Virus record (IMG/VR): IMGVR_UViG_3300045971_000577
Span: 62,001 to 126,000 of that record
Strand: one strand, 5' to 3'
DNA: 64,000 nt
The position numbers were made by a program, and so were the translations under genes. Within the stretch, counting starts at the first letter, position 1, and the number at the start of each line of letters is the position of its first letter. Below, piece by piece: positions 1 through 64,000 of this stretch. Below the pieces are notes generated by a model that saw only the letters and a program-made list of their open reading frames with translations, did no database searches and was not told the origin of the DNA.

Positions 1-363
1 TTTCATCAATTGATCGTTGTCGTGAATTGCCCGATACAGGATGTTGTTTTCCTGAATCCAAACTTCTTGCTGCAACAGAACTTGCTTTCCGTCTGCTTGC
101 ACCAATGGATATCTATTGCCAGTACCGTTCATGCCATTCCAGTAAAGCACCATCATTGGTAGCGCATCACTCTTGGTAGAACACACAATACGAAGTGAAG
201 CGAATGCCTTCTCAGACTTCTCGGCTATACGAGTACCAGTTGCTGCTGTGTGGTAAATGTAGCCCACAGGGGTCTTATCCTTACCCGGAACTTCTGTAAG
301 CGTCCACTGTGCTGACGCAGAAAAAGCGAAAAGGAGTAACACACTACTTAGAAGTTTCTTCAT
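1..363 (-). CDS. secreted/periplasmic hypothetical protein (3' end runs off window)
   Basis: Hand-translated: ATG at 363, MKKLLSSVLLLFAFSASA|QWTLTEV..., classic Sec signal peptide with ASA site; open to position 1. Confidence 0.8.
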   Translation of the reverse strand, partial: MKKLLSSVLLLFAFSASAQWTLTEVPGKDKTPVGYIYHTAATGTRIAEKSEKAFASLRIVCSTKSDALPMMVLYWNGMNGTGNRYPLVQADGKQVLLQQEVWIQENNILYRAIHDNDQLMK

Positions 364-385
364 ATTTGTTTTGATAATGTGTAAC

Positions 386-414
386 ATTATACGATATAAC
401 GATTGTAAAGTCAA
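386..414 (-). promoter_or_regulatory. sigma70-type early promoter
   Basis: TTGACT-N17-TATAAT on minus strand. Confidence 0.8.
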
Positions 415-440
415 AAAAAATCGCGCCCGAAGACGCGATT
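413..440 (-). terminator. intrinsic terminator
   Basis: AATCGCGTC-TTCG-GGCGCGATT hairpin followed by T run, just after stop of 456..794. Confidence 0.8.
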
Positions 441-455
441 GAATAGTAGACGATA

Positions 456-794
456 TTAACAGTAATCACCCAGGATTTTTTCTACCTGCTCATTTATGTC
501 TTTTTCTAGTCTATCTGTATTTATAAATATCTTAACGTCACGCATTTTCTTAAATGAATCTTCCATTACTTCCCAGTTAGATGATTTATTTACCGGGATA
601 GGATGTGTCAGTTCATCGCCGCTGAGTTCGACTACATTACCATCATAATACTGCACCAGTATATGTTCTATGTATATTGCAGGAATTTCTTTCGCATCAA
701 CTTCTTTAACTATTCTGTCAAAGACTGATGGACGTGCAATCCTATTGATAGCCTTGTCAAGGTTGAAACTCGTAATTGACTTTTTACCAGCCAT
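456..794 (-). CDS. hypothetical phage protein
   Basis: 112 aa ORF, GGAGG SD, CTAAATA late-type motif at 818-824. Confidence 0.8.
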   Translation of the reverse strand: MAGKKSITSFNLDKAINRIARPSVFDRIVKEVDAKEIPAIYIEHILVQYYDGNVVELSGDELTHPIPVNKSSNWEVMEDSFKKMRDVKIFINTDRLEKDINEQVEKILGDYC

Positions 795-873
795 TATGTC
801 ACCTCCCGGTTATCTACTATTTAGTAGAAATATGTCTGGATAAACCAGACATATTACGGGAATGGCTTCAGTT

Positions 874-1659
874 TTACTTCGCTGCTCTTGCTGCATCGCG
901 TTTCAGCTTTGCTGCCACCTTAGCATCAAGGTCCGACTCTTTCTTCTCGACTTTTGCTTCAGCTGCCTTACGCTGATCACGCTCTCTGCGTTTTGTCTTG
1001 CGTTCTTCTAGCTTTTCCGCCTTTAGTTCCTCTGGATCTGCTGGTCGGCCACGCCCAGGCTTTAGCTCAGGGACAAGGGCGTATGCTTCTTCTCTTTTTG
1101 CGTCAGCTTGCGCTTCTAGGGCGTCTGCTTGGCTGATAAGAACCTTTGCCTGTGCTACTGAATCCATTACCAGAGGTGTCTTGCCCATCATCTTAGCAGC
1201 TAACTCTTCTGCCGCTGCCTGCTTTTCAGCTGGTGTACGAGTGTCTACTGGTGCTGCAGGAGTTGTTTCACCCTTCTGCTTCGCAATATACTCATCTACT
1301 TTCTTATCAATAGTTGCATTAATAAGTGCTAACGGTACCGGCTGATTTGGCAGAGGGAACATGGTCACGTTGGACACAGGTTCCTTACGTAGGTGCCCTC
1401 GTTGATGGAGTGCTGTCAGGCAGTTCAATCCGTCGGGAAATGTTCTGCGATTCAGTACTTCATAAAAGTCATTTGTTTCAAATGCTTCTCTGCTGTTCAG
1501 CGCCTGAATAACATAATCGTGATAACTGTCGGGTAGACGTTCAGTCTCGACAATCAAACAACTATTTTCGTCGTTAGGAAGTTTACGGAATACCACGGCC
1601 ACACGAACTCCAGTATTAGAAAGTGTGCCGGCGTGTTTTTTTAGGTTGTCAACAGCCAT
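874..1659 (-). CDS. hypothetical phage protein with charged C-terminal tail
   Basis: 261 aa ORF, AGGAG SD, K/E/R-rich helical C-terminus with GRGRP motif. Confidence 0.85.
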   Translation of the reverse strand: MAVDNLKKHAGTLSNTGVRVAVVFRKLPNDENSCLIVETERLPDSYHDYVIQALNSREAFETNDFYEVLNRRTFPDGLNCLTALHQRGHLRKEPVSNVTMFPLPNQPVPLALINATIDKKVDEYIAKQKGETTPAAPVDTRTPAEKQAAAEELAAKMMGKTPLVMDSVAQAKVLISQADALEAQADAKREEAYALVPELKPGRGRPADPEELKAEKLEERKTKRRERDQRKAAEAKVEKKESDLDAKVAAKLKRDAARAAK

Positions 1660-1690
1660 ATTGTCTCCTTTGGGGCCGCAGCCCCATCAA

Positions 1691-1981
1691 TTACTCAGCG
1701 GTTGCAGGTGCTACTGCTTCGGTTGTTTCGTCTTTCTTTTGAACCGATTCCACATAGGCTAAGAAACCTGCCAACTTGTTGAACGAGTCACCGACTTGAG
1801 AAAGTTCAGCTGCTTGGAAAGCGCCGCGGCGTGATGCCAAGTCAACGATACGAGCCAACAGTTGGAGGTCAGCGATCGTCAACTGAACTGGTTCCAAGCT
1901 GGTTGTTGTTTGTGCTTCGGCTTCTGTGGCTGCCGATACTGTTTCTACTGCAGGTGCTGCGCTCTTCTTTGCTTTTGCCAT
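1691..1981 (-). CDS. hypothetical phage protein
   Basis: 96 aa, GGAG SD, CTAAATA at 2030-2036; core LTIADL...RGAF.A.EL..VG. Confidence 0.85.
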   Translation of the reverse strand: MAKAKKSAAPAVETVSAATEAEAQTTTSLEPVQLTIADLQLLARIVDLASRRGAFQAAELSQVGDSFNKLAGFLAYVESVQKKDETTEAVAPATAE

Positions 1982-2101
1982 TTTTATCTCCGTTTGTTGT
2001 TTAATGGTTAAGTAGTAATCTACTGTTTTTATTTAGCCTCGTTCAACAAAATCGTGGCATTTATGTGGACAAAAATAACCATTATATAGGCGTAGAAAGC
2101 A

Positions 2102-2127
2102 TGAAAGGGGCCCGAAGGCCCCTTTCA
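2102..2127 (-). terminator. intrinsic terminator
   Basis: Hairpin TGAAAGGGGCC-TTCG-GGCCCCTTTCA downstream of the HNH gene. Confidence 0.7.
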
Positions 2128-2141
2128 GTGGGTAGTTTATC

Positions 2142-2768
2142 TTACAACTTACCCGCGTCGTCAAACACATCCATCGGATCAGGAGCAGGCGCTGCCCCGG
2201 GAGTATGTGGAACCACATTAATGAGATGCTCGGGCCAGTCCAAATAATAGGCCCAATCAGCGTCACGGATATAGATAGGCAACTGCTTTCTCTTGTTCAG
2301 AATTTCGTAGTACGTTGGCTTGTGCGGCTTCCTCTTTGGAACAATAGTATGGTCGTTACCCTTTTCACTATTGCATTCCTTGCAAGAAGTACAGACGTTC
2401 AACCAGTTGGTCTTACCACCGTGCGACCTAGGAACAACGTGGTCAAGGGTTAGCAGAGTGTGCTTTACCTTACCATGTTGTTCCTTACATCTCCAAGTGG
2501 TTTGCAGTTGGCAAGTAAAGTCGTCACGCAGATACACATTGTTACGGCTGTACTTCAATCCTCTATTCCACTTGACGTGATCCGTCATTATCACAATGGA
2601 CGGAACCTGCCATTCAGTATGCTGCGAACGAACAACCCAATCATCATAGGTCTTCAGTGTCTTTACCTTATTCGTAAACAGAAGACGCATGGCTACTTGC
2701 CATGTAACCGTCGAAAGCGGCACAAAGGAAAGCGGCTGGCCATCACTATTTAAGAGCAGGGTATCCAC
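2142..2768 (-). CDS. HNH endonuclease (McrA-like)
   Basis: TLLLN..GQPL, SR.NVYLRDDFTCQ, LTLDHVVPRSHGG..NW.NVCTSCKECNSEKG. Confidence 0.9.
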   Translation of the reverse strand: MDTLLLNSDGQPLSFVPLSTVTWQVAMRLLFTNKVKTLKTYDDWVVRSQHTEWQVPSIVIMTDHVKWNRGLKYSRNNVYLRDDFTCQLQTTWRCKEQHGKVKHTLLTLDHVVPRSHGGKTNWLNVCTSCKECNSEKGNDHTIVPKRKPHKPTYYEILNKRKQLPIYIRDADWAYYLDWPEHLINVVPHTPGAAPAPDPMDVFDDAGKL

Positions 2769-2835
2769 AGGATTCTCCGTGTATGTTAGGGGATTTGTTA
2801 TAAGTGTACAGCCGATGTGACATTACGTCAATCGA

Positions 2836-3087
2836 CTATAAAAGAGTAAGGTACTCTTTGAACTCTTCGGGTATGCCACGAAGCTTCATGGCGACAGCAT
2901 CTTCTTCGCGTGCGAAATCAACGCGAAATGTATGGTGTCGTTGATATTTACCATTTAACTCGGTAGTTTGGTCATTATATGTGACCTCATCGCACACTCT
3001 GTCGGCCCAGTCTTTGAAGAAAAGGAGTAGTATGTGGTGTTTATTATCGGTTGCTTTTATCTTGTAGAATAAGGAAGTATGCATCAA
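2836..3087 (-). CDS. small hypothetical protein, F-x-x-x-x-DA-x-x-x-KL family
   Basis: C-terminal VDFAREEDAVAMKLRG. Confidence 0.7.
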   Translation of the reverse strand: MMHTSLFYKIKATDNKHHILLLFFKDWADRVCDEVTYNDQTTELNGKYQRHHTFRVDFAREEDAVAMKLRGIPEEFKEYLTLL

Positions 3088-3114
3088 AGTTGCCTTTGAT
3101 GTATTTACCTTATT

Positions 3115-3396
3115 CTAATCAATTGCAGTGATCAACTTTAGGTTGATTGCACGAATAGCTGCTTCCGCATCACTACGGTACTTTGCCTTTTCGCTATCGG
3201 ATTCGGATCCTGCTGTATTCCACAGCGTTTCGAAGATGTTGTCGAATTCCGATTCCAGCAACTCGTTATCTTCGAGACGTATACCAGCTATCTGTTCGAG
3301 TTCACCGGATGCATCACTCATCATCCGCGAACGGGCGATTGACTTTGCAATCTCCTCGATAAAATCAGGATTAGTAGGAACTAAGTAATCCCTCAT
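3115..3396 (-). CDS. hypothetical acidic protein
   Basis: 93 aa ORF abutting upstream gene. Confidence 0.75.
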   Translation of the reverse strand: MRDYLVPTNPDFIEEIAKSIARSRMMSDASGELEQIAGIRLEDNELLESEFDNIFETLWNTAGSESDSEKAKYRSDAEAAIRAINLKLITAID

Positions 3397-3645
3397 TTAT
3401 TTCTTCGGAGTATGGTCAATAAACCACTGCTTTACAGAGTCGACCATGCCGGGCTCGTGCTGTTGCACAACGACCGGAGCATTTGCCGGTTTTTCGTCTG
3501 AGCCCCACCAACCCTTATTCCACCCGATCATCGCAACGATGATCAACAGTACCAGCAAGATTCTCATAAAATATTTCCTTATCAGTGCACAGGCACTCCA
3601 GATTAGAATAACCGGAAGTGCCCACCAAGGTACATGCAGACTCAT
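3397..3645 (-). CDS. small membrane protein
   Basis: Hydrophobic segments; possible alternative start at 3567 (MRILLVLL). Confidence 0.65.
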   Translation of the reverse strand: MSLHVPWWALPVILIWSACALIRKYFMRILLVLLIIVAMIGWNKGWWGSDEKPANAPVVVQQHEPGMVDSVKQWFIDHTPKK

Positions 3646-3646
3646 C

Positions 3647-4858
3647 TTACTTCCGGTTTTGCGGGCTGTGACCGTCCGGCTCGTACCAAGCAGTCATGCC
3701 AAACGGGGCAACCAGACGGTGTGCAGAGTCACCGTGTATCAGGAACAGGGTGTCGCAATAGTTTTCGTCACCCCAGCTACCGCAAGGATAGCCGTCTGTC
3801 ATCATGATGAAACGCTCGGGCTCGATGCCCTGTTCTTTCATGTAAGTCCAGTTGCACACAAAGTCGGTGCTGCCACCGCCCTTGATATCATACGTATCGA
3901 TTTCGTCGATAGTGTCGGGCGTGAACTTGGCCGGGTTGTACACTCGGGTGTCAAAGCACCAAACCATCAAGTCGAAATCAGTGAACTGTTGCATGATGCC
4001 TTTGACTTCTGTCAACAGATCGCGCAGCATGTCATCGCCCATGGAACCGGAGCAGTCGATTGCCACCGCAGCCGAAACACGAGTGTCTTCCTTCATAGCT
4101 GGCAGACAGATACCGTAGGCCTGTGTCTTTCGTGAGCAGCGGCTCCAGGTAAAGTCGGACTTGATCATGGATTGAAGCTTCATGTTCAGGATCTCACGCC
4201 AGTCCATTTGTGGATCGGTAAGGTCCTTCAGCATGCGCTTCACGCCAGCAGGTGTATTACCGGCGCCAGCTGCCTTGGCAGCTTGCATCACGGCTGCACG
4301 GATTTCGTCGCCCAGCACACGGCGTTCTTCGTCCGTCATCGGTTCGCCCTTGCCGTCTCCCGGTTCCAAGTGAACGTCGAATTCGGGGAACTTCTGGTTC
4401 GGATCCTTGAGCAGTTGTTCGTACACTTCTTCAGCGAACATGCCCTTATACTTGGAATCGAAGCAGGCTTGCACGCCACTGGTCTTCGGATCCGGCAGCT
4501 TGCCGATGTTGTGCTCGTGCAGTTCCCAGTTGATCACGTAGTCAGCCGCAGCGTTCCACATCTTGGGCATGCGACTGCCACGACGCGACATATGGTCGTA
4601 AACGCAGTGTTCAACTTCGTGCGCAACCAGGAAAATCGTTTCGGGCTTGGTCAGCTTGCCGATGAAATCACGGTTGTAGTAGAAGTAACGCCCGTCGGTT
4701 GCCGCAGTGGGGCACCAAGCGGGTTCGTCGTCGGTTGCATCTTTCAGGATCAGTCGCGTAGCGAGCGTGCCCCAGAAAGGTTGTTGCAGAAGCAGAGAAA
4801 TACGAGCACGGGTGAGCTGCTCGAGAATCTGTTCCTTGGAGAATTTGGAAGTTGCCAT
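3647..4858 (-). CDS. zincin-like metallopeptidase (DUF2201-type) + vWA domain protein
   Basis: PTAATDG, HEVEH zinc motif, vWA MIDAS DCSGS, GGGSTDF, MTDGY. Confidence 0.9.
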   Translation of the reverse strand: MATSKFSKEQILEQLTRARISLLLQQPFWGTLATRLILKDATDDEPAWCPTAATDGRYFYYNRDFIGKLTKPETIFLVAHEVEHCVYDHMSRRGSRMPKMWNAAADYVINWELHEHNIGKLPDPKTSGVQACFDSKYKGMFAEEVYEQLLKDPNQKFPEFDVHLEPGDGKGEPMTDEERRVLGDEIRAAVMQAAKAAGAGNTPAGVKRMLKDLTDPQMDWREILNMKLQSMIKSDFTWSRCSRKTQAYGICLPAMKEDTRVSAAVAIDCSGSMGDDMLRDLLTEVKGIMQQFTDFDLMVWCFDTRVYNPAKFTPDTIDEIDTYDIKGGGSTDFVCNWTYMKEQGIEPERFIMMTDGYPCGSWGDENYCDTLFLIHGDSAHRLVAPFGMTAWYEPDGHSPQNRK

Positions 4859-4884
4859 TTAGGGTGTCCTTGTTGCTTGTTTGT

Positions 4885-4913
4885 ATTGTAGCGCGGTCGT
4901 TGATGCTAGTCAA
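4885..4913 (-). promoter_or_regulatory. sigma70-type promoter
   Basis: TTGACT-N17-TACAAT. Confidence 0.75.
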
Positions 4914-4922
4914 CAGGCTGCT

Positions 4923-5141
4923 TTAGATATCAGCAGCGCACTGCCCTGCACAGTGGTCGCAACAGTTGCACAACGACGTGGAATCGTTGTTTATTTCTTC
5001 GGAATAAGGGCAAGTGTGCTCCTCAGTGCCCACAGAGCCACAGCTACAGTGGCCGTGACATAGCACGGCGTATGTGTCATCTTCCGTTCCGGCTACCGGT
5101 TGTTGAAACTCCACCACAGACTCTATTAGTGTCTTAGTCAC
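4923..5141 (-). CDS. small Cys-rich (zinc-binding) protein
   Basis: CSCG...HTCPYSEEI.....LCNCCDHC..QC; true start may be downstream. Confidence 0.65.
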   Translation of the reverse strand: MTKTLIESVVEFQQPVAGTEDDTYAVLCHGHCSCGSVGTEEHTCPYSEEINNDSTSLCNCCDHCAGQCAADI

Positions 5142-5355
5142 CAGCTTTTCCTATGTTTTGGCCGGGTGCGAACGTGATTGTCGCACCCTTGAAGTAACGT
5201 TCATCGCGTTCCGCTTGGCCGTAACCAACCGTCTGCACGCCGATGTCGAATGAAATCGATTCCACAGCCAAACTCATTCTGAGCCAGATTGCCTCTTTGA
5301 TGAGTTGCTCGAGCTCAGGGCTGTCCATTTCAGCGGTTACTTTATTTAGCTTCAT
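5134..5355 (-). CDS. hypothetical protein
   Basis: 73 aa, GAGG SD. Confidence 0.7.
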   Translation of the reverse strand: MKLNKVTAEMDSPELEQLIKEAIWLRMSLAVESISFDIGVQTVGYGQAERDERYFKGATITFAPGQNIGKAGD

Positions 5356-5373
5356 ATATTCCTCGAAAAGTTA

Positions 5374-5562
5374 TCACACACAGAAGCTGTGTGTATCTTT
5401 CACAACAGCTTGGTAAAACCTCGGTGATCTACCAATGCTAGCGATAGTTATTCCACCGGATACACGCCATTGATCTTTTAAGAGCTCATTTACTTTGCAC
5501 TCCAATTGATCCGAAGTATCTGCACTGATAATACGATAATGCTGATTTGGTACCCAGGCCAT
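5374..5562 (-). CDS. small hypothetical protein (DUF1737-like)
   Basis: Y.II...L..KVNELL..W..SGG.......FYQAVVK pattern. Confidence 0.6.
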   Translation of the reverse strand: MAWVPNQHYRIISADTSDQLECKVNELLKDQWRVSGGITIASIGRSPRFYQAVVKDTHSFCV

Positions 5563-5801
5563 TATAGTGCCTTCACGAAGTTGAGTGCGTCTTCGAGCCT
5601 ACCCTCGAACACCCGTTCCTGCATAGAATCGAGAACCTCGAACCGATCTGGATGGTTCTGAGGTTCTCCCCAGGGTCCGGTTTGGCCAGCCCTGTCCATT
5701 CTCGGATGGGAAAGGATGCTCCGCATCTTGTCCGGGGAACGATGATCGTATCTCTCGACCATCTTTCCCTGACAGTAGGTTTTTAGCGTAAACCTTGCCA
5801 C
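5562..5801 (-). CDS. hypothetical protein
   Basis: 79 aa, GTG start after AAGGGG SD. Confidence 0.7.
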   Translation of the reverse strand: MARFTLKTYCQGKMVERYDHRSPDKMRSILSHPRMDRAGQTGPWGEPQNHPDRFEVLDSMQERVFEGRLEDALNFVKAL

Positions 5802-5813
5802 AGAGCCCCTTTC

Positions 5814-6905
5814 TTAGTCTTCCAGGATGTACTTGCCGTACTTCTCGTGGAAGGTCTTGAACGTCTTCAGCTGACGGTGGTTGATCGGCAGAGCGTAGTC
5901 ACGCAGTGCAGTCTTCGCGCCCAGGACGATCATTTCCGTTTGGAAGTTGTCCATCATGAACGTAAAGAAGTTGTCAACACACAGGTGCCAGTCGTCCATA
6001 CCAAACCCGTCTTCCTTGACCTTGGCCTTGGCAACCCACTCCTGGAGCGTGTAGCACATGGAGATGGTCAGCGAGTACATGGCGCTCAGGTCCTTGACGT
6101 TCAGCGTCTTTTCCTTGCCCATCAGCACGTCTTCCGACTTCGGCATACGAGCAGCAACCTTGCGGTGTGCGCTGAATTCAGAAGCCAGGCCTTCACCGAC
6201 AGTACCAGCCACCAGCGCCGTGTTCATCGACTCGGGCAGTTGGTCCGAAATCAGCTGACCAACGAACACCCACGAACGCGGAGTGGCAAACGCCTTGTCC
6301 GGGCTCTTCGGGTCGAAGTTGAACAGCTTCTGCTTGTGGTGCGACAGGAAACCAACCACGTCAGCATGCACGCGGTTGCCGATGGCCCACTTCTGCCAGT
6401 CTTCGAAGTTCGCGCCCATTTCCATGTGGACCAAGCGATTGGCCAGGGGAGACGGCATGCGATAGGTAACGCCCTTGTCGCTGTCGCGGTTGCCAGCGCA
6501 AACCATCGACACACCCTTCGGCAGGTGATATTCGCCAACGCGACGATTCAGGATCAGCTGGTAGGCCGCAGCTTGCACGCTGGGCGGAGCAGCATTGATT
6601 TCGTCCAGGAACAGGATCGCGTTCGCGAACTGGCTCTCCGTCGGCAGGTCAGCCGGTTGAGCCCACTTCATGGTGCGCGTGTCGGGATCGAAGTACGGGA
6701 TGCCCTTGATGTCGGTCGGTTCCAGCAGGAGCAGACGCATGTCGATCACGGGACGATTCGTCTCTTGGCCGATTTCAGCAATCAGTTCCGACTTGCCGAT
6801 ACCGGGCGGGCCCCAGATCATTGCCGGGCGGCCAACGGCCATGCAGCGGGTGAGCAGGGTGCGAACATCGCGCGGACGTTCAATGCGGGACGAGTCAATA
6901 GCCAT
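5814..6905 (-). CDS. MoxR-type AAA+ ATPase
   Basis: Walker A GPPGIGKS, Walker B ILFLDE, AGNR, PLANR, TPRSW. Confidence 0.9.
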   Translation of the reverse strand: MAIDSSRIERPRDVRTLLTRCMAVGRPAMIWGPPGIGKSELIAEIGQETNRPVIDMRLLLLEPTDIKGIPYFDPDTRTMKWAQPADLPTESQFANAILFLDEINAAPPSVQAAAYQLILNRRVGEYHLPKGVSMVCAGNRDSDKGVTYRMPSPLANRLVHMEMGANFEDWQKWAIGNRVHADVVGFLSHHKQKLFNFDPKSPDKAFATPRSWVFVGQLISDQLPESMNTALVAGTVGEGLASEFSAHRKVAARMPKSEDVLMGKEKTLNVKDLSAMYSLTISMCYTLQEWVAKAKVKEDGFGMDDWHLCVDNFFTFMMDNFQTEMIVLGAKTALRDYALPINHRQLKTFKTFHEKYGKYILED

Positions 6906-6951
6906 TTTGTGGTTCTCCGGTTAGTGTTGGGGGTAAATCTGCTATGTATGT

Positions 6952-6980
6952 ATTATGTCTGGTCTGCTGTTTAGCGTCAA
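6952..6980 (-). promoter_or_regulatory. sigma70-type promoter
   Basis: TTGACG-N17-CATAAT. Confidence 0.7.
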
Positions 6981-7231
6981 GCGGTTGCAAACCTTAGTTT
7001 GAATACTAATGCGTCCGATTCATTCGCAAAGTATACATCTGTGTAATCGGTCTGGGTTGGTGAAGACCAGATCCATCCGTCGCCGGCCTGTTTGTTTGCC
7101 CAAGCCACGGCTTCGTCAGTATAGCGATCCCGTTTGATTCGGACAGACGGTAGAAGCTTCAATCGTTCTTGATAGTTGGACCGTGTTAGGCCCAACTTTG
7201 TCATCTTACGGTTGAACTGGTCTGGACTCAC
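6977..7231 (-). CDS. small hypothetical protein, F-x-x-x-x-DA-x-x-FKL family
   Basis: C-terminal VYFANESDALVFKLRF. Confidence 0.75.
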   Translation of the reverse strand: MSPDQFNRKMTKLGLTRSNYQERLKLLPSVRIKRDRYTDEAVAWANKQAGDGWIWSSPTQTDYTDVYFANESDALVFKLRFATA

Positions 7232-7572
7232 TTCACCTTGCCCATCAGGATTTCGACCAGCAGCTTCTCGCTGGATTCTTCGCCAAACGTGGGCCAGATT
7301 TCTTCCAACCTAGCCCTGCTGATTCCTTGGTATCCCTTCTTGAGTTTGGACCGTTCCAGTTTGTCGAGCTCAGCACCCGAGGTGTCCGCCTTGAAGTGTA
7401 TTGCCTTACCGCGAGCGGCCCAAAACACGCAGACGTTCCATCCGCGGTCCTTGGTGAGCTGTTGCCAAAATGGCCACTTCGGATAATCGGGTGTAGGGCG
7501 GTAGAAGTATCCCCAAATCTTGTCGTGGTTGGCTTCATTGCACCAGCCGATAAATCCATATTCCCGTTCCAT
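7228..7572 (-). CDS. WGR-like domain protein
   Basis: HDKIWG...VFWAARGK...SKLKKGY pattern; AGGAG SD. Confidence 0.6.
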   Translation of the reverse strand: MEREYGFIGWCNEANHDKIWGYFYRPTPDYPKWPFWQQLTKDRGWNVCVFWAARGKAIHFKADTSGAELDKLERSKLKKGYQGISRARLEEIWPTFGEESSEKLLVEILMGKVK

Positions 7573-7621
7573 AGAATCTCCTTGCCTCAGTAAACATTAT
7601 AAATCGTGTTCAACGAAATAA

Positions 7622-8248
7622 TTACTTTGCGTTTATCAGCCTCTTGTATGTTTCTTCTTCAGCAAGGGTGGGCCAATCAGCAGCAAAGATCTTGATATCG
7701 TATCCCCAATGTTCGTTGCCACCGCCGCCAGAACCAGTGTGTATACCGATCAGATTGAAGATAGCGGAATACGGATAGGATGACATGTGCTTCTTGGCGC
7801 GGGTCAACGTGCCCCCCACATATCCGGCCCACCCCGGATATCCTGTTGGTGCACCCGGGGTTTTCCCGCACCAGTTCTGAACTCCGCCCTTAGGGCACGA
7901 ATGCGAATTAGACAGATTTGGCTGAAAGTTAGGTTCTCTCTCAAATTCTATCTTGGTGAACTTGTCTGTCTCGGGATAGAACTTATCGCTGCTCCAGGAA
8001 TGTACACCAAGTGCATTACACGATTTCATCAGGAATGCCTGATTTTCGAGAAGCCAAGGACAGATTTCCGAAGGACTGCGAAGCTTATCCTTTTCGGCCG
8101 CAAGCCATGCAGCAAAATCATTCTTGATGGCATTGGCTTCGCGAATGGCCTTGTGTTCTCTTCGAATACGTTGCAGGTGTTTAGCGTATTCCTTATCGTC
8201 CTCGAAGAGTTTGCCGGTAAATCGGCACTTGTTGACAGTTACTTTCAT
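7622..8248 (-). CDS. hypothetical protein
   Basis: Likely start MKVTVNK at 8248 overlapping upstream stop; SNSHSCP..GV.NW, GYPGW.G motifs. Confidence 0.75.
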   Translation of the reverse strand: MKVTVNKCRFTGKLFEDDKEYAKHLQRIRREHKAIREANAIKNDFAAWLAAEKDKLRSPSEICPWLLENQAFLMKSCNALGVHSWSSDKFYPETDKFTKIEFEREPNFQPNLSNSHSCPKGGVQNWCGKTPGAPTGYPGWAGYVGGTLTRAKKHMSSYPYSAIFNLIGIHTGSGGGGNEHWGYDIKIFAADWPTLAEEETYKRLINAK

Positions 8249-8490
8249 CTTACCTTCTGCTTTGTTTGTTCGAAAAGATTGCAACCAAATGTAATTCTGG
8301 TTTGAATAAATTGCTTTTCAGTTCCGGAAACATAAACCATTGTTTTTCTTTCGCCGCACACTCCGTACGACGGATGTTGGTCTCCGGAAATCTGCGGATG
8401 ATTGCAGTCATTCATGTGACCTGCATCATAGGGATTCCCGGTGCCGCTACCGTCGCCCCAATACTTGCAATAACCGCAGATTGGCCTCAC
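8245..8490 (-). CDS. small Cys-containing protein
   Basis: CGYCKYW...FGCNLFE. Confidence 0.7.
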   Translation of the reverse strand: MRPICGYCKYWGDGSGTGNPYDAGHMNDCNHPQISGDQHPSYGVCGERKTMVYVSGTEKQFIQTRITFGCNLFEQTKQKVR

Positions 8491-8852
8491 TGGTATGCCT
8501 TCAGCCTTTGGCGCAGAGATTCAAGGTTTGCTTCAGCTTGCTTGATTTCTTCAAGAAGCTCTTCGCGGCGCGTGATAAACCCGGTGTCCACTATCGGAAT
8601 CACTGTTGCAATGAACTTGATGTCGCCCTGCCAGAAACGATCCAGCGTAAGTGCATAGTTGATCACATCTTCAAGAATACCTTCAACAATGCCCAGTTCT
8701 GCACCTGCACCGCATCCCATGCCGCCGGCGCCATCCATGGGATTTTCACCAGTGATCTTCCATACACCGCGGGTATGTAGCGGATGTTCCGCCACTAGCC
8801 GCTTGCCAGACCAGGAAATGGTCGTGTATTGAATGAACTTGTCGCTGTGCAT
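8487..8852 (-). CDS. hypothetical protein
   Basis: Start MHSDKF after GGAG SD; C-terminal coiled coil. Confidence 0.7.
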   Translation of the reverse strand: MHSDKFIQYTTISWSGKRLVAEHPLHTRGVWKITGENPMDGAGGMGCGAGAELGIVEGILEDVINYALTLDRFWQGDIKFIATVIPIVDTGFITRREELLEEIKQAEANLESLRQRLKAYQ

Positions 8853-8938
8853 GTGTTGCTCCGTAAAATGAGAATGTGGGCACAAGTATTACCCTGTTAC
8901 CCACATTATACTGCCCTACGCGGGCCTGGTCAACTGAC

Positions 8939-9562
8939 TTAGACGATGAACACACCACCGATCAACATTGTTCCAGCAAGCACAACGATCAGCACCCAGA
9001 ATGCCAGCCATTCGCCGTCGTTGTTCAGATCCTTGAAGGTCTTCGGAACACGAATCATTCTTGTTCCCTTGAAGAATCCACCGAAGCGACTGTATTCGAC
9101 CTTTTCGTAGCCAGCCGTGAACAGGCGCATGTAAATCATTTGGGCAATGGTGAGGCCGACAGTGACGAACAGCAAACCATACAGGAGCTTGATAAATGCA
9201 GCACCCGCCACCTTCCAGATGATCAGTGCGGCCGTCAGCTTGCCTGCGTCAGTGTGTAGGAAGTCATTTACCGTAATACCCAGTTCCTTTGCAGCAAGGC
9301 TCAGCGCCTTGGCGAAACCTTCTGCTGCGGCTGCGGCTTGTTGGCCCCAGGTTGCAGCCAGGGTGACCATTGCGGTCACCTGTTTGGGATCGGACGGTGC
9401 TTCTACTCCCTTGGCAGCTTGTGCAACCACTTGGGCGGCATGCGCCTTCAGTTCAGCTACCTGAGCTTCGGTCAGCCCGCTGGTGTCGATGGATGTTTGA
9501 GCAGCAAACGAAGTTGCCGCGCAGAGTGCGAGTGCAACAGTTGCAACGAGTTTACGGAACAT
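8939..9562 (-). CDS. membrane protein with N-terminal signal peptide
   Basis: MFRKLVATVALALCAATSFA; later hydrophobic segments; A..LG.TVNDF..TDAGKL motif. Confidence 0.85.
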   Translation of the reverse strand: MFRKLVATVALALCAATSFAAQTSIDTSGLTEAQVAELKAHAAQVVAQAAKGVEAPSDPKQVTAMVTLAATWGQQAAAAAEGFAKALSLAAKELGITVNDFLHTDAGKLTAALIIWKVAGAAFIKLLYGLLFVTVGLTIAQMIYMRLFTAGYEKVEYSRFGGFFKGTRMIRVPKTFKDLNNDGEWLAFWVLIVVLAGTMLIGGVFIV

Positions 9563-9572
9563 GTAGGGATCT

Positions 9573-9617
9573 CCTTAGTTGAGCTCTTAGTATATGCTCA
9601 ACTAAGGGATCGGTCAA
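9573..9617 (-). promoter_or_regulatory. sigma70 promoter embedded in a 12-bp inverted repeat that covers the SD
   Basis: TTGACC-N17-TATACT; CCTTAGTTGAGC/GCTCAACTAAGG perfect inverted repeat. Confidence 0.75.
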
Positions 9618-9622
9618 GTGGT

Positions 9623-10129
9623 TTACTTGCCCGTCAGCTTGTGCATTTCGGCACGCAGAAGTTGATTGATGTAATCATTTACAGTCATGTCAGCTTCGTG
9701 TGCAAGACGGTAGAGCTGCATTTCTTCCTGTTCGGACAGGTTGAGCGGGACAATGATACGTTCGTCGAATTCTTCTTCGTTGATGATTGCTTGTAGCTTT
9801 TCAAGGAAGTCTTCTTCGACGTCAATATCGGTATAGGAAATATCGTCCCACGCGATATCTGCAGGAATGCCCTTAGCGTCAGCTTCGAGACGGTAGTCGT
9901 TCTCAAAGTCCGGATTGAACCAACGATAGGCAAGGGGTCTTTTCGGAACTTCGACGCTTACCTCGTATACTTCTGCCGTTTCGGAATCGTACAGAACCGA
10001 ACCGACGGGCTTGCCGCTAACGGTCTTGAAGTCGAGGTAGATAGTATTTTCGCCATAACAATTCCAGAGGTAGTTACTACCTACGGAAAAGCGATAACCT
10101 AGTACGTCGAGAATTTGTTTGATGTGCAT
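9623..10129 (-). CDS. hypothetical phage protein
   Basis: Likely start MHIKQILD at 10129; acidic; C-terminal ribbon-helix-like LAHEADMTVNDYINQLL. Confidence 0.75.
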   Translation of the reverse strand: MHIKQILDVLGYRFSVGSNYLWNCYGENTIYLDFKTVSGKPVGSVLYDSETAEVYEVSVEVPKRPLAYRWFNPDFENDYRLEADAKGIPADIAWDDISYTDIDVEEDFLEKLQAIINEEEFDERIIVPLNLSEQEEMQLYRLAHEADMTVNDYINQLLRAEMHKLTGK

Positions 10130-10137
10130 ATATTTAC

Positions 10138-10620
10138 TTATAGTGTAGTAACAGTCGAATCCGGCAACCACAGGGTTACAGGATAGTCTATGGTTTCTTC
10201 GATGATGGTGCGAATAATATTCCAGTTGCCGCCGCCACGTGCTGCGCCGATCATCGGAATATGTAGTTCTTGCGGACACATGGTGTCAATGGCTGTTTTG
10301 GCGATGAAAGTGTTGATGAATTCGAAGCAAGTTTGAATAGCATCGTAACTAACCATTCGCGTACCCTTACCGTACAGGTGTTGGGTAATCGCATTCCAAA
10401 TGATGAGATTAGGCGCGATAGCAGTAGGAAGGGAGGTGCCGAGCTGCAATCCACCGTTCTCATGGACTGACATGTAGTCTTCATAGGCGGTAGGATAGGT
10501 TGCCTTGATACCAAGTGCAACACCAGAACCCATCACACCTTGTGCGTTACAGCCGTGGACGACATGGCCTTGCTTGATGTGAAGCAAGTTGCCAAACTGC
10601 GTCATTACCTTTGTGCTCAT
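10138..10620 (-). CDS. macro domain (ADP-ribose processing) protein
   Basis: GNLL, VHGCNAQGVMGSGVA, PMIGAARGGG.W motifs. Confidence 0.9.
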   Translation of the reverse strand: MSTKVMTQFGNLLHIKQGHVVHGCNAQGVMGSGVALGIKATYPTAYEDYMSVHENGGLQLGTSLPTAIAPNLIIWNAITQHLYGKGTRMVSYDAIQTCFEFINTFIAKTAIDTMCPQELHIPMIGAARGGGNWNIIRTIIEETIDYPVTLWLPDSTVTTL

Positions 10621-10763
10621 TTGAAATAGTCCCAAACAAAGTAACCAGCCAGGGCAACAAATGCCAGGCTAAGGAGACCACCGCCAGTCAGCAGGCCCCA
10701 CACGTTGACTGCCAGGATGGCAATCAGCACCCATCCCCAGGTATCAGGTTTCCGTAGATTCAT
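10617..10763 (-). CDS. 48-aa membrane protein (below ORF-track cutoff)
   Basis: Hand-translated MNLRKPDTWGWVLIAILAVNVWGLLTGGGLLSLAFVALAGYFVWDYFK; fills the gap, ATGA overlap with macro gene. Confidence 0.7.
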   Translation of the reverse strand: MNLRKPDTWGWVLIAILAVNVWGLLTGGGLLSLAFVALAGYFVWDYFK

Positions 10764-10764
10764 T

Positions 10765-10947
10765 TTATATTGCCTCGATAATTTGATTTACAACAACAAT
10801 GGCAGGATTATAATCTGCCGGACTAATGTCGAATAGAATAATCGAACTATCCGGTCCATAGAAACCAACAACTGTGGCTATCTGGCCATCAAGCTCAGAA
10901 TCGCCAGACCCAATAATCTTTACTCTATCCTGTATTTCTGGTCGCAT
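10765..10947 (-). CDS. small SH3/KOW-like hypothetical protein
   Basis: 60 aa, AGGA SD, DRVKI...GQIATVV pattern. Confidence 0.6.
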   Translation of the reverse strand: MRPEIQDRVKIIGSGDSELDGQIATVVGFYGPDSSIILFDISPADYNPAIVVVNQIIEAI

Positions 10948-10956
10948 CTTGTTTCC

Positions 10957-11202
10957 TTATCTAAGATCGTCTTCAGTGTATAAACAGGTACATGACGAGC
11001 AATACCCATTCTTAGTAAATTCACCGTGTTGTGCTTTGTGGCGTGAAAGTCTGTAATCCGGATCGACAGGATTTCGGTCCATTCTTCTGGTCATTGCACT
11101 GACAGACACATTGTACAGTTCGGCACATTCCTTAAGGGTTTTGCCGTCAGTATATCGCAACCTGAAAAGATCAGATAGCTCGCTGTGGGTCCATTGTTTC
11201 AC
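10957..11202 (-). CDS. small HTH protein
   Basis: GKTLKECAELYNVSVSAMTRR helix-turn-helix pattern. Confidence 0.65.
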   Translation of the reverse strand: MKQWTHSELSDLFRLRYTDGKTLKECAELYNVSVSAMTRRMDRNPVDPDYRLSRHKAQHGEFTKNGYCSSCTCLYTEDDLR

Positions 11203-11569
11203 TAACCGGTGCCTTCATAGTAAATGGTGCGTTTCTCTTGTCAAACTTTGTGGTACTGGCACGCCAGGCTGCCCAATCGATTTCGATGGGACTATCTTCA
11301 GCAAGCGGATCAATAACCAAATCGGTAGTCGAATCTGCATTGTGACTTGCATTTTCGATTCCGTCAATATTGTGTTCGCCGAGAATAGAGTATGCCCTGC
11401 CACTCCAGAAGATATTCACGCGATCAGTGCTCCAACCCATGGAGAACGAATTCTCGATCAAACCTTCGATTGTGCCTGCTACCGTATGCCGAATAACAAC
11501 ACGAACAGGAAGTAGTGACGAAAGATTGTGTTTGATAACTGCGTGTGTCGCTTCAGGGGTACCTGTCAT
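11171..11569 (-). CDS. hypothetical protein
   Basis: 132 aa ORF in operon. Confidence 0.7.
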   Translation of the reverse strand: MTGTPEATHAVIKHNLSSLLPVRVVIRHTVAGTIEGLIENSFSMGWSTDRVNIFWSGRAYSILGEHNIDGIENASHNADSTTDLVIDPLAEDSPIEIDWAAWRASTTKFDKRNAPFTMKAPVSETMDPQRAI

Positions 11570-11759
11570 TCTTTTTACCTTTTAGTTTATCTACTACTTC
11601 TTGCATTTTGTACAGCTTCTTACATTCGAGTGGCATTCCTACGCTATGCACGACAGCAAAACATCTCGTACAACGATAGCTGATTCCGCTCTCAACGTCA
11701 AACTCCGCAATATTACCGCAGAGAAGAGTTACTTCCGGAAACTGACTATCAAGCGGCAT
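11553..11759 (-). CDS. small zinc-ribbon-like protein
   Basis: LLCG...YRCTRCFAVV.S.GMP.EC; ends QEVVDKLKGKK. Confidence 0.65.
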   Translation of the reverse strand: MPLDSQFPEVTLLCGNIAEFDVESGISYRCTRCFAVVHSVGMPLECKKLYKMQEVVDKLKGKKNDRYP

Positions 11760-12855
11760 CGTCGTCTTCTCTGCCGTACTCGGCATCTTCAGCGTTCATC
11801 ACCGCGGCCATTGCATCGATCAGTATGTGAAATCCGAGATGATCGGTACATTGGCCACCCGCGCCGGATTGCTTGACCCACATTTTTCGGGTATAACCCA
11901 TGTAGGAATTGATCCAAGCAGTGGTAAGCACTTCCTTGGCAAAAGTAGCGAGCTTGTCCCATTCGCCCAGTTCGCAGAGTTCATTTACAACCTCCAATAC
12001 ATCGATAAGACCGTATGTACTGGTAGAATCTCGCTTGAAACTATTCATCCACTTGCCAGCAACGCATGGATCATTCCACTCGAACACATCGCCGGTGAGT
12101 GACCTGAAGAACTTCTTCATTGATGGATAACCCATCCTTTGATCGTCGGGTACTGCTGCAAGTTCTTCTTCAATGCGCTTACGTTCGTCGGCTTGCTCCT
12201 TCAGTCGACGAATGTACTCGGGAATCGATGCCTCAAGATCCTTGAAGTAGAAGTGGTTGTAACTCTTCTCGTATCCGTGTGTACCTTTTCCTTCACCTTC
12301 GTATTCTTCGATATACCACTTGTCCATGATCGCCCGGAAAATGTCTCCGTGAACAATCACGTGCGTCACAGCACGGAAGTTGTCAACCTTCTTGAGCTTT
12401 GTTGCCAACCGGTCAAGTTCAAACTGCTGGGATTGGGTAAGACCTGCTTCGCCCCTTACTTTTTCGAGTTCGCGAAGATCGTACTCGTCGCTGTTGAAAT
12501 AAGGCGTGAACTGAATACCGAGACGATCTTCAAGATCGGCTTCGAACATCAACTCGACGTCGAAGTTTTTCTGGTTCACTTCGCAGTCATGGATGGAGTT
12601 GGGACCTTGTCCGAATTCGTACAGTTGTTGCCTCATTGCTTCGACTACAACATTCAGCCCGTGACCGTGGCAATCTTCAACCGCGCCGTAGTCGTTGTAC
12701 TTGCCGTAGAATGGGACAGGACACACATCGTACAGTGCATTCGAATAACAGAACGTCTTCGGTTCGTTGTTTTTCAGCAACATGAACACAGCAACATCCT
12801 GGCCGCTCATGACGTGCAGATTTGAAATCATACAAGTACCGTTCCAGCTACCGAT
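11749..12855 (-). CDS. hypothetical protein, probable ATC start
   Basis: Frame open upstream of track ATG (12831): AGGAG-N7-ATC GGT AGC TGG AAC GGT ACT TGT ATG (xGSWNGTCMISNL). Confidence 0.8.
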   Translation of the reverse strand: MGSWNGTCMISNLHVMSGQDVAVFMLLKNNEPKTFCYSNALYDVCPVPFYGKYNDYGAVEDCHGHGLNVVVEAMRQQLYEFGQGPNSIHDCEVNQKNFDVELMFEADLEDRLGIQFTPYFNSDEYDLRELEKVRGEAGLTQSQQFELDRLATKLKKVDNFRAVTHVIVHGDIFRAIMDKWYIEEYEGEGKGTHGYEKSYNHFYFKDLEASIPEYIRRLKEQADERKRIEEELAAVPDDQRMGYPSMKKFFRSLTGDVFEWNDPCVAGKWMNSFKRDSTSTYGLIDVLEVVNELCELGEWDKLATFAKEVLTTAWINSYMGYTRKMWVKQSGAGGQCTDHLGFHILIDAMAAVMNAEDAEYGREDDDAA

Positions 12856-12910
12856 GATAATTCTCCTATAAAGTATAAATAAGTGTATAGTAATGTAAAA
12901 GGAAAGTCAA

Positions 12911-12973
12911 ATGACTTACGGAATTTGGTCTACACAAGTAGATTTATATCCAGGCTGGTATTACATGGATTAG
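12911..12973 (+). CDS. putative 20-aa late peptide MTYGIWSTQVDLYPGWYYMD
   Basis: TATAAATA at 12874-12881, AAAGGA SD, ATG..TAG. Confidence 0.45.
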   Translation: MTYGIWSTQVDLYPGWYYMD

Positions 12974-13314
12974 TTCTTTCCTAGTAGTTTTTGCAGACGT
13001 TCGTATTCAACAAGATTCCGTACTTGCTGTGCTTCTTCCTGTGCCTTACGTTCGGCAAGACGACTTGCCCATTCCTCGTCCGTTTCGTCACGTTGCGTGT
13101 GAATACAGAAGGTAGGAGAAGGACTGTGATCATACGGATAATGGCGATCAGGCTGCCACGACACTGTTGCATCAGTGCCATATTCTTCAATCCAACTGTT
13201 GATGCGATCTCGGAGTTCAGCCAAGGTGCCGTCAAACTCATATGGGTCGGGTTCGGCCATAAGGTCGGTCCTGATACCACGTTCCTCAACTCCTCGATAT
13301 CGTGGGCGCGCCAT
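12970..13314 (-). CDS. hypothetical protein
   Basis: RDETDEEW..RL...EYERLQK C-terminus typical of phage early proteins. Confidence 0.75.
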   Translation of the reverse strand: MARPRYRGVEERGIRTDLMAEPDPYEFDGTLAELRDRINSWIEEYGTDATVSWQPDRHYPYDHSPSPTFCIHTQRDETDEEWASRLAERKAQEEAQQVRNLVEYERLQKLLGKN

Positions 13315-13661
13315 TAGAAATAGTCCCCTATGCCTTGCACAACTATGAATCCGCGGTTGATGAAGTATTGTCGGACGTCAATGTATGCACGCGCCAGCCT
13401 GTAGTCAGTGCTGGTTAATGAGATACCGTTGATAATACCATCAGTCACAACAATATGAGTGACATCGCGATCGCTGGGATTTTCAACATCAAGAAAATCA
13501 GGAGTAAATCCAGCGATATACAGGATGTCTTCCACACCGCCCAGAGCCAGTTCGATATTATCCGTAACAGCGCGGTGGCCGATACCATTATTTTTCACAG
13601 CAATGACCGGAAGGATGATTCCAAGGTCTGCCATGATTTGTTCACTATTCCATTTTGCCAT
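13314..13661 (-). CDS. hypothetical protein
   Basis: 115 aa, coupled to neighbours. Confidence 0.7.
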   Translation of the reverse strand: MAKWNSEQIMADLGIILPVIAVKNNGIGHRAVTDNIELALGGVEDILYIAGFTPDFLDVENPSDRDVTHIVVTDGIINGISLTSTDYRLARAYIDVRQYFINRGFIVVQGIGDYF

Positions 13662-13970
13662 TTATTTCTTCTTCGCGTAAAACGCATTAGGTTGCTTACC
13701 ACGTAAGGCAACTACCATATCTTCTTCTGAGATGAAGGTCTTCACCTGTTGAAGGTAATCAATCAACCCGTCAATATCCAGTTTTGGAAAATCCAACACC
13801 TGCCGGGCCGGCATTACATTGCTGGTAACCAACATAGACAGCTTGCGCTCTGTGTCAATACTAATTTTAAGCGAGAAGTTGGCGTTGGGCAAGTGGCTGC
13901 TCTGTGTCGCAGTCATGCGATCAGAAAAACCACCATCTTCGTTTACTGTCAGTATTCTTAGTTCGCCCAT
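13662..13970 (-). CDS. hypothetical protein
   Basis: 102 aa, coupled; EEDMVVALRGK motif near C-terminus. Confidence 0.7.
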   Translation of the reverse strand: MGELRILTVNEDGGFSDRMTATQSSHLPNANFSLKISIDTERKLSMLVTSNVMPARQVLDFPKLDIDGLIDYLQQVKTFISEEDMVVALRGKQPNAFYAKKK

Positions 13971-14734
13971 TATTCATCCAATAGTTCGGTTAGGGCAGCA
14001 GAACGTTCACGCAGCATATTCAGATGCGTGGTGGTGTATTCAGCATCGCCGTAATCCCGCGTAGGTGCAGGACGATCGAGCCAGCCATCGTAATCGGCGT
14101 CAGCTTTGATCCCGTCGAACAGTTCCTTGAACACGGTATCGCCGAGCGTAGGTGTGCCGGGAGGAATGGGTGTCCACACGTGGCCGGTATCCAGCTCTTG
14201 CTGCAAGAAGCGAACCCACGCATTGCACAGGTTGAGTGCAATCTGCACAAACCATTTCGGTGTCTTCGTGTTCAAGTGGTAAATGTCGCTGTACTTTTCA
14301 GAGAGCGGATACGGACGGAAATAGCGATCACTGAACTTCTCCTCGTTCATTGTTGCAGCAACCTGCAGGATCTGCTGGAAAAGTGCTTCTTCAGTAAACA
14401 TATCGTCTGTCGCTGTGCGCGGATAATACTGTGCCTTATCGAGCACCAGCTGTGCGGCGCAATCTGCACGAGCTCTATCGGACGTGTCGTATTGCGCGAA
14501 ACTTGTGGCAGTCTTATCTTCCCTGGCATGGCATTCGTGGATCAGCATATCCCACTGTGCTGGAGTGAGTTCAGGCCACTCGTTGATATAAAGGCGCCCA
14601 TCGTGCGGCATACCGTCCACAATATCATACCCGTTGCCGATAGTGAACAGCACATGGTCGAGCAAGGACACAACCGTCGGGAAAATGCCCTGGTATTCGC
14701 AGAGTTGACGATTGGCAAAATTGTGGATACTCAT
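13970..14734 (-). CDS. hypothetical protein
   Basis: 254 aa, coupled to neighbours. Confidence 0.8.
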   Translation of the reverse strand: MSIHNFANRQLCEYQGIFPTVVSLLDHVLFTIGNGYDIVDGMPHDGRLYINEWPELTPAQWDMLIHECHAREDKTATSFAQYDTSDRARADCAAQLVLDKAQYYPRTATDDMFTEEALFQQILQVAATMNEEKFSDRYFRPYPLSEKYSDIYHLNTKTPKWFVQIALNLCNAWVRFLQQELDTGHVWTPIPPGTPTLGDTVFKELFDGIKADADYDGWLDRPAPTRDYGDAEYTTTHLNMLRERSAALTELLDE

Positions 14735-14973
14735 TTGGTACTTTCTATGAATGCGTCTACTTCGGCGAACTTTTTATCGAACACAAGATCGATTTCGTGT
14801 GCCATAACAGCCAGATGCTGAGCCCTGTATTCGGCGACTGTCCAGCCACGATTGTGCAAGGCAGCGGCAATCTTGTATCCGGGCATCTTCTTGGCATTCA
14901 TGTCGCGCACTACCAGTCTTACTTCCTCGAATGGACGCTGGGCAAGTTTGCGATAGAGTTCAATCTCGCTCAT
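14731..14973 (-). CDS. small protein, GWT family
   Basis: Start MSEIELYRKLAQRPF; RGWTVAEY. Confidence 0.7.
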   Translation of the reverse strand: MSEIELYRKLAQRPFEEVRLVVRDMNAKKMPGYKIAAALHNRGWTVAEYRAQHLAVMAHEIDLVFDKKFAEVDAFIESTK

Positions 14974-15268
14974 ATCCGTGGATGTCGACACTGATGTGGT
15001 GGCTGACTTTGTAGGAATCGATGGTAGCAACTCTTCCAATGAGTTCGCCAATTTGGCGAGTCCTTTCAGCAATGCGTCGCGTCTGTGCTTCAGAGAAGTG
15101 TTCATTTTCTGTCCAACCGTGTCTGTCAAAGATTTCCTTTAGCTCGGCGCGAATGTCCCTGCTCTCTTCAGAAGCATTATATTCTTTCATGAATGCTCTG
15201 TATTCCGCATCCACTACTGTGAAATCGCTGCGTCTTAGGAGTCTAAAGGTCTCGTCTTGTGTGTCCAT
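14960..15268 (-). CDS. small protein, GWT family (leaderless)
   Basis: MDTQDETFRLLRRSDF...HGWTENEH; TTGCAG-N17-TACAAT at 15275-15303 ends 6 nt before ATG. Confidence 0.75.
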   Translation of the reverse strand: MDTQDETFRLLRRSDFTVVDAEYRAFMKEYNASEESRDIRAELKEIFDRHGWTENEHFSEAQTRRIAERTRQIGELIGRVATIDSYKVSHHISVDIHGYERD

Positions 15269-15308
15269 ATGTGTATTGTAGTATGGTCACACTGGTACTG
15301 CAACAGGT

Positions 15309-15497
15309 TTAGTTGTTTACAATCCAGGTAATCCACTCCTGGTATGTCCATCCGTGACCGTTTAGAAATTCTTCTCGTTTTTTCTCGTCCCGTGCTAGAT
15401 AATACCATCCGTCTCGTGGCATGGCAAACAGGATATTCACCAAAATAGGGGCCGGAGTTCTACGGAGCTTATCGTAGGTGTCGTCTTCGTCGGACAT
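15309..15497 (-). CDS. small protein, GWT family
   Basis: MSDEDDTYDKLRRTP...HGWTYQEW. Confidence 0.7.
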   Translation of the reverse strand: MSDEDDTYDKLRRTPAPILVNILFAMPRDGWYYLARDEKKREEFLNGHGWTYQEWITWIVNN

Positions 15498-15523
15498 TTT
15501 GTATAGTTGTGATAAATAACATT

Positions 15524-16249
15524 ATGAGAGACTATTTTATCACAACTATACGCGGAATATTCGTAGACGTCAATCAAGAATATCTTGATAGATATCTATC
15601 ACTTGTATTGGATTATATACCCGTTTATGATTATATAGAAAGACATCATATTCTTCCAAAAAGCTTATTTCCGCAATACAAGAAGGATAAATGGAATATT
15701 GTCAGTCTATCTGCCAAAGATCATTTCCTTGCACATTACTATCTACATAAGGCGTTGCCAAATGAGCCAAATATGACTTTTGGGCTCTGGGGTATGTGTA
15801 ATCAGAAAAGTCCTAATCACACTGATCGCACCTATATTGACGATAATGTCGACGAATTTGCAGCTATATACGAAGAAGCACGGATTGCTCATGCAGCGTT
15901 ATTTCAGGAGCGCCAACTTCTAAATAATACAATGAAGGGGAGAACTAAAGAAAATAGTCCATTCTTTGGGAAAAAGAGATCAAAGGATATTGTTGATAAA
16001 ATGACTGCCAATCATTGGTCGAAATGGAGAAAACCATGGAATCATAATATGGCTGATAAATCAGTGTGGATGGATTCTATCACATTATACAACACATGGA
16101 TGCAATCTGAAAAATGCGGAAGAAAAGCATTAGAGACCCAACTTGGAAGAAGAAAAGATTCTCTAAATACTATTCACTCGCATTTTGTAAAAGGATGGAA
16201 TCCACTGACTGATCAATCTTTTATAGATTGGTTAGCCCTTCACACATAA
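15524..16249 (+). mobile_element. free-standing HNH homing endonuclease
   Basis: ERHHILPKSLF...NIVSLSAKDHFLAHYYL; AT-rich, opposite strand, GATAAATA at 15511-15518, overlaps rtcB 3' end. Confidence 0.85.
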
Positions 16250-17425
16250 CACTGCTTTCAGTGTATGCACGATATCCACAAGTTCTTTTTGTGATTCCAT
16301 TACGGCATCGATATCCTTATATGCACCCGGAATCTCATCAATGATGTCCGAATCTTTACGACACTCGACACCAGCAGTCTGATTTTCTAAATCAAGAGAA
16401 GTAAAAAGCTTCTTCGCTTGATTTCTACTCATTTTACGACCAGCACCATGGCTGCACGAACAATATGCATCCACACAACCTTTTCCACTGACGATATAGG
16501 ACTTTGTTCCCATCGATCCAGGAATAATTCCCATTTGTCCGAGTTTAGCTGATACTGCCCCTTTTCGCGTGATCCACATTTTCTGCCCAAAATGTTCCTC
16601 GAGGCTGGTAAAATTATGGTGTGAATTGATTACCTCTCCAACAACCTTCATCTTTGGGATGCGATGCTTGATAGCAGCCAGCGCCAAGTTCATCATGGTG
16701 TCACGATTGAAACGGGCATAGTCCTGCGCCCAATGCATTGCTTCGATGTAGGAATCGAATTCAGGCGTACCTTCGTCCAGCCATGCCAAGTCGGCGTCAG
16801 CCAAACCATAGGCACGCTTTGCAGCCTGTTCCTTTGCCATTTCCACGGCAATGGTACCGATCTGATTTCCAATACCGCGTGAACCCGAGTGCAGCATTAC
16901 CCACACATTGTTGTTCAAATCAAGGCATACTTCAATGAAGTGATTTCCACCGCCCAACGTTCCCACTTGGCGGCCGATCTTCTTCTCGTCAGCACGGTTC
17001 AACTTTGCACGCAAAGTTAGATGGTCGAATGCATCCATCGTCTTGTTCAAGTTCTTTCGTAGAACATCGGCATACGGGCCGGAAACGGAAGGAATACCCT
17101 TTGCGTGCTCGTTGAAGCCCACAGGGATGTCACGTTCGATTTGGTTTCGCAAAGCGAACAGTGAATCTGGCAGATCTTCTGCCTTCAGATTGGTCATTGC
17201 AGCAACCATGCCGCAGCCGATATCAACGCCCACCGCAGCAGGGATGATAGCAGAACGAGTAGGAATCACGGAACCAACAGTGGCACCCTTACCCATATGC
17301 ACGTCAGGCATGATGGCAATATGTCCTGCCAAAACAGGCAGTTGGGAGATATTCATGATTTGGACAAGCGCGGCCTGTTCGACCTCCATGTCGCCTACCC
17401 ACATCTTTACGTTTGCGATTTCCAC
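16232..17425 (-). CDS. rtcB: RtcB RNA ligase
   Basis: MPDVHMGKG, VGVDIGCG, GTLGGGNHFIE, HSGSRG, HHN, RKGA, PGSMG, SHGAGR, DEIPGAYK, terminal VKG. Confidence 0.97.
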   Translation of the reverse strand: MEIANVKMWVGDMEVEQAALVQIMNISQLPVLAGHIAIMPDVHMGKGATVGSVIPTRSAIIPAAVGVDIGCGMVAAMTNLKAEDLPDSLFALRNQIERDIPVGFNEHAKGIPSVSGPYADVLRKNLNKTMDAFDHLTLRAKLNRADEKKIGRQVGTLGGGNHFIEVCLDLNNNVWVMLHSGSRGIGNQIGTIAVEMAKEQAAKRAYGLADADLAWLDEGTPEFDSYIEAMHWAQDYARFNRDTMMNLALAAIKHRIPKMKVVGEVINSHHNFTSLEEHFGQKMWITRKGAVSAKLGQMGIIPGSMGTKSYIVSGKGCVDAYCSCSHGAGRKMSRNQAKKLFTSLDLENQTAGVECRKDSDIIDEIPGAYKDIDAVMESQKELVDIVHTLKAVLCVKG

Positions 17426-17426
17426 T

Positions 17427-17675
17427 TTAGTAACCTCGTTTTAGTTTCCAAATTAGCACGTCTTCTGTGTCAATTATACACATCTCGTGGCTATTTTTCT
17501 TGACGGATTTTGTAGTTTTTGAAGCGTCAATCAGCTTGATTCTTACCAAGCCAGTACCGAGCCGCGCACTTCTACCAGTTGAAAAACCAAGCAACTCTAT
17601 GACTTGATAGATATTGCTGTAGTAGACAACATAGTTATCGGGCGCGATTGGACGGCCTAGCATGTCCTCGTGCAT
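17427..17675 (-). CDS. small SH3-like hypothetical protein
   Basis: DMLGRPI..DNYVVY; paralogue of 31604..31855. Confidence 0.7.
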   Translation of the reverse strand: MHEDMLGRPIAPDNYVVYYSNIYQVIELLGFSTGRSARLGTGLVRIKLIDASKTTKSVKKNSHEMCIIDTEDVLIWKLKRGY

Positions 17676-17947
17676 TATTTGCCCTTCAACTTATTGACTA
17701 CTTCCATCTGCCACTCAATGTACCGCCTGTGCATATACACAATTCCAGCAATGGCAGCAATCAATATAGCAACGCCAACGGAAGATAACAGATATCCGAG
17801 AACTATGAATGGAGTCTTGAAAATTATTGCAAACACAAAGGAAATAACAATGCCGGCACCCCACGCCAATAGGCAGAAACCTACCTTCTGGTCCGTTCTT
17901 ACGAGATGCTCATTCCAAAACCACTTCAGGAACTTCAGATAATACAT
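17675..17947 (-). CDS. two-TM membrane protein
   Basis: Two hydrophobic helices; ends QMEVVNKLKGK. Confidence 0.75.
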   Translation of the reverse strand: MYYLKFLKWFWNEHLVRTDQKVGFCLLAWGAGIVISFVFAIIFKTPFIVLGYLLSSVGVAILIAAIAGIVYMHRRYIEWQMEVVNKLKGK

Positions 17948-17948
17948 A

Positions 17949-18920
17949 TCAACCCTTCACGATTTCGATGACTCGCGGTGCGTGTACCTTGTCCTTACCT
18001 GCTCCACACGACTTGCGTGTCAGTTCCGGATGGCTGTTTGCAAAGTCCTGCACATACCAAAGCTGGCCACATCCACCACCAATATCGTCCTGACCGGCAG
18101 GATCGAAGCAGCGAACGGAATAACCCAGTTCCAGCAACTTCGACATGAAGTCGGTAGCGAGTTGGCGTTGGCGCACATTTGCAGCAGCGACGGATTCGTC
18201 CTGTTCGCACACAACAGAAACAGTTGCTTGCCAAATGTTGCTGGCAAACAAACCAGCCAACCGTTCTGCATCTTCCTGCGACGTATTAGCTTCATGTGCG
18301 CAATAGTTGAAGAATGGTTGACGACCGGTAGTGACCCACCAGGAATAGCCTTCCATTGCAATCTGCTCAAGCGTCAACTTCGCCTTGAACGGCACCAGCT
18401 TGTCGCGTGCTTCATTCGTGCTTTCATGCACGCTGAACTGTAGGCCGATGGTAGGGATTTCGTTGCTGATTCCACGTACCCAACTGTAGTCGATCGCAGG
18501 AGCGGAAGTGCTGATCAGCAGTGCTGCACGCGGATAGAGTGCATGCAGGCGGCGCAATGCATCAATCAGCCCTTGCTTGTTCAGCAAAGGTTCGCCCATG
18601 GACATGAACATGATCTGCATTCTGTCGACCTGCGTGTGATCGATTTGCTGATCTTCAAACAGGTGTTGCACCTGAGCAACGATTTCATCGCCGGTCAGGC
18701 TGCGGATGAAGAATTCGCCAGTGCCACAGAATCGGCAGCCAACCGGGCAACCCGATTGCGTGCTGCAACATACAACAGTGCGGTCGTTGTAGGTTGGGTA
18801 CTTGTACAGCACCGCTTCGGCAACGGCTCCGCGTTCGCCTTCGTTCGTGAAGACGTATTTGCGGACGTTATCATCCGAGCTCTGAATTGCTTTTACGTTT
18901 TCCCAATGCTGTGTGTTCAT
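17949..18920 (-). CDS. RlmN/Cfr-family radical SAM RNA methyltransferase-like protein
   Basis: VCCSTQSGCPVGCRFC (CxxxCxxC), FMSMGEPL, SVH, DIGGGCGQL. Confidence 0.88.
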   Translation of the reverse strand: MNTQHWENVKAIQSSDDNVRKYVFTNEGERGAVAEAVLYKYPTYNDRTVVCCSTQSGCPVGCRFCGTGEFFIRSLTGDEIVAQVQHLFEDQQIDHTQVDRMQIMFMSMGEPLLNKQGLIDALRRLHALYPRAALLISTSAPAIDYSWVRGISNEIPTIGLQFSVHESTNEARDKLVPFKAKLTLEQIAMEGYSWWVTTGRQPFFNYCAHEANTSQEDAERLAGLFASNIWQATVSVVCEQDESVAAANVRQRQLATDFMSKLLELGYSVRCFDPAGQDDIGGGCGQLWYVQDFANSHPELTRKSCGAGKDKVHAPRVIEIVKG

Positions 18921-19130
18921 TTATCCGCCGTATGTGAGTTTAAGGGCAAGTAGATCTTGCTCACTTATTTTACACAGCTCTCCAAGCTCTGTCAATGTGA
19001 TTGCTCTACTTCCTATATACCATTGATTCGACAATGGACTAAAGACTGGTGATATTTTTGTACCATTCAGTGTCGTATATACAAACCCCGCAATGATAAA
19101 ATCACCGTAACTTGATTTTCTATGGTCCAT
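18921..19130 (-). CDS. small hypothetical protein (tandem paralogue)
   Basis: P.F....QW....TLTELG.LC.I...D...LKLTYG, shared with 19120..19311. Confidence 0.7.
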   Translation of the reverse strand: MDHRKSSYGDFIIAGFVYTTLNGTKISPVFSPLSNQWYIGSRAITLTELGELCKISEQDLLALKLTYGG

Positions 19131-19311
19131 ATTGTAGTGTAAGAAATACTACTTCACCTGCCGGTATGTCGCATAGAAGTGCAATCTCTGTCAGGGTGTA
19201 TTCGTTCCGATCGGTTTTAAGACACCATTTTTGCTTATCCGTGTTGAAGTATGGCTGGTATTTTTCTCCAGACATCCCTTCATACGGATATTCTTCAAGG
19301 AAATGTCTCAA
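19120..19311 (-). CDS. small hypothetical protein (tandem paralogue)
   Basis: QPYF....KW....TLTEIA.LC.I....VFLTLQYG. Confidence 0.7.
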   Translation of the reverse strand: MRHFLEEYPYEGMSGEKYQPYFNTDKQKWCLKTDRNEYTLTEIALLCDIPAGEVVFLTLQYGP

Positions 19312-19799
19312 ATCAATCCCTTACGCTTTCTGCGAGCAATCTCCCATTTGTATTGCTTTTCAGTGTAGCGTTCGCCGTGGATCCAGTATTGCTTTGGGCC
19401 GCCGCCCTCAACTACGGCTGGTCCTTCCAGATTGTGTGGCTGATCTTCAAAGAACCAAACCATGTTGGCTCTATGAATGTATGCGGGACCGCCTTCGCGA
19501 TGGCGCATACCATGTTTGTACCATGCCTGCACTTCGAAGAGTCGACTGACATAAGCAGGGCCGTGGATACGGTGATACTTACCTTCGGTGTCGCGATATT
19601 CCACATCCATGTACAGTTTACGATTATCGGAAACATGACGGCGAGCATTCCATCCGGACACGGGCCACGGAGCACCGTAATAATTCCAGTATTGTGGATA
19701 AGGACCGTAACCCGTAAAGGGCGGCGTTTTTGGCTCCACGAACTGCTTATCCAAGGATAGGGTTTCGAAGAGTTCGCCGAGATCGTTATTGTCATCCAT
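19308..19799 (-). CDS. protein with HR-x-x-GPA (MORN-variant-like) repeats, leaderless
   Basis: HRIHGPAY, HREGGPAY, HNLEGPAV repeats; TTGACA-N17-TACAAT at 19805-19833 ends 5 nt before ATG. Confidence 0.8.
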   Translation of the reverse strand: MDDNNDLGELFETLSLDKQFVEPKTPPFTGYGPYPQYWNYYGAPWPVSGWNARRHVSDNRKLYMDVEYRDTEGKYHRIHGPAYVSRLFEVQAWYKHGMRHREGGPAYIHRANMVWFFEDQPHNLEGPAVVEGGGPKQYWIHGERYTEKQYKWEIARRKRKGLI

Positions 19800-19919
19800 A
19801 CTACATTGTAGCATGGAGAATGTTAGCTGTCAAGCTGACTACAGATCTCGAGAAGATAAATAGTGTAGTTCGCGGGATTGCCGTCCCCAACCACTCTACT
19901 GCCCATAGGAGCACCAGCG

Positions 19920-20579
19920 ATGTATTTAGCATACACCTACCTTATTCGAAATAAAATAACTAATCAGTTTTATTACGGATCTCGATTTCATCACATCAGT
20001 AAACACCGTATTCCCGAAGATGACCTCTGGAAACATTATTTCACCACATCAAAGTATATCAGGGATGATATAAAAATATACGGTAAAGATTCATTTCATT
20101 ACGAAATAATAATGAAAAATATGGATTATGATATTTGCTATTGGTATGAACAGCAACTTATAAAGGAAAATATAGGTAATCCACTATGCATGAACAAGCA
20201 TTATACTGATAAAGATTCGGGGCATAGAAAGTTTTCAGTTGCCGGCACTACTCACAGTGAGGAGAGTAAGAGAAAAATGTCTATTGCTAAAGAGGGAAAA
20301 TCTCTACCGCGCAAGCCTGGTGTTACAGAAAAAATTGTACAGACCAGAAAGAAAAATAATGTCAGACCCAGCGAAGAAGCAAAGAAAAAGCAATCTGCTT
20401 CTATGACTGGCAAGACACCGTGGAACAAAGGTAAAATTGCCACAGACGAAGCTAAGAAAAATCAGTCGACATCACATAAAAACATACCATGGTCGCAGGC
20501 CAGGCGTGATGCACAGAATAAAAAAAGACTACTCGAATTGAGAACAATTTTCCAGAAAGTTCTCAACCCCACCAGATAA
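19920..20579 (+). mobile_element. GIY-YIG (Seg-like) homing endonuclease with NUMOD3 repeats
   Basis: AYTYLIRNKITNQFYYGSR; HSEESKRKMS, SEEAKKKQS, PWNKG; GATAAATA at 19855; AGGAG SD supports ATG 19920. Confidence 0.85.
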
Positions 20580-20870
20580 TTTGATTACTGATGCATCCAT
20601 TTCCGAAAATAGAATAAGACGTCTATGAGTAAAGAAGTACGGATATTCCATCTTGGACATACCGTACCTATGTCGAGTTTTTAGATTCTCTGGAATGGCG
20701 AAACTGTATGCTGTAAATATTTTCTTGATTACAAGGAATCCAGAATAGCTTAGTCTCAAACCATCCCTGTGATGAAAGATGAAGTCATTCATCTGATCAT
20801 CAGTATGCTCGACAAAAATATCGTTCTGTTTTCTTATCTCTTCAAATATAGCAACTTTGAGTGGAATCAT
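20529..20870 (-). CDS. hypothetical phage protein
   Basis: GLRLS..GF, PYF...LILFSEMDASVIKL; start overlaps upstream stop. Confidence 0.75.
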   Translation of the reverse strand: MIPLKVAIFEEIRKQNDIFVEHTDDQMNDFIFHHRDGLRLSYSGFLVIKKIFTAYSFAIPENLKTRHRYGMSKMEYPYFFTHRRLILFSEMDASVIKLSGGVENFLENCSQFE

Positions 20871-21091
20871 AATAACCATTGTACTATGCCAACAATATTT
20901 ATAATCACAAATACAAGTAACTGATAAGATATGACTTTTGGCGCATTTGTATTTCGTAAAAGATAGTACGATGTTATGTTCGACATAAAGAATAGAATAT
21001 ATGCCCATCCACTTATGGGTATATGCAACGCCAGCAATAATGCTCCTGCAATCGCTCCCCAGAAAGAGATCTGCTCAATAAGTGTTTTCAT
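20867..21091 (-). CDS. small multi-TM membrane protein (PnuC-like half-module)
   Basis: Three hydrophobic helices, GA.LLA...W.Y..F..SN, N..GI..W. Confidence 0.55.
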   Translation of the reverse strand: MKTLIEQISFWGAIAGALLLALHIPISGWAYILFFMSNITSYYLLRNTNAPKVISYQLLVFVIINIVGIVQWLL

Positions 21092-21112
21092 TATTTAGTG
21101 ATAAATAGTGTT

Positions 21113-21475
21113 ATGAGAATTAAAGAAGTTATACTTGAAAACATGATAACACATCTGCTGTTATTGTGCAAGCGCGAACTCGGTCTTCAGGATCTTCCAC
21201 ATATTGAACTCGTCGACGACGACACAGTTGGTGGTGGGATGTCTTTTGGTGAATTTGACGGAGATATCCGAGTTGTAACAAAAGGCAGGCATCCAATGGA
21301 TGTAGCTCGGACGCTCGCGCATGAATTAGTTCATTGGAAACAACGTACTGAGAGTATGGAACTTAATGGTAGTGACGGCAGCGAAACTGAAAATCAAGCA
21401 AATGCTCTTGCTGGGGTGATTATGAGAAAGTTCGGGAAAATGTATCCCGAATACTTTATTCAATCCTTACCCTGA
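21113..21475 (+). CDS. zinc metallopeptidase (HExxH), late, leaderless
   Basis: RTLAHELVHWKQ, E.QANA.AG; GATAAATA at 21100-21107, ATG 5 nt later. Confidence 0.8.
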   Translation: MRIKEVILENMITHLLLLCKRELGLQDLPHIELVDDDTVGGGMSFGEFDGDIRVVTKGRHPMDVARTLAHELVHWKQRTESMELNGSDGSETENQANALAGVIMRKFGKMYPEYFIQSLP

Positions 21476-21806
21476 TGTTGTAGCATAGTCTGAAGGCTAA
21501 CTCTTCAGGTGTATCCGGATAGAGCAAAAGAAAGAAATCTGCACCGCCTATATCCATATCTATATAGCCACCGAACGAAATCTTACATTCCTGCAGCCAA
21601 TCGTACAATAATCTTCTTTCTTCTTTCAGAAAAGACTTCACTATACTGTAGTGAAGCCTTCCTATATTCCGATCGTCATAATAGTTTATGTATGGGTAAT
21701 GAGTATTGTAATACTTCTTATAGTCTTCGTGTGATATTTCCCCAAGGAAATATGTCGAAAGATATTCCCTATCGTACTGTCGCTTACCTGTATAAACTAT
21801 TTTCAT
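21456..21806 (-). CDS. hypothetical protein
   Basis: 116 aa; ends EELAFRL. Confidence 0.65.
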   Translation of the reverse strand: MKIVYTGKRQYDREYLSTYFLGEISHEDYKKYYNTHYPYINYYDDRNIGRLHYSIVKSFLKEERRLLYDWLQECKISFGGYIDMDIGGADFFLLLYPDTPEELAFRLCYNIRVRIE

Positions 21807-21812
21807 TGCATA

Positions 21813-22109
21813 TTATTCTTCGCCCTCGATACATGGTGTTCCTGCAGTCAATTTGAATACAGCGAAATCTGTTGTCTTGAACATCTTATTCAATCTTTCT
21901 GAAAGATTGAATGCATGTCCTGAGTTTGAAAAACTTACTTTCTTGTATTTAGGTCCTGGATAAGAAATAAGGTGACTAAGGGTTCTTAGATTGATTGGCT
22001 TGCCTTGATAGAACACCGCGTAGATCGCGTCGGCATCAAGCACCTGTTCAGCTTTATAGGTCTTAGGATGTACGTTTTCAAGTATAATGGTAGGCTTAGG
22101 TCTTGCCAT
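21813..22109 (-). CDS. hypothetical phage protein
   Basis: MARPKPTIILE...GPKYKKVSFSN.GHA; GGAG SD; GATAAATA at 22137-22144. Confidence 0.8.
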   Translation of the reverse strand: MARPKPTIILENVHPKTYKAEQVLDADAIYAVFYQGKPINLRTLSHLISYPGPKYKKVSFSNSGHAFNLSERLNKMFKTTDFAVFKLTAGTPCIEGEE

Positions 22110-22169
22110 TGCTGTGTTCTCCAATAAATGTACATATATTTATCAAAAAACACCGTTTTATAGGCCTTT

Positions 22170-22466
22170 CTATTGGGTTAATTTATCGAGCATAAACTGC
22201 ATCTCGAGGTCATCCATAAAGTCTGGCCATTTGCGTTCTATATCAGTTTGAGTTATCGGTCTATAGCCCTCATTTATCTTCTGTGATTTTTTACCGAATG
22301 CATCGTTAAAATGGGTTAACTCTCTTTGGTAGGCTCTGGAACTTGCAGCACCCCAGACGATAAATCTTTTGGAATATATCTCATCTACGCAGCGCAGAAC
22401 ACCCCACAAATGAGCCTTACCGTTTAAGTCTTTCTTGCAGCCTACCCAGTCAAACCATAGCTTCAT
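22170..22466 (-). CDS. WGR-like domain protein (paralogue of 7228..7572)
   Basis: LWG...VWGA...KINEGY.PI....IE.KWPDF. Confidence 0.6.
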   Translation of the reverse strand: MKLWFDWVGCKKDLNGKAHLWGVLRCVDEIYSKRFIVWGAASSRAYQRELTHFNDAFGKKSQKINEGYRPITQTDIERKWPDFMDDLEMQFMLDKLTQ

Positions 22467-22948
22467 TTTACTTTTCTTAGCTTGGCGAGTTGACTACGCA
22501 TCTCCATCTCAGATTTGAACGGACCAGCATATTGGTATGTTTCGAGAGTCGATAGCTTTGGGCAGAACGCAGGCATCCAATTCTTAGGGAAGTTAAGGCA
22601 GTAGTATCCTGCACTGTAATAAACTTCGCTGGTAGCCTTCTTGCTGAACAACGGTAGCTTATTGCCCTTGATGATAACTTCGTGTGGAGATTCGAAATCA
22701 ATGGGAAACCCGTTGATGAAGTAATCTTTCTTTACTTCTACTTCTTCTTCAACTTCGACTACATTGTCGAAAATGTTTTCGTGGAAGTATTTGTTCACTT
22801 CCTTACGATCCAGAAATTTTTTCTTTTCTCCTTGCGCCATAAGCACATATTCATCTCTCAGTTTAGTAAGAAGGCCTACTTTGATATCGTCTGTATCGCC
22901 AATAACAAGCCATGAAGTTTCGGTAAGGGGTTTGAGTTTCACTGACAT
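22463..22948 (-). CDS. hypothetical phage protein
   Basis: LPLFSK...S..YYSAGYY...CPKL.TL..Y.Y.GPFK. Confidence 0.8.
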   Translation of the reverse strand: MSVKLKPLTETSWLVIGDTDDIKVGLLTKLRDEYVLMAQGEKKKFLDRKEVNKYFHENIFDNVVEVEEEVEVKKDYFINGFPIDFESPHEVIIKGNKLPLFSKKATSEVYYSAGYYCLNFPKNWMPAFCPKLSTLETYQYAGPFKSEMEMRSQLAKLRKVK

Positions 22949-22960
22949 TATATTCCTTTA

Positions 22961-23998
22961 TTATTCTTTGTATTTCGCCTTCAACATGGGCATGAAATCT
23001 TGCGAGTAATCGCCGATCTTCTTTAGTGCCCATTTACCACAGAATTTTAGAAATCCGATACCTATCTCTACAGCCGGTACATTCTTACGGTCAGTGTCTA
23101 CAGCAATAATTTCCAGACATTGTTGTCTGATATCATCCGGAATCATTGATAGATCGATCAGACGCCTGTTCAACTCGTAACGTTCTTTAACTCTTTGTTC
23201 TTGTTGGTTATGATCGACCCACTTCTGAAGCATGAAGTTATTCCAGGAATACCCCTTGCCAGTCTGATCTTCATATGCTTCGATAATGCCGACTTGCTTC
23301 CTTGTTCCCTTTTCACGTACACCAGGATAGGCACTAAAGATGTTGTCGGTTTTGTCTCCGCGTACACATTTCAAAAACAAAGCATATTCATACCAGTCTT
23401 CGGCTGGTTTGAAATTAGCATCCTTTTTGCCTACCTTGATCTTGGCATCCGAAGTTACATCAAAGTACAGTCGGTTTCCGTCGTCGTCGAAAACACCATC
23501 ACGCTTGATCTGGATGTTCTTCACTGGATCATACAACATTACATTAGGATGACGTAGTAACTGGAAAAAGTCAGAGTCGGAGCTAATCAGAATGTGCTGA
23601 TCATCAGGATGAGCTTCGATGAAGATGGCAATCATATCATCAGCCTCGGCGTTAGGATTCCGAAGTACGGTGATATTGGTCTTACTATCTAGGAACTGTA
23701 CAAAGTCGTCAAAGGCCTCCACAAGGATTTCGTGGTTTTCTTGTTCCTTGGGTGTCTGTTGTGCAAAGGCTACCTTTCGGTTAGCTTTATAGTCCGGATA
23801 GATGTTCCGGCGCCAGCTACGACCCTCCAAGAAGAATACAGTATGTGTACCCGACCATTTCTTATATTCTTTCTTCATTGAATGAAGAATCATATGAAGA
23901 GCCATGCCTATCATACTATCGATACCCAGCGCAGGGTTGGTCATATTTATTTGTCTATGAAAAAGATTATGGCCGTCTGTCAATATGAAGGTATGCAT
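22961..23998 (-). CDS. rnh: 5'-3' exonuclease / T4-type RNase H
   Basis: D..NLF.R, SWRR.IYPDYKANR, EADD, SSDSDF.QL, RGDKTDNI. Confidence 0.9.
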   Translation of the reverse strand: MHTFILTDGHNLFHRQINMTNPALGIDSMIGMALHMILHSMKKEYKKWSGTHTVFFLEGRSWRRNIYPDYKANRKVAFAQQTPKEQENHEILVEAFDDFVQFLDSKTNITVLRNPNAEADDMIAIFIEAHPDDQHILISSDSDFFQLLRHPNVMLYDPVKNIQIKRDGVFDDDGNRLYFDVTSDAKIKVGKKDANFKPAEDWYEYALFLKCVRGDKTDNIFSAYPGVREKGTRKQVGIIEAYEDQTGKGYSWNNFMLQKWVDHNQQEQRVKERYELNRRLIDLSMIPDDIRQQCLEIIAVDTDRKNVPAVEIGIGFLKFCGKWALKKIGDYSQDFMPMLKAKYKE

Positions 23999-24291
23999 TA
24001 CATGAATCCGCTAAAATCGATTGAGTTGTCTCTTGTGAAGATGTGTAACTGAGCTGCTTCGACAAGCTTCTCGAATGTAGGCCTGGTTATCGTATGTGGT
24101 TCATCAGGAAATACAATGGTCCACTCTCCCTTCATATTCTGATAATACTTTCTTTCCAGTATCGCTGTAAGCACCTTGGCATCCGAAAGCTTTTCCCTAT
24201 GTATTTCCATCATGGTCATACCGTCAACGAATGTGAAGTCGGTTTGGATGCGGCCATCCGGTAAGGATTTCACTGAAAGTACGTTCTTCAC
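23998..24291 (-). CDS. hypothetical protein
   Basis: 97 aa, coupled. Confidence 0.7.
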   Translation of the reverse strand: MKNVLSVKSLPDGRIQTDFTFVDGMTMMEIHREKLSDAKVLTAILERKYYQNMKGEWTIVFPDEPHTITRPTFEKLVEAAQLHIFTRDNSIDFSGFM

Positions 24292-24542
24292 TTAGGTGCC
24301 CTTGCCTTCAAGGATTCCACAAATGCCTTGTACTCTGTAGGATGGCTGCGCCAGTACAATCCGTGCGATGCCTGAGGACGTTTACAAAAGTGTTCAAACA
24401 GGATTTCACCGCGACGCTCTCCGATTTGTTGGCGATGTCCCGTGCATCCAGGAACAGGCCAGTAATGCCAGCAGAGTTTCTCACGAGCGGTAAACTTTGA
24501 GCCGCCTAGCCTACGCTTCAATGCGTAATATGATTGGTTCAC
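24288..24542 (-). CDS. hypothetical protein
   Basis: 84 aa, coupled. Confidence 0.65.
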   Translation of the reverse strand: MNQSYYALKRRLGGSKFTAREKLCWHYWPVPGCTGHRQQIGERRGEILFEHFCKRPQASHGLYWRSHPTEYKAFVESLKARAPK

Positions 24543-25192
24543 TTATATCCCTTTCTGTCTTTGCCAATGGGTTCCGAAGATGTGCCCCAACGCTTTACAG
24601 CCTCGAGATTGGCAGCGGAATCCGGAGTGAAGTCACCCACGCCGTCGAATTCCTCCATTGCCACGTTTCTTGAGAGTTCCATAAACCACTGGTTAACGAT
24701 ATTGTCTGGAGTGGGTCCGGTGTATCCCTCGGATTTCAACTTTTCCACCCAGTACTCGTTCCAGTCAAGTTCGAAACTACCTTCCAGAGAAGTACCCTTG
24801 CTGAAGTCCATTCCAACTATGTTGACCCAAGGCTCTTTGCGTAGAGTGGCTGACTGCTTCTCGTACTCCACATCCTTGATCTTGCCCTCTCTGTGATCTA
24901 ACTCTAACACAGCAAGCGCCTTTTGTACAGGATCCTTGATGAGTTCTGTTAGGTTACGGTTGTATTGGGTTTGGTCCATGTGACCATTCTTTAGTTGAAG
25001 GTCCCACAACTTTTGTCCATACTCGTCCGCAGTCATTTCATCTTGCTTGATTTCAAGCAAGCGATATTGCAATGCGAATCCTTCTAGTTCGTATTCAGCT
25101 TGTGCGATTTCGCGTGTTTTTCCTGCAAGACCGATGTGACCCGGTAACCACCCAAACGGTATTAGTTTTTTCTTAGACATATTTGTATCCAT
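24539..25192 (-). CDS. hypothetical phage protein
   Basis: EPWVNIV...FELDWN...L..EGY.G....IV.QWF. Confidence 0.8.
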   Translation of the reverse strand: MDTNMSKKKLIPFGWLPGHIGLAGKTREIAQAEYELEGFALQYRLLEIKQDEMTADEYGQKLWDLQLKNGHMDQTQYNRNLTELIKDPVQKALAVLELDHREGKIKDVEYEKQSATLRKEPWVNIVGMDFSKGTSLEGSFELDWNEYWVEKLKSEGYTGPTPDNIVNQWFMELSRNVAMEEFDGVGDFTPDSAANLEAVKRWGTSSEPIGKDRKGYK

Positions 25193-25400
25193 GTTTTAGT
25201 GTAAATGCAGTGTTGTCTTCTGCTGTTTCAAATACTATTACTACAACAGGTGTAGGACTGCCAGGCGCTTTTTCAAACACAACATCTACCTCAGATCCTG
25301 GCCATTCTTTTAGCATCTCAAGTAACTTCCTAGTATCAATAAGTAGGCCGTTGCATCTGGTTTGATAAACTCGGCCGGTAAATTCCGGAGGAATATTCAT
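25173..25400 (-). CDS. small protein, F-x-x-x-x-D-x-x-x-F-x-L family
   Basis: IVFETAEDNTAFTLKHG. Confidence 0.7.
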   Translation of the reverse strand: MNIPPEFTGRVYQTRCNGLLIDTRKLLEMLKEWPGSEVDVVFEKAPGSPTPVVVIVFETAEDNTAFTLKHGYKYV

Positions 25401-25630
25401 CTCGGATTTTCCCGCAACTTTTCTACCGTAGCCTCCATAGCCTCTTCAGTCCACCTATGCAGCCAGGGCGACCTATCACACTCCGCTACATGTTTCATAA
25501 TGTTCTTTCTACCTGCATATTCCATAGCTTCGCATAGTGCGATACTAAAAAGTCGCTTACCATTACGATTGATGATAATAATCATTGGATCTTTCTCATC
25601 CTGTGTCCAGCCATATTCGTCATCGTACAT
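25397..25630 (-). CDS. hypothetical protein
   Basis: 77 aa, coupled; ends EATVEKLRENPR. Confidence 0.65.
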   Translation of the reverse strand: MYDDEYGWTQDEKDPMIIIINRNGKRLFSIALCEAMEYAGRKNIMKHVAECDRSPWLHRWTEEAMEATVEKLRENPR

Positions 25631-25836
25631 TATTTATATCCCATTATAAGCTTGAAAGTTAGTGCATCTTGCGGATCTTCGAAATACCACGCAAACGGCT
25701 TATATGGTCCCGAATAGAACCTACCTTTAGATTGGTGGCGCTGACACCAGAGTTTCAAATCAAACCAGTTATTATTACGAATCTCAATGTGCGTCCAATG
25801 TTGGCGACACTCCTTACCTTTATTCCAATACTTCAC
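25630..25836 (-). CDS. small protein, F-x-x-x-x-DA-x-x-FKL family
   Basis: WYFEDPQDALTFKLIMG. Confidence 0.75.
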   Translation of the reverse strand: MKYWNKGKECRQHWTHIEIRNNNWFDLKLWCQRHQSKGRFYSGPYKPFAWYFEDPQDALTFKLIMGYK

Positions 25837-26144
25837 TTAGCTTGTATCAAATCAAATGGTACTACTTCAAAGTCCGGAACTAAGTATTCTGCATATTCGC
25901 CCACACGCTCGGGCGCTGGTGTATATCTCTTCCAATCATCGTCGATAACTATACACCAGGTACAGGGTCCATGGACCCTTTTCGGGTCCATACCTACCTT
26001 CATTTCCTTGATCGCTCTCTTAGCATTGTCTTCGCTAAGGAAAACCGATGCTGCAAGAAAGTCGTAGTAGAAATGTGCATGCTTAGAAGAAGTACACCAT
26101 GTGTTTGTGTTCTTCTCTCGAATAAAGAATAGCTGTCGGGTCAT
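25833..26144 (-). CDS. hypothetical protein
   Basis: 103 aa, coupled. Confidence 0.7.
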   Translation of the reverse strand: MTRQLFFIREKNTNTWCTSSKHAHFYYDFLAASVFLSEDNAKRAIKEMKVGMDPKRVHGPCTWCIVIDDDWKRYTPAPERVGEYAEYLVPDFEVVPFDLIQAK

Positions 26145-27052
26145 TTTCCTACCACATTTCCGAAAATATAGGTGTGTACTCGAGCTGCAACATGATACCC
26201 GCGCTCTACAGCACCTTCTGTGACTTTTGCAGCTACCTTATTTTGACCTTCTATATCGGCACCTACCGGCATAATCCAGACCGGCCAGTCGATGCCTTTT
26301 TTGCGATAAAGCGATGTAGCTGTCAGCACTTCGTTCCATGCTCGATCGGTTCCATTGGACACATATTTCAATTGCCCGGTACCCGACGACATAAAATATT
26401 GTGATACCACATCGGGCTTAACCGCGTCATTCCACTGTTCTCCGCTGAGATATAACTTTGGACTTACACTCCAAAATAGTTCGCCAGACATTCCCATATA
26501 TTCACTAAAATAGTCAGCAAATTTTTCTCGTATAGGCTGAGTTCCGTTAGTTTCTATTGTGACAAAATACGGTAAATTGTTTCTTCTTTCGAATTCTGAC
26601 ATTATATCAACGATAGCATTTTGATTCATCATAGGTTCGCCGCCGGTGAATGCCATATGCGTCCATTGCTTGCTTACCGGATGCAAAAATTTACCATCAG
26701 GATTAGATTCGGATTTTAGAAAAGATTCGAGTTGATCGCATATATCTTCCACGGTCGAAGAATTTGCTAAGTGCGCAAATTTCTTAGCCCAACTATATGA
26801 GCTATCGCATCCTTTACTAAACACTGGCAGATCCACCATTCTTTTTATAGAAGATACATCTATGGATTGATAATCAAGCACATATGTACTCTTGTCGCCG
26901 GGATTATCCTGACCGAAGCCGCTGCATTCGAAATTACATCCCCAGAAACGAATCCATACGGTAGCGACACCAGTGTATCTGCCTTCGCCCTGAATTGTCT
27001 TTCCAAAAATTTCCGAATATTTATATTTTTTCATATCTACATTTATCTCCAT
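26141..27052 (-). CDS. queE: 7-carboxy-7-deazaguanine synthase (radical SAM)
   Basis: SEIF..TIQGEG.YTG...VWIRF.GCNFEC...CDS.YSW, FTGGEP, IETNGT, SVSPKL, RVH..IFGN. Confidence 0.9.
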   Translation of the reverse strand: MEINVDMKKYKYSEIFGKTIQGEGRYTGVATVWIRFWGCNFECSGFGQDNPGDKSTYVLDYQSIDVSSIKRMVDLPVFSKGCDSSYSWAKKFAHLANSSTVEDICDQLESFLKSESNPDGKFLHPVSKQWTHMAFTGGEPMMNQNAIVDIMSEFERRNNLPYFVTIETNGTQPIREKFADYFSEYMGMSGELFWSVSPKLYLSGEQWNDAVKPDVVSQYFMSSGTGQLKYVSNGTDRAWNEVLTATSLYRKKGIDWPVWIMPVGADIEGQNKVAAKVTEGAVERGYHVAARVHTYIFGNVVGK

Positions 27053-27206
27053 GCCATCTTATATTATTCACCAGTGATGTCTCTTTTCCACAGTTATAGC
27101 ATGCTATTTTAGGTTGGGGTCTTCCTTTTTGTATTTTAGATATTTTAGCCTTTGCTTCATCCGAATCTTTATTGCGAAGGTAAGCATATGTGTAAAACAA
27201 TAACAA
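27021..27206 (-). pseudogene. internally deleted GIY-YIG/NUMOD3 homing endonuclease remnant
   Basis: N-terminal FYTYAYLRNKDS fused directly to EAKAKIS..QKG and C..CGK.....N..RWHGDKC C-terminal motifs. Confidence 0.65.
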
Positions 27207-27782
27207 TTATTCTCTCCCGCCCTTTAGCTTTTCCATTATTTTACTAGCTTCGTACATGAAAGTCAAATCGTCAAGCGTAAGAGTTCCTTTAACTTTCGCA
27301 AGTTCAATGATTTCCTCAAACACCGTATCTCTCATCTCAGCCTTTACCTTCTTATTGATTCCTGATGCTAGTTCAGCACCAAGCCGAAGTGTACAAGAAA
27401 AAGCCTCGGCAGCTTCGTCAATGTTTATTTCCTGACTCCATGTCACCGAACCATCAATATTCACTCGAACTATTTCAGTGTTGTTCTTACCATGCAAGGC
27501 AATTATATTAGTCGGTTGAGTAACCCCAATTGAGAACCCAGATCCAACAGTGTATGTCGAATAGGGATTAGCTGCGGCAGTAATATTTCCACTGTAGTTG
27601 AATTGATATCCAGGAAACGCCACACCGTTTGCATTTGGCATGGTTACCTGAATATTCCCGCCGCTACCGCTGCCTATTGCTGTGGTTGTGACTGTAGATA
27701 CGGCAGGTGCTGCTGCTATTTGGGCAGGGGTAGGTGTAGTACCTACCCCTGTATTGTTGTTTTTCTTACCAAACCAGCTCAT
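27207..27782 (-). CDS. hypothetical protein with low-complexity N-terminus
   Basis: 191 aa; ends SKIMEKLKGG. Confidence 0.75.
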   Translation of the reverse strand: MSWFGKKNNNTGVGTTPTPAQIAAAPAVSTVTTTAIGSGSGGNIQVTMPNANGVAFPGYQFNYSGNITAAANPYSTYTVGSGFSIGVTQPTNIIALHGKNNTEIVRVNIDGSVTWSQEINIDEAAEAFSCTLRLGAELASGINKKVKAEMRDTVFEEIIELAKVKGTLTLDDLTFMYEASKIMEKLKGGRE

Positions 27783-27783
27783 A

Positions 27784-28056
27784 TTATTCCCTTTTATCGT
27801 TTACTAACTTTTCTATTAGCTTATAGTTATCGTATGCTTCCTGTAATGCAGGAAAGCGTGCCTGAAGCTCTTCGTTAGGACGAAGAATGGCTAGCCGTTT
27901 TTCTATTTCGGCTAGCCTCTCTGTTACTTCTGCGAAATCTTTGTTCTTTGAAAGATCTAAGTCGAGGGTGGATCCCCATGTCGAACTCGCGACTATCATC
28001 CCGGAACCCACTGCGGTTATAGGAAAGTAATCGCCGGATTGCATATTTACTGACAT
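27784..28056 (-). CDS. hypothetical phage protein
   Basis: ERL..IEKRLAIL.PN.EL...FP.L..AY..YK..EKL. Confidence 0.75.
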   Translation of the reverse strand: MSVNMQSGDYFPITAVGSGMIVASSTWGSTLDLDLSKNKDFAEVTERLAEIEKRLAILRPNEELQARFPALQEAYDNYKLIEKLVNDKRE

Positions 28057-28259
28057 AGTGGAAACTTTATTTTGAAATAGAGTGCATCATCGGAATTCTC
28101 GAAACCGAAATGAATGTACTCTATTTGAGTTAGGCTGCCTACTGAAAACTTTATATCGACGCTATCCCTGCTATTAGCATTTACCCATTCTACCTTTTCG
28201 ATGTATGTGGTATCGTACGGGTATTTAAGTATGTTCTTGTATTTAGCAGAGAAGATCAC
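28047..28259 (-). CDS. small protein, F-x-x-x-x-DA-x-x-FK family
   Basis: FGFENSDDALYFKIKF; probable GTG start at 28259 (track extends it to 28385). Confidence 0.65.
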   Translation of the reverse strand: MIFSAKYKNILKYPYDTTYIEKVEWVNANSRDSVDIKFSVGSLTQIEYIHFGFENSDDALYFKIKFPLCQ

Positions 28260-28266
28260 CGGTTTT

Positions 28267-28407
28267 TCAGCTGTTGCGGCCTCCGCAGCCACCGCAGCAA
28301 GACGAGGCCGAATAGGTAAGCGTAGCACCATTTTCACCGTCCTCGCTAATTTCGACAGCAATGTCTCTTCCTGGATATTTTCCACTGATATAACCTATTA
28401 TATTCAT
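28267..28407 (-). pseudogene. orphaned duplicate 3' end of the QueD-like/DpdL gene
   Basis: IGYISGKYPGRDIAVEISEDGENGA aligns with YNIITSKYPNRSIKISVSEDNENGA of 29027..29407. Confidence 0.75.
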
Positions 28408-28454
28408 AATAACTCTTCTTATTGATAAATACACGACGATAGAGAGATCACCAC

Positions 28455-29051
28455 ATGCCACAACTAACTGAATCATCACATTATACTTGTTTTCTTTGCG
28501 GAAGTCAAGCAAACTTCATAAGTGTCAACTCCAAACAATACAGATGCGTCGAAAAAATAACCAGATGCCCGGGTTTTGTAGAAAAAGCAGAAAAATCCAG
28601 GCAAGAAAGAATATCTCCGGAGGATAGAAGAGCTCATATGAAGCTTATGAGTAATCACGGAAATAAGAAACTTTCTGAATTGCATAAAGACGGTAGTTGG
28701 AGGAAAGAAAAAAGTAAAAATATAACAATAGGTAAAGTATTGAACGGATCTGCCATAGATCCTTCTCTGAAGACTGCGTGGAAACTTTACGAAGACGCTG
28801 CAGACAGACATACTCGCGAAAGTTGGATTTATAATCAAGATAAAATAAATCCAACTAATCTTCCGCGCGGCATGATATACGAACTTGACCACAAATATAG
28901 TAAATCATACGGATTCAAAAATAATGTGCCGCCGGAAATAATAGGACATTGGTCAAATCTTCGGATGATAGATCAATCCTCAAATCGAAAGAAATACAAT
29001 ACATGCTCTATTACATTAGAGGAACTTTACTCCCTGATAAACTCCATATAG
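28455..29051 (+). mobile_element. HNH homing endonuclease
   Basis: YELDHKYS.SYGF.NNVPPEIIG..SNLRMI....N.KK; GATAAATA at 28424; opposite strand. Confidence 0.8.
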
Positions 29052-29407
29052 GCGCCATTTTCGTTATCTTCGCTGACGCTAATCTTTATTGATCTATTTG
29101 GATATTTTGATGTAATAATATTATATAAGTCTTCTGATATCATTTCGCATGATTTATAGTCGAGCACAAGAGTTTTCTCTCTGTATAGATTTTCTAACCA
29201 TCGCTTGAACTGTATAAACTCTATTGCTCGGTCGTTATGTTCTACTTCAATAAATACCTGAAAATGAAATATATGCCGATGAGGGTGTGATAGAAAACTT
29301 ACATCATATTCATCGCCCGTTGCAAGAGACGGATCGGTCTCTGCTGCTGGATATCTATGTATCCCCTCTTTTTCAAACTTCACCCAAATCCATCTACTTG
29401 TGATCAT
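29027..29407 (-). CDS. dpdL: QueD-like T-fold protein, DpdL-type (putative CDG decarboxylase)
   Basis: LSHPHRHIF matches the LxxxHRHxF signature recalled for DpdL, rather than QueD CxxxHGH; SCE and VSED.ENGA T-fold motifs. Confidence 0.6.
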   Translation of the reverse strand: MITSRWIWVKFEKEGIHRYPAAETDPSLATGDEYDVSFLSHPHRHIFHFQVFIEVEHNDRAIEFIQFKRWLENLYREKTLVLDYKSCEMISEDLYNIITSKYPNRSIKISVSEDNENGAYMEFIRE

Positions 29408-30219
29408 TTTACTTTGGCCTTTCCCTTCTTTGCAGTTTCCAATGGTTCTGTGGCCACCGGCGCGGGCGGTACTCCCTCGACATATGATTGTAGAAGGACG
29501 TCCCGTGTCGGCGGTTCAGATTTTGTGGTATTCTCTTCTTCATTGTCTGGCTTCAGTTTTGAACCCGAATCTGGATCAAGTCCAAGTAAGGAGTCATTTT
29601 GCACTACAGATACAGTTTCCTCAACTGTACCTGACAGTGCTGTTTCCTGGAACTGTTTCTTGATTGCAGCAAGATTGACTGCAGGAACATTGATATCAGC
29701 GTACACTTCATTCTTGATAACAACGTCAGTACCATACTCATCCCAGCCTGTAAAGCGGTTGCTGTCGGTAACTTCATGGAAATGCATGCACCACACGCCC
29801 GGGTTGGTTGCGTTGAAATCGACGTCGTCAATCTTCACTGTAAGATTTGGGCTCGAAGTTTCAATCTTAGGAATGCGTACCGATAGCAATGGTACGAAAA
29901 TGCGGCTTTGCCAGATGCCTGGGTTGAGCATCTTTAGCACTGTTTGGTGATCATGCGCTTCGTAGTCCAAGGAGACCCAAAATCCCTTGTCCAGTAATGC
30001 AGTGATTGTCTTGTCCCAATATGGGTCGAGATTACCACAGCTAAATGAGTGATTTGCACCCATGAAGATATGCGTTGTCTTGTGTTCGTTTGCAGTTTGT
30101 AGGATCTTAGCCAGTTCTGGCTTTCCAACTACAAACAGTGTTCTCTTTGCAAATGCCGGAGTGTGTTCCACTTCGGGACCCACAAAAAATACCACGTTAT
30201 CGTGTCCATCTCTATTCAT
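29404..30219 (-). CDS. hypothetical protein in the deazaguanine/glycosyltransferase cluster
   Basis: G.EVEHTPA...TLFVVG, HIF.GANHSF, KIDD.DF.ATNPGVW; disordered acidic C-terminus. Confidence 0.8.
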   Translation of the reverse strand: MNRDGHDNVVFFVGPEVEHTPAFAKRTLFVVGKPELAKILQTANEHKTTHIFMGANHSFSCGNLDPYWDKTITALLDKGFWVSLDYEAHDHQTVLKMLNPGIWQSRIFVPLLSVRIPKIETSSPNLTVKIDDVDFNATNPGVWCMHFHEVTDSNRFTGWDEYGTDVVIKNEVYADINVPAVNLAAIKKQFQETALSGTVEETVSVVQNDSLLGLDPDSGSKLKPDNEEENTTKSEPPTRDVLLQSYVEGVPPAPVATEPLETAKKGKAKVK

Positions 30220-30227
30220 AATGATCC

Positions 30228-30405
30228 TTATTTATCTGTATATTCTACCAATCTCACAGCCGCATCTAGCTGTGGGTTATCTCTGAGCATTTCTTTGACT
30301 TGTGCTAAAATCTCATCACAACCGGAGAGGCCTTCGCAACGAAGGCCTCTCCCATTCTTCGTCGTTGCCTTCGCAAACAATGAGTTCGAATGTGTATGTT
30401 TTCAT
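30228..30405 (-). pseudogene. small gene frameshifted inside a perfect 13-bp palindrome
   Basis: MKTYTFELIVCEGNDEEWE in one frame, EGLSGCDEILAQVKEML...VRLVEYTDK in the +1 frame; span 178 nt = 59 codons + 1. Confidence 0.6.
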
Positions 30406-31589
30406 CAATACTTTGCCTTAGCCACGTGCTTTCTGTAATCGTTAGTGTTGCGGCCCCATTGCTTGTAGTCGTTGACTTCCATCAAGATGTCCAGCGTACG
30501 ATCGATAGTACCGTTCTGCCAATCGCTCACTGCACCGGTTTCGTAAGTTGCAGGACGGGAAAACATTGCTTCCAGCTTATTGGCAGCGTCATTGACGCTC
30601 CACGGCAGATACATGTTCTTCTCGTTATTTGCAAACACTTCCGGGAAGCTACGATATGCAGGGTACAGGGTGAGTGTACCGAACGTATCTGCTTCGCTTA
30701 CGGTATTACTTACCCAATCTTGCAACGCACAGTTGAACAAAACGGTACTGTCAGCCAGCAACTCGTAATAGTCATTCTTCTTCAATCCCTCGTAGACCTT
30801 GATGTTTGCAGTACCGCTGGTTTGCAGGTACTTCAGAAACTCCAGGTGCGACTTGTTGTTGCTCTTCAGTTCAGGGTGGCCAGTAAAGATGGCAAACTCC
30901 ACTTCCGGGCGAGTCTTGTAAAAACGCTGCGCCAGTTGCATGTAGAATTCAGGTTGCTTCTCGTCGTCCCACCGTGCAGCAAATGCGACACGCTGTTCGC
31001 GCGAGGTAATCGGCTTCAAATAAGGTACGCGGTTGTACACTTCTTCCTTGCCAAACGGCAAGCCGGTAACGTAGATCGGAGCCTTCATGCCTGCAATACG
31101 CAGGTGGGCAACCATTTCCTCGCTTGCAACAAGAATGCCGTCAGCGAACTCGTCAACCATTTGCTCGAACTTACGCATCCAGTGCGCCATGCCTTCGCGA
31201 TTGACGAAATCGTCAGGATCCACCGATTGTGCCAAACAACGCACATAAACCTTCGGGCGGAACTTCTTCGGGACTTGTTGAATAATATACGGCAAGCTTT
31301 CGATACCCGGGGTAAACATGTCTTCGAAAAAGATTACATCATCCTTCGTAACCTTACCTTCCTTCATCAGTTGTACAAGATTTGCCATCTGGGTCATGCT
31401 GTAGTAGGTGCGACCATGTGCGTCAAGTACACTACCTGTAACAATCTTCTTATCGGTAGTGAGTTCTGCACCAACAATACATTCGTATTCGATTTCGCGT
31501 TGCTTGAACACGCGCTCATTCCAGTCCTGGAGTTGATAAGTGTATCTTGCAGTGTAAGATTCAAGGCCGCAATAGAAGAGTTTACGCAT
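30405..31589 (-). CDS. GT-B fold glycosyltransferase (GT4-like)
   Basis: VAFAARWDDEKQP, YYELLA.S.VLFN.ALQDWVS.T..EA..G...LYP.YRSFPE. Confidence 0.85.
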   Translation of the reverse strand: MRKLFYCGLESYTARYTYQLQDWNERVFKQREIEYECIVGAELTTDKKIVTGSVLDAHGRTYYSMTQMANLVQLMKEGKVTKDDVIFFEDMFTPGIESLPYIIQQVPKKFRPKVYVRCLAQSVDPDDFVNREGMAHWMRKFEQMVDEFADGILVASEEMVAHLRIAGMKAPIYVTGLPFGKEEVYNRVPYLKPITSREQRVAFAARWDDEKQPEFYMQLAQRFYKTRPEVEFAIFTGHPELKSNNKSHLEFLKYLQTSGTANIKVYEGLKKNDYYELLADSTVLFNCALQDWVSNTVSEADTFGTLTLYPAYRSFPEVFANNEKNMYLPWSVNDAANKLEAMFSRPATYETGAVSDWQNGTIDRTLDILMEVNDYKQWGRNTNDYRKHVAKAKY

Positions 31590-31603
31590 GTGTGTTCCTT
31601 AGG

Positions 31604-31855
31604 TTAGTTACTAGCTCTTAGAATATACGCTAAAGCGTCAGGTCCGTCAAGTCGCACCGTCTGGTTGCTATAGACGAGATATCCGTCTTCTGCTCTCCAA
31701 TGATTTGTACCAAGAGGTACAATCCGTAGCATCTTTGGATTTAGTTTGATAACACGGCCAATCTTCATACTGTTATGATGTACCATTGCTACATGGCAAC
31801 CTTCTTGTAATGGTTGACCCAGAATGTCAACGTGTTCCGGGGCCGGTTTTGCCAT
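31604..31855 (-). CDS. small SH3-like protein
   Basis: DILGQPL.EG.HVA...KIGRVIKLNPKM.RI; ends DALAYILR. Confidence 0.75.
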   Translation of the reverse strand: MAKPAPEHVDILGQPLQEGCHVAMVHHNSMKIGRVIKLNPKMLRIVPLGTNHWRAEDGYLVYSNQTVRLDGPDALAYILRASN

Positions 31856-32098
31856 AACTATTCCTTAGTTTATTTAATATTTCGTCATCGATCTCTTTGG
31901 ATATTGCTGCCGACATTTCTTCAGCTAAAATATCGCTAAGTGACTGCGAGTACATAGCATCGAGCTCTTTCTTGTTATATTTCAAACGCTCGATAATACG
32001 CTCTTCTTCGGTAAGGGGCTCTTCGTGAAGCTTCTTACCTATGTCTTCAATCGCCTCGATAGTCCACCTCGCATGGAGAGTGCGGGTTTATTTGTCAT
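31827..32098 (-). other. cryptic/frameshifted ORF resembling a segment of T4 gp23-type major capsid protein
   Basis: 86-codon frame TRTLHARWTIEA...LSDILAEEMSAAISKEIDDEILNKL with no in-frame start at its 5' end; ATG at 32098 is one base out of frame. Confidence 0.55.
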
Positions 32099-32387
32099 AG
32101 TCGATGCGGCGAATAAGTCTATCTCCGAGCCAATGCGAACAGTTTTCTTTTGCGTCGATGCTGAGCTTAGTAACCATCTTGTCGAACTTTTCTTTAGATA
32201 TCTTTCTTCCATCGATGATAGTCTCTCCCAGATAACGTTGAGATACAGATTCAAACATATCCGCGTCGTTACCTGAGTCAATCATAGTAACTTCGTCATA
32301 CGCATGTTCTAAACTTTCCGCTTCAATAACATACCTGTGACGAAAGGTAGTGATTGTGTCAACAACGAATAGTTTTTTCTTAGTCAT
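32088..32387 (-). CDS. hypothetical phage protein
   Basis: Start MTKKKLFVVDTI..FRHRYVIEA...A.DEVTM. Confidence 0.75.
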   Translation of the reverse strand: MTKKKLFVVDTITTFRHRYVIEAESLEHAYDEVTMIDSGNDADMFESVSQRYLGETIIDGRKISKEKFDKMVTKLSIDAKENCSHWLGDRLIRRIDYDK

Positions 32388-32806
32388 ATTCCTGCCAGTT
32401 TGTTTAGGGTTAGTTGCTCTTCTGCCCACCTGTGCTCTTGCTCAATGCGGGATTTGAGATAGTTTCGGATCGTATCTTTATGTGACCAAATGAATGTTTC
32501 ATATCTGCTCAGTCCATTACACGGGCAGTCATATACAAACATGATTCCGTTCATTTCCCCTGCGGAAACAGAGTCACAATCGTAGTGCAGAATTACACCT
32601 TCGGGATTTTCAGCATATTCTTCATTGCAATATTCTTTCCAACTACCATCTTCTTCATCTTGATAGCACGAAGCATCCGGACATAGATGTAATCGATTAC
32701 ACCATCCACAAGTAATATCCGAAGATCCGACACCAAATCCCGACATTGCATTGATAAACATATCGGACGGCTTTCTGTCGTCCTTGCGATATTCTTTCTT
32801 AGTCAT
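32384..32806 (-). CDS. hypothetical Cys-containing protein
   Basis: CGWCNRLH, DCPCN; ends EEQLTLNKLAGI. Confidence 0.75.
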   Translation of the reverse strand: MTKKEYRKDDRKPSDMFINAMSGFGVGSSDITCGWCNRLHLCPDASCYQDEEDGSWKEYCNEEYAENPEGVILHYDCDSVSAGEMNGIMFVYDCPCNGLSRYETFIWSHKDTIRNYLKSRIEQEHRWAEEQLTLNKLAGI

Positions 32807-32961
32807 AGTTTATAGACCCAATAACCCGAAACGGGGTAAGAAGGATAATCTCCAAAGGGGCGAGCATCGTGAAAAGCATGATGCCGTTCCCTATGGACGG
32901 TCTTTAGCCACACCCAGTTATTGTTAATTTTTACTGGGTGCCAGGCAAACCATTCCTTCAT
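32803..32961 (-). CDS. 52-aa protein (below cutoff), WFAW.PV family
   Basis: Hand-translated MKEWFAWHPVKINNNWVWLKTVHRE...; ATGA overlaps on both sides. Confidence 0.65.
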   Translation of the reverse strand: MKEWFAWHPVKINNNWVWLKTVHRERHHAFHDARPFGDYPSYPVSGYWVYKL

Positions 32962-33791
32962 GCTTCGAAACCTCTCGCTGTTTCGTAACTTACTATAAAT
33001 CCGGATGCATGGGCGTGGCCGCCGCCACCGAAGTTTGCTGCAATCTCGCCCACATCGACACCGTCTAATGCAGAGCGTAAACCAAACTGCCTGCCTGACG
33101 GGGTATCGTAATAGTAGGCAGCAAACGGTTCATGTCTACTTAAAATATCACACATATCCGAGCCGAACTGATATGGTATATTTGCTACCGGGACATTGTA
33201 TCCGCAAATATTTATTCTTCTGACCACCACATTCATTAGCTCTCTGATATCTTTAGCAACTCTACGTTCGATTGCCGAGCCCTCCCTAATCTGATCTTCG
33301 ATTCGTTGTTTTACCAGCATATCCCAGTTTTCAAATGTGTAGTCATAGCTGAATATGTTTGCCTGAACTTCTCTCGTTCCAAGAATATCAAACTTCCATC
33401 GATCTCTATCGTCGATGTGTTTGATAAACATAGGCACTTCACTATGAGGAAAGAAATATTGCCAGGTAAGCATTGCGCCGCTGGCGGTATTTGCTGGACT
33501 ATATTTTGTCTCAAACTTTTCGTGTGTATAACCTGCCATTGCTTTGATTGCTGTATCGTGGTGATCAATGTGTATCACCTTGCGTGCTTTTGCTACTATC
33601 TCTTCCATGACAGGTCGCTTATAGCTGAAATCTACAATATACACAATCCTACCAGTGGTATCCGGTGGTGCGTCTTTATAGAATCCTGGATGAAACTCTA
33701 CATTATCTTCGCCTTCTGCTAATCTAACTACCCATGCTGCGGTAAATCCATCAGCACAGTTTCCATGGTATATACATAACTTCTTATTCAC
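32958..33791 (-). CDS. DHH/DHHA1 family phosphoesterase
   Basis: YH.NCADG, VDFS, IDHH, GGGGH..ASGF. Confidence 0.9.
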   Translation of the reverse strand: MNKKLCIYHGNCADGFTAAWVVRLAEGEDNVEFHPGFYKDAPPDTTGRIVYIVDFSYKRPVMEEIVAKARKVIHIDHHDTAIKAMAGYTHEKFETKYSPANTASGAMLTWQYFFPHSEVPMFIKHIDDRDRWKFDILGTREVQANIFSYDYTFENWDMLVKQRIEDQIREGSAIERRVAKDIRELMNVVVRRINICGYNVPVANIPYQFGSDMCDILSRHEPFAAYYYDTPSGRQFGLRSALDGVDVGEIAANFGGGGHAHASGFIVSYETARGFEA

Positions 33792-33993
33792 AGCGATCCT
33801 TTAGTTCGGTACTCGAAAAGGTGTCGAAGCGCTCTTTGTTTGCAGAGATAAACTGTTCAGATATTAGCAGTGCAACTCCGTCGACATCTCCGATTCCGCG
33901 ACCTTTTATTGTTTTCGTGTAATGCTCTAATGCGAGCTGTATTGCAGAAATAGCTTCTTCTGCCTTAATGGGATATTCTATTAAATTTCTCAT
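33784..33993 (-). CDS. hypothetical protein
   Basis: 69 aa, coupled. Confidence 0.65.
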   Translation of the reverse strand: MRNLIEYPIKAEEAISAIQLALEHYTKTIKGRGIGDVDGVALLISEQFISANKERFDTFSSTELKDRCE

Positions 33994-34235
33994 CTTTCCC
34001 TCGTTCTGTTGTGAAGGCTTTTATGCCGTACGTGTTTATCGCGTCTATCGCGCCTGTAGCGCGGCCTTGAATGATAACGAGGAGAGCTGTCTGCTAATAT
34101 TGCATGGGCACAAATCAACCCATTCAACATACCGTGCATATACTCCACATTTGGATCTCTATTATCGACACAATCTCTTTGTATTCCGATAAGATTCTCC
34201 AAACATACTAACTTTCGAGTTAGATCCTTATTCAT
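33990..34235 (-). CDS. hypothetical protein
   Basis: YMHGMLNGLICA.A motif, basic tail. Confidence 0.7.
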   Translation of the reverse strand: MNKDLTRKLVCLENLIGIQRDCVDNRDPNVEYMHGMLNGLICAHAILADSSPRYHSRPRYRRDRRDKHVRHKSLHNRTRER

Positions 34236-35754
34236 CCGAGTCTATAAGATCCTCAATATCTTCTGCAGCCATTGCATCAATATCGACATTCAATCTCTTC
34301 AGATTTGCTTGCTTGTTTTCCTTGAAGCTGATCTTATTCAGATACTTACCATGATCCTTTATCATATCTCGCGGATTTGGTGTGGCTGGATCTAAGATTA
34401 CTCTAATGAGATCTCTTACCATAGGTATAATAGCAGGTATATGTTCGCCTGTCATCTTGGCGCCACGGTGATCCAACGCTGGCAAATCGCGATATGAATA
34501 GCCTTTCGTGAGATCATCAATATCCGCCAGTCTGTTTACTTCCTGAATTGCCTGAATATGGTTGTAAACATTGTGCGCCATTACAAGTGCATACGAAGTG
34601 GTATCCCAACTTGTCTTGCCAATCTTGCCGTGCTTATTTACGTCTGTAGGACCCATCACGCAGATATCACCTACATCAAGCCTTTCCATAATCGGACCTT
34701 GGAAAGGCATTGCAAGAGTTGAACCCTTGAGTGACTTATTATCCAGTCCACGACCCATCGAATATGTTAGCTTCTGCGGGGTAAAGTGGTTGTAATCATA
34801 ACACAATGCGTATCCACCAGCTGCAACGAACGGAGATGCTGCGTCAAAGCTGACGTTGATATTCGGGTTATCATGCTGCTTCAGGCAGCGTTCAATTGTA
34901 GTAAGGTAGCACGCCCAATCAAGTCTACCAATGCCCAGAAAGTGAATCCAGTCCTTGTCCTTAAGTGCATCAAGTTCTCTTAGGTCAAGCAATCGATCCA
35001 GTACACATGCCATATCGCGCATATTCACACCTGCGAATGCGTAGCCTTCTAGCGTTCTGTCGCGTGTGTAATTCATTGCTTCTACAGCATCAGGGATGCT
35101 ATACGGAATTACCGCATCAAACCATTCCTTGGATGTCTCTGGGGAACTTCCGCTGAGTACGTTTAGGAACTTCGTCTTGCCAGGAATACGATGCGTCATG
35201 AAGTAGTCGAGATTGTGGACAGTAATATCCAACGTATCGGCAAATTTTGTCAAACCAGTCTTTTCACTCAAAGAACCTTCCGCAGCAAATGCCGGAACGT
35301 CGAGTGTCATTGACCAATCCGATGTGTGTTCAAGATAGCGCAGAATTTCTTCTCTTAGCTTATCGCCGCCGGCGCCCTTTACGGTTGTCCAGTCGAGTTT
35401 AATAACGCCTGTAGCAATTTGAAACCCGCCTGAGTCACCGATAAGAATAGTATCCTTAGGACGGTTGTGGATCATGGGTTCACGGTCATTGCATTTGCTA
35501 AGATTTCGTTCAGCGTGACCTGCAGAATACAAACCATACTTGTAGCTGAAATAAGCTTCGTCTGTGCCCTTTAGAAAATCAAGACCAGCAATACCGAGTT
35601 CGAAGTTCTTGGGAATTCTCGATTCTGAAACAAATTCCGGGTCAGCGGCTGCCTTACCGAGGTGGGTTGTATAAAACCCACTAATAGCCGGCAAATATTT
35701 TGCCCAACCACCCTTGATATGCCGCTCTGTAAAATCTACTCTATTATTTGTCAT
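34228..35754 (-). CDS. dpdA: TGT-fold guanine transglycosylase, DpdA-like
   Basis: GDSGGFQI, MTLDVP, HFLG, SFDAASP catalytic motifs; no obvious C-terminal zinc site of bacterial tRNA TGT; next to replication genes. Confidence 0.7.
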   Translation of the reverse strand: MTNNRVDFTERHIKGGWAKYLPAISGFYTTHLGKAAADPEFVSESRIPKNFELGIAGLDFLKGTDEAYFSYKYGLYSAGHAERNLSKCNDREPMIHNRPKDTILIGDSGGFQIATGVIKLDWTTVKGAGGDKLREEILRYLEHTSDWSMTLDVPAFAAEGSLSEKTGLTKFADTLDITVHNLDYFMTHRIPGKTKFLNVLSGSSPETSKEWFDAVIPYSIPDAVEAMNYTRDRTLEGYAFAGVNMRDMACVLDRLLDLRELDALKDKDWIHFLGIGRLDWACYLTTIERCLKQHDNPNINVSFDAASPFVAAGGYALCYDYNHFTPQKLTYSMGRGLDNKSLKGSTLAMPFQGPIMERLDVGDICVMGPTDVNKHGKIGKTSWDTTSYALVMAHNVYNHIQAIQEVNRLADIDDLTKGYSYRDLPALDHRGAKMTGEHIPAIIPMVRDLIRVILDPATPNPRDMIKDHGKYLNKISFKENKQANLKRLNVDIDAMAAEDIEDLIDSDE

Positions 35755-35974
35755 TGGTTCTATATCTATTTAGTACGTTGTTTATCTCGTGGTTGAATTC
35801 ATCTAGCGTCCAACCTGCACTGGTAACAATACTGTGATACGGTTTAGCTACTTTAGCTTCAACCGTCTGTGGATTGATTATAGCATAGTGCCCATCAGAA
35901 ATGCGACTAAGCCGGGCCTCTAGTGACGGAAAGTCAAGGCTCTTTAGGCGCGCAAATGTTAAATCTTCACTCAT
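35744..35974 (-). CDS. small protein, GWT family
   Basis: MSEDLTFARLKSLDF...AGWTLDEF. Confidence 0.7.
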   Translation of the reverse strand: MSEDLTFARLKSLDFPSLEARLSRISDGHYAIINPQTVEAKVAKPYHSIVTSAGWTLDEFNHEINNVLNRYRTNDK

Positions 35975-36227
35975 ATGTAAATTTTCCGTTTTCGTCTATT
36001 AGACCGAGGTCTAGAAGAATTTGACGCCTATACACGGGATCTTCTTTTATACGATGTTTTTCTTCATCCATTTCTGGTTTCATTTCGGGATCACTAAGAC
36101 GAACCATTTCACCGTTTTCCCAAAATCCTCCACGAGCTTTAGCAGCCTCAAGATCACGCCATAAGTGATAATCGGGATATTTCAATGCCAACATTGTGGC
36201 GTCCATATCCCGATGTTTCTTTACCAT
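35967..36227 (-). CDS. hypothetical protein
   Basis: 86 aa; ends LGLIDENGKFT. Confidence 0.7.
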   Translation of the reverse strand: MVKKHRDMDATMLALKYPDYHLWRDLEAAKARGGFWENGEMVRLSDPEMKPEMDEEKHRIKEDPVYRRQILLDLGLIDENGKFTYE

Positions 36228-36961
36228 TAGCTCTTGCCAGCTGGGATGATGTACTGGTACTTGCCCAATCCACTATCGATATCAATCTTCATTGCACCCA
36301 TATCGGAGAACTTGACAGATGCGCTGGATGCGCTATCAGCTAACTTCAGGATACTTAGTACCTGCGACAGCGGATAGGACCATTGCTTCAGTGTGCCAGT
36401 AACGTTCTTAGCGAACGGAACAGTTACGCGGTCGGTAGGACCGCTACCAATTGCGAAAAACAATGTGCCCTTATCAACACTTACAGTGAAACGCTTTTCA
36501 AAGCCACCGAGGATGCCCTGATATGCAGAAAGTTCTGCAATATTCTTCTTTTCTGGAGCGATAGTGACATTCCATGTTGCACCCTTGAATGGCGGAACCT
36601 TAACTTGTTCGTTAATCATTGCCTCACTCATGAAGCGATACGATGCTACCGACCCTGCCTGATTGTCAAAACGTACTTCAACGGGCATTTCCGCGGTGCC
36701 GCGAAGTTCCTTAACAACATCAACAGTGGACGCAGAATGCAAATCCATATAACCCTTCAGAACTGTCAAACGAGACAAACCTACAGTGGAATCAATATCT
36801 GTAATGGGTTGATACATATCACCGAAGATAACAACAGTCTTGTCAGCATCGATTGCTTCGATCTTTGCTTCTGTGCCGCTACCTACAATCTTAACCATAT
36901 CGATAAAGCCCAGCGAACTTGTGTGCTTCACGATGTCTTTCATACTGTCCAAAATGTTCAT
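36227..36961 (-). CDS. putative DNA polymerase sliding clamp (gp45/PCNA-like)
   Basis: 244 aa alpha/beta pattern, ends IDSGLGKYQYIIP; lies just downstream of DNA polymerase. Confidence 0.65.
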   Translation of the reverse strand: MNILDSMKDIVKHTSSLGFIDMVKIVGSGTEAKIEAIDADKTVVIFGDMYQPITDIDSTVGLSRLTVLKGYMDLHSASTVDVVKELRGTAEMPVEVRFDNQAGSVASYRFMSEAMINEQVKVPPFKGATWNVTIAPEKKNIAELSAYQGILGGFEKRFTVSVDKGTLFFAIGSGPTDRVTVPFAKNVTGTLKQWSYPLSQVLSILKLADSASSASVKFSDMGAMKIDIDSGLGKYQYIIPAGKS

Positions 36962-36970
36962 GTGTTTTCC

Positions 36971-37189
36971 TTATTTTAATCTTAAGACTGGCATGGAGCC
37001 GGTTGACATTCTAACAAACAAATGTGTGTTAGATAACTCTTCCACTTTATCGGCTATTACACCCATTACCTCTAACTTTACTCTTTCGCCGCCATCGGGA
37101 TGTGGACCCATATGCGTCTCCAACAGAAAATATTTTTTCTGGATTACGCCGGCAACTTCGTACGGTTGTTTATCGAAATATTGTTCCAA
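36971..37189 (-). CDS. hypothetical protein
   Basis: 72 aa, TTG start after AGGAG SD. Confidence 0.6.
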   Translation of the reverse strand: MEQYFDKQPYEVAGVIQKKYFLLETHMGPHPDGGERVKLEVMGVIADKVEELSNTHLFVRMSTGSMPVLRLK

Positions 37190-37245
37190 GAGATGTCTCC
37201 TTGTTTGTCACGAGTATACAGCGTTTCGCTGCGAAAGTCAACAGT

Positions 37246-40197
37246 TCAAAGTGCGCTGAAGTCAAACAAGGTTTCCAGGTGTGCATGTTCCTTGTTTGTG
37301 CGGGATAGATCCCAATTCAAACAACCAACAAGATTTTTTACCTTTTGGTCAACAATACCTGCCATCATGTCTTCGCTGTCAAATGGTAGATCTAGGAACC
37401 ATTGTGGCAAGTGAACTTCGTCTACAGGATACGCAATACTAGAAAGCCTGTTCTCTGGGGTTTCACGTAGCTTGCAAACAATAATCTTCTGTCCGTCAAT
37501 AATACGCATGGAGTGTTGATCCATGTGCATATCCTTCATCCTATTCCATGCAAGACTTGCTGTTACGTGTCCGGGTACATGTAGATTGCCTACTTCTTCG
37601 CCCTTCATTTTCATATGCATTGCGGCATCAACTTTATCACGATAATGCGACAGTTTATTCACAGCTCTCGGTGTGCCTTGTTGCCACGGTTTCATATCCT
37701 CAAACTTTTCCTTGAACTTTCTGATTTTTTCAATAATAAAGTTTTCGCCCTTATCGGTAAGTGTGTCCAATAGAATCTCAGATAGAAACTGTTGTACAAA
37801 CTTAGGAGTATCTGCACGCTTCAAGTCCAGGCCCATTGCCTTCACCTTGCCAGGCTTGCCACCGACGTCAAGCCTGATTCCGTCCTTGTCAAACATCAGA
37901 CAAGCGTAACGCTTCTTTACAATCCAAAGGCCGCTTTCGGAAATAGTTTCTCTTGAGCTCGCAATAACTCCAGTTGACCGTTTAATGGGCACGTTGAGTT
38001 TGGTATGTAAAAAATCCGGGAACGTTGCCGAGACCGCCCCGGCAAGTCCATTATACGTATCAATGATGGACTCCTTTGTCCACTCGACCTCACCAGAATC
38101 AATCTCCCTTCTAAGAACTGGATATGCTGAAAAGTAGCACGAGTCAGTATCTCCGTAGACAATTGCGTCACCATAATGGTCATAGTTCCCTGTAATCATT
38201 TCGTTTGTTTTAGCCGCCATATGCTTGGTAATGGTTCTACCAGTCAATGTTGTAGATTGTCCGAGACGCTGATCGAAGAAGCGGCTTCCTGCGTTCAGCA
38301 AGGCGCCGTAAGCAGAGTTCAAGTTGATCTTCTTTACTAGCTGTCTCTTATCCCAAAATCCGATAACGCGGCGCAGGACCTTCTGATCCCGACTGATTGC
38401 CTTACCGTCCTTTACCATAAGATTGTGTTGATTCATGTATTGAACTACACGCTTTTTATGCCCTTCTTCCAGTAGTTCTTTCAACTTTTTTGGTCTATAT
38501 GCTTCGGACTCTAGGTAGGGATTAGCCTTAGTCTCTACATCGCTGATATCGTCATTTATGAACAAATCTTGAGTTATTTTGACACCTTCGATCTTTGGAT
38601 TATCTTCAATATCAGTATAGTTAGTCATGATACCTTGAAGAGTCTTGCGCTCACTATACCAACGTGTCAACAGACCCGGAATTACACCGTCAATGTCAGT
38701 TCTGAAAATAGTACCGTTAGAACTAATACACCACGGCTGCCCGGATTGAAAAATCAGGTCACTAAGTTCTTTACCTGTGACCTCGAACTCCTGACCGTCT
38801 TCCATATCTAGTATTAGCTTAGTCCCGATATCCTTATCGTAAAACTCTTCCATTTCTAGTACATTGAATCTATCGTTCCACCAAGATGCGAATGTATATT
38901 TCGCGCCCTTGCGTTCCCAGTCTGCAATAGCCTGATTTGTGCGATCAAGTCTAATCTGTCCAACAATAGTTTCTGGACTCATATTTAGCGTTCTAATAAC
39001 TGATGGATACAGCGACTTCATGTCAGTTGATGCAATCCACTTATGTAGCCCACGCTTCGGTGTAGCAACCCAACCGCCTGCCGCACGATTTGCTTCGCTT
39101 TCTTTGCCGTGCTTCTTATCAGGGCAAACCATATTACGGTTGTGAGCTTCCATAAGAACATTCTGGTCTGTAACTGCAACCGCGCCCATTGTAGTCTGAA
39201 TAAGAACACAGCTCGAATGGGCAATGGAACTTGCCAAATCAACGAACTGTAATTTTTTATCGAGTTTATCGAGAAGTCGGGTATCTTGGATGTTATACTC
39301 TAAGAACTTCTTAAAGTCGTCGTTATACAACTCATCCAATGTACCTTCGTACTCAACCTTTGTATCGCCTAGTTCAATTTCTGCAATTGAGTTTAGCTTG
39401 TAGCTGTGGCGCTCTTCATAGTTGTACTTCTTGTACAATTCAAGGTAGTCAACGTGTACACGACCGATAAGGTCATACGTAGGTTCTACCTTGCCGCCGC
39501 GTTCGATTTCACGAACCTTAGGTTGTTGTTCCCATAGGCATAATCTGCGTGCTTCTTGCTTACCAAGAATACGCTTGATTCTATTTACTACATACGGAAT
39601 ATCGTAAAATGAACTGTTCCAGCCGCTTAGTACATCTGCGTCTTCAATAACGTCCATAAATGCATTCAACATATCCCCTTCTTTTTCGAAGAGAACCACA
39701 TTACCGACTTGGTCTGCTATTTCTTGTGCTTCATCCCACGTAAGTGTCTCCGGTGGTATTGCTAGACAGATAATTTCATCTAACCATTGTAGATGTACAG
39801 AGATAGATGTAATAGAGTTCTTTGCATCTGCAGGATCCGACCAGCCAAAGTCTTTATCAAAGCTGGTTTCAATGTCGAAAAATGCTACATGAAGTGCAGG
39901 TGCGTCAATGTGCTGATAGTTGTGCTCGAGACAACGGAAAACAGGATCCACATCCGTTTCCCACTTCTTCACATTGTGAGAAAGTGTCTTAACAAGCTTT
40001 TGTTTTTCAGCGTATGTGCGTGGAACAACCTTCTTTACTGTATCGCCGTAGATAGACTTATTAGTCCCTCTCGGATCGTTTATAAAAAAGTGATAGTCAG
40101 GTGCGTATTCCTTGTAAACTCTCTTACCGTTTACTCTTTCAACAATCCTGATTAGTTCTGATTCGCCGCTCTTCTTGAAAAATGCGTCAACGTAGAT
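37246..40197 (-). CDS. family B DNA polymerase (983 aa, probable ATC start)
   Basis: Exo FDIET, GWNS..YDIPY, YNIQD; pol DMKSLYPS, KINLNSAYG, YGDTDS, KKRY; frame continues 75 codons upstream of the track GTG to ATC TAC GTT GAC GCA after AAGGGG. Confidence 0.95.
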   Translation of the reverse strand: MYVDAFFKKSGESELIRIVERVNGKRVYKEYAPDYHFFINDPRGTNKSIYGDTVKKVVPRTYAEKQKLVKTLSHNVKKWETDVDPVFRCLEHNYQHIDAPALHVAFFDIETSFDKDFGWSDPADAKNSITSISVHLQWLDEIICLAIPPETLTWDEAQEIADQVGNVVLFEKEGDMLNAFMDVIEDADVLSGWNSSFYDIPYVVNRIKRILGKQEARRLCLWEQQPKVREIERGGKVEPTYDLIGRVHVDYLELYKKYNYEERHSYKLNSIAEIELGDTKVEYEGTLDELYNDDFKKFLEYNIQDTRLLDKLDKKLQFVDLASSIAHSSCVLIQTTMGAVAVTDQNVLMEAHNRNMVCPDKKHGKESEANRAAGGWVATPKRGLHKWIASTDMKSLYPSVIRTLNMSPETIVGQIRLDRTNQAIADWERKGAKYTFASWWNDRFNVLEMEEFYDKDIGTKLILDMEDGQEFEVTGKELSDLIFQSGQPWCISSNGTIFRTDIDGVIPGLLTRWYSERKTLQGIMTNYTDIEDNPKIEGVKITQDLFINDDISDVETKANPYLESEAYRPKKLKELLEEGHKKRVVQYMNQHNLMVKDGKAISRDQKVLRRVIGFWDKRQLVKKINLNSAYGALLNAGSRFFDQRLGQSTTLTGRTITKHMAAKTNEMITGNYDHYGDAIVYGDTDSCYFSAYPVLRREIDSGEVEWTKESIIDTYNGLAGAVSATFPDFLHTKLNVPIKRSTGVIASSRETISESGLWIVKKRYACLMFDKDGIRLDVGGKPGKVKAMGLDLKRADTPKFVQQFLSEILLDTLTDKGENFIIEKIRKFKEKFEDMKPWQQGTPRAVNKLSHYRDKVDAAMHMKMKGEEVGNLHVPGHVTASLAWNRMKDMHMDQHSMRIIDGQKIIVCKLRETPENRLSSIAYPVDEVHLPQWFLDLPFDSEDMMAGIVDQKVKNLVGCLNWDLSRTNKEHAHLETLFDFSAL

Positions 40198-40208
40198 AGC
40201 AGTTCCCC

Positions 40209-40460
40209 TTAACCTAGGCCACCGGCCTTGTACAGATCTTCGAGCTCGTCAAAAGCTTCGCGCTGATCGTTCATGGTGCCCTTTTGGACAATCTTGATAA
40301 GTTTGTTTAGTTGTGCTGGCTTGACTTCAAGCTCTTCTGCGATGGCGGAAACAGTATCCTTTAGACCCTCTTTTAGATCCTCTATTTCTTGCATCACCTG
40401 TACACCATCAGCTACCAGTTGCTTCAATCTGGCCACGTTTTCAGGGCTTAGTTTCGCCAT
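40209..40460 (-). CDS. DsbA-like dsDNA-binding protein
   Basis: Helical 83 aa, RLKQL...V.QEIEDLKE.LKD....IAEELEVKP..LNK.IK pattern as in T4 DsbA/GapR-like proteins. Confidence 0.65.
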   Translation of the reverse strand: MAKLSPENVARLKQLVADGVQVMQEIEDLKEGLKDTVSAIAEELEVKPAQLNKLIKIVQKGTMNDQREAFDELEDLYKAGGLG

Positions 40461-40473
40461 TTTCTTTTTCCTT

Positions 40474-41136
40474 TCATTCAGTTTCCCATTTTTCTATTAG
40501 ATTATAGCCGGCGGCTCTTATCTTATTACTTCGTGCCTGTGTCCTACCGTTCAGATCACCGAATGATATTTTTGATACACGATTTATATCTGTTGAATTG
40601 AATCGATTTAGATTTCCGTGCCAAAAATCTCCATAAAATTCATATACGGTGTTTGATTCCGAGTCATAAGCATCGACCTTATATTTCTTACTATCAATAA
40701 TGATAGTCTTCTGCCTATGTTCGTGTGGTATATTTATAGAATCTAACCAGGCTGATTCTGATTTCGATACGTTGACACAACACTTCGGGCAGCCGCTTCC
40801 TCTAAGATGTACGTGTGGATTTTGTAAAAATAATCCGTGCGCTGGACATACTATTGATACCTTCTTACCAAATACTGTATTAGAATAATCGAATTTATTT
40901 TTATGTACAATCTGTGCCCGCTGTATAAAACTACGAGTATCTAAGTCGGCACAGATATTGCATCCTGCCTTATTATAGAGATGATCGCTCGGTGTTTGGA
41001 AAAATTCACCGTGTATGCGACATATAATCTTTATTTTTGTTCGTACATTTTTATATTCTATCAAAGAATAATCATATCTATGCTCGTGTATTTTGTTAGC
41101 ACGTATGATAAATTCTCGTGTATCTAATCTTTTCAT
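40474..41136 (-). mobile_element. homing endonuclease (DUF723 repeats + Vsr/PD-(D/E)xK-like nuclease)
   Basis: FI.RA..IH..RYDYS..Y....KIKIIC..HG.F.Q.P..H...GC..C twice; VDAY....VYEFYGDFWHG; TTGACA-N17-TATAAT at 41142-41170. Confidence 0.85.
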
Positions 41137-41176
41137 AGCACATTATATGAAAAGTAACGCAAAATGTCAAGCGTTT

Positions 41177-41920
41177 CTATCTCGATCCGTACGCATTTCC
41201 AGTTATAGGATCATTGGTCCCTTTGTAGGATTGAGGATCGTATCCGTGTATAGGAGATAATTTACCTTCCCGTTGATCTTTATGTGTAAATTGATTTACA
41301 AATCTGAATTTTTGGTCGGGCATCACACGGTCAATCCACTCCACAATAAAGGGGCGAATGTCCATACCGGGATTTTCCTCGCTAAGTGCATTCAGTTGAT
41401 CTGTAAATTCGTCATCGACAATAAGATCTTGAATATAGATTGATGCAATAGTGGCCGGAATTGGCTTATTCATCATTTCTTTGAGAGCATCAAAATCATT
41501 GTTGCTCAAAGGAAGCCTGTGTACAGCTTCACTTATTTTTTTGACTGGTCGGACTCCGTAGCGGACTGCTCCGTGTGCGAGGTCTTTTTTCTCGCGTGCC
41601 GTTCTGGCCCTTTTCGCATTAGAATAAGGACCGCTAACTCTTTCGCCAGTTCTATGATCGTAGACTTCATACTGATTGCTATTATTTTCAGAATCTTCAG
41701 CAACACGGTGAAAACTTCCTATTTCTTTCTTAAACTCGTCGTAGTGAGTTTGAAGTTGTTGTTTTAGAAAATCTTTGCCATTACGGGAAGTGGCAGGATC
41801 AAGGATCTTATCTACGCACTGGTCGATCTTCTTCTGAAGTAGTCCAATACGCTCGGCCTTTCTTGGTGAGAGATCCTTGTCGCGTAAATTTTTCGGCAAT
41901 AATATTTCAAGCATTTTCAT
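41177..41920 (-). CDS. late (probable virion) protein, leaderless
   Basis: GATAAATA at 41926-41933, ATG 5 nt later. Confidence 0.75.
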   Translation of the reverse strand: MKMLEILLPKNLRDKDLSPRKAERIGLLQKKIDQCVDKILDPATSRNGKDFLKQQLQTHYDEFKKEIGSFHRVAEDSENNSNQYEVYDHRTGERVSGPYSNAKRARTAREKKDLAHGAVRYGVRPVKKISEAVHRLPLSNNDFDALKEMMNKPIPATIASIYIQDLIVDDEFTDQLNALSEENPGMDIRPFIVEWIDRVMPDQKFRFVNQFTHKDQREGKLSPIHGYDPQSYKGTNDPITGNAYGSR

Positions 41921-41953
41921 ATGCTTATTTATCACAAAAGAGTGATAAAGTCA

Positions 41954-41977
41954 AAAGTAAAGGACCCGAGGGTCCTT
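41954..41977 (-). terminator. intrinsic terminator
   Basis: AAGGACCC-TC-GGGTCCTT hairpin followed by TACTTTT. Confidence 0.65.
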
Positions 41978-41981
41978 GTGC

Positions 41982-42350
41982 TTAGAGTTTGAATTCTCGT
42001 TTTACTGTTTCTGGAACAATATCGAATCCCTGACTATTTGCTGCTGCAATGATTGCAGGTAGTACGAAAATAGTGCCAGGCATTGCGATCAAGAATGCAA
42101 AGCCAGTTGCCTTCATTAGCTGTTCAGCTTGCTTATTTGCTGCTGCAATATCGTTAATAGATGCATCGCCTGTGAACGACTTTTCATAAGTCTTCCACAT
42201 CTTGTGGCTGTTGGCTGCTTCTGCCTGAAATACAGTGTGGACTTTTTCGAAAGTATTCTTTACGTCAAGCTGAGTCTTTGGAAGAGCTGCAAGCATGTCG
42301 CGAGTAATCTTGAAATAATCATATGGGGTCTTTGGTAGTGCTGTGAACAT
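41982..42350 (-). CDS. membrane-associated protein with LETM1-like C-terminal motif
   Basis: ANKQ..QL.K..G.....MPG.IFVLPAII; start MFTALP after AAGGA SD. Confidence 0.6.
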   Translation of the reverse strand: MFTALPKTPYDYFKITRDMLAALPKTQLDVKNTFEKVHTVFQAEAANSHKMWKTYEKSFTGDASINDIAAANKQAEQLMKATGFAFLIAMPGTIFVLPAIIAAANSQGFDIVPETVKREFKL

Positions 42351-42453
42351 TTTATTTCCTTTAGTGCTATAAGCCACTAAGTCGAAACTGCCTCCCTGTG
42401 AGCACAGTCCTTGTGGTAACACTATTTAGCAAAAAATGCTGCAACCGCACATT

Positions 42454-43023
42454 TTACGGTCTTTTCATGCCTTTCTTGACACGTTCGAGTACCATACGTT
42501 TGATTTGAATGTTTAAATTAAGTGGCAAACATTCATAGAACTTTTCAACATTGTTATTCAGTGCATATTCGCGCAGTAGTGATGCGCTTATACCTTCCAC
42601 ACCTTCGAGCAAAGAATCACGATTTCCTGCAGATATGATTTCGAGATCCATTCCCCATGCATTTGCGTATTGTGGCATTCTTTCTGTAAATTGTGGTGCT
42701 TGGTCACTGCCTACAACTAGGAAAGCTTTGGTGTATTTTCCCCTGAAACTTTCTAAGGCCTGAAATGGAGTCTTGATTGCAGAATCACGAGAGATAGACA
42801 CACCGGGAAAAGCTGCTTGGCAAACACGAAGCTTGAATGCCCAATCTAGTGGATCTGTAGGAGCCTTTTGCACTTGAGATAGGAAAACACGGTGATCTGC
42901 ACCGTGTTTTCTCGCAGTCTCGACGAGACACTGAACAAGTTTCTCGTGGCCAATAGTCGGCGGTTGCATGCATATTCAGCGGCCGAAGGTAAAAACAACA
43001 GATTTGTTGCTTCCTTCGGCCAT
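42454..43023 (-). pseudogene. cytidyltransferase-like (HxGH) nucleotidyltransferase interrupted by an in-frame TGA
   Basis: GGAGG-ATG MAEGSNKSVVFTFGR*ICMQPPTIGHEKL...VVGSD...ISAS..R; family motif is normally FGR(M/F)(N/Q)PPT.GH. Confidence 0.75.
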
Positions 43024-43036
43024 CCTCCTCTTATCG

Positions 43037-43843
43037 TTATTTTCTAACATCACTGTCCTTTATGTAGGCATAACCAAGATCTTGTAGTGTCTGTCCTATA
43101 TCAGCTTTTGTAATTAGCGGACATCTTTCCGCACGACGTTGAGAGATAGGTAAATCTAATACCTTGAAAAGCAATCGTAATCCATTTGGAGTTATTATCG
43201 GATTGGCAATACAGAATTCTTCTGCACTATAAAAATCGCCAATAGGTGTTCTAATTGCTTTTCTATTTGGATTATTTTTACTTAATTTTTCTCTCGATTC
43301 TGCGGTGTGGTTGAATGATACTCTATGATTTTTACCTGTTCGAGTAATACTCATTTTCTGTCGAGATGATTCTGAATGTTTTCTATTTGTCCAAGTTTCT
43401 CCGGGTTTCTTCTTGGATAATTTTATTTGTATCTTTTCATCTTCTATAATTTTTTCTGCCGAATCTATATCTATGCCGGTTGCGAGTAAAGCTCTAATTT
43501 TTGAATTACCCTTTAGCCGTGCAAGTCTTTTATTTTCATCCGATAGACAGTTATAGATATCGCTGCCGGCCGCAAATGGTTTTGAATTGTAATACTTCGC
43601 GTTCAATTCTTCTTTCTTTATCAGGGAAAGCCATCTTTCTTCTCTTTCCCGTATAAACGCATTGGTACACGATTCGTAGAACTCTAATATGCGACGCCTG
43701 AATGTTTCCGGACGGGATTTATAGGCAGACTGAAAATACTTATTACTTCCTGTATATCCATCATCTAACCTGCCAGAATGAGATCCGAGATAGAACTTAT
43801 TACGTTTACTATCTTTCCATAGGTATACAAAACCAGACTTCAT
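43037..43843 (-). mobile_element. GIY-YIG (Seg-like) homing endonuclease
   Basis: GFVYLW.D..RNKFYLGSH.G..DDGY.GS, YYN; NUMOD3 HSESSRQKMS, HTAESREKLS; TGcTATAAT ends 6 nt before ATG. Confidence 0.85.
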
Positions 43844-43878
43844 ATGCGTATTATAGCAGACCTATGCTGAATATGCTA

Positions 43879-44181
43879 TTACACCTTAGGTGGTTTTGGA
43901 AGTTCTTCTTCCTCAGCTGGTGCTGCAATTGCTGCCTTGGCCTGTACGTGGCGCGAATCATCCTTGTTGTCAAGAAACTTGCCAACACCGAAACTGCCTG
44001 TACCATATAAAAGATACGCTGTAAAGAACTCAATAGTCATACCGCCCAATAGTACAAGCTTCCACATAAAGACTGTTGCTGCGAATGCGACCAAAAGTGC
44101 AATAACGCGGGAAGATGAGTATCTACCAGTCGCGTTATCTTGCAGCGATTCTCTAATGATTTTACCGATTGTCTGAAACAT
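43879..44181 (-). CDS. putative holin-like two-TM protein
   Basis: GRYSSSRVI + two hydrophobic helices + charged tail; late motif at 44202-44209. Confidence 0.5.
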   Translation of the reverse strand: MFQTIGKIIRESLQDNATGRYSSSRVIALLVAFAATVFMWKLVLLGGMTIEFFTAYLLYGTGSFGVGKFLDNKDDSRHVQAKAAIAAPAEEEELPKPPKV

Positions 44182-44233
44182 GGTTATACTCCTGTTTTAT
44201 GTATTTATCGGATTTACCATATTTTGCGGCCGT

Positions 44234-44258
44234 AAAAAAGCCCCTCGGAAGGGGCTTT
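44234..44258 (-). terminator. intrinsic terminator
   Basis: AAAGCCCC-TTCCGA-GGGGCTTTTTT. Confidence 0.8.
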
Positions 44259-44278
44259 GTAAATCTACCTATTAGCTA

Positions 44279-47200
44279 TTACTGAGCTACTTGGTATGTT
44301 ACGATAACTACGCAAGAACCAACTCCTGTAGTCTGTCCTGCAACAGTTCCGATCAACTGTACTACACCGGCTTCTGTTACATAGCATTCTGCCATGTAAA
44401 GCCCTGTCGACTGTGCATCATTTTCTGCAGTGGTCATGTATGCAGCAACGCTGCCAGACTTACCAACAGATAGTGTTGATGTTGGGTTAACTACGTCAAC
44501 ACGTACCTTAACAGAAAGAACAGTTGCGCCTGCTGGCATTGCTGTTCCAATGTTGGTTGTACCATCAGCCGCCAACGATACAGTAGCAGTGAATGCCTTA
44601 ACTGCACCAGCTGCTGCACCAGAAGCGATAGCAGTGTCAACGTATTGCTTGTTGGTTAGGTCGTTTGATGCCAAACCAGTTGCATAGTCAGCTGCTGTTG
44701 GGCCGCTTACCGATACCTTTGTAGCTGTACCAGTTGCAAGCTTCATCAATGTGCTGCCTGTACCGGACTCGAGTGTCAATACTGTGTTACCACGTACTGT
44801 CAATGCTGTACCTGTGTCAGACTGGATAATACCAGCACCAACTGGGCCAACGATAACAGAACCAGTACCATTTGGCATCAATACGATGTCACCGTTGGTT
44901 GCTGTTGCTGTAACTACCACATCAGTTGCACTGCCTTGGAATGTACCTGTACCAACAGTCAATGTGTCTGTACCATTGAACGCGAATGCTGCTGCATTGC
45001 CGAGTGCCGATGTACCTGCACCGTAAGGGATTCTACCAGCTGCAAGAGTTGTAAGACCAGTGCCACCGTGTGGAACATCAACAGTGTTAAGTTGGAACGA
45101 TAGTGCGTTTGTACCAGTTGTGACGGTAATTGCGCTATCAGCACTCGAGATTGTAACAGTTTCACCGAGCGATACTGCTTCTGGTGCGCCTGTGTTACCT
45201 GCAAATGTGATTGTGCTTGCTGCCAACTTAGCGATAGGCACTGTTCCAAGAACAACGTTACCTGCTGTTACTGTGAATTCAGTTGCGTCGAATGTTGCAA
45301 CACCCTTTTGCGATGAAGATGCATCAGCAGCGGTAATTGTAACTGTCGATGTACCAGCTGGGGATTCTGTTGTGGCTGTCGAAATACCTTGTGTCGAAGT
45401 ACCCTTGATCTGCAATGTGTCACCGAGGATAAGTGAATCAGTTCCTGTATCACCGTTTAGGGTGAATTGGGAATGTGTCAACATAGCATTTGTAACCTTG
45501 GCAGCCTGGATCTTTAAACCAGATGCAGATTGGATAAGACCAGAGTCACCTGCAACAGCTTCGTCGAGCACGAATGTGATTTGTCCTGATGTTGTGCTAT
45601 TTGTAAGTTGAATTGCCTTGCCGGATGCAATATCAGCACCAACTTCGCCTGTAGGCAAGTCCATAATACCGGCACCTAGCAACACGCTAATAACTGTACC
45701 AGCAACATCAATACCTGTACCACCAGTGTATGCACCAGCGCCTGAGAACTGAACCCATGTTTGACCGGCGAATGTGGACAATGTAGCTGTCTGAACCCAT
45801 GCGGAATCAGCATATGTACCGTCTGTTGAGAATACCGATGCACCGTTTAGTTCTGAGAATACATTTGCATCTGTTGCACGAACCCAAGCACCTGCAGCCG
45901 CAACGTAGATACCGTTGTCTGCATCAGTTGTTTGATTTGTAACCAATACGCGATCACCGGCAAGTAGTGTGTAACCTTGAATTGAGTATAGACCTGTAAG
46001 AGCAATGTCTGTTATCGAAAGAATTGCAACAGCTTGCTTCCAGCTTAGGCCAGTAACTGCGTTATCAACGTAGTTCTTATTGGCGGCGTCGGATGCGTTA
46101 ACTGGATCTGGAAGACCTGTAACTGTTGCACCAGACATAATCAAATTGCCGGTCATTGTATCGCCGCTTAGGTTTACATATGTAGCGTCAACCAATGCTG
46201 TAATATCAGCTGTTGTTACGGCTGTGTTACCTGTTACGCGACCCTTGGTATCGAGTGTAACCTTCAAGAATGTACCAGTTGCAGCTTGTGAAACTGTTGC
46301 AAGACCGAATGTTGTATCTGTTGTTGCACCGCTTGCATCGCCAGTGATAACTAAATCACCAGAAACTACGTTCAGCGAACGTGTTGTTGCTGTGCCGTCG
46401 CCTGTACGAACCATGTATCCAAGTGTTGTCAATCCTTCAAGTGCTGCCAAGTCATTCGAAAGAGCGAATGTTGGGTCACCAGCGACGCCGTCAGCGTTTG
46501 TGATTGTGAATCCAGCTGCTGGTGCTACTAGCTGACGCTGTGCCCATACGTTGGATGCTGTACGAACTGCGAAACCTGTGCTTGCTAGACCTTCAAGTGC
46601 TGCCAAGTCGTCTGCAAGTGCTAGAGTTGGATTACCTGCTACGCCGTCACCGTTTGTAACAGTGATACCAGCTGCTGGGCCAGTAATTGTTGCTGTACCG
46701 TATGTAACAGCACCAGTCTGAACCATGATACCAGTCGATGTCTTTGCTGCCAATGCTGCAAGACCTGCGTCATAACCTTGTACACCGGATGTTACGCCAG
46801 GAGCGGCTTGCAACCATGTGTTACCTGCGCCAGCGTAAATAACGTTTGCTACGCCAGTTGATGGGAAAATCTCGTCTAGGGTGTCCTTACCTGCGACGCC
46901 GGATGCCAAGTTTACAAGTGCTGTTGTTAGGTTGGTTGCACCACCGAACAATGTGTTTGTAAGGGCAGCGGCAACGTTTGTTGTACCATCAGTGTTAACC
47001 ATTGAACCCAATGTGGCTTCAATGTTGTTAACTTCTGTCTGCAATGCTGTTGCATCACCGCCGGTTGCCAATGTCATCCATGTTGTACCGTTGTGGAACT
47101 CGACGTATGCGGCTGTTGGGGCATCGTTATTTACACGAACCAAACCTGCTACGCCGGCTGGACGTGCTGCTGTATCACCGGTAGGAACCAATACTGCTGC

Positions 47201-47482
47201 TGCACCAGAAATTTGTGGTACTCCGCCGGCGGACTTTTGGATCAAATCTGTACCACCGACTGATAGTTTACCAGATTCTGCAGAGAGAACCAAGTTACCT
47301 GTTGTTAGTGTTACGTTACCAGCAGAGGATGTTAATCCTGCTGTGGTTACTGCTGCATCGGTCGAACCGTTAGCAGCCTTGAAGTTGAAAATGCCCGAGT
47401 TGTTAACAAGGCGTGTACCTGCCTTACCAAATTGTAGGTCACTACCTACACCAACTAGGCCGAAATTCTTTACGTTAGCCAT
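44279..47482 (-). CDS. large virion structural/fibre protein
   Basis: 1067 aa G/T/A-rich; DAANKNYVD, GDRVLV.NQT...DNGIY, NGDGVAGNPT repeats; late motif at 47529. Confidence 0.8.
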   Translation of the reverse strand: MANVKNFGLVGVGSDLQFGKAGTRLVNNSGIFNFKAANGSTDAAVTTAGLTSSAGNVTLTTGNLVLSAESGKLSVGGTDLIQKSAGGVPQISGAAAVLVPTGDTAARPAGVAGLVRVNNDAPTAAYVEFHNGTTWMTLATGGDATALQTEVNNIEATLGSMVNTDGTTNVAAALTNTLFGGATNLTTALVNLASGVAGKDTLDEIFPSTGVANVIYAGAGNTWLQAAPGVTSGVQGYDAGLAALAAKTSTGIMVQTGAVTYGTATITGPAAGITVTNGDGVAGNPTLALADDLAALEGLASTGFAVRTASNVWAQRQLVAPAAGFTITNADGVAGDPTFALSNDLAALEGLTTLGYMVRTGDGTATTRSLNVVSGDLVITGDASGATTDTTFGLATVSQAATGTFLKVTLDTKGRVTGNTAVTTADITALVDATYVNLSGDTMTGNLIMSGATVTGLPDPVNASDAANKNYVDNAVTGLSWKQAVAILSITDIALTGLYSIQGYTLLAGDRVLVTNQTTDADNGIYVAAAGAWVRATDANVFSELNGASVFSTDGTYADSAWVQTATLSTFAGQTWVQFSGAGAYTGGTGIDVAGTVISVLLGAGIMDLPTGEVGADIASGKAIQLTNSTTSGQITFVLDEAVAGDSGLIQSASGLKIQAAKVTNAMLTHSQFTLNGDTGTDSLILGDTLQIKGTSTQGISTATTESPAGTSTVTITAADASSSQKGVATFDATEFTVTAGNVVLGTVPIAKLAASTITFAGNTGAPEAVSLGETVTISSADSAITVTTGTNALSFQLNTVDVPHGGTGLTTLAAGRIPYGAGTSALGNAAAFAFNGTDTLTVGTGTFQGSATDVVVTATATNGDIVLMPNGTGSVIVGPVGAGIIQSDTGTALTVRGNTVLTLESGTGSTLMKLATGTATKVSVSGPTAADYATGLASNDLTNKQYVDTAIASGAAAGAVKAFTATVSLAADGTTNIGTAMPAGATVLSVKVRVDVVNPTSTLSVGKSGSVAAYMTTAENDAQSTGLYMAECYVTEAGVVQLIGTVAGQTTGVGSCVVIVTYQVAQ

Positions 47483-47550
47483 TTTTTACTATCTCCTTGA
47501 TTTGAGGCCAACATGGCCTTCAGCGTGTTATTTATCCTATCAATCTATAA

Positions 47551-49587
47551 TCATACATAAGATACGATTATTTGTGCCGAACCTAGTGTTGACGTACTTG
47601 GATCGAAAGTCCCTCGTATCGTTACATCACCTTGAGCTGTATCTGTACCAAAAAGAACGTCTGTGTATGTGGTATAAGTTCCAGCAACAGTGAGATCAAT
47701 CAATCCCGGAACCATAAGTCCCTCTGGGACTGGTGGTGGGGATAATGTTGGATTACTCACTTGATATCCTATAGATAATGTTGCCGGTCCGTTAAATGGC
47801 GTAGTAACTTCAACAGTAATAAGTGTTACACGTCTTCCGGTGCTTATTTCTCCAATATTTATCGTCGCTGCGGTTGCAGTTGTAAGCGTATATTCTAATG
47901 ATTTTGCATCAGTAGTAGCACTGTCTTGGTTACTGGTTTGTACCCAACTTGCTCCGTCGAATAGCCACATACTCCATTCGCCTACATGATTTCCTTGACT
48001 ATCATCGCTATTGATAACGTATGCCTGATCGCCGAGATATGGCGCCAGTGAATTCAATGCAGCAAGATTAGAAACTACAACCGATGTCGATGTTCTTATA
48101 CCCTCTGCGATATACATTCCACAAGCTTTGATTCCGTTCTCTACAGAAATTAGTCCATAGTCGCCTGTAGGCGATCCGACTACATCTAAAAAGTTTATGG
48201 GTCTTGAATCTATTGCAATAAAGGTTACTCGATAGTCGGAGGAACCGGTGGTAAACGTAGGGACACCTGATCCCGAAGCATTACCTGAAAAGCTAACACC
48301 ATTTATATCGGCCTGAGTATTAACAATGGTAATTGAACCGCCTGTGCTATTTGTTATTACCAGGGATGCTGCTCCAATGGTTGTCGCAGTTATGTTCGGA
48401 ATATTGGCATTATTTATAGCAGTCTTCATGTCAACTGCTCTCGAATATCCCACATATCCTGCATCCGAAGATGAAATATTAAATGTCACTAATGTTCCGT
48501 TAATTGTTGCCGCAGGGTATGGTGCGGTTACATTTAACAATATTTCACCATACAACGGTGATAATGAAAGTGTGGTAGATGCGGTAGACGGTACAAGATT
48601 CTTTGTGGCATGAACACCAGTCTGACTTGCTACTAATTCTATAGCAGTAACAAGATCGTCGAGATTACCGCTGGCTCCGCCAATGACTACATCTATGTCG
48701 TTTAACTGAAATACATTACCTGGTGTAGTGCTAGAATTTGCATTACTATATGAAATAGAATTTGTATTATTTCGTATCTTTAGATAGATCTGAGATCCAC
48801 CCGGTGTCAATGTAAGTCCGCCAGGATTGTTTGGATCTGTATAAATTATATCTCCAATCTGGCCTGGCAAATTATCCAAAAAGTCAGTAATTTTCTGAAC
48901 AGGATTAATCGTGAACCATCCGATAATGGTATCTGAGATTGATGTAATTCTACCAACCGGGATTATGGACGAAGTTGACGCTAATGCAAAACTATGAGTA
49001 GAAACATCTGTGCCAATAACATCGTTGTTCTGAAAACCATTTCCGGACTGGTACAAAGGAAAATCATACTGTAGATTGATATACTCAAATCTACTAAGTA
49101 GGTTGGTAAAGAAGTTTGCCGACACTCCAGCTTCCGGTATGGGATCAATTTGCGGAACTCCCGAATCACTAACCGAGAATGCAACATAGTATCCGAGCGG
49201 TGGTGAACCGTCGCCCTGCTGTGTTACGTCTCTGTATGTATTGTATCTATAGATATCCTGCACAATAAATTGTATGGATTGAGTGGTTTTCGATACAACA
49301 CTAATAATTTGCCAGGCTGCGCCCGATGATGCATTGGCAATCCATTGCCCTACAGAAATATCTTGACCGTTATATGCGCCAGGCTGTCTACTTAGATTGG
49401 AACTGTGTAATTGCTGAGATACATCACATGTTAATATCCATCTATAAGCATTCTGCTGAGCTGAGGGCTCTGGATTTCCGGGCGCCACCGGAAATAGAGC
49501 AGGGTTGTACCATGGCATGGTGTCCGATGGTACAACTGATATCAAGTTCAACTGAACTGACTTTAGTGGAATATTTAGAAATGACAT
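47551..49587 (-). CDS. virion structural protein
   Basis: ~678 aa beta-rich; likely start MSFLNIP. Confidence 0.75.
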   Translation of the reverse strand: MSFLNIPLKSVQLNLISVVPSDTMPWYNPALFPVAPGNPEPSAQQNAYRWILTCDVSQQLHSSNLSRQPGAYNGQDISVGQWIANASSGAAWQIISVVSKTTQSIQFIVQDIYRYNTYRDVTQQGDGSPPLGYYVAFSVSDSGVPQIDPIPEAGVSANFFTNLLSRFEYINLQYDFPLYQSGNGFQNNDVIGTDVSTHSFALASTSSIIPVGRITSISDTIIGWFTINPVQKITDFLDNLPGQIGDIIYTDPNNPGGLTLTPGGSQIYLKIRNNTNSISYSNANSSTTPGNVFQLNDIDVVIGGASGNLDDLVTAIELVASQTGVHATKNLVPSTASTTLSLSPLYGEILLNVTAPYPAATINGTLVTFNISSSDAGYVGYSRAVDMKTAINNANIPNITATTIGAASLVITNSTGGSITIVNTQADINGVSFSGNASGSGVPTFTTGSSDYRVTFIAIDSRPINFLDVVGSPTGDYGLISVENGIKACGMYIAEGIRTSTSVVVSNLAALNSLAPYLGDQAYVINSDDSQGNHVGEWSMWLFDGASWVQTSNQDSATTDAKSLEYTLTTATAATINIGEISTGRRVTLITVEVTTPFNGPATLSIGYQVSNPTLSPPPVPEGLMVPGLIDLTVAGTYTTYTDVLFGTDTAQGDVTIRGTFDPSTSTLGSAQIIVSYV

Positions 49588-49588
49588 A

Positions 49589-51265
49589 TTAGAATCCGAA
49601 AACAACCATCAAGTATGCTCTTAATCCAATACCGCCGACCGCACCCGTGGCAGTCTGGGTTAGAGTTAGCGTCAACAAATTAGTAGCGGTAAAGCTTGTT
49701 AAGATATCCGGAGTTGCAACAGTTCCGCCGCCGGCGATTGTGTTTGTGCTGTATGCTGTAATATCCTTAACCACAAAGTTATTCGTGGTTGTATTCTGAG
49801 CATAAGTTGTAATCGACTTAGGTGGATTTGATTTACCAGTAAATGCGTAAGTTGTGGTACATGCTGCACCACTCGTAATTGTTGCTGTAACACCAGATGT
49901 CATCGATACTAGGTTACCGACACCGCTCGAAAAGGCTCCGCCTGCGCCTGTATCGTATTGGTATATAACAATTTCGGGTGTGCTGCTTCCACCACTTGCA
50001 GTAATAGTAGTATTTGTTACACCGGTAATTCTACCTTTGCTGTCTACCGCAAAGACCGGCACCTGTGTAGCACTACCATATGTGTTTGCTACCACGGTTG
50101 TGTTTGCTAGGGTTGCTGCAAATGAGCCAGTGCCAGTGCCTGTAACGTCGCCTGTAAGTGTAATCGTTTGATCGCCGGTGTTGGTTCCGCTTGACAATCC
50201 ACTATGCGTGCCTGACAAGTTAGATCCAGTAACTGTACCGACCGCAGCAACACTCGATGGAGTAATAGAACCGAGTGTCAGTGTAATAGCTGGAGTTGTG
50301 GTTGCTGTTGCCACTGTGCCAGAAACCCCGTTGGCGGTTACCACAGATACAGTTGTAACGGTTCCGCTACCGCCGCCGGAACCGTTACTTGCTGAAGTAA
50401 TACGACCTTTGCCGTCAACAGTAATATTTGCACTGGTGTATGAACCAGCGACAACCGCTGTATTTGCTAGTGACAAAGAAAGTGCAGGAGTTGTTGTTGA
50501 CGTTGCAACAGTTCCTGTAATATCAGATGTGCCAGTTACCGAAACAGTAGTTACTGATCCACTTCCGTTTGCTGTCCAGGATGCTGTTGTACCGTTAGTT
50601 GTTAGGAATAATCCTGTGTTACCGGTTTGGCTAGGAAGTAATGCATTGATTGCTGCCGAAGCTGTTGCTGCACCAGTTCCACCGTTTGTAATAGAAAGTG
50701 TACCTGCAAGCGTAATTGCACCAGTAGTTCCTGTACTTGGAGTAAATCCAGTAGTGCCTGCACTGAACGATGTTACACCTGTGGCGCCGTTGCTTGCCGA
50801 AGTGATACGACCTTTGCTGTCGACTGTAACACTTGCATTGGTGTATGCACCTGCAACAACTGCTGTATTCGCCAAAGTTGCTGCAAATGAGCCAGTGCCA
50901 GATCCTGTGACGTCACCTGTAAGTGTAATCGTTTGATCGCCGGTGTTTGTACCGGAGCTTGTGCCTGATAAATTGCTACCTGTAACTGTACCGATTGCGG
51001 CTACACTCGACGGAGTAATAGCGCCAAGTGTTAATGTGATAGCCGGAGTTGTTGTCGGATTTGCAACAGTGCCCGATATGCCGTTTGCAGTCGCTACAGA
51101 TACCGATGTAATAGTTCCATTACTGGTGAGCGGAGTTTCAATACCAGACGAATTTAGTGAATAAAACACTCCGTTGGTTTTTGAATAAAACAGGATTTGT
51201 CCTACTGTAGGTGCAGTAGGAGAGGTATCTCCCTGTACCATTAATATTCTTGCTGGTGTGCTCAT
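49589..51265 (-). CDS. repetitive fibre protein
   Basis: TVDSKGRITSASNG, TTTPAITLTLG, NTGDQTITLTGDVTG repeats. Confidence 0.8.
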   Translation of the reverse strand: MSTPARILMVQGDTSPTAPTVGQILFYSKTNGVFYSLNSSGIETPLTSNGTITSVSVATANGISGTVANPTTTPAITLTLGAITPSSVAAIGTVTGSNLSGTSSGTNTGDQTITLTGDVTGSGTGSFAATLANTAVVAGAYTNASVTVDSKGRITSASNGATGVTSFSAGTTGFTPSTGTTGAITLAGTLSITNGGTGAATASAAINALLPSQTGNTGLFLTTNGTTASWTANGSGSVTTVSVTGTSDITGTVATSTTTPALSLSLANTAVVAGSYTSANITVDGKGRITSASNGSGGGSGTVTTVSVVTANGVSGTVATATTTPAITLTLGSITPSSVAAVGTVTGSNLSGTHSGLSSGTNTGDQTITLTGDVTGTGTGSFAATLANTTVVANTYGSATQVPVFAVDSKGRITGVTNTTITASGGSSTPEIVIYQYDTGAGGAFSSGVGNLVSMTSGVTATITSGAACTTTYAFTGKSNPPKSITTYAQNTTTNNFVVKDITAYSTNTIAGGGTVATPDILTSFTATNLLTLTLTQTATGAVGGIGLRAYLMVVFGF

Positions 51266-53470
51266 AATATAGCTATAACTCCATTGTTTATCATATAACC
51301 GGCAACTTCGAGTTCACCTGTTACGATATATTGATGTCTTGGTGCAACTGTGATAGTATCAGCGAGGTCTATTAAATCCCTGACTGTTGTATCTACGTGT
51401 TGAGTAGTAATCGATGTTACTAATCCTTTTGCGTTTACTGTTATTGTCGGAACAAAATGCGAGTCTGCATAGGTGCCGGGTGTTACGTTTACCGTTGCAA
51501 GGGTAGCCGCAAATGATCCAGTGCCAGTGCCAGTAACATCACCAGTTAGTGTGATTGTCTGATCACCAGTGTTTGTACCGGATAGGTTAGAACCAGTAAC
51601 TGTGCCAACCGCCGCCACGCTATTCGGTGTTATTGCATCGAGTGTTAGTGTAATAGCAGGAGTTGATGATGCATTTGCAACGGTACCAGATACGCCGTTT
51701 GCTGTTACGATAGAAACTGTGGTGACCGTGCCTGGGCCAACGTCTGTTCCCCAGGATACTGTAGTTCCGTCTGTTGTTAGGAATCTACCAGCATTTCCGG
51801 CTTGCGGTGGAACTAATGCATCGAGTGCCGCAGCAGCAGTAGTAGCACCTGTACCACCATTTGCAATAGATAATGTTCCACCAAGTGTTAGTGTTCCCGA
51901 AGTAGTAATAGGACCACCAGTAAGTGTCAATCCTGTTGTACCGCCTGAACCAGAAACAGATGTTACTGTACCCGTTGATGATGCTCCACTACTTGCGGAA
52001 GTAATTCTACCTTGTGCATCAATAGTAATATTCGCTAAAGTATACGAACCCGGAACTACAGTTGTATTTGCTAAAGAAATAGTACCTGTAGTCGAAATAG
52101 TGCCGCCGGCGAGTCCGGTGCCTGTTACTATTGAAGTTACTGTACCGGTATTGGTTGTATAACCGGCAGGGTTAGTGGAATTATAAGGAGTAAATCCAAG
52201 TGCGGTAGTAATGTCGCCGGCCGTCACAGCCGATGATGCTATTACGAGACCTTTACCATTTACAGTAATCTTACGGAATGTATCAGTTTGTGGTGATGCA
52301 TTTACCGTTGCCAATGTCAATACGGTAGCACCTGTTGCATCACCAGTGTGAGTTGCGTTAGATACCAATCCACTATATAACGAGTTTACTGCGTTATCGC
52401 CGGTGTTTGTACCCGACAAATTCGAACCTGTAACTGTTCCAGTTGCGGCCACACTTGTTGGTGTGATTGCACCAAGGGTAAGTGTAATCGCCGGTGTTGT
52501 AGCAGCGGTTGCTACTGTACCCGAAACTCCGTTGGCTGTTACGATAGAAACTGTAGTTACAGTACCGCCACCTCCAGCTGATCCGCTAGCAGCAGCAGTT
52601 ATTCTACCGTATGCGTCGATAGTTATGTTTGCTGCCGTATATGTACCGGGTGTAACCGTTGTAGGAATAAGATCAATAACAGGTGTTATTCCACCGGTTG
52701 AAGAAATACGACCTGCTGTACCAGCAACAGAAGTTACTGTGCCTGGAGTAAATCCGAGTGCAGTAGTTACATCAGTGTTAGTTAGGGTTATAGCACCAGT
52801 TCGTGTATTGAAACTTGAAACTCCACCAACTACTCCGTTGCTTGCCGAAGTGATACGACCTTTACCATCGATTGTAATATTCGCATTGGTGTATGCACCT
52901 GCAACAACCGCGGTATTTGCCAAAGTCGCTGCAAATGATCCAGTGCCGGATCCAGTAACATCGCCGGTTAGTGTGATTGTCTGATCACCAGTGTTTGTAC
53001 CAGAAAGATTCGAACCTGTGACTGTGCCTGTTGCTGCTACACTGGTAGGTGTAATAGCTCCAAGGCCTATTGTAATAGATGGTGTAGTTGTTGCATTTAA
53101 TACTACTGCTGAAACACCTTGTGCTCCAGTTACTGAAACAGATGTTACAGTTCCGGTACCATCGCCCGCCTGCCAACTTACATTCGAACCATCTGTTTTC
53201 AGGAATTTACCTATATTACCTGCTTGGCTTGGTAGAAGCGCAATCAACGCACCCGATGCGGTTGTTGCACCAGTTCCGCCATTTGATATTGACAGTGTGC
53301 CACCTAATGTTAGTGTGCCGGATGTAGTAATAGGACTACCGGTAAATGTTAGTCCTGTTGTTCCGCCCGACGCAGCAATAGATGTTACTGTGCCTGTTCC
53401 GCCCGGCGATCCGCTACTTGCCGAAGTTATACGACCAGCCGAATCTATTGTAACTGTTGCATAGTTATAT
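50100..53470. repeat. dispersed coding repeats shared by two fibre genes
   Basis: Four copies of the NTGDQTITLTGDVTG.GTGSFAATLA module; ~50787-50953 and ~52835-53001 are highly similar at DNA level. Confidence 0.8.
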
Positions 53471-54363
53471 GTTCCAGGTACAACAGTAGTATCGTCAAGT
53501 GTAACTATAGCACCGTTGACTGTGATTCCGTTGCTACCGGTATAGGCGCCAGGTCCGGTTACCTGTATCCAATTCTGTGGAGCAAATCCCACAATATAAT
53601 GATTATCTTGAAACCAACCCGTATTAGCATATGTATTACCTTCCATAACCATAACAGATGCACCAATCAAATCTACATTTGAATTGTCATCCTTAGATCG
53701 TGTTAGAAGATACGCTGATCCTATTCCGGAAACGGTATAGATTCCGTTTTCAGCCTCAAGGTCTTGATTCATCAACAATACTCGATATCCATTCGCTACT
53801 GGATGACTGTCTATAGTTAGTGTGGCACCACCAGATAGAGGAATATCTGTATTTGCAAGAACATGCACTGCCTGTTTCCAGGAAGCATTAGAAAGATCAT
53901 TGTAATCACCAGTCAAGGCAACCGTAGCAAGACCTGATATACTAGCAGCTGGTATAGTGGTAGAATAAACCAGCTGAGTTCCAGCTGAGTTCCATTTTAC
54001 ATAACCGTCGGGAAGCGAAGGTGTTGTTGTGTCGCTGAGACCAACGAAACTAAAACTGTTGTTAGTCGGAATTACCGGCTTGTTCAACAGAGTATTATAG
54101 TCTATGAATTTATTCTCCCATAGACTTGTAATATTGTTGTACACCAACCCTTGACCGTTCTGTAACGAAAGTGGATTATCAACTGATGGCGACACATCTG
54201 TTAGCTCGCCTAATCTTGTTGCTCCTGTTCCGCCAGCGCCCTCAGCGTTGATGAATGCTTTTCTAATTGAATCGTACCGTATTGTTTGTCCGTCACGAAG
54301 ATCCTTTATGTAAAAGGTTGGTACATATTGATTTAGAAGAGCATTTTGACCTACGATTGCCAT
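51262..54363 (-). CDS. long repetitive fibre protein
   Basis: 1033 aa, same repeat modules as 49589..51265. Confidence 0.8.
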   Translation of the reverse strand: MAIVGQNALLNQYVPTFYIKDLRDGQTIRYDSIRKAFINAEGAGGTGATRLGELTDVSPSVDNPLSLQNGQGLVYNNITSLWENKFIDYNTLLNKPVIPTNNSFSFVGLSDTTTPSLPDGYVKWNSAGTQLVYSTTIPAASISGLATVALTGDYNDLSNASWKQAVHVLANTDIPLSGGATLTIDSHPVANGYRVLLMNQDLEAENGIYTVSGIGSAYLLTRSKDDNSNVDLIGASVMVMEGNTYANTGWFQDNHYIVGFAPQNWIQVTGPGAYTGSNGITVNGAIVTLDDTTVVPGTYNYATVTIDSAGRITSASSGSPGGTGTVTSIAASGGTTGLTFTGSPITTSGTLTLGGTLSISNGGTGATTASGALIALLPSQAGNIGKFLKTDGSNVSWQAGDGTGTVTSVSVTGAQGVSAVVLNATTTPSITIGLGAITPTSVAATGTVTGSNLSGTNTGDQTITLTGDVTGSGTGSFAATLANTAVVAGAYTNANITIDGKGRITSASNGVVGGVSSFNTRTGAITLTNTDVTTALGFTPGTVTSVAGTAGRISSTGGITPVIDLIPTTVTPGTYTAANITIDAYGRITAAASGSAGGGGTVTTVSIVTANGVSGTVATAATTPAITLTLGAITPTSVAATGTVTGSNLSGTNTGDNAVNSLYSGLVSNATHTGDATGATVLTLATVNASPQTDTFRKITVNGKGLVIASSAVTAGDITTALGFTPYNSTNPAGYTTNTGTVTSIVTGTGLAGGTISTTGTISLANTTVVPGSYTLANITIDAQGRITSASSGASSTGTVTSVSGSGGTTGLTLTGGPITTSGTLTLGGTLSIANGGTGATTAAAALDALVPPQAGNAGRFLTTDGTTVSWGTDVGPGTVTTVSIVTANGVSGTVANASSTPAITLTLDAITPNSVAAVGTVTGSNLSGTNTGDQTITLTGDVTGTGTGSFAATLATVNVTPGTYADSHFVPTITVNAKGLVTSITTQHVDTTVRDLIDLADTITVAPRHQYIVTGELEVAGYMINNGVIAIL

Positions 54364-54376
54364 TATTCTATGTTCC

Positions 54377-54814
54377 TTATAGACTCAATAATACTTTATC
54401 AATTTGTCCGTACTGCCAAGTATTCCAATTTGGTGTTTGTGGTGTTGGCTGAATATAATCTCTTGTCAACACTGTTCTTAGAAATACGAAATTACCGATA
54501 AAGGATGTTGCCATTGAACCTGTATCACCGCCATTGGCACCAGTAGGTGCGAACGGATCAATAGGAAATGGAATATATGGAGTATTTATGTCTCCCATTG
54601 GGTTTATCTTTATCCAGAACCAATCTTCGGGTTTTGGATCTAACGCAAGTGTTCCTTGCAGTCCGAAGCCACCTACCAGGTTTTGATAGATAACTTGCAC
54701 GGTGTGTATGCCATCCGTATAGCCGTAATAGGCGTCAGCTTTAATTGGCTCTCCAAAGACATTCCAGTCGGTGCCAGTGTTCGTAAGCATTAGCACTGAT
54801 TTTCTGATTGCCAT
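54377..54814 (-). CDS. virion structural protein
   Basis: ADAYYG.TDG.HTV, QGTLA..P...DWF, F.GNFVFLR; late motif at 54837-54844. Confidence 0.75.
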   Translation of the reverse strand: MAIRKSVLMLTNTGTDWNVFGEPIKADAYYGYTDGIHTVQVIYQNLVGGFGLQGTLALDPKPEDWFWIKINPMGDINTPYIPFPIDPFAPTGANGGDTGSMATSFIGNFVFLRTVLTRDYIQPTPQTPNWNTWQYGQIDKVLLSL

Positions 54815-54945
54815 AGTGTTCCTTCTTGTTCTCTATTATTTATCAGAAGTTGTCAATAACCTCAGCCGTAAAAAAGCCCCTACACGGGGCATTCTTATGC
54901 TGTATTATTTGGATCACTAATGCACATATGATTATTGATACATAG

Positions 54946-54970
54946 AAAAGAACCGCCAGGCGGTTCTTTT
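54946..54970. terminator. intrinsic terminator after clpA
   Basis: AAAAGAACCGCC-A-GGCGGTTCTTTT; second hairpin at ~54870-54890. Confidence 0.75.
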
Positions 54971-54984
54971 AGGAGAACATCTGT

Positions 54985-57201
54985 TTAGAGCAAAATCTGT
55001 TCCACGACAGGATCCATCACAGAAACAACAATCTCGTTTTCCTGTACGTCGACATTGGCACGACCACCCAACATCAACTTACCAAACAAGATTTCCTTGG
55101 ATAGCGGCTTCTTGACCTTGTCCTCGAACAAGCGTTCGAACGGTCTTGCACCCATCTTCGGATCATAACCGTTAGTTGCAAGCCAATCGCGTGCTGCCTG
55201 TGTAACGTTGATGCTGATGTTCTTCGGCGTCAACATAACTTCAGTCTTGTCGACTTCGGCGTTAACGATAAGGTTCATCTCAGTCATGGTCAGCTTATTG
55301 AACTTCACAATGCCATCAAGGCGGTTGCGGAATTCTGGGCTAAGGAATCGTTTAATTTCCTTTTCTACGGCAATCGAGTTATCCTGATCACCGAAACCAA
55401 TCTTCAACGTTTCTGCATCGCGCGCACCCAAGTTGGCCGACATAACGATAATCACGTTTGAGAAGTCGACAGTCTTGCCCTTTGCTGATGTAAGACGACC
55501 GTCATCCATCACTTGCAATAGCACTGTCAGTACATCAGGGTGTGCCTTTTCGATTTCGTCCAACAACAGAACGCAGTTCGGGTTAGCATCAATCTTCTGA
55601 ATAAGTTGACCTTCGCCCATCTTGCCCTCGCCGTGGCCAACATAGCCCGGAGGTGCGCCGATAAGTTTGGCAACCGTGTGCTTTTCCATGTACTCCGACA
55701 AGTCGAAGCGTATAAGGGTGACACCGAGTGCCGTTGCAAGTTGCTTGGCAGTGTATGTCTTACCAGTACCAGTTGGGCCTGTAAACAAGAAGCTACCGAT
55801 TGGCTTTGCAGGATTACGCAGGCCGGACTTGGACAGATAGATTGCTTCGACCAGCTTGTCAATAGCATCATCCTGGCCATAGACCTTATCCTTCACACGC
55901 GGTGCAAGATTTGCCAATGCATCATTTTCCTTCATGTCCATCATCTGGGCAGGAATACGAGCAATTTTCGAAGCTTGTTCGAGTACCATATCGATAGTCA
56001 CAATAGGCTGCTCTCTTAGTTTGGCAATTGCGCCGGCTGAGTCCATAATGTCAATAGCCTTATCCGGGAAGAACTTTTGCTTCAGATAACGATCAGCCAA
56101 GTCGACACAAAGATCTAACGCACCATCGGCAAAGATGATACCGTGGAACTTCTCGTACTGATATGCAATACCGGAAAGGATGAGTTTAGTTTCGGCAGCA
56201 GAAGGCTGGTTGATGTCATACTTTTGGAAACGACGTAACAGTGCCTTATCCTTTTCAAAGTGTTCATGAAACTCGTCGTAAGTGGTAGCACCGACGCACA
56301 TCAATTCACCCTTAGCGAGCATAGGCTTTAGCAAGTTTCCTGCATCCATTGTGCTGCCAGTAGTGGAACCAGCACCCAAAATCATGTGAATCTCATCGAT
56401 AAACATAATGCAGTTCTTGAGCTTCTTGACTTGATCAAGCACACCCTTGAGTCGTTCTTCGAAATCACCTCGAAACTTAGTTCCGGCAAGCAATGCACCC
56501 ATATCCAAGCTGTAAACAACCTTGTCCTGCAATGCCTTGGGTACTTCCTTCTTGGTAATCTTGAGTGCAAGGCCTTCTGCAAGTGCAGTCTTGCCAACCC
56601 CGGGCTCACCAACATAGACCACATTGTTCTTCTTGCGGCGTGCAAGAATCTCGATTGTGTCCATAACTTCTTTCTCGCGGCCGATAACAGGGTCAATGGT
56701 TCCGTCTGCCGCTTCCTTATTCAGATTGCGTGCATATAGATCCAGCGGAGTTTCCTCGGCCTGGCTGACTGCTTTTTCGTCTGCCTTGCGTAGTTGCGTT
56801 ATGAGCTTTTCGCGTGTAACGCTGTGCTTTGCAAGAAAATAATATGCGTGACTAGTTTCTTCGCTAAGAATGCTGATAAACACAGCCTCGTTGGTAAGTT
56901 CGTTTCTACCGCTAAAAACAAGTTGTGTCAATGCACGTTGGAATGTACGGTTGAGAACTTGTGTACGCTTTGCAGGAACATCTTTTAATGTGTCTGGCTT
57001 CTTCAATGCAGGATCACCCAGGAACTGGATAACGTCTGCTTTAATTTTGGCTGGTTGTGATCCGATGCCAAGCAACAATTCGTTGATTTCTTTCTCATGC
57101 AACAGAGATAGGAGAATGTGTTCCAATGTCACATATTCGTGATTGTTATCATTGGCAATTGAAACTGCACGCTCTACCATCTTTTCAGCTTTTTTACTCA
57201 T
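54985..57201 (-). CDS. clpA: ATP-dependent Clp protease ATPase subunit ClpA
   Basis: HEYVTLEHILL N-domain, GEPGVGKT, FIDEIH, GPTGTGKT, LLLDEIEKAH, IGF loop; no ClpB middle domain. Confidence 0.93.
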   Translation of the reverse strand: MSKKAEKMVERAVSIANDNNHEYVTLEHILLSLLHEKEINELLLGIGSQPAKIKADVIQFLGDPALKKPDTLKDVPAKRTQVLNRTFQRALTQLVFSGRNELTNEAVFISILSEETSHAYYFLAKHSVTREKLITQLRKADEKAVSQAEETPLDLYARNLNKEAADGTIDPVIGREKEVMDTIEILARRKKNNVVYVGEPGVGKTALAEGLALKITKKEVPKALQDKVVYSLDMGALLAGTKFRGDFEERLKGVLDQVKKLKNCIMFIDEIHMILGAGSTTGSTMDAGNLLKPMLAKGELMCVGATTYDEFHEHFEKDKALLRRFQKYDINQPSAAETKLILSGIAYQYEKFHGIIFADGALDLCVDLADRYLKQKFFPDKAIDIMDSAGAIAKLREQPIVTIDMVLEQASKIARIPAQMMDMKENDALANLAPRVKDKVYGQDDAIDKLVEAIYLSKSGLRNPAKPIGSFLFTGPTGTGKTYTAKQLATALGVTLIRFDLSEYMEKHTVAKLIGAPPGYVGHGEGKMGEGQLIQKIDANPNCVLLLDEIEKAHPDVLTVLLQVMDDGRLTSAKGKTVDFSNVIIVMSANLGARDAETLKIGFGDQDNSIAVEKEIKRFLSPEFRNRLDGIVKFNKLTMTEMNLIVNAEVDKTEVMLTPKNISINVTQAARDWLATNGYDPKMGARPFERLFEDKVKKPLSKEILFGKLMLGGRANVDVQENEIVVSVMDPVVEQILL

Positions 57202-57209
57202 TAGGTTCC

Positions 57210-58031
57210 TTAGATATCAATAGTTTCTCTTCGTGACATTGCCTTTAGTGCTGCTCTGTCTTCTTCGGACAACGTTCTGGGGATAGAAATAGACAATCTT
57301 ACAAGTAAATCTCCCGTTTTATTTAGCTCGGGATTCTTCATACCCTTGCTCGCTAACTTAACGATCTGACCATTCTGTATTCCCGCAGGGATAATGAATT
57401 GTAACGCAGTATTGTCTAGGTGCGCAAGTGTAGCCTGTATGCCTAACATAGCTTCGATCGCAGTGATCTCAATATCGACAAGCAGGTCATCGTTTGATCG
57501 TTTGAACTTTTGATGTGTTTGTACATCAATCCTAAACATCTTCCCAGATGCATAAAGACGAGCCTGAGAGCGGATGCCTGCAGGAATAATCAACGTGGTA
57601 TCTTTGTCGATACGCACTATCTTTCCGGTATATGCATCTTCAAGAGAGATGTTGACTATAAAGTTGGGTGTGGAGGCGCTGCTGCGATGCTGATTGAAGC
57701 CAGCATTGTTGAAATTGAACTTACCGCCAAAGATATTGCCAAAAATCTCTTGAAATTCTTCGGGATTAATTCCATGATGAAATCCGCTAGAATTCTGTTG
57801 TGGTGCATTGTGACCGAATTGATCGTATGCAGCACGCTTCTGTGGATTGGAGAGTTCTTCGTAAGCTTCTTTCGCTTCCTTGAACTTTACCTCAACCTTA
57901 GCTTTTTCGGCTTCGTCGGTTTGCTTGTCGGGATGGAACTGACTTGCCAGTTTACGGTAAGCTTTCTTTAGGTCATCTTCCGATGCATCTCGGGCTACTC
58001 CGAGCACATCGTAGTAGTCTCGTTTACTCAT
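57210..58031 (-). CDS. dnaJ: DnaJ-class co-chaperone (no zinc finger, CbpA-like)
   Basis: [22 protein letters not shown]-rich linker, C-terminal domain. Confidence 0.9.
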
Positions 58032-58038
58032 ATGTTGG

Positions 58039-58206
58039 TTATTTCTTTAACTTGGCTACACAGACGTATTTCGTTGCGCTCCACTGGTGGCCAGCGTCGA
58101 TGCAGGCTTTTCTTTCAGGAGCATGCGCTTCACCTAATGTTCCGGCCATTAGTATCATTGCACCGAGTGCAAGACCACCTATAACAAGGACTTGTAACCA
58201 GCTCAT
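58039..58206 (-). CDS. 55-aa membrane-anchored protein (below cutoff)
   Basis: Hand-translated [22 protein letters not shown]...ACIDAGHQW....VC. Confidence 0.65.
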
Positions 58207-58427
58207 TAGAAGCGATAGGTGATACGACCCATGTTCATGTCGTACGGACTCATCTCAATCTCAACTTCGTCGTCAAGAAGGATCTGAATATTGTTCTTGC
58301 GGATCTTGCCGCTGATAACTGCATTCAAGACATGCCCGTTCTCCAGTTTTACTTTGAAACGTGCTCCAGGGCTGGCATCTGTTACTCGGCCCTTAGTGAT
58401 GATCATATCGTCTTTGTCTTTACTCAA
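58206..58427 (-). CDS. infA: translation initiation factor IF-1
   Basis: G.V....[31 protein letters not shown]...GRITYR; TTG start. Confidence 0.95.
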
Positions 58428-58439
58428 GTTATCTTATCC

Positions 58440-59186
58440 TCAATATTCAAGTCTGGTGTTGCTGAGCAATACTACCTTGTCATCCCTACTGATGCAAAGG
58501 TATTTTCCTAATGGAAGAACCTGACAGTTACCTAGCATGCTTTGCAGCACCTTGGCTTCATACGGATTCTGTCCAACTCTAAAGGCAGACTCGCTCAAGA
58601 AGTTTCTGCCAATTACTGTGTCGTAGTCGCCAATATCAGCGACTTCGGCCATAATCTTTTTACCGATAGTAGTTAGTGTAAGTGTATTGTCTACAAAAGT
58701 CAAGCCTGTAACCATGGACTCACCAAAAAAACTGTCTACATTTTCTTTAACTGATTTCACGTTGAACTCGTCCTTGGTTACATAGCTTTCTGGTTGAAGC
58801 ATAACATAGTTGAACAATTCGGGATCGTTGAACTTAAATGTTTGCCCCATTGATAGGTAAGTTGTTACAATCCATTCTTGCTCCCCCGATACATTCTCAA
58901 CGTCTTTGAGCAATGCCTGGAACTTGTTTGGAAAAGAATCATCTCTCGACATTTCGACAAAGACGAGATAGCGCCCTTCTTCGTCTGTATTGGGACTTAC
59001 TTCAACATCCAGGGTGTCGATGAACCCTCTTTGGATGAATGTATTTAGGTCTTCCGCCGGAGCTTGGTCGTCGAGGTGGAACGCCACAACGATAACATCT
59101 TTTTCGTCGCCGGCCTTTGGTTCAAACTCGTCAATCGAAACATCAGGCAGGACAGTACCTGCTAGATCGCCATTCTTTAGACTCAT
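58440..59186 (-). CDS. hypothetical phage protein
   Basis: L..GDL...V...VSIDEF.PK.G....VIVV.F...PA.DL..FI..G. Confidence 0.8.
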   Translation of the reverse strand: MSLKNGDLAGTVLPDVSIDEFEPKAGDEKDVIVVAFHLDDQAPAEDLNTFIQRGFIDTLDVEVSPNTDEEGRYLVFVEMSRDDSFPNKFQALLKDVENVSGEQEWIVTTYLSMGQTFKFNDPELFNYVMLQPESYVTKDEFNVKSVKENVDSFFGESMVTGLTFVDNTLTLTTIGKKIMAEVADIGDYDTVIGRNFLSESAFRVGQNPYEAKVLQSMLGNCQVLPLGKYLCISRDDKVVLLSNTRLEY

Positions 59187-59773
59187 ACTTGTCCCTCTGG
59201 TGACTGCGACATTTCGCCGCCCATGTCATCCATTCCTTCGCCGCCCTGCATGTCTTGTTCTCCGCCCATGTCTTCTGCTTCTGGTGGTGCTTCATCTTGA
59301 TAAGCATCTGCAAGTTCTGCGTTGGTAGCATCAATGTCTTGTTGAATGATGTTGTCGATCTGCTCAAGTCCACGATTGATATATTTGATCGGCAATTCTA
59401 TTGTAACGAGCCAAACTTCGTGTTCGCCCATCTTTGCTCTTTTCGACTCAGGATCTCTCCAATCCTGTGGCCCTGTAACCTTCACTGGTTTCTTGAAAAC
59501 TCCCTTACGGAAATTTACCTTGGCGCCTAGCTTTGTCAAACGCAGTCCGCCATTTGGATCTGGCATCATAGCATATGGAAACATCCATACAGTTTTGTAC
59601 CAGTAACGTTGGATAATCGGACCTTCAACCAATTCACCTAGAATCCAGTTCTTGTAAGCGAATAGTTCAGCATTGTCCAGAGTTCTTTCAAACTCCAAAA
59701 GTGTATCCAGAATGTCATCCCCTTGCGAGATTCCGACTAAAGTCTTCTTAATGCTGTCTAGATCTGTGGTCAT
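59183..59773 (-). CDS. hypothetical phage protein
   Basis: LLEFER.LD...LFAYKNW..GELV.GP...RYW, MPDP.GG.RL; late motif at 59791. Confidence 0.8.
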   Translation of the reverse strand: MTTDLDSIKKTLVGISQGDDILDTLLEFERTLDNAELFAYKNWILGELVEGPIIQRYWYKTVWMFPYAMMPDPNGGLRLTKLGAKVNFRKGVFKKPVKVTGPQDWRDPESKRAKMGEHEVWLVTIELPIKYINRGLEQIDNIIQQDIDATNAELADAYQDEAPPEAEDMGGEQDMQGGEGMDDMGGEMSQSPEGQV

Positions 59774-59981
59774 GTTTACCCTCTTTTGATTATTTATCAG
59801 TTTCTAGGCGCTTTCGCAAAGTTTTGAAAAAGGCTTACTATAATGCTCGGGTTTTCCAATATAGGATAAATATTCCTGTATGCACAATACACGCGACAAC
59901 TTCACCGTCGTTTCGAACCAAGGGCAGTCCTTGCCCGGTACTTCATCACACCAAAATAAATCCACAAAAAGGAGCACTACC

Positions 59982-60728
59982 TTGAGCAAAAATCGCAAAA
60001 TGGCGACTAAATCCTCGCCACCATCTCGTCAGTCTCGCCAGCAAGTCGATGACCAATCAAATGTTTACAAGTTGGGCAATCGAAACTACAAGAGAGTTGA
60101 GATGCTACCACGTAACACAGCACAAGAAGCATACGTGGAAGCTTTGCTAGAGAAAAGAATGGTGTTTGCTGTCGGTCCAGCAGGCACAGGTAAGACATTG
60201 CTAGCGGTTCTTCGTGCTATTAAGGCACTAAGAGAGGGGGAAATCACCAAGATCATTCTAACCCGCCCAGCAGTTAGCGTAGACGAAAAACACGGCTTTT
60301 TGCCAGGTGACTTAAATGCAAAGATGGAGCCATGGACACGCCCAATTTTTGACGTATTTGAAGAATATTACGGTTTGCAAGAAACAAAGCGTTTGCTTGA
60401 AGAAGGAACAATTGAAATCGCCCCGCTCGGATTTATGCGTGGACGTACATTCAAGAATGCTTATGTGATTGCTGACGAAATGCAGAACGCAACACCAGAT
60501 CAAACAAAGATGTTACTCACACGTATTGGTGAAGGTAGCAGCATGATCATCACAGGTGACTTGAAGCAGCACGATCGTGGCTTTGAGAAGAATGGATTGA
60601 AAGACTTCTTAGAACGTCTAGCTCAATTCAATGTGAGAACAATGGCAGTATGCACGTTCAAGCGAGAACACATCGAAAGAGATCCTCTAGTAGCAGATGT
60701 ACTAGAAATATACGGGGAGGATAATTGA
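59982..60728 (+). CDS. phoH: PhoH-like ATPase
   Basis: GPAGTGKT, LTRPAV, GFLPG, FMRGRTF, ADEMQN, TGD..Q.D; TTG start after AAGGAG; GATAAATA at 59865. Confidence 0.93.
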   Translation: MSKNRKMATKSSPPSRQSRQQVDDQSNVYKLGNRNYKRVEMLPRNTAQEAYVEALLEKRMVFAVGPAGTGKTLLAVLRAIKALREGEITKIILTRPAVSVDEKHGFLPGDLNAKMEPWTRPIFDVFEEYYGLQETKRLLEEGTIEIAPLGFMRGRTFKNAYVIADEMQNATPDQTKMLLTRIGEGSSMIITGDLKQHDRGFEKNGLKDFLERLAQFNVRTMAVCTFKREHIERDPLVADVLEIYGEDN

Positions 60729-60751
60729 AAAAGGGCCTATAGGCCCTTTTT
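60728..60751. terminator. bidirectional terminator
   Basis: AAAAAGGGCC-TATA-GGCCCTTTTT between convergent genes. Confidence 0.85.
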
Positions 60752-60960
60752 CAATTGCGAGATTTTAGCTCTTTTTCAAGAACTTTAATTTTGTCATTTA
60801 GTTCTTGAAATTGCAAATCATATGCAATGTGACTGTCTACCATATGAGATGTATGCACATATCTTGCATCAGTAAACAAAAATCCACTTACAGTAAAAAT
60901 AAGAGTACCTGATGACCCTGCAAATACTTTCCATGGATTATTCTTGATAGTTTCCCACAT
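60751..60960 (-). CDS. small membrane-anchored coiled-coil protein (paralogue of next gene)
   Basis: KNN.WK...GSSGT.I.....LFT.DARY.H. Confidence 0.7.
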   Translation of the reverse strand: MWETIKNNPWKVFAGSSGTLIFTVSGFLFTDARYVHTSHMVDSHIAYDLQFQELNDKIKVLEKELKSRN

Positions 60961-60964
60961 ATTA

Positions 60965-61291
60965 CTATTCCTTCTTTTTGGGTGTCGCTTCTTCTAACTG
61001 TCGTTGATAGCGATCACGCAAGGCCTGATCTATAGGCGAAAGTTTCTGGTCACGTGATTGAGATCGTTTTATGTCGAGTTCAAACAATTTATCCTCGAGC
61101 ATCTGTCTACGCAATGTCTGCGTAGTTTCATGAATGATTCTATGAGTCTGTACTTTATCCTGAGCTACATCAGCAGCATGGGCATAACGAGCATCAACTG
61201 TGAATAATGCACCAATGAGAGTGATGATCGTACCTGATGATCCTAATGTGATCTTCCAGGTGTTGTTCTTGAGTATCTCAGCAATGTTCAT
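60965..61291 (-). CDS. membrane-anchored coiled-coil protein
   Basis: KNNTWKITLGSSGTIITLIGALFTVDARYAH; CATAAATA at 61316-61323. Confidence 0.75.
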   Translation of the reverse strand: MNIAEILKNNTWKITLGSSGTIITLIGALFTVDARYAHAADVAQDKVQTHRIIHETTQTLRRQMLEDKLFELDIKRSQSRDQKLSPIDQALRDRYQRQLEEATPKKKE

Positions 61292-61359
61292 GAATATCCC
61301 TATATGCTACATAGGTATTTATGATAATTCTTATTCTTTTGTGCGATACTGCACAGAAC

Positions 61360-61832
61360 AATGATGTATTAGATGTTTGACGGTGGAGACCATAGAAAGG
61401 GTATCGTCAAAACACCCAAATAAAAATTTGGAATTTCAACTCACCTTTTGACAGCATCGCCATAGACTGAAAAATAACTTTACGCAGTGTCGGATTGATT
61501 ATTTCTAACTGCAACCTAGTGGAAGTCATTGATGGGCTCTTTTGAGTCACTGCATTTGTTACTCGCATTTCAGTCGCTTGTAACGCAGTCCGTCGGCCAT
61601 ACCTTTCTTTCACATACCGACAGCGAACTTATTTTTATCTGATGCTAATTTCTACGGTTCCCGTATACTTTGGTGATCAGCATTATGTATGCTGATAACA
61701 TCATGCCCTAATCGTGGAAGCCCACGGGATAACCGTCCATTTCTGTCGGCTTGAGTATTGACCGCTATTAGGCAGTTTGTCTCAGTGCAATATTAACTCG
61801 GCGCACCAACCTTCAGCTTCATAATGACAATC
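61360..61832 (-). ncRNA. putative large structured non-coding RNA (unassigned family)
   Basis: Largest gene-free gap in the window; at least 10 nested helices, a long-range closing helix and an 8-bp pseudoknot found by eye; strand inferred from G-U pairs and the upstream gene. Confidence 0.55.
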
Positions 61833-62321
61833 TTAGAGTGCTTTCTTCTGTGCTCTTCTTTCCCTTCGTTGTTCATTACGAAGTTTGAATTCAGCATTAG
61901 TTCTACCTAAACGCTCGACAGTTGTCGGCACTCTTATTTTCTTCTTTTTCTTCTTATTTTTTGCCAAATAAGGATTTCCAGTGGCTTTATCGTATCTAAC
62001 ACGGTGATTTAGAAAAAATCGTAAATCTCTCGATGGATCAAGATACACCACTGTGGTTTTCCAGTGCTGATTTATCAACAATGGATTATTACGAGATTCG
62101 TAGATTAGTGTTTGTTCAATCTCGAATGCAGTCTTTGGGTTATTAAATTCGGCAAGGATCCTGTATGTGTAATCGGCGAAATTTTTACTAACTTCTTCCG
62201 AGCTAGTAAAATAGTGTGTACCGAAATCTAAATTAGCAGGAAAGTAATTAGCTTCTCTATAACCTATATAGAATTTCTTCGTTACTTTGTGCTCACACCG
62301 ATACACATAAGCTCTTGTCAT
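61833..62321 (-). CDS. GIY-YIG-like nuclease with Lys/Arg-rich tail
   Basis: AYVY...HKVTKKFYIGYR, YFTSS, E.EQ.LI, NPLLIN; tail KNKKKKKKIR...RRERRAQKK; no NUMOD3. Confidence 0.75.
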   Translation of the reverse strand: MTRAYVYRCEHKVTKKFYIGYREANYFPANLDFGTHYFTSSEEVSKNFADYTYRILAEFNNPKTAFEIEQTLIYESRNNPLLINQHWKTTVVYLDPSRDLRFFLNHRVRYDKATGNPYLAKNKKKKKKIRVPTTVERLGRTNAEFKLRNEQRRERRAQKKAL

Positions 62322-62335
62322 ATTACCTGTTTTTA

Positions 62336-62923
62336 TTATCCGTTAAGGACCCAACCGAAGATTTCTTTCCACGGTTGCTCAACACTTACTTTCGGGAATA
62401 GATCCGTTTCGTAATGTGTGTTGTATGGGTGATTGATAAGAATAGGCCGTAGACCTGCTTCATATCCTGCCTCTGCTTGACGCATGTGATCCTCAATCCA
62501 GAAATAATTTGTATCAGCCCAACGCAGTAGTTCATGCGCCTTGCTAATGCCCGTTTCTAGACAGACAATCTCGTTAAAAATATCCCCGAAGATTGCCTTC
62601 AGGTTTTTAGTCCGATTGATCTTAGCATCCGGATGACTACTGATACTTGTAACAATAGTAAATCTGAATCCTAAATCAACAATCTTCTGAACATATTCCA
62701 CAGAGTCTGCAAAAGGTTCCAAATCTGCCACTAGCGGACCTTCATTGAATTCTTTTACAAACTGGTGTGCAAGTGTTGACGGAATATTATGTCGGGTATG
62801 AATAGTATAATCACTATCTGTACCAGGAATACGCGGGAAGCCTTTGCTATCCATGAACTTTTCGAAACCTTTGTTCCAGTTTAACAGACAACCGTCTGCA
62901 TCTGATAGGATTACTTTGTTCAT
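62336..62923 (-). CDS. HAD-family phosphatase (5'-nucleotidase-like)
   Basis: ILSDADGCL, VTS, K, WIED, HPYN. Confidence 0.85.
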   Translation of the reverse strand: MNKVILSDADGCLLNWNKGFEKFMDSKGFPRIPGTDSDYTIHTRHNIPSTLAHQFVKEFNEGPLVADLEPFADSVEYVQKIVDLGFRFTIVTSISSHPDAKINRTKNLKAIFGDIFNEIVCLETGISKAHELLRWADTNYFWIEDHMRQAEAGYEAGLRPILINHPYNTHYETDLFPKVSVEQPWKEIFGWVLNG

Positions 62924-63270
62924 ACGTCGAATACTGTTCTGGCACGAACGGTGCCGAATTGGTCGACAAATACTTCGGGACTGGGTTCAGCCTCAACTGG
63001 TGTGCGATATGCTGCATCTAGCTGAGCCAATTGCTTTGCATACTTTTCACGAATGTAGCTTTCAAACTTGTCATAATCAGTTACACCGTAACGGGAACCT
63101 GACAGCATCTTCTTGCTGAGGTAATCACCAATAGCAGAAGACATAGTGGTATGCTTCTTACGCAGTTGATTTACAAACTCAACAGTTTCTTCAGTTTGCC
63201 AATCGTCCTTGTCCTTAGACTTGAGCGAATGCTTATGTGATACAACAATGTAAACTTTTTCTTTAGCCAT
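62920..63270 (-). CDS. hypothetical phage protein
   Basis: 116 aa, AGGAG SD. Confidence 0.75.
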   Translation of the reverse strand: MAKEKVYIVVSHKHSLKSKDKDDWQTEETVEFVNQLRKKHTTMSSAIGDYLSKKMLSGSRYGVTDYDKFESYIREKYAKQLAQLDAAYRTPVEAEPSPEVFVDQFGTVRARTVFDV

Positions 63271-63622
63271 GACTTTCTCCTATCCGGTTAACTTTAATAT
63301 TCTTCATTCCTGCAAACTTTAATTGCATGTAGGTGTCTGATTCTTTATCGTATGTTAGAATTATAGCAGTCCTCTCCGTGCCTTCTCTGATAGCCACGTC
63401 TAATCCGCTAACTGTTACTCCATTATTTGTTCCCGACATATTCCTATACTCGTCAAATATTACAGACGAAGGTGTCAGGCCTATAGGATATTCGTAACGA
63501 GAATATATTTTCTGCATTAGTAAATATCTGCAGCGAATTTGGATGCACGCATCCATGATTCCCAATCTTCGATTGCTTCTTTCTTTGTGTCGCCGCGTCC
63601 AATAAGTCCGTAATCGCGCCAA
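63263..63622 (-). CDS. hypothetical protein
   Basis: Start uncertain; ends YDKESDTYMQLKF. Confidence 0.55.
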   Translation of the reverse strand: MARLRTYWTRRHKERSNRRLGIMDACIQIRCRYLLMQKIYSRYEYPIGLTPSSVIFDEYRNMSGTNNGVTVSGLDVAIREGTERTAIILTYDKESDTYMQLKFAGMKNIKVNRIGESHG

Positions 63623-63738
63623 CCTAATCCATTTCTTGTAGCAATGTCGTCACGCGGAACTGCACAATGCCACTTCCCATCTACACGCCAAAATCGTAGA
63701 TTTTCTACGGTCCATTCGCTTTGTGGAATATATCTCAC
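63517..63738 (-). CDS. hypothetical protein
   Basis: 73 aa, G.GDT..EAI.D motif. Confidence 0.6.
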   Translation of the reverse strand: MRYIPQSEWTVENLRFWRVDGKWHCAVPRDDIATRNGLGWRDYGLIGRGDTKKEAIEDWESWMRASKFAADIY

Positions 63739-64000
63739 ATCAGTCCCTTTGCAACCATCTCTAGCTCTACAAGTGTTGCTGATAGATTTAGCTCAACGTC
63801 GCCAATCTGTCCGTGTTTTACGAGTCCGTCGCGAATGACAAGAATGCACTTGTTTTCTTTCTCTTCGTTGTCAGCCCACACAGCAAGATTTTCATACATG
63901 AAGCGATAAACGCCTTCGTAATCTTCTTGATTGAACTTTTCGCATACGTGAAGTCTACCTTCTCTATATTTTCCGCTTCGGAATAGCGCGACCATATCGA
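63735..64000 (-). CDS. clamp loader (RFC-like) subunit, C-terminal part
   Basis: YRFMY.NL..W......CIL.IRDGL.KH....D.ELNLSATLVEL; 5' part outside window. Confidence 0.65.
   Translation of the reverse strand, partial: DMVALFRSGKYREGRLHVCEKFNQEDYEGVYRFMYENLAVWADNEEKENKCILVIRDGLVKHGQIGDVELNLSATLVELEMVAKGLM

Follow-up and report, generated by a model that had tools for sequence, protein, structure and literature searches.

A predicted glycosyltransferase linked to a 7-deazaguanine DNA-modification gene cluster in a jumbo phage

Several phages are able to replace guanine in their DNA with 7-deazaguanine derivatives, and a preliminary description of a 64,000-nucleotide stretch of phage DNA (here termed the window) raised the question whether such a base might additionally carry a sugar. 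In that description, queE, a QueD-like gene with the motif LxxxHRHxF, an unknown gene of 271 codons (here termed X) and a GT-B glycosyltransferase (GT) gene were noted close together, while a gene for a TGT-fold transglycosylase was placed beside a sliding clamp and a polymerase. It was suggested that the GT and X may add a sugar to a deazaguanine, for example to 7-carboxy-7-deazaguanine (CDG), or form a second modification layer. Therefore, the genes of the window, the complete 369-kb jumbo phage genome in which it lies and the related loci of other phages were analyzed here by profile searches, structure prediction and gene neighborhood comparison. A glycosylated 7-deazaguanine would be a new kind of DNA base, but its presence has not been measured.

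In a first step, the gene content was examined. The described gene cluster is real, and all five genes were found as open reading frames at the positions given in Table 1, together with the neighboring features.

Table 1. Features of the deazaguanine locus (positions refer to the window)
Position	Strand	Length (aa)	Feature
26141-27052	-	303	QueE-like radical-SAM CDG synthase
about 28311-28389	-		Degenerate dpdL 3' remnant, just beyond the HNH gene
28455-29051	+		HNH homing-endonuclease-like gene; abuts the 3' end of dpdL and overlaps it by 25 nt
29027-29407	-	126	DpdL, QueD-like paralogue and predicted CDG decarboxylase; start overlaps the stop of X by 4 nt
29404-30219	-	271	Orphan protein X
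29710-30219	-	170	Conserved globular domain of X (aa 1-170)
29404-29709	-	101	Low-complexity acidic tail of X, ending in KKGKAKVK
30405-31589	-	394	GT-B fold, GT4-like (retaining-type) glycosyltransferase
34228-35754	-	508	Divergent DpdA-like (TGT-fold) DNA-guanine transglycosylase candidate
36227-36961	-	244	Protein between polymerase and DpdA, possibly a sliding clamp (identity not confirmed)
37246-39972	-	908	Family-B DNA polymerase

The QueE-like protein matched phrog_2076 (E 2e-54), its best NCBIfam hits were all QueE models, although below their cut-offs, and cysteines C39, C43 and C82 are invariant across 10 phage QueEs. The DpdL protein carries L-S-H-P-H-R-H-I-F and matched phrog_17812; the earlier assignment of LxxxHRHxF to DpdL proved right, since this motif is given as the DpdL signature in PMC10516641. 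It is 50% identical to the protein in the dpdL position of Acidovorax phage ACP17 and 58% to the PA5oct homologue, and residues H17, H43, R44, H45, H57, R60, E63, E88, E113, D114 and E116, among them the metal-site histidines, are conserved in 40 homologues. The adjacent HNH gene matched phrog_5104 and phrog_23051, and the dpdL remnant beyond it matched the DpdL HMM (E 7.6e-8) with 13/26 identity to DpdL aa 98-123.

For the GT, Pfam Glycos_transf_1 scored only E 2.6e-4, which is below the cut-off, but the AlphaFold model (pLDDT 90.5) matched the GT4 enzymes PglA, MshA, LmbT, BshA and SenB in Foldseek searches at E 1e-11 to 1e-12. Residues E10, R15, Y16, R206, E210, K211, E299 and E317 are invariant in 58 homologues. 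The TGT-fold protein had no Pfam TGT hit; however, it carries DSGGFQ, is 50% identical to PA5oct EST35_0316, aligned by hhalign with the DpdA group of ACP17 and BUDD (probability 96.9%, E 1.4e-10) and matched viral TGT-like/DpdA clusters structurally (TM 0.80-0.84 by the hit). It is the only TGT-fold candidate in the genome. The polymerase was identified by PF00136 (1e-27) and PF03104 (5e-21). The sliding clamp of the preliminary description was not confirmed, as this protein had no Pfam hit and matched only phrog_12062, of unknown function; it is present in this position in 118 of 134 loci, and its positional counterpart in phage Phosso is annotated as a clamp.

The absence of queC, queF and folE from the window, as described before, was confirmed. 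In the whole genome queC, queF and a canonical TGT are likewise absent, whereas folE and queD are present about 62 kb away from the cluster at genome positions 153,011-154,261. Thus, the pathway is the QueC-less FolE/QueD/QueE/DpdL/DpdA set.

It had been stated in advance that the proposed link would fail if GT homologues were distributed independently of dpdA and queE, and the comparative analysis, which provides the new result of this study, did not find such independence. In 79 viral contigs chosen by the GT alone, dpdL was nearby in 77, and both misses lie at contig ends, so that 77 of 77 informative loci have dpdL. The linkage was also found in 126 of 134 non-redundant viral loci, in which the clustering recurs to an extent that is more than chance. 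It has to be considered that the 80-locus samples are the hits closest to the proteins of the window and that shared ancestry therefore inflates the counts. The GT lies within about 3 kb of dpdL in six unrelated isolate lineages (PA5oct, ACP17, Phosso, BUCT-ZZ01, BCSR5 and BUDD/X1), and at least six different gene orders and two different DpdA types occur. In this sense the GT family is a near-obligate neighbor of dpdL. A more distant GT relative in Xanthomonas phage PhiXhv-15, on the other hand, lies 115 kb from the queE of that phage, in a genome without dpdL.

The dependence runs one way, since dpdL occurs without the GT in RHph_I1_18, whose DpdL is 63% identical to the one studied here, and in Ahp1, Bakedbeans, D479 and Cellulophaga phage phiST. 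The GT therefore looks like an add-on acting after DpdL, and CDG as the acceptor is no better supported than 7-deazaguanine. PhiST, whose DNA is proven to carry plain 7-deazaguanine (dDG), is among the closest known systems (Cui et al. 2023, PMC10516641). It shares FolE, QueD, QueE, a QueD paralogue with LxxxHRHxF, a divergent DpdA, the lack of QueC and the clustering with replication genes, but it has a small DpdA3 (259 aa), to which hhalign links the DpdA type of the window only weakly (probability 28%), and a P-loop protein between dpdL and dpdA3, and it has neither the GT nor X.

The same protein set as in the window is present in Pseudomonas jumbo phage PA5oct (Wroclawvirus) and in ACP17. 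PA5oct has polB, the clamp-like protein, DpdA, GT, DpdL and then QueE, whereas X lies 25 kb from this cluster and a phosphoribosyltransferase (PRTase) and a truncated epimerase are present. In ACP17, FolE, X, DpdA, GT, DpdL and QueE are encoded contiguously, while the order in the window is GT, X, DpdL. None of these genes except queE is functionally annotated in those records. PA5oct DNA resists several restriction enzymes and its authors suspect a modified G, the chemistry of which has not been identified (PMC12191111).

Sugar-nucleotide and sugar-tailoring genes were found inside related clusters, namely an NAD epimerase/4,6-dehydratase in 72 of 134 loci, a DegT aminotransferase in 32, UDP-glucose dehydrogenase-like genes in some, an LmbE/PIG-L deacetylase in BCSR5 and a second GT in BUCT-ZZ01. 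These genes strengthen the idea that a real sugar transfer is linked to the deazaguanine pathway, although the genome analyzed here lacks them.

Protein X was regarded in the preliminary description as a possible partner of the GT. It had no Pfam, PHROG or NCBIfam hit, belongs to a large orphan family with 547 representative clusters in metagenomes, and its confident AlphaFold model (pLDDT 95) gave no convincing fold match, this structural comparison being one of the examinations proposed beforehand. X lies between dpdA and dpdL in 105 of 122 complete loci (86%) but is absent from the other 17 and from four GT-positive isolate lineages. Accordingly, it is an accessory and not a required partner, nothing ties it to sugar chemistry specifically, and its role is not determined. 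A complex prediction for DpdA, DpdL and X gave no answer. Distant X homologues occur beside a UDP-glucose dehydrogenase, or beside Dam and Hc1, with no dpdL in the short flanks.

Taken together, the earlier interpretation is supported only in part. Gene content, the DpdL motif, the absence of queC and the linkage of GT and dpdL were observed directly, whereas the reaction sequence is inferred with differing certainty. The best explanation is a QueC-less modification system of the DpdL type extended by a glycosylation step, to which a probability of about 0.5 is assigned. The conversion of GTP to CDG by FolE, QueD and QueE is established enzymology. The conversion of CDG to 7-deazaguanine by DpdL, a QueD paralogue retaining the zinc site, is a published prediction that was never validated. 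DpdL plus DpdA from ACP17 did not make dDG in E. coli and the authors suggested that other enzymes are needed (PMC10516641), a result that also counts in favor of the extended system. The exchange of guanine in phage DNA by the DpdA-like enzyme, encoded beside the replication genes, is assumed by analogy with fold and family. Finally, from gene linkage and fold, the GT would transfer a hexose from a nucleotide sugar onto the deazaguanine, most likely on the base once it is in DNA, although it could also happen on the free base before insertion. Since this phage encodes no sugar-nucleotide genes, the donor would be a host pool such as UDP-glucose or UDP-GlcNAc, while relatives bring their own genes for amino- or deoxy-sugars. 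X is an optional, enzyme-like accessory translationally coupled to dpdL.

No chemical data exist for this phage or any GT-positive relative, and nothing here shows that a sugar ends up on a deazaguanine in DNA or where it would attach. 7-Deazaguanine has no obvious hydroxyl handle, so that the acceptor would have to be N2, O6 or a ring carbon, and a sugar at N2 would sit in the minor groove and could hinder replication. N2 has a natural-product precedent in huimycin of Kutzneria albida, where HuiG, annotated with the GT4 domain PF13439 and encoded next to folE/queD/queE-type genes, puts GlcNAc on N2 of a 7-deazaguanine base. HuiG acts, however, on a free, O-methylated preQ0-derived base to make a secreted metabolite in a pathway that has QueC; homology to the GT of the window beyond the shared superfamily was not examined. 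Sugar transfer onto a 7-deazaguanine derivative already in a nucleic acid occurs in glycosyl-queuosine formation in tRNA by QTMAN/GTDC1, a GT4-type enzyme, and QTGAL, a comparison likewise not pursued by analysis, but the acceptor there is a cyclopentenediol hydroxyl, and the pathway studied here has no such side chain.

Among the alternatives, the one that survives best, although it is considered unlikely, is that the final base is plain dDG and that the GT, with or without X, is needed to make or deliver it, for example via a transient glycosyl or ribosyl-type intermediate of CDG or 7-deazaguanine used by DpdL or DpdA, with no sugar remaining in DNA. The failed dDG formation in E. coli, the tight coupling of GT and dpdL, and the recurrence of a PRTase in 41 of 134 loci, in PA5oct and in BUCT-ZZ01, which recalls the tubercidin route of CDG plus PRTase plus decarboxylase, are in line with this view. 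However, phiST makes fully substituted dDG without this GT, RHph_I1_18 likewise lacks it, and dedicated amino- and deoxy-sugar genes, a deacetylase and a second GT are hard to explain for a transient carrier.

Somewhat less likely still, the GT and X might have nothing to do with the deazaguanine base and might glycosylate a phage or host protein, a cell-envelope component or another metabolite, being near dpdL only because all are early or replication-module genes in related phages. The nearest solved structures of the GT indeed act on small molecules, lipids or proteins and not on DNA, and the unlinked GT relative of PhiXhv-15 and the distant X homologues fit this reading. On the contrary, the adjacency survives the different gene orders, both DpdA types and six taxonomically unrelated isolate lineages, and other replication genes are not conserved to that degree next to the GT.

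It is doubtful that the GT makes a soluble, huimycin- or dapiramicin-like glycosylated 7-deazapurine acting during infection, for example as an inhibitor or signal. HuiG and the small-molecule acceptors of MshA, BshA, LmbT and SenB speak for it, but a DpdA-type DNA transglycosylase is part of the module in 122 of 134 loci, the PA5oct genome itself is restriction-resistant, and no export or self-resistance genes were noticed. The second modification layer raised earlier, in the form of glycosylation of a hydroxymethyl-pyrimidine as by the alpha- and beta-GT (AGT and BGT) of T-even phages, is very unlikely, because, although all known phage DNA glycosylations are on such bases, the only thymidylate-synthase-family gene in the genome looks like an ordinary thymidylate synthase (matching solved thymidylate synthases at E 1e-54 to 5e-68 and keeping the PPCH and FNIASY motifs), no hydroxymethylase family appears among the 25 commonest families around the module, and T4 AGT and BGT are not among the top 50 structural matches of the GT.

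Although it belongs to a different, GT4-like family, with the T-even enzymes the GT would still share the GT-B fold and the presumed logic of a second protective layer added after the base is in DNA, here on a purine analogue with no hydroxymethyl handle. For the phage, the expected benefit of such a glycosylated 7-deazaguanine is protection of its DNA from restriction and other DNA-targeting defences.

The window forms part of a complete viral genome of 369,145 bp with direct terminal repeats, that is, a jumbo phage, and the region of interest is a run of minus-strand genes. The stop of the orphan gene X and the start of the QueD-like gene overlap by 4 nt. Outside the window folE and queD sit together about 62 kb from dpdL, whereas queC, queF and a canonical TGT are absent from the whole genome. 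A megablast search of the region against the phage collection, from which the window's own record may be absent, found nothing.

Coordinates of the features described in the text. Window coordinates refer to bases 62,001-126,000 of the genome; L numbers are the handles of individual loci.
Sequence	Coordinates	Strand	Feature
Window	37246-39972	-	Family-B polymerase
Window	36227-36961	-	244-aa protein of unknown family (phrog_12062)
Window	34228-35754	-	508-aa protein, DpdA candidate
Window	32958-33791	-	DHH-family phosphoesterase (phrog_4771, 3.5e-89)
Window	30405-31589	-	394-aa GT-like protein
Window	29404-30219	-	271-aa orphan, X
Window	29027-29407	-	126-aa QueD-like protein (DpdL)
Window	28267-29051		Region with HNH gene and degenerate dpdL copy
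Window	28455-29051	+	HNH homing-endonuclease-like gene
Window	about 28311-28389	-	Degenerate copy of the last ~26 codons of dpdL
Window	26141-27052	-	QueE (phrog_2076, 2e-54)
Window	17952-18920		Second ORF with a weak match to the phage QueE profile
Genome	153,011-154,261		folE and queD
Genome (L190:1483-2958)	154,783-156,258	-	Thymidylate synthase with HNH-like insert, next to folE/queD
L014; L017; L187	2-1725; 4784-7494; 		More distant members of the X family
L042	2621-2884		Small ORF between dpdL and the GT
L051; L002; L008; L186	15172-15714; 9922-10356; 5456-5917; 5051-5512		Type-I phosphoribosyltransferase
L009; L010	11267-12634; 5879-6373		PAPS-reductase-like protein of the BCSR5 and BUDD clusters
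L189 (Xanthomonas phage PhiXhv-15)	4618-7852		Distant GT relative with GlmS and BshB-like deacetylase
L011 (Vibrio phage Bakedbeans gp176); L022	9212-10363; 9431-10312		Longer proteins with a C-terminal DpdL domain

The gene complement was compared with that of the phage 7-deazaguanine DNA-modification systems of the Dpd type (Hutinet 2019, Cui 2023). The CDG-forming enzymes are all encoded by the phage, as FolE was detected with PF01227 at 1.8e-63 and QueD with PF01242 at 5.6e-27 in addition to the QueE of the window. In this QueE the three invariant cysteines are spaced C39-x3-C43-x38-C82 with a long insert before the third, a spacing which is conserved across 10 phage QueEs and differs from the Cx3Cx2C and Cx14Cx2C arrangements of bacterial QueEs. 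A second ORF of the window matched the phage QueE profile only weakly (E 2e-4) and is probably another radical-SAM protein; it was not examined. The thymidylate synthase gene next to folE and queD is one open frame of 491 aa, in which the two halves of an ordinary thymidylate synthase are separated by an in-frame HNH-endonuclease-like insert at about aa 140-310 (phrog_2081, 7e-37) that could be an intein-like or in-frame homing element.

The 126-aa protein carries L-S-H-P-H-R-H-I-F, and Cui et al. define DpdL by exactly this change of CxxxHGH of QueD to LxxxHRHxF and propose that it decarboxylates CDG to 7-deazaguanine (PMC10516641). L39, H43, R44, H45 and F47 as well as a set of His, Arg, Glu and Asp residues are invariant in 40 homologues, the protein is 50% identical to the ACP17 protein in the dpdL position, and the genome context (FolE, QueD, QueE and a DpdA candidate present, QueC absent) is that expected for DpdL. 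With regard to a QueD-like T-fold, PF01242 does not reach the protein even at E <= 1 and no structure was predicted; relatedness is inferred from 31% identity to phiST CGPG_00067, which the same paper links to PF01242 by HHpred, and the fold is left undecided. CDG decarboxylase activity was not assayed here and is also unproven in the literature, since no dDG was made in E. coli with the phiST or ACP17 genes (PMC10516641). In Vibrio phage Bakedbeans and at locus L022 the DpdL domain is the C-terminal third of a longer annotated protein (383 and 293 aa, respectively) whose N-terminal part has no Pfam hit, which may be a fusion or a mis-called start. In the window, the HNH homing-endonuclease-like gene is wedged against the 3' end of dpdL, and the degenerate dpdL copy just beyond it (13/26 identical; DpdL HMM E 7.6e-8) looks like the footprint of a homing event that duplicated part of the target gene.

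The 508-aa protein gave no Pfam TGT hit, and searches of PDB sequences with the protein alone and as a profile returned nothing. It does carry the DSGGFQ motif, aligns by hhalign with the ACP17/BUDD DpdA group with a probability of 96.9%, and matches viral TGT-like/DpdA clusters structurally (TM 0.80-0.84, by the hit), and on these grounds it was taken as the TGT-fold DpdA of the system, although it was not assigned to one of the subfamilies DpdA1 to DpdA4. It is 50% identical to PA5oct EST35_0316, which occupies the same place after the polymerase and the clamp-like gene. The DHH-family phosphoesterase between the GT and dpdA is not among the families conserved around dpdL in relatives.

The AlphaFold model of the GT (pLDDT 90.5), for which six sequences from annotated phage records were left out of the alignment, shows a GT-B fold with two Rossmann domains. 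The best Foldseek matches are GT4-type enzymes, namely PglA, MshA, BshA, LmbT, SenB and PimB' (probability 1.00 and E 1e-11 to 1e-12 for PglA, MshA, BshA, LmbT and PimB'), and the neighbours in the structural atlas are GT4 clusters. By sequence the protein stays below the gathering score of Pfam Glycos_transf_1 (21.0 bits against a cut-off of 26.4); it belongs to a divergent viral clade and is not a curated member. R206, E210, K211, E299 and E317 in the C-terminal domain are invariant in 58 sequences, but their mapping onto the nucleotide-sugar site is inference in the absence of a superposition, and whether they bind the donor is not settled by this conservation. Neither T4 alpha- nor beta-glucosyltransferase appears among the top 50 PDB matches.

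Residues 1-170 of X form a conserved domain that was found in 547 representative clusters, mostly as stand-alone proteins of about 170 aa, while the clade of the window adds a variable, acidic, low-complexity tail that ends in a lysine patch. Searches of Pfam, NCBIfam, PHROGs and the named clusters of the ESM atlas gave nothing for X. Structure prediction followed by Foldseek had been proposed in advance as a check on this protein; the AlphaFold model is confident (pLDDT 95) but has no convincing structural relative, with E >= 0.09 in the PDB and only its own family in the AFDB clusters. VIA gave Z <= 6.7, with STAS domains for the N-terminal half and QueE at Z 5.5-6.1 over about 130 residues, and the atlas gave a TM of 0.58 to QueE clusters. 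A QueE paralogue was rejected at sequence level, because hhalign against phage QueEs gave a probability of 0.2% and no cysteine, and hence no three-cysteine 4Fe-4S motif, is conserved in 99 sequences; the middling shape resemblance is treated as a lead only. X is also not the equivalent of phiST CGPG_00066, which is a P-loop protein, and proposed homologues in Phosso ('glycosylase') and BUCT-ZZ01 (174 aa) were rejected. A complex prediction for DpdA, DpdL and X gave no answer and is not used as evidence. The conserved polar residues (E16, E18, N56, S58, K129, D131, D132, N139, W143, T157, W159, Y162) look like an active or ligand-binding site, which is an inference. More distant members of the X family (31-37% identical; loci L014, L017 and L187) lie directly after a UDP-glucose dehydrogenase-like gene, or between a Dam methyltransferase and an Hc1-like histone gene, with no dpdL visible in these short contigs; the family may serve more than the deazaguanine module.

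The main result is comparative. By tblastn and profile searches of whole records the GT family was found within about 3 kb of dpdL in six isolate lineages: PA5oct-like Pseudomonas jumbo phages (DpdA, GT, DpdL), Acidovorax ACP17 (FolE, X, DpdA, GT, DpdL, QueE), Sinorhizobium Phosso (DpdL, GT), Synechococcus BUCT-ZZ01 (DpdL, GT), Burkholderia BCSR5, and Xanthomonas BUDD/X1 (GT, DpdA, DpdL, QueE). In contrast, dpdL without the GT occurs in RHph_I1_18, whose DpdL is 63% identical to that of the window, in Ahp1, Bakedbeans and D479, and by locus inspection also in phiST and MA9V-3. PhiST DNA is fully substituted with plain dDG.

In 80 viral contigs chosen by X, the neighbours were the 508-type DpdA in 76, dpdL in 73, the GT in 67, FolE in 45 and QueE in 33 loci, the misses being at contig ends. 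A distribution of GT homologues independent of dpdA and queE had been named beforehand as an outcome that would speak against the proposed link; of 79 viral contigs chosen by the GT, 77 have dpdL within 10 kb and the other two have the GT at the contig start. Pooling and de-replication gave 134 loci, with the GT in 126, DpdA in 122 and X in 108. Gene orders vary: with A for the 508-type DpdA, a for the ACP17/BUDD-type DpdA, L for DpdL, G for the GT, E for QueE and F for FolE, A-X-L-G was found in 84 loci, A-L-G in 17, A-G-X-L (the type of the window) in 10 and E-F-a-L-G in 3, and others make up the remainder. Where X is missing, dpdA directly abuts dpdL. Since no conserved stretch was available in the broad X and GT alignments, narrower ones were used, and the samples are the hits nearest to the proteins of the window, so that common descent inflates the numbers. 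The argument for functional coupling therefore rests on the persistence of adjacency through rearrangements, through a swap of DpdA type, and across unrelated phage taxa. A small conserved ORF (about 88 codons, stop to stop) lies between dpdL and the GT in 92 of the 134 loci, among them L042; it has no family hit, and no homologue was found in the genome of the window.

Clustering of all ORFs around dpdL revealed recurrent neighbours that make or tailor nucleotide sugars: an NAD-dependent epimerase/4,6-dehydratase in 72 of 134 loci, a DegT-family sugar aminotransferase in 32, UDP-glucose dehydrogenase-like genes, a PIG-L/LmbE-type deacetylase in BCSR5, and a second GT in BUCT-ZZ01. The LmbE-type deacetylase is the usual partner of the GT4 enzymes MshA and BshA. 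This is what one expects if the GT really transfers a sugar and if different lineages use different sugars. The genome of the window has none of these genes, so it would draw on a host nucleotide sugar. The BCSR5 and BUDD clusters contain a PAPS-reductase-like (PP-loop) protein, and in BCSR5 an AAA_28 protein and the deacetylase lie between dpdL and the GT, which hints at lineage-specific extra chemistry. A type-I phosphoribosyltransferase is also recurrent (41 of 134 loci, PA5oct and BUCT-ZZ01) but absent from this genome; it could salvage the guanine released by DpdA during base exchange, or it could point to a nucleotide-level route to deazaguanine as in tubercidin.

The clustering pointed out in the preliminary description is thus real. 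Its proposal that the glycosyltransferase may add a sugar to a deazaguanine is supported as far as the linkage is concerned, but its chemistry is untested. What the analysis itself demonstrates is the gene complement, the folds apart from that of DpdL, and the linkage statistics. That FolE, QueD and QueE make CDG and that DpdA-family enzymes exchange guanine in DNA is established elsewhere, and the conversion of CDG to DG by DpdL is a prediction from the literature. The action of the GT downstream of DpdL on the deazaguanine is our inference, drawn because the GT requires dpdL while dpdL does not require the GT, and because near-identical DpdLs occur with and without the GT. The atom that takes the sugar, the sugar used, and whether transfer happens on DNA or on the free base were not determined, and virion DNA was not analyzed for a 7-deazaguanine derivative, the only indirect evidence being the restriction resistance of the relative PA5oct. 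The huimycin GT HuiG, annotated with the GT4 domain PF13439, shows that N2-glycosylation of a 7-deazaguanine base exists in nature.

In the furthest-reaching form of this reading, the virion DNA of this phage and of a large and environmentally abundant set of T4-like and jumbo phages, including the cultured PA5oct, ACP17, BUCT-ZZ01, Phosso, BCSR5 and BUDD, carries a glycosylated 7-deazaguanine, which would be the first sugar-bearing purine-type base in any DNA. It would be made by a dedicated GT4-clade enzyme that evolved with DpdL, lineage-specific sugars (hexose, amino-sugar, deoxy-sugar or disaccharide) would be set by the accessory sugar genes, and X would be a new-fold enzyme or specificity factor of the pathway. 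The probability of this reading is put at 0.45, and there is roughly an even chance that a new, sugar-bearing DNA base is encoded.

Among the alternatives, the GT may be needed only to make plain dDG, it may be unrelated to DNA, or it may make a soluble deazapurine glycoside. A distant GT relative in Xanthomonas phage PhiXhv-15 forms a block with GlmS and a BshB-like deacetylase, 115 kb from queE and in a genome without dpdL, and it shows that the wider GT family is not restricted to dpdL clusters. Its match starts only at residue 77, so it lacks the N-terminal E10/R15-Y16-T17 block that is invariant in the dpdL-linked clade, and it may represent a different glycosylation system. Glycosylation of a hydroxymethyl-pyrimidine is unlikely, since the only thymidylate-synthase-family gene of the genome is a standard thymidylate synthase.

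In the literature searched, only one work mentions DpdL (PMC10516641), and it never mentions a glycosyltransferase; likewise, no description of this module was found on deazaguanine in combination with glycosyltransferases or glycosylation. The work on PA5oct-like therapeutic phage candidates notes QueE and a PTPS-like gene but does not identify the base (PMC12191111). Every known sugar-modified DNA base is a hydroxymethyl-pyrimidine, and every known deazaguanine DNA base carries a small substituent (cyano, amido, aminomethyl, formyl, methyl, carboxy or hydrogen). Several carriers of the module are cultured, which makes the question directly accessible to experiment, and the analysis also defines two uncharacterised protein families, the DpdL-linked GT clade and the orphan X family. 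A glycosylated deazaguanine would explain both the unidentified modified G of the PA5oct-like phages (PMC12191111) and the failure to reconstitute dDG from ACP17 DpdL plus DpdA (PMC10516641). It would join the two themes of sugar-modified and deazaguanine bases and add a new class of DNA hypermodification, and it would bear on restriction evasion, on type IV and glycosylase-based defences, and on sequencing and enzymology tools.

What the first reader, a model, noticed from the sequence alone, without database searches (positions are those of the whole stretch)
39973..40210. DNA polymerase appears to start at a non-canonical ATC codon
Seen: the polymerase frame continues 75 codons upstream of the first GTG (IYVDAFFKKSGESELIRIVERVNGKRVYKEY...), a typical PolB N-terminal domain. 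The only plausible start is ATC at 40197, 7 nt after AAGGGG. No in-frame ATG/GTG/TTG occurs before the upstream in-frame TGA near 40252. Established: AUU/AUC starts are weak and policed by IF3 (as for infC). Inference: a way to throttle or conditionally license polymerase synthesis; gene callers would truncate this gene.
Basis: partly seen in the sequence, partly recalled or inferred. Interest (0 to 1): 0.65.

Follow-up and report, generated by a model that had tools for sequence, protein, structure and literature searches.

The report
Phage DNA polymerase starts at AUC
The replicative DNA polymerase gene of this 369-kb pond jumbo phage very probably begins at a rare AUC codon behind a strong ribosome-binding site, and related phages use such weak start codons (AUU, AUC, AUA, CUG) repeatedly in this gene and a few others, so gene callers cut these proteins short.

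Summary
On the minus strand the family-B polymerase frame is open from 40248. It has no in-frame ATG, GTG or TTG before GTG 39972. ATC 40197-40195 lies 7 nt after AAGGGG.

The ATC is very probably the real start:
- It aligns exactly with the ATG of cultured relatives (PA5oct, Phosso, a Vibrio phage).
- Contigs of a second pond metagenome from another study carry the same ATC.
- Codons 2-75 evolve under protein constraint.
- Of 57 distinct start contexts (56 related viral-contig contexts plus the window), the aligned codon is ATG 31, GTG 7, TTG 5, ATT 12, ATC 2. Every ATT/ATC locus has a Shine-Dalgarno site 5-7 nt upstream, an in-frame stop 6-69 nt upstream and no canonical start between.

The habit is not confined to the polymerase. 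This genome has at least two more ATC starts, one inside the window at 12855. A second gene family shows ATT, CTG and ATA starts, always with a much stronger Shine-Dalgarno site than its ATG members.

The public gene call does truncate the polymerase to 908 aa.

That the weak codon throttles or licenses polymerase synthesis remains inference. A weak codon compensated by a strong Shine-Dalgarno site is at least as likely. All six phage records of the clade that were checked encode IF1 and ribosomal protein bS21. This is a new member of a known kind, of moderate interest.

The parts
37246..40197 (-). Family-B (T4 gp43 / RB69-like) DNA polymerase gene, 983 codons counted from the ATC, stop codon included
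   Evidence: Pfam DNA_pol_B_exo1 and DNA_pol_B. Colinear with RB69 gp43, residues 92-400 matching 97-419. 54% identical to the PA5oct polymerase, with the match starting at residue 1. Motifs FDIET, SLYPS and YGDTDS are visible in the translation.
40195..40197 (-). ATC, proposed initiation codon (read as fMet)
   Evidence: Aligns with the ATG of PA5oct, Phosso and a Vibrio phage, and with ATG, GTG, TTG, ATT or ATC in the 56 other distinct start contexts from related viral contigs. Identical in contigs of a second sample and study and in IMG/VR fragment L076.
40204..40210 (-). Shine-Dalgarno site AAGGGGA, 6-7 nt before the ATC, overlapping the upstream stop codon
   Evidence: Predicted pairing with the 16S 3' end is -8.3 kcal/mol at spacing 6. 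Only 16% of genes in this genome reach -7. The region is not structured, z = +1.3.
40249..40251 (-). In-frame TGA that closes the polymerase frame upstream
   Evidence: No ATG, GTG or TTG lies between it and the ATC.
39970..39972 (-). First canonical in-frame start (GTG), used by the public gene call; not the real start
   Evidence: ORF list. The gene is called as 908 aa on a Logan contig, leaving a 236-nt apparent gap. Codons 2-75 upstream of it are conserved as protein, with many synonymous differences.
40209..40460 (-). Upstream 83-aa DsbA-like gene, whose TAA stop lies 11 nt before the ATC
   Evidence: Pfam Phage_DsbA, just below the curated cut-off (24.8 against 25 bits). phrog_12534 and phrog_639. 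It uses ATG (one GTG) in 55 of 55 related loci. In most ATG-type relatives its stop overlaps the polymerase ATG, as TAATG.
40474..41136 (-). 220-aa endonuclease-like gene (HNH / DUF723), first gene of the probable operon
   Evidence: phrog_681 and phrog_559. PF05265 on the public gene call.
41142..41170 (-). Perfect sigma-70-type promoter TTGACA-17-TATAAT, with the -10 element ending 5 nt before ATG 41136
   Evidence: 12 of 12 consensus match; sequence read directly. This is a consensus match only, and function is not shown.
11749..12855 (-). A second ATC-start gene in the window (368 aa, function unknown): TAGGAGA (12868-12862), 6 nt, then ATC 12855-12853
   Evidence: It reads I-GSWNGTC. Three homologues (L160-L162) begin ATG-GGA-TCA/TGT-TGG-AAC, that is MGSWNGTC or MGCWNKTC. 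The first canonical ATG is 8 codons downstream.
58206..58427 (-). Phage-encoded translation initiation factor IF1 homologue; relevance to the start-codon habit is only speculative
   Evidence: PF01176, 67.7 bits, E = 2.5e-19. ORF. Present in all 5 related large contigs checked.

Best explanation
The polymerase is translated from AUC 40197, read by initiator tRNA as fMet. Three things would bring the 30S subunit there: the AAGGGGA Shine-Dalgarno site 6-7 nt upstream, an unstructured initiation region, and the stop codon of the DsbA-like gene 11 nt upstream, so that terminating ribosomes can re-initiate.

This is one case of a habit of this clade of ~360-385-kb environmental jumbo phages. About 0.3-1% of their conserved genes pair a near-cognate start (AUU most often, also AUA, CUG, AUC) with an unusually strong Shine-Dalgarno site. 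The polymerase and one 167-aa family (phrog_11279) are recurrent sites of this.

Shown here: the position and reality of the start codon, its recurrence, and its link to strong Shine-Dalgarno sites.

Inferred: the net effect on expression. The most likely effect is a moderate initiation rate that depends on fidelity factors such as IF3. That would limit polymerase synthesis, a goal T4 reaches differently through gp43 autorepression.
For: - The start codon aligns exactly with ATG in PA5oct, Phosso and a Vibrio phage.
- Across 57 distinct contexts the aligned codon is ATG 31, GTG 7, TTG 5, ATT 12, ATC 2.
- Every ATT/ATC locus has an in-frame stop 6-69 nt upstream and no canonical start between. 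In three loci only one codon (AAA) separates that stop from the ATT.
- The Shine-Dalgarno site scores -6.4 to -9.2 kcal/mol at 5-7 nt in all of the 12 ATT/ATC contexts scored.
- ATT/ATC is scattered over the polymerase tree, with at least 6 changes forced. It is also retained within diverged sister pairs: window/L005, L057/L058, L022/L072.
- Codons 2-75 show 15-31 synonymous against 17-22 non-synonymous codon differences to relatives.
- The ATC is identical in contigs from two pond samples of two studies.
- A third ATC start is validated by MGSWNGTC homologues.
- In the phrog_11279 family, near-cognate starts have a median Shine-Dalgarno score of -7.2 against -3.9 kcal/mol for ATG members.
- Ortholog mapping in four complete genomes gives 1-3 Shine-Dalgarno-backed near-cognate starts each.
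- Neighbouring genes use ATG throughout.
- In E. coli reporters, AUC and AUU initiate at about 1-2% of AUG and give an N-terminal Met (bioRxiv 10.1101/063800).
Against: - There is no protein, ribosome-profiling or RNA evidence. No RNA run holds the locus.
- The read check used assembled contigs, not raw reads, and one of the two runs may be the source of the window.
- The host is unknown, so the strength of AUC in it is unknown.
- Scatter on the tree could reflect recombination of a start module rather than repeated mutation.
- The Shine-Dalgarno comparison is not corrected for relatedness. In the polymerase family itself the ATG loci have equally strong G-rich stretches.
- All three near-cognate starts of this genome are ATC, while relatives almost always use ATT. 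This is unexplained.
Confidence: 0.85

Rival explanations
1. The ATC start is real but has no regulatory role. A weak codon plus a strong dedicated Shine-Dalgarno site is simply an equivalent-strength alternative to the ancestral arrangement, in which a TAATG overlap couples translation of the two genes. Lineages drift or recombine between the two.
For: Close relatives switch among ATG, GTG, TTG and ATT. Near-cognate starts always carry strong Shine-Dalgarno sites, and in phrog_11279 these are much stronger than at ATG members. ATG-type polymerase loci overlap the upstream stop, whereas ATT/ATC loci have an inserted Shine-Dalgarno and spacer module.
Against: In E. coli a Shine-Dalgarno site does not restore a near-cognate codon to AUG level (reporter data with a good ribosome-binding site). 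Near-cognate starts are concentrated in particular genes: 14 of 57 polymerase contexts against 0 of 55 for the neighbouring gene. That suggests gene-specific selection.
Confidence: 0.4
2. Assembly or sequencing error: the true codon is ATG.
For: The genome is assembled from a metagenome. Only contigs, not raw reads, could be laid.
Against: The ATC is identical in a second sample and study at depth about 6, and at depth about 38 in the probable source, and in fragment L076. Thirteen ATT or ATC loci from more than ten other metagenomes show the same design. Two further ATC starts occur in the same genome.
Confidence: 0.02
3. The polymerase starts at GTG 39972, and the 75 upstream codons are an untranslated remnant.
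For: This is the first canonical start, and the public gene call uses it.
Against: No good Shine-Dalgarno site was found among the canonical starts in the 40 codons from the GTG (best -4.4 kcal/mol). Codons 2-75 are conserved as protein with many synonymous changes. They correspond to the N-terminal domain present in RB69 gp43 and in all relatives from residue 1. In other ATT loci the first canonical codon lies anywhere from 17 to 175 codons downstream.
Confidence: 0.03
4. The N-terminus is supplied by a -1 frameshift or by readthrough from the upstream DsbA-like gene, giving a fusion protein.
For: In the window the two frames overlap openly between 40248 and 40212, and moving from the upstream frame to the polymerase frame requires a -1 shift.
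Against: That stretch contains no slippery X XXY YYZ heptamer (read directly). In relatives the upstream gene lies in different frames. In L009 and L058 the polymerase frame stays closed until after the upstream gene's stop, so no shift is possible there. In ATG-type relatives the two are plainly separate genes. The upstream in-frame stop is TGA, which the genome's CUA suppressor tRNA would not read.
Confidence: 0.02

Closest known systems
E. coli infC (IF3) and pcnB (poly(A) polymerase), the two confirmed AUU-start genes
   Same: A near-cognate AUH codon acts as the true start behind a Shine-Dalgarno site. Gene callers miss it. Initiation at such codons is expected to be weak and policed by IF3 (for the E. 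coli facts).
   Different: Here the codon is AUC, in a phage replicative polymerase. The same codon position varies among ATG, GTG, TTG, ATT and ATC across a clade. No autoregulatory logic such as that of infC is evident. IF3 dependence is untested.
T4 / RB69 gp43 autogenous translational repression (operator hairpin plus ribosome-binding site)
   Same: The same enzyme family. The same presumed aim of limiting polymerase synthesis at the initiation step (PMC3014915).
   Different: There is no operator-like hairpin. The region is less structured than shuffled controls. The limiting element would be the codon itself, not a repressor-RNA contact.
Streptomyces sigR GTC start repressed by IF3
   Same: A non-canonical start used as a regulatory handle through IF3 (PMC5472188; title and abstract seen).
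   Different: A different codon, organism and gene class. Regulation is demonstrated there and only inferred here.
Huge phages that encode IF1, bS21 and other translation parts (Al-Shayeb et al. 2020)
   Same: This genome and five relatives encode IF1 and bS21, as that paper describes for huge phages (PMC7162821).
   Different: That paper's text never mentions start codons. The link between these factors and near-cognate starts is my speculation.

Membership tests
Family-B DNA polymerase, T4 gp43 type | 3'-5' exonuclease domain and polymerase domain with catalytic motifs | tested here: met
   PF03104 (E = 7e-22) and PF00136 (E = 9e-28). FDIET, SLYPS and YGDTDS are present in the translation.
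Family-B DNA polymerase, T4 gp43 type | N-terminal domain colinear with solved gp43 structures | tested here: met
   Residues 92-400 align to RB69 gp43 residues 97-419. A start at the ATC gives an N-terminus 5 residues shorter than RB69. A start at the GTG would delete the equivalent of about 80 residues.
Genes with a near-cognate (AUU/AUC) initiation codon | No canonical start between the upstream in-frame stop and the conserved N-terminus | tested here: met
Genes with a near-cognate (AUU/AUC) initiation codon | The near-cognate codon occupies the position of the orthologues' AUG | tested here: met
Genes with a near-cognate (AUU/AUC) initiation codon | Shine-Dalgarno site at a functional spacing | tested here: met
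   -8.3 kcal/mol at spacing 6-7 nt.
Genes with a near-cognate (AUU/AUC) initiation codon | Protein N-terminus (fMet) mapped to that codon | not testable with these tools
   No proteome or ribosome-profiling data exist, and no RNA run holds the locus.
IF3-regulated starts (infC type) | Expression responds to IF3 level | not testable with these tools
   Needs reporter or in vitro assays. The phage encodes no IF3.
T4 gp43 translational operator | Conserved hairpin just upstream of, and overlapping, the ribosome-binding site | tested here: not met
   MFE -26.1 kcal/mol against a shuffled mean of -30.6, z = +1.29. No hairpin covers the Shine-Dalgarno site in the centroid structure.
Programmed -1 frameshift fusion (dnaX type) | Slippery heptamer in the overlap of the two frames, conserved in relatives | tested here: not met
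   No X XXY YYZ motif occurs in 40248-40212. The frame relations are not conserved, and a shift is impossible in L009 and L058.

The most novel reading that the evidence does not exclude
The IF1 and bS21 carried by every checked member of this clade might retune the 30S start-codon checkpoint in infected cells. Phage genes that pair a near-cognate start (AUC, AUU, AUA, CUG) with a strong Shine-Dalgarno site, the replicative polymerase among them, would then be translated efficiently only once the phage factors are present. This would amount to phage-controlled licensing through initiation fidelity. The apparently leaderless early transcripts of the same genome are another class sensitive to IF3, and they would fit the same scheme.
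Probability: 0.1. Interest if true: 0.85.

Novelty: new member of a known kind. Interest (0 to 1): 0.5.

Why it matters
- Annotation. Standard gene callers truncate the polymerase by 75 residues (shown). They also clip at least two other genes of this genome, and by the same logic the ATT/ATC-start polymerases of related contigs. This distorts protein catalogues and structure predictions for uncultured jumbo phages.
- Biology. A replicative polymerase whose start codon flips among ATG, GTG, TTG, ATT and ATC within one clade, with near-cognate codons always tied to strong Shine-Dalgarno sites, is a natural series of variants. It could be used to study how start-codon and Shine-Dalgarno strength trade off.
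- Testable question. In phages that bring their own IF1 and bS21, one can ask whether phage-encoded initiation factors change start-codon fidelity.

Tried and rejected
- DNA-level search of the start region against cultured phage genomes found nothing. Only protein-level relatives exist, at 54% identity or less.
- Literature searches for AUU/ATT-start phage polymerases returned no precedent. The library is incomplete, so this is weak evidence of novelty.
- A T4-like operator hairpin was looked for and not found.
- Frameshift or readthrough from the upstream gene was rejected.
- A phage-encoded initiator tRNA was looked for. None of the three tRNA-Met(CAT) genes has the three G-C pairs of an initiator anticodon stem.
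- Phage-encoded IF3 was searched for and is absent.
- My first impression that ATG-type polymerase loci lack a Shine-Dalgarno site was wrong. G-rich codons at the end of the upstream gene score as strongly as the ATT/ATC sites. The link between Shine-Dalgarno strength and codon type is clear only in the phrog_11279 family.
- In the genome-wide ortholog mapping, several near-cognate hits had no Shine-Dalgarno site and a canonical ATG or TTG 3-6 codons downstream. I discarded them as mapping noise.
- The large protein searches, structure prediction and complex prediction were not used. They were not needed for the question.
Full report
**Where the window lies.** The window is bases 62001-126000 of a 369,145-bp viral contig with direct terminal repeats, estimated 100% complete. 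Runs that hold it are pond metagenomes. The nearest cultured relatives of its polymerase are jumbo phages: PA5oct (54% over residues 1-686), Phosso (43%), a Vibrio phage (40%), and the 121Q/RaK2 group (38%).

**The observation.** The gene is on the minus strand.
- The polymerase frame is closed by TGA at 40251-40249.
- There is no in-frame ATG, GTG or TTG until GTG 39972.
- ATC sits at 40197-40195, 75 codons upstream of that GTG.
- AAGGGG (40210-40205) precedes the ATC by 7 nt and overlaps the TAA stop (40211-40209) of an 83-aa DsbA-like gene.

ATG, GTG and TTG make 5.1% of internal codons in this genome. Seventy-five coding codons without one therefore has a probability of about 0.02. In a rough call of 433 genes, only this gene and one other carry a long start-less extension that scores as coding.

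**Is the ATC the start?**
- In PA5oct the annotated polymerase begins ATG-TAC-ATC-GAT. In Phosso it begins ATG-TCA-TAC-GTA-GAC-GCG. In the Vibrio phage an ATG-TAT-ATT-GAC-GCA sits behind AAGGAG. The window reads ATC-TAC-GTT-GAC-GCA, so the ATC occupies the homologues' ATG position.
- A scan of IMG/VR returned 74 related loci, mostly 75-86% identical over the first 499 residues.
- Counting distinct start contexts, window included, the aligned codon is ATG 31, GTG 7, TTG 5, ATT 12 and ATC 2. The second ATC is in L078, a distant relative at 51% identity that reads ATC-TCC-TAC-GTT, comparable to Phosso's M-S-Y-V-D.
- Every ATT/ATC locus has an in-frame stop 6-69 nt upstream with no canonical start between. 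In L009, L057 and L058 only one codon (AAA) separates that stop from the ATT. The next canonical codon lies 17 to 175 codons downstream.
- All 12 scored ATT/ATC contexts have a Shine-Dalgarno site of -6.4 to -9.2 kcal/mol at 5-7 nt.
- Codons 2-75 differ from relatives by 15-31 synonymous against 17-22 non-synonymous codon changes, so they are translated.
- RB69 gp43 aligns from its residue 97 to residue 92 here. A start at the ATC therefore gives a normal N-terminal domain, while a start at the GTG would delete it.

**Is it an error?** Logan contigs of the probable source run (depth about 38) cover the codon with no differences. So do contigs of a second pond sample from another study (depth about 6; one contig spans 39604-41500). 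A separate IMG/VR fragment, L076, is identical over 3,135 bases. These are contigs, not raw reads. Even so, with ATT or ATC in more than ten other metagenomes, an error is very unlikely.

**Other routes to the N-terminus.**
- A -1 shift from the DsbA-like frame is formally possible between 40248 and 40212, but that stretch has no slippery heptamer.
- In relatives the upstream gene lies in varying frames.
- In L009 and L058 the polymerase frame stays closed until after the upstream gene's stop, so a shift is impossible there.
- In ATG-type relatives the two genes are separate, usually with a TAATG overlap.

**Evolutionary pattern.** On a quick maximum-likelihood tree of 68 rows, ATT/ATC needs 10 changes by parsimony, and at least 6 are forced by well-supported branches. 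The window's nearest rows are L005 (ATT, 87% identity, same TAAGGGGAAC module) and L006 (ATG placed directly after TAA). ATT/ATC is also kept within diverged sister pairs (L057/L058, L022/L072). It is therefore stable rather than a transient defect. Recombination of the short Shine-Dalgarno and start module could inflate the change count.

The neighbouring genes behave differently. The DsbA-like gene uses ATG (once GTG) in 55 of 55 contexts. The 252-aa gene upstream uses a conserved ATG. The polymerase's 14 of 57 near-cognate contexts is therefore gene-specific (Fisher p of about 5e-5, run on 14 of 56).

**It is not only the polymerase.**
- The other start-less gene of the genome (G000:190199-190711, minus strand, outside the window) reads TGAGGTGCTAAA-ATC. 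It matches phrog_11279 from profile position 2.
- Among 57 distinct relatives of that gene, the aligned codon is ATG 43, ATT 6, CTG 3, ATA 2, TTG 2 and GTG 1. Each near-cognate case has an in-frame stop 12-48 nt upstream.
- In that family the near-cognate members have far stronger Shine-Dalgarno sites than the ATG members: median -7.2 against -3.9 kcal/mol, Mann-Whitney p = 9e-8, not corrected for relatedness.
- Inside the window, the 368-aa gene at 11749-12855 (minus strand) reads TAGGAGA, 6 nt, then ATC-GGT-AGC-TGG-AAC. Its three homologues begin ATG-GGA-TCA/TGT-TGG-AAC, that is MGSWNGTC or MGCWNKTC.
- I fetched three complete relatives and mapped orthologous starts. Shine-Dalgarno-backed near-cognate starts number 3 in this genome (all ATC), 3 in G001 (ATA, ATT, ATT), 1 in G002 (ATT) and 2 in G003 (ATA, and the polymerase ATT). 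Each genome has about 280-340 conserved ORFs.
- Only 16% of this genome's genes have a Shine-Dalgarno site as strong as -7 kcal/mol.

**Mechanism.**
- Shown: the position of the start, its recurrence, and its association with strong Shine-Dalgarno sites.
- Established elsewhere: in E. coli reporters AUC and AUU initiate at 1-2% of AUG and yield an N-terminal Met, and infC and pcnB are the confirmed AUU genes. T4 and RB69 polymerases limit their own translation through an RNA operator.
- Inferred: here the weak codon, partly offset by the Shine-Dalgarno site and perhaps by re-initiation after the TAA 11 nt upstream, sets a moderate initiation rate that is sensitive to fidelity factors.
- I found no operator-like structure. 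The region is less folded than shuffled controls.
- A perfect TTGACA-17-TATAAT promoter at 41170-41142 probably drives an operon of the endonuclease-like gene, the DsbA-like gene and the polymerase.
- Whether the design throttles the polymerase or is merely an equivalent alternative to the coupled TAATG arrangement cannot be decided without assays.

**A speculative link.** The genome encodes an IF1 homologue inside the window (58206-58427, minus strand) and a bS21 homologue, but no IF3. All five related large contigs checked have both IF1 and bS21. Such genes are known in huge phages, but the paper describing them never mentions start codons. That these factors alter start-codon fidelity is possible but unsupported.

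**Gene calling.** The public call on the 23-kb Logan contig lists the polymerase as 908 aa from the GTG, with a 236-nt gap after the DsbA-like gene.

**Verdict.** The ATC start is real with about 0.85 confidence. It is a new member of a known kind (near-cognate initiation), set in a clade-wide pattern that appears undescribed in the literature I could search.

Noticed in passing
window 11749-12855 (-), ATC at 12855-12853: A second gene in the window with an ATC start behind TAGGAGA. Homologues begin MGSWNGTC or MGCWNKTC with ATG at the aligned codon. A gene caller would start 8 codons late, at ATG 12831.
   Followed up: yes
G000:190199-190711 (-), outside the window (locus L079:700-1212): A third ATC-start gene (phrog_11279, 167 aa, function unknown). 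Its family shows ATT, CTG and ATA starts in 11 of 57 distinct relatives, always with a strong Shine-Dalgarno site.
   Followed up: yes
whole genome G000, compared with relatives: All three Shine-Dalgarno-backed near-cognate starts of this genome are ATC. About 29 such starts in relatives include only one ATC (Fisher p of about 8e-4). The lineage-specific preference for AUC over AUU is unexplained.
   Followed up: partly
window 58206-58427 (-): Phage-encoded translation initiation factor IF1 homologue (PF01176, 67.7 bits). It probably has a TTG start behind GAGGA. It is present in all five related large contigs checked.
   Followed up: partly
G000:149512-149664 (-), outside the window (locus L163:1438-1728): Ribosomal protein bS21 homologue of 96 aa with an N-terminal extension, next to a ClpX-like gene (my reading of its sequence; not scanned against any family library). 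bS21 is present in all five related large contigs.
   Followed up: partly
window 41142-41170 (-) and 41926-41958 (-): Sigma-70-type promoters whose -10 element ends 5 nt before the ATG of the next gene (ATG 41136 and ATG 41920). This suggests leaderless or nearly leaderless transcripts. Seven of 33 TTGAC-N16-18-TAnnnT sites in the genome that have a downstream ORF show a start codon 5-6 nt after the -10. The second site is conserved in most relatives, and the true start of that gene is probably ATG 41920 rather than GTG 41935.
   Followed up: partly
G000:255570-255644 (-) and G000:261189-261528 (-), outside the window: The genome carries 47 tRNA genes, including a CUA-anticodon (amber suppressor type) tRNA, and a tmRNA. 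I did not examine whether TAG is recoded late in infection.
   Followed up: no
loci L062 and L073, about codon 10 of the polymerase: Two related contigs have a +1 frame break at an A-run (AAAAAAGG / AAAAAGGG) just after the conserved YID..Y N-terminus. In each, an ATG or TTG in the new frame lies nearby. This could be a homopolymer error, a remodelled N-terminus or a frameshift; it is unresolved.
   Followed up: partly
loci L044 and L072, polymerase codons 374 and 286: In-frame stop codons lie inside the polymerase reading frame of two relatives. The gene may be split, carry an insertion, or contain an assembly error. PA5oct's polymerase is likewise followed by a homing-endonuclease gene, and its match lies in two places.
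   Followed up: no
window 40474-41136 (-): A 220-aa HNH/DUF723 endonuclease-like gene with its own consensus promoter sits upstream of the DsbA-like gene and the polymerase. Only two of the related loci showed a clear homologue (L005 at 42%, L023 at 35% identity), as expected of a mobile homing-endonuclease insertion.
   Followed up: partly

Follow-up and report, generated by a model that had tools for sequence, protein, structure and literature searches.

The longest gene-free gap in the window, the 64,000-nucleotide stretch of viral DNA analysed here, holds, judging from sequence comparison, a real and previously uncatalogued structured non-coding RNA gene on the minus strand, at about 61376-61822. 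The ORF that precedes it has the GIY-YIG (Seg-like) fold and catalytic residues, and the initial annotation had joined the two into one candidate nuclease-RNA system. Comparison of homologous loci points elsewhere: the GIY-YIG gene most probably encodes a mobile homing endonuclease, an optional neighbour of the RNA and not its protein partner.

The RNA gene and its relatives

The gap (61292-61832, 541 nt) begins at the stop codon of the nuclease ORF, as first described, and ends at the next gene, at 61291. With two spurious small ORFs discounted, it is indeed the longest ORF-poor stretch of the window, the runner-up measuring 350 nt. A missed protein gene or recoded ORF was rejected: the 68-aa ORF at 61407..61613 is interrupted, by stops or frameshifts, in every one of nine homologues examined, and the substitutions between the window and L001 fall 6/7/2 by codon phase, with no third-position bias. 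Upstream of the nuclease lies a HAD-like gene (Pfam NT5C, 2.4e-5; phrog_420) that is syntenic across loci and has homologues in phages PA5oct and Atu_ph07. Downstream, the gene for a 108-aa protein adjoins the long form of the RNA on the same strand in most loci and has a paralogue at 60751-60960. This protein gave no match in a Pfam/PHROG family search, and its gene was not found in the syntenic PA5oct and Atu_ph07 loci.

The nhmmer match to the window RNA covers 61376-61822, and the covariance model (CM) of the core matches it with 144 bits (E 2.7e-35). Both ends of the RNA are putative, being placed by conservation. The RNA is conserved above its flanking proteins: the window copy and those of L001-L004 share 86.7% nucleotide identity over 452 nt, compared with 73% and 54% amino acid identity for the two proteins. 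Using the 17-nt core of loop L10, we retrieved the family from public collections and obtained 32 distinct viral copies and further ones from metagenomes, about 50 distinct core sequences overall. These fall into a long form of about 447 nt, to which the window copy belongs, located between the HAD-like gene and PhoH, and a short form of about 380 nt, located after a GH108 endolysin-like gene and facing baseplate genes. Both forms, one copy of each, are present in two large contigs, among them the window's own, whose second copy is a short form in the endolysin/baseplate neighbourhood.

As far as we searched, the family is confined to an uncultured jumbo-phage clade distantly related to PA5oct and Atu_ph07. 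The RNA was not found in the syntenic loci of those two phages; blastn with both forms revealed no relatives among near and distant GenBank phages, and tblastn with the nuclease, the 108-aa protein and the short-form neighbour c0 yielded no GenBank phage relatives either. A pattern search of cellular genomic contigs returned no true homologue, as assessed by nhmmer among the matches listed. Family and atlas searches with c0 gave no lead to its role.

The RNA is new, without an Rfam, tRNA or tmRNA match. Rfam 15 (4227 models, including GOLLD, ROOL, HEARO, RNase P, tmRNA, group I/II introns and ribozymes) gave no match at gathering thresholds in the whole window or in eight homologous loci, in keeping with the original impression that no known family was involved. 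At E<=10 the window region produced chance-level matches only (sR16, E 0.74; IsrM, E 8.8) and one short-form copy produced none. The position of SegB among the tRNA genes of T4 made a tRNA cluster the first candidate; ARAGORN ruled out a tRNA or tmRNA cluster, with no gene detected in the window or in 11 related loci. We also rejected a fragment or mimic of rRNA. At best, the RNA aligned locally with E. coli rrsB and rrlB no better than dinucleotide shuffles, 16-60 of 100 of which scored as well; the likeness of GAUACCCU... to the 16S 790 loop was not significant against shuffles, and shuffles equalled the likeness of GAGCGCAAC to the 1100 region of rRNA. We found no description of the RNA family in the literature. 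The IMG/VR RNA candidate set averages 67 nt (PMC10690425) and could therefore contain at most fragments of an RNA of about 450 nt.

Table 1. Features of the RNA locus in window coordinates, listed 5' to 3' on the minus strand.
Feature	Position	Strand	Remarks
HAD/NT5C-like nucleotidase gene	62336..62923	-	Conserved upstream neighbour of long-form RNA
GIY-YIG (Seg-like) endonuclease ORF, 162 aa	61833..62321	-	Lys/Arg-rich C-terminal tail
Long-form ncRNA member, ~447 nt	61376..61822	-	From conserved 5' box GAAGCUG to end of repeat R2
Helix P2 (61802-61807/61784-61789)	61784..61807	-	12-nt loop; 95.8% paired, 4/4 compensatory; also in unbiased scan
Helices P3 and P3a (inner stem 61772-61776/61761-61765)	61753..61783	-	P3 99% paired, 3/3 pairs compensatory; P3a 5/5 compensatory in unbiased scan
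Hairpin P3b, long form only	61732..61750	-	By eye, in long-form rows of alignment: stems differ and stay complementary
Hairpin P4	61706..61728	-	91% paired, 5/6 compensatory; 4/4 in unbiased scan
Long-form three-way domain	61640..61703	-	Outer stem 61696-61703/61640-61647, hairpins 61676-61696 and 61653-61665
Helix P6 (61617-61623/61590-61596)	61590..61623	-	Near-invariant 20-nt loop L6 (61597-61616); 99% paired, 7/7 compensatory
Helices P7 and P7a	61549..61589	-	Loop 61568-61575 is 5' pseudoknot strand; P7 99.5% paired, 3 compensatory pairs; P7a 91%, 7 compensatory pairs
Short hairpin P8	61537..61546	-	99% paired, 3/3 compensatory
Three-way junction	61473..61530	-	P9 61525-61530/61473-61478 (6/6 compensatory pairs); P9a hairpin 61513-61524; P10 61508-61512/61484-61488 (100% paired, 3 compensatory pairs)
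Invariant loop L10 of P10	61489-61507	-	
Pseudoknot 3' strand	61465..61472	-	Pairs with P7a loop 61568-61575
Direct repeat copy R1	61447..61465	-	Imperfect repeat of R2
Long-form 3' stem-loop	61400..61445	-	P12L 61434-61445/61400-61412 enclosing hairpin P11L 61416-61431
Near-invariant AUACCCUU (61397-61404), then repeat R2 (61376-61395)	61376..61404	-	3' end of conserved region
108-aa protein gene	60965..61291	-	Hydrophobic N-terminal segment; usual downstream neighbour of long-form RNA

Fold, repeats and possible roles of the RNA

Covariation among homologues supports the structured, pseudoknotted minus-strand RNA that had been proposed from the single sequence: no fewer than 13 helices and a pseudoknot show compensatory changes. 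In the CM-derived alignment, which covers a 183-position core, 97.8% of cells pair compared with 78.4% in shuffles, and 31 of 37 pairs are changed on both sides compared with 22.0, with none of 500 shuffles reaching either value. For the 5' third and the 3' domain the support comes from our own pair counts, in which 83 pairs are 87% paired against 34-46% in slid controls. RNAalifold detected compensatory changes at 40 of 52 pairs, and an unbiased covariation scan recovered the helices and the pseudoknot independently. The proposed comparison of folding energy with shuffled controls was only marginal (z about -2 for single sequences, on both strands); the evidence for structure is the covariation. 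The G-U argument for the minus strand is borne out by the homologues: 92.3% of cells pair in this reading and 86.7% in that of the opposite strand, G-U cells number 247 and A-C cells 60, and it is this asymmetry that identifies minus as the transcribed strand.

Eight of the 11 pairings initially drawn, including the pseudoknot, are retained in homologues and three are unsupported. Among those retained are hairpin 61713-61726 (within P4), 61549-61556/61582-61589 (in the P7/P7a region, where both helices have compensatory changes), hairpin 61416-61431 (P11L, four compensatory pairs) and the stem 61640-61647/61696-61703 with both of its inner hairpins, each of these helices showing 5-7 compensatory pairs among long-form sequences. 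Segment 61590-61596, listed as an 'alternative' partner of 61616-61623, is the real one (P6); 61616-61623/61743-61750 is only 12-49% paired, and 61732-61750 makes its own hairpin. The other two without support are the supposed closing helix 61525-61538/61815-61828, which is only 21-36% paired, and 61406-61412/61446-61452, which has zero compensatory changes. A different long-range closing helix, P1, may join AAGG (61810-61813) to CCUU near the 3' end, with one-sided changes only.

The pseudoknot ties the P7a loop to the 3' domain. It is 92% paired in long forms and 74% overall, has six compensatory pairs, emerges from the unbiased scan too and exists in three sequence versions (CUGAA/UUCAG, UUAUAA/UUAUAA and CUAUA/UAUAG), all of which keep the pairing. 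The topology of the three-way domain is identical in independent folds of L001, L007 and L009, and the P3b hairpin recurs in those of L001 and L009. P12L comes from a by-eye reading of the alignment, with perfect 9-12-bp versions in L007 and L069. In the short form, a smaller P5/P5a takes the place of the three-way domain, a single hairpin replaces the P12L/P11L stem-loop, and most copies lengthen P8 with an inner hairpin, P8a. Loops L6 and L10 and the AUACCCUU element are near-invariant in the family.

The RNA also contains an internal direct repeat of about 20 nt, R1 and R2, whose two copies co-vary in parallel. Within the same sequence, their 8-nt 3' cores are identical at 6.59 of 8 positions, compared with 5.17 (sd 0.13) after shuffling of partners (0/2000), and the similarity runs 2-4 nt beyond GUCA. 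The cores are the sole freely varying unpaired segments of the RNA. They keep a fixed spacing of 51-52 nt in the short form, and one lineage has a tandem duplication at R2. We found no covarying complement of R1/R2 within the RNA, and about 5 kb around the locus showed no complementary 8-mer in a recurring position; hairpins drawn within each repeat fail, by eye, in variant sequences.

Our tentative reading of these features is that the RNA may act in trans as a folded scaffold, with loop binding surfaces and docking sites at R1 and R2. The invariant loops would make tertiary contacts or serve as binding surfaces, while the two 8-nt cores would be equivalent docking sites for one sequence-specific partner, which could be a phage protein dimer or a nucleic acid. 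Alternatively, the molecule could be a ribozyme or self-processing RNA in which R1 and R2 are equivalent cleavage or ligation sites of one catalytic core, with a 50-70-nt segment released or circularised. Its size, pseudoknot and invariant unpaired loops are typical of large ribozymes, and the parallel co-variation of the cores, their similarity past GUCA and their constant spacing in the short form would suit such a mechanism. We nevertheless consider it unlikely, given that no internal guide co-varies with R1/R2, that no Rfam ribozyme matches even at E<=10, and that flanking exons are absent because complete genes lie on both sides of the RNA.

A role at the DNA level or in cis would make R1 and R2 iteron-like or recombination-core repeats, belonging to an origin or an excision site, or make the RNA a long regulatory leader of the 108-aa gene. 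Parallel co-variation is expected of sites that are kept mutually identical or read by one protein, the duplication at R2 could be counted in favour, and the 108-aa gene is usually next downstream of the long form on the same strand. Against this, dozens of compensatory changes and the G-U/A-C asymmetry indicate selection on a one-strand RNA fold, short-form copies have no co-directional downstream gene, their next genes being convergent, and no recombinase or initiator gene is conserved nearby. Such a role is, in our view, very unlikely.

The RNA might also assemble into an RNA-only multimer with no dedicated protein partner, as the phage-associated GOLLD and ROOL do, for which there is a cryo-EM precedent as outlined in a preprint (bioRxiv 10.1101/2024.12.08.627333). 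It is large, ornate and phage-borne, with many conserved loops free for intermolecular contacts. Like GOLLD and ROOL, it is a multi-helix, pseudoknotted molecule of hundreds of nucleotides that was found by conservation alone and is not bound to one neighbouring protein. Unlike them, it is shorter (380-450 nt), shows no sequence or covariance-model similarity to either, occupies fixed syntenic positions instead of lying beside tRNA clusters (no tRNA in the window and 11 loci), can occur in two paralogous forms per contig and carries the parallel-covarying repeat. We identified no self-complementary loop with covariation, and regard assembly of this kind as unlikely.

The GIY-YIG gene beside the RNA

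The ORF upstream of the RNA exists as first annotated. Residues Y5-V-Y7, Y18-I-G20, R22, E69 and N84 are invariant across 10 homologues, one of them the window's own NUMOD3-bearing endonuclease, and the AF2 model (pLDDT 89) has a beta-beta-alpha-alpha-beta-alpha order in residues 4-75. Foldseek against BFVD gave 39 matches with E<=1e-3. Most of these are phage GIY-YIG, Seg-like or homing endonucleases, and many have an rmsd of 2-3 Å over about 90 residues; Seg-like, SegE-like and group-I-intron endonucleases are represented. By sequence, the ORF matches the homing endonuclease family phrog_314 (4e-5). The ORF itself has no match to Pfam PF01541 (GIY-YIG) or PF19835 at E<=0.1; among the 10 aligned homologues, three match GIY-YIG (best 0.0014) and two match SegE_GIY-YIG (2e-6). 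A sequence profile search of the PDB and Foldseek against the PDB gave no significant match for the nuclease. The invariant residues and the BFVD matches agree with the catalytic domain named in the initial annotation, and the homologue alignment confirms that a Lys/Arg tail stands where NUMOD3 repeats would be.

What did not survive comparison is the proposed functional coupling of nuclease and RNA, be it as an RNA-guided enzyme, a ribonucleoprotein or an origin with its nicking enzyme. Five of 10 long-form lineages (the window, L001, L324, L328 and L277) have the nuclease in the spacer that separates the HAD-like gene from the RNA. In the other five an intact nuclease is missing and the RNA is kept with full structural constraint: the HAD stop codon is separated from the RNA by 22 nt in L007 and by 58 nt in L010, a kinase-like ORF fills the spacer in L009 and L300, and L006 has a truncated nuclease remnant ('SYVYKCTHKITKK*') beside an intact RNA. 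Nor is the nuclease next to any short-form copy with a recovered upstream flank, including the second copy of the window's contig. Its distribution is patchy with respect to HAD similarity; the nearest lineages, L006, L007 and L010 (67-71%), have no intact gene, while L324 (51%) has one.

A single ribonucleoprotein, in which the RNA guides, activates or is processed by the nuclease, on the analogy of IscB or TnpB with their omega RNAs, has in its favour that the RNA starts about 10-20 nt past the nuclease stop codon. It could also draw on the loss of NUMOD3 and the basic tail in this nuclease subfamily, on the short variable cores of R1 and R2, which could in principle be guide-like, and on the adjacency of all five located nuclease relatives to the RNA. 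The nuclease-free lineages and short-form copies, the decayed remnant in L006, the lack of an R1/R2-complementary target within about 5 kb and the kinase-like ORF in the same spacer all speak against it, and we consider it highly improbable.

From the nuclease side the association is closer. All five located members of the tail-bearing subfamily (50-73% identical) lie in the same HAD-RNA spacer, which leaves room for a functional tie in that direction; a more remote relative with NUMOD3 is encoded at a different place, where there is no RNA. It is conceivable, if barely, that the tail-bearing subfamily needs the RNA to recognise its target or to become active, R1/R2 being one possible means, with the RNA having another, ancestral role in nuclease-free genomes. 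If true, this would make the subfamily the first RNA-dependent GIY-YIG nuclease. Adjacency seen from the nuclease side would, however, be expected of a site-specific homing endonuclease as well.

We think it likely that the two are independent neighbours, a stand-alone structured RNA gene and a free-standing GIY-YIG homing endonuclease in the HAD-RNA spacer. A gene that is present in some lineages and missing from others, always at a single intergenic position, is in keeping with a free-standing homing endonuclease and leaves an obligate nuclease-RNA particle unsupported, and the unrelated kinase-like ORF in L009 and L300 suggests that the spacer behaves as an insertion hotspot. On the other side, identity among the nucleases (50-73%) is similar to that of the flanking HAD gene (51-63%), a degree of divergence that suggests long residence more than recent homing. 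The enzyme would cut nuclease-free alleles near the HAD-RNA junction and spread by repair; the highly conserved RNA gene would offer a stable landing place, and the nuclease would be dispensable for the function of the RNA.

The Seg proteins of T4-like phages are free-standing GIY-YIG homing endonucleases; one of them, SegB, is encoded among the tRNA genes of T4. The putative enzyme described here resembles them in being small and intergenic, variably present at a fixed site and next to a highly conserved gene. It differs in that a beta-hairpin, a poly-Lys stretch and a basic helix replace the NUMOD3/zinc-finger C-terminal modules, and in that its divergence tracks that of the flanking gene, suggesting long residence. 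With IscB/HEARO and the TnpB omega RNAs the locus shares the arrangement of a nuclease ORF followed directly, on the same strand, by a conserved structured RNA, but the nuclease has a GIY-YIG and not a RuvC/HNH fold, most genomes have the RNA without the nuclease, and there are no transposon ends, no guide-target match within about 5 kb and no Rfam HEARO match. An IscB/TnpB/OMEGA-like system is not supported, co-occurrence not being obligate and the RNA standing alone in half of the long-form lineages. A group I intron with a GIY-YIG endonuclease, as in T4 td/I-TevI, likewise combines, in a large phage, such a gene with an adjacent structured RNA that is a few hundred nucleotides long. Here, unlike there, the RNA splits no host gene: a stop codon precedes it, the start of a separate gene follows it, the ORF is outside the RNA and Intron_gpI has no match at E<=10. 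A group I intron was rejected, with complete genes on both sides and nuclease-free loci consisting of the HAD stop codon, 22-58 nt of spacer and the RNA.

Significance

Large, highly structured non-coding RNAs are rare, and, to our knowledge, almost all classes with a solved function have proved to be ribozymes, scaffolds of ribonucleoproteins or, in recent work, RNA cages that assemble by themselves. An RNA of 380-450 nt with at least 13 covarying helices, a pseudoknot, paralogous forms and no Rfam family is thus a concrete new target for work on RNA structure and function. The locus is also a clean example of a homing endonuclease landing in the neighbourhood of an RNA gene, with the lesson that adjacency alone is no basis for calling an RNA-guided nuclease. 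For the RNA itself, the parallel-covarying pair R1/R2 is an unusual signature, which a pair of sites for a single partner might explain, as might a switch or copy-choice.

Locus and coding content of the gap

All genes surrounding the nuclease ORF and the gap that follows it lie on the minus strand (table). The window is part of a 369-kb contig (IMGVR_UViG_3300045971_000577). Synteny with the jumbo phages PA5oct and Atu_ph07 covers its ClpA-like, HAD-like and PhoH genes, whose proteins are 32-50% identical. The conserved neighbourhood (L324:4551-5507 in a related locus; near 57-59 kb in the window) also holds genes for an eIF-1A/IF1-like small protein, DnaJ and a ClpA-like protein, as in PA5oct; such translation- and chaperone-related genes are typical of jumbo phages. 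The 108-aa protein and its 69-aa paralogue combine a hydrophobic N-terminal segment with a charged, possibly coiled-coil tail and matched no family. They are the usual companions of the long-form RNA described below; the syntenic loci of PA5oct and Atu_ph07 lack them.

Features of the nuclease-gap locus, in transcription order, and a second endonuclease gene of the window
Feature	Position	Strand	Remark
HAD/NT5C-like gene	62336-62923	-	first in transcription order
Nuclease ORF	61833-62321	-	162 aa; second
Gap without credible ORF	61292-61832	-	541 nt; third
108-aa protein gene	60965-61291	-	hydrophobic N-terminal segment; after gap
69-aa paralogue gene	60751-60960	-	after 108-aa gene; followed by convergent PhoH gene
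Second GIY-YIG endonuclease	19878-20579	+	233 aa from TTG start; NUMOD3-type repeats

ARAGORN detected no tRNA or tmRNA in the window, and Rfam at gathering thresholds gave no match anywhere in it. Searched at E<=10, the gap itself returned two Rfam matches only, both at chance level. The ORF-free stretches next in size within the window, 10524-10873 (350 nt), 163-455 (293 nt) and 39973-40208 (236 nt), had no Rfam match. The only sizeable ORF within the gap, of 68 aa at 61407-61613, is non-coding: it is broken by stops or frameshifts in 9/9 homologues checked, and substitutions between the window and related locus L001 are distributed 6/7/2 by codon position. Single-sequence folding of the gap was marginal (z about -2 against shuffles on either strand), and folding energy by itself is insufficient to settle the question of RNA structure.

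A conserved, covarying RNA

Four contigs (L001-L004) share 86.7% identity with the gap over 452 nt, whereas their flanking nuclease and 108-aa protein show 73% and 54% amino acid identity. L007, L009 and L010 match more weakly, upstream of their 108-aa genes. We searched for further family members with a 17-nt block that is invariant in the alignment and verified candidates with nhmmer. The block occurred in 56 viral stretches, about 50 of them true homologues (32 distinct sequences); the first 120 metagenome matches yielded 29 true homologues, and the genome_contigs matches listed yielded none. GenBank phages had no match to the RNA. In PA5oct and Atu_ph07, PhoH comes directly after HAD, 82 or about 100 nt away, with no RNA between them; this makes the RNA, usually with the 108-aa gene, a clade-specific insertion in these uncultured phages.

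RNAalifold predicted 52 pairs from 29 sequences, with compensatory changes in 40. From a 42-sequence alignment (A3) we defined 17 helices comprising 83 pairs, which together were 87% paired compared with 34-46% when partners were slid; both sides had changed in 62 of the 83, compared with 29-39 in controls. A structure-free scan recovered helices P2, P3a, P4, P5, P6, P7/P7a, P9 and P10, as well as a pseudoknot that joins the loop of P7a to the stretch immediately 5' of repeat copy R1. A covariance model of a 183-position core found 54 copies overall (50 distinct), with one in the window (61466-61630, 144 bits, E 2.7e-35). In its alignment, paired cells make up 97.8%, compared with 78.4% in shuffles (0/500) and 27-47% in slid controls, and both sides changed in 31/37 pairs, against 22.0 in shuffles (0/500). 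G-U cells outnumber A-C cells (247 versus 60) and pairing is higher on the minus strand than on the opposite one (92.3% versus 86.7%), which indicates that the RNA is read from the window's minus strand.

Several pairings proposed in the initial annotation held up against the homologues: 61590-96/61616-23, 61549-56/61582-89, the hairpins 61713-26 and 61416-31, the three-way domain 61640-61703, and the 8-bp pseudoknot 61568-75/61465-72. This pseudoknot is especially convincing, since CUGAA/UUCAG gives way to UUAUAA/UUAUAA in one subgroup and to CUAUA/UAUAG in L310. Homologues lent no support to the 14-bp 'closing helix', to 61406-12/61446-52 or to 61616-23/61743-50; 61732-50 forms its own covarying hairpin by eye in A3, and also in folds. 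The gap RNA is a real and new RNA.

Two forms of the RNA and a repeat that varies in parallel

The window carries a long form of about 440-480 nt; a short form measures about 375-400 nt. The same contig has a short-form copy at L077:5579-5938 (-), about 196 kb away and outside the window (contig ~318.9-319.3 kb), and the same holds for the 385-kb contig 3300009709_000001, with one long (L056) and one short copy (L027). As the two copies per contig sit in different neighbourhoods, they are paralogues and not assembly duplications. The short form sits behind a GH108/PG_binding_3 endolysin-like gene, with an unknown 191-aa gene and one resembling a T4 baseplate gene facing the RNA. The spacer after the endolysin-like gene, 20-90 nt upstream of the RNA, is A-rich and contains repeated motifs of the CCAAATC / AAATCCAA type; the RNA may have its promoter here. 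Short-form loci (e.g. L066, L067, L221) also share a direct repeat, ACGAAGCG...AGTTTACGAAGCG, in the intergenic space 40-70 nt beyond the RNA; it adjoins the stop codon that ends the convergent 191-aa gene, whose C-terminal coding region accounts for the conserved sequence farther on.

Within the 3' part of the RNA, a stretch of about 20 nt is imperfectly repeated in direct orientation (R1, 61447-61465; R2, 61376-61395). Across homologues the two copies vary in parallel, not as complements, in both the 5' part and the 3' 8-nt core, in which GUCA becomes GGUG, GGCA, CCCA or GUCG simultaneously in R1 and R2. Cores within a sequence agree at 6.59/8 positions, compared with 5.17 (sd 0.13) for shuffled partners (0/2000). 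No covarying complement was found inside the RNA or within about 5 kb. The copies could be two equivalent sites for a single co-evolving partner, two processing sites, or cores kept identical for copy-choice or recombination. Our working guess is that the RNA would act in trans as a scaffold offering two equivalent sites for docking; the main alternatives are that it is a ribozyme or a self-assembling multimer.

Downstream of position 11046 in L060, a 15-nt unit of a short-form RNA is tandemly duplicated (CTCCGTCATCATACT twice), precisely at R2; this is the same RNA as L077, from the window's own phage lineage. By eye, GGUAUGUG recurs in the same sense in loop L6 and the 5' strand of long-form helix P12L, as does AAGG at the RNA's 5' terminus and ahead of the 3' hairpin.

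The nuclease and its association with the RNA

Only nine nuclease homologues emerged from a search of 5.8 billion proteins. Five (P0002-P0006; 148-164 aa) share the basic tail, three are longer, and one of these three carries NUMOD3; the GIY, YIG, Arg, Glu and Asn positions are invariant. The AF2 model (pLDDT 89) gave 39 BFVD matches at E<=1e-3, mostly phage GIY-YIG, Seg-like or homing endonucleases. There was no match in the PDB structure library or by PDB sequence profile, and none directly in Pfam. The window's second GIY-YIG endonuclease, encoded on the opposite strand to most of its genes, is 26% identical to the 162-aa nuclease.

The order HAD, nuclease, RNA holds for 5/5 located tail-bearing nucleases (L001, L324, L328, L277 and the window). 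Because of this linkage we retain, as a residual and very improbable option, a NUMOD3-less subfamily now dependent on the RNA. A distant NUMOD3-bearing relative lies among radical-SAM genes without the RNA. Long-form RNAs occur without the nuclease, only 22 nt (L007) or 58 nt (L010) from the HAD stop, and every short-form copy with a recovered upstream flank lacks it. Two long-form lineages, L009 (3886-4374) and L300 (spacer 642-1070), have a small P-loop (APS-kinase-like) ORF in the HAD-RNA spacer instead of the GIY-YIG gene; this spacer thus acts as a hotspot for insertions. In L006 (4268-4461) a 194-nt spacer upstream of an intact RNA contains a truncated GIY-YIG N-terminus, SYVYKCTHKITKK, then a stop; this is the endonuclease gene in decayed form. 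An intact nuclease gene is missing from the relatives whose HAD is most similar to the window's (L006, L007, L010), whereas L324, the most distant by this measure, has one.

Gain, decay and loss at a fixed site are what a free-standing homing endonuclease would show, not an obligate protein-RNA pair. The initial annotation, which proposed nuclease and adjoining RNA as a candidate system, was largely right about the structured RNA; the joint system is not supported, as the RNA is kept without the nuclease. The evidence best supports a large structured RNA that stands alone, with a Seg-like homing endonuclease settled in the spacer immediately upstream of it.
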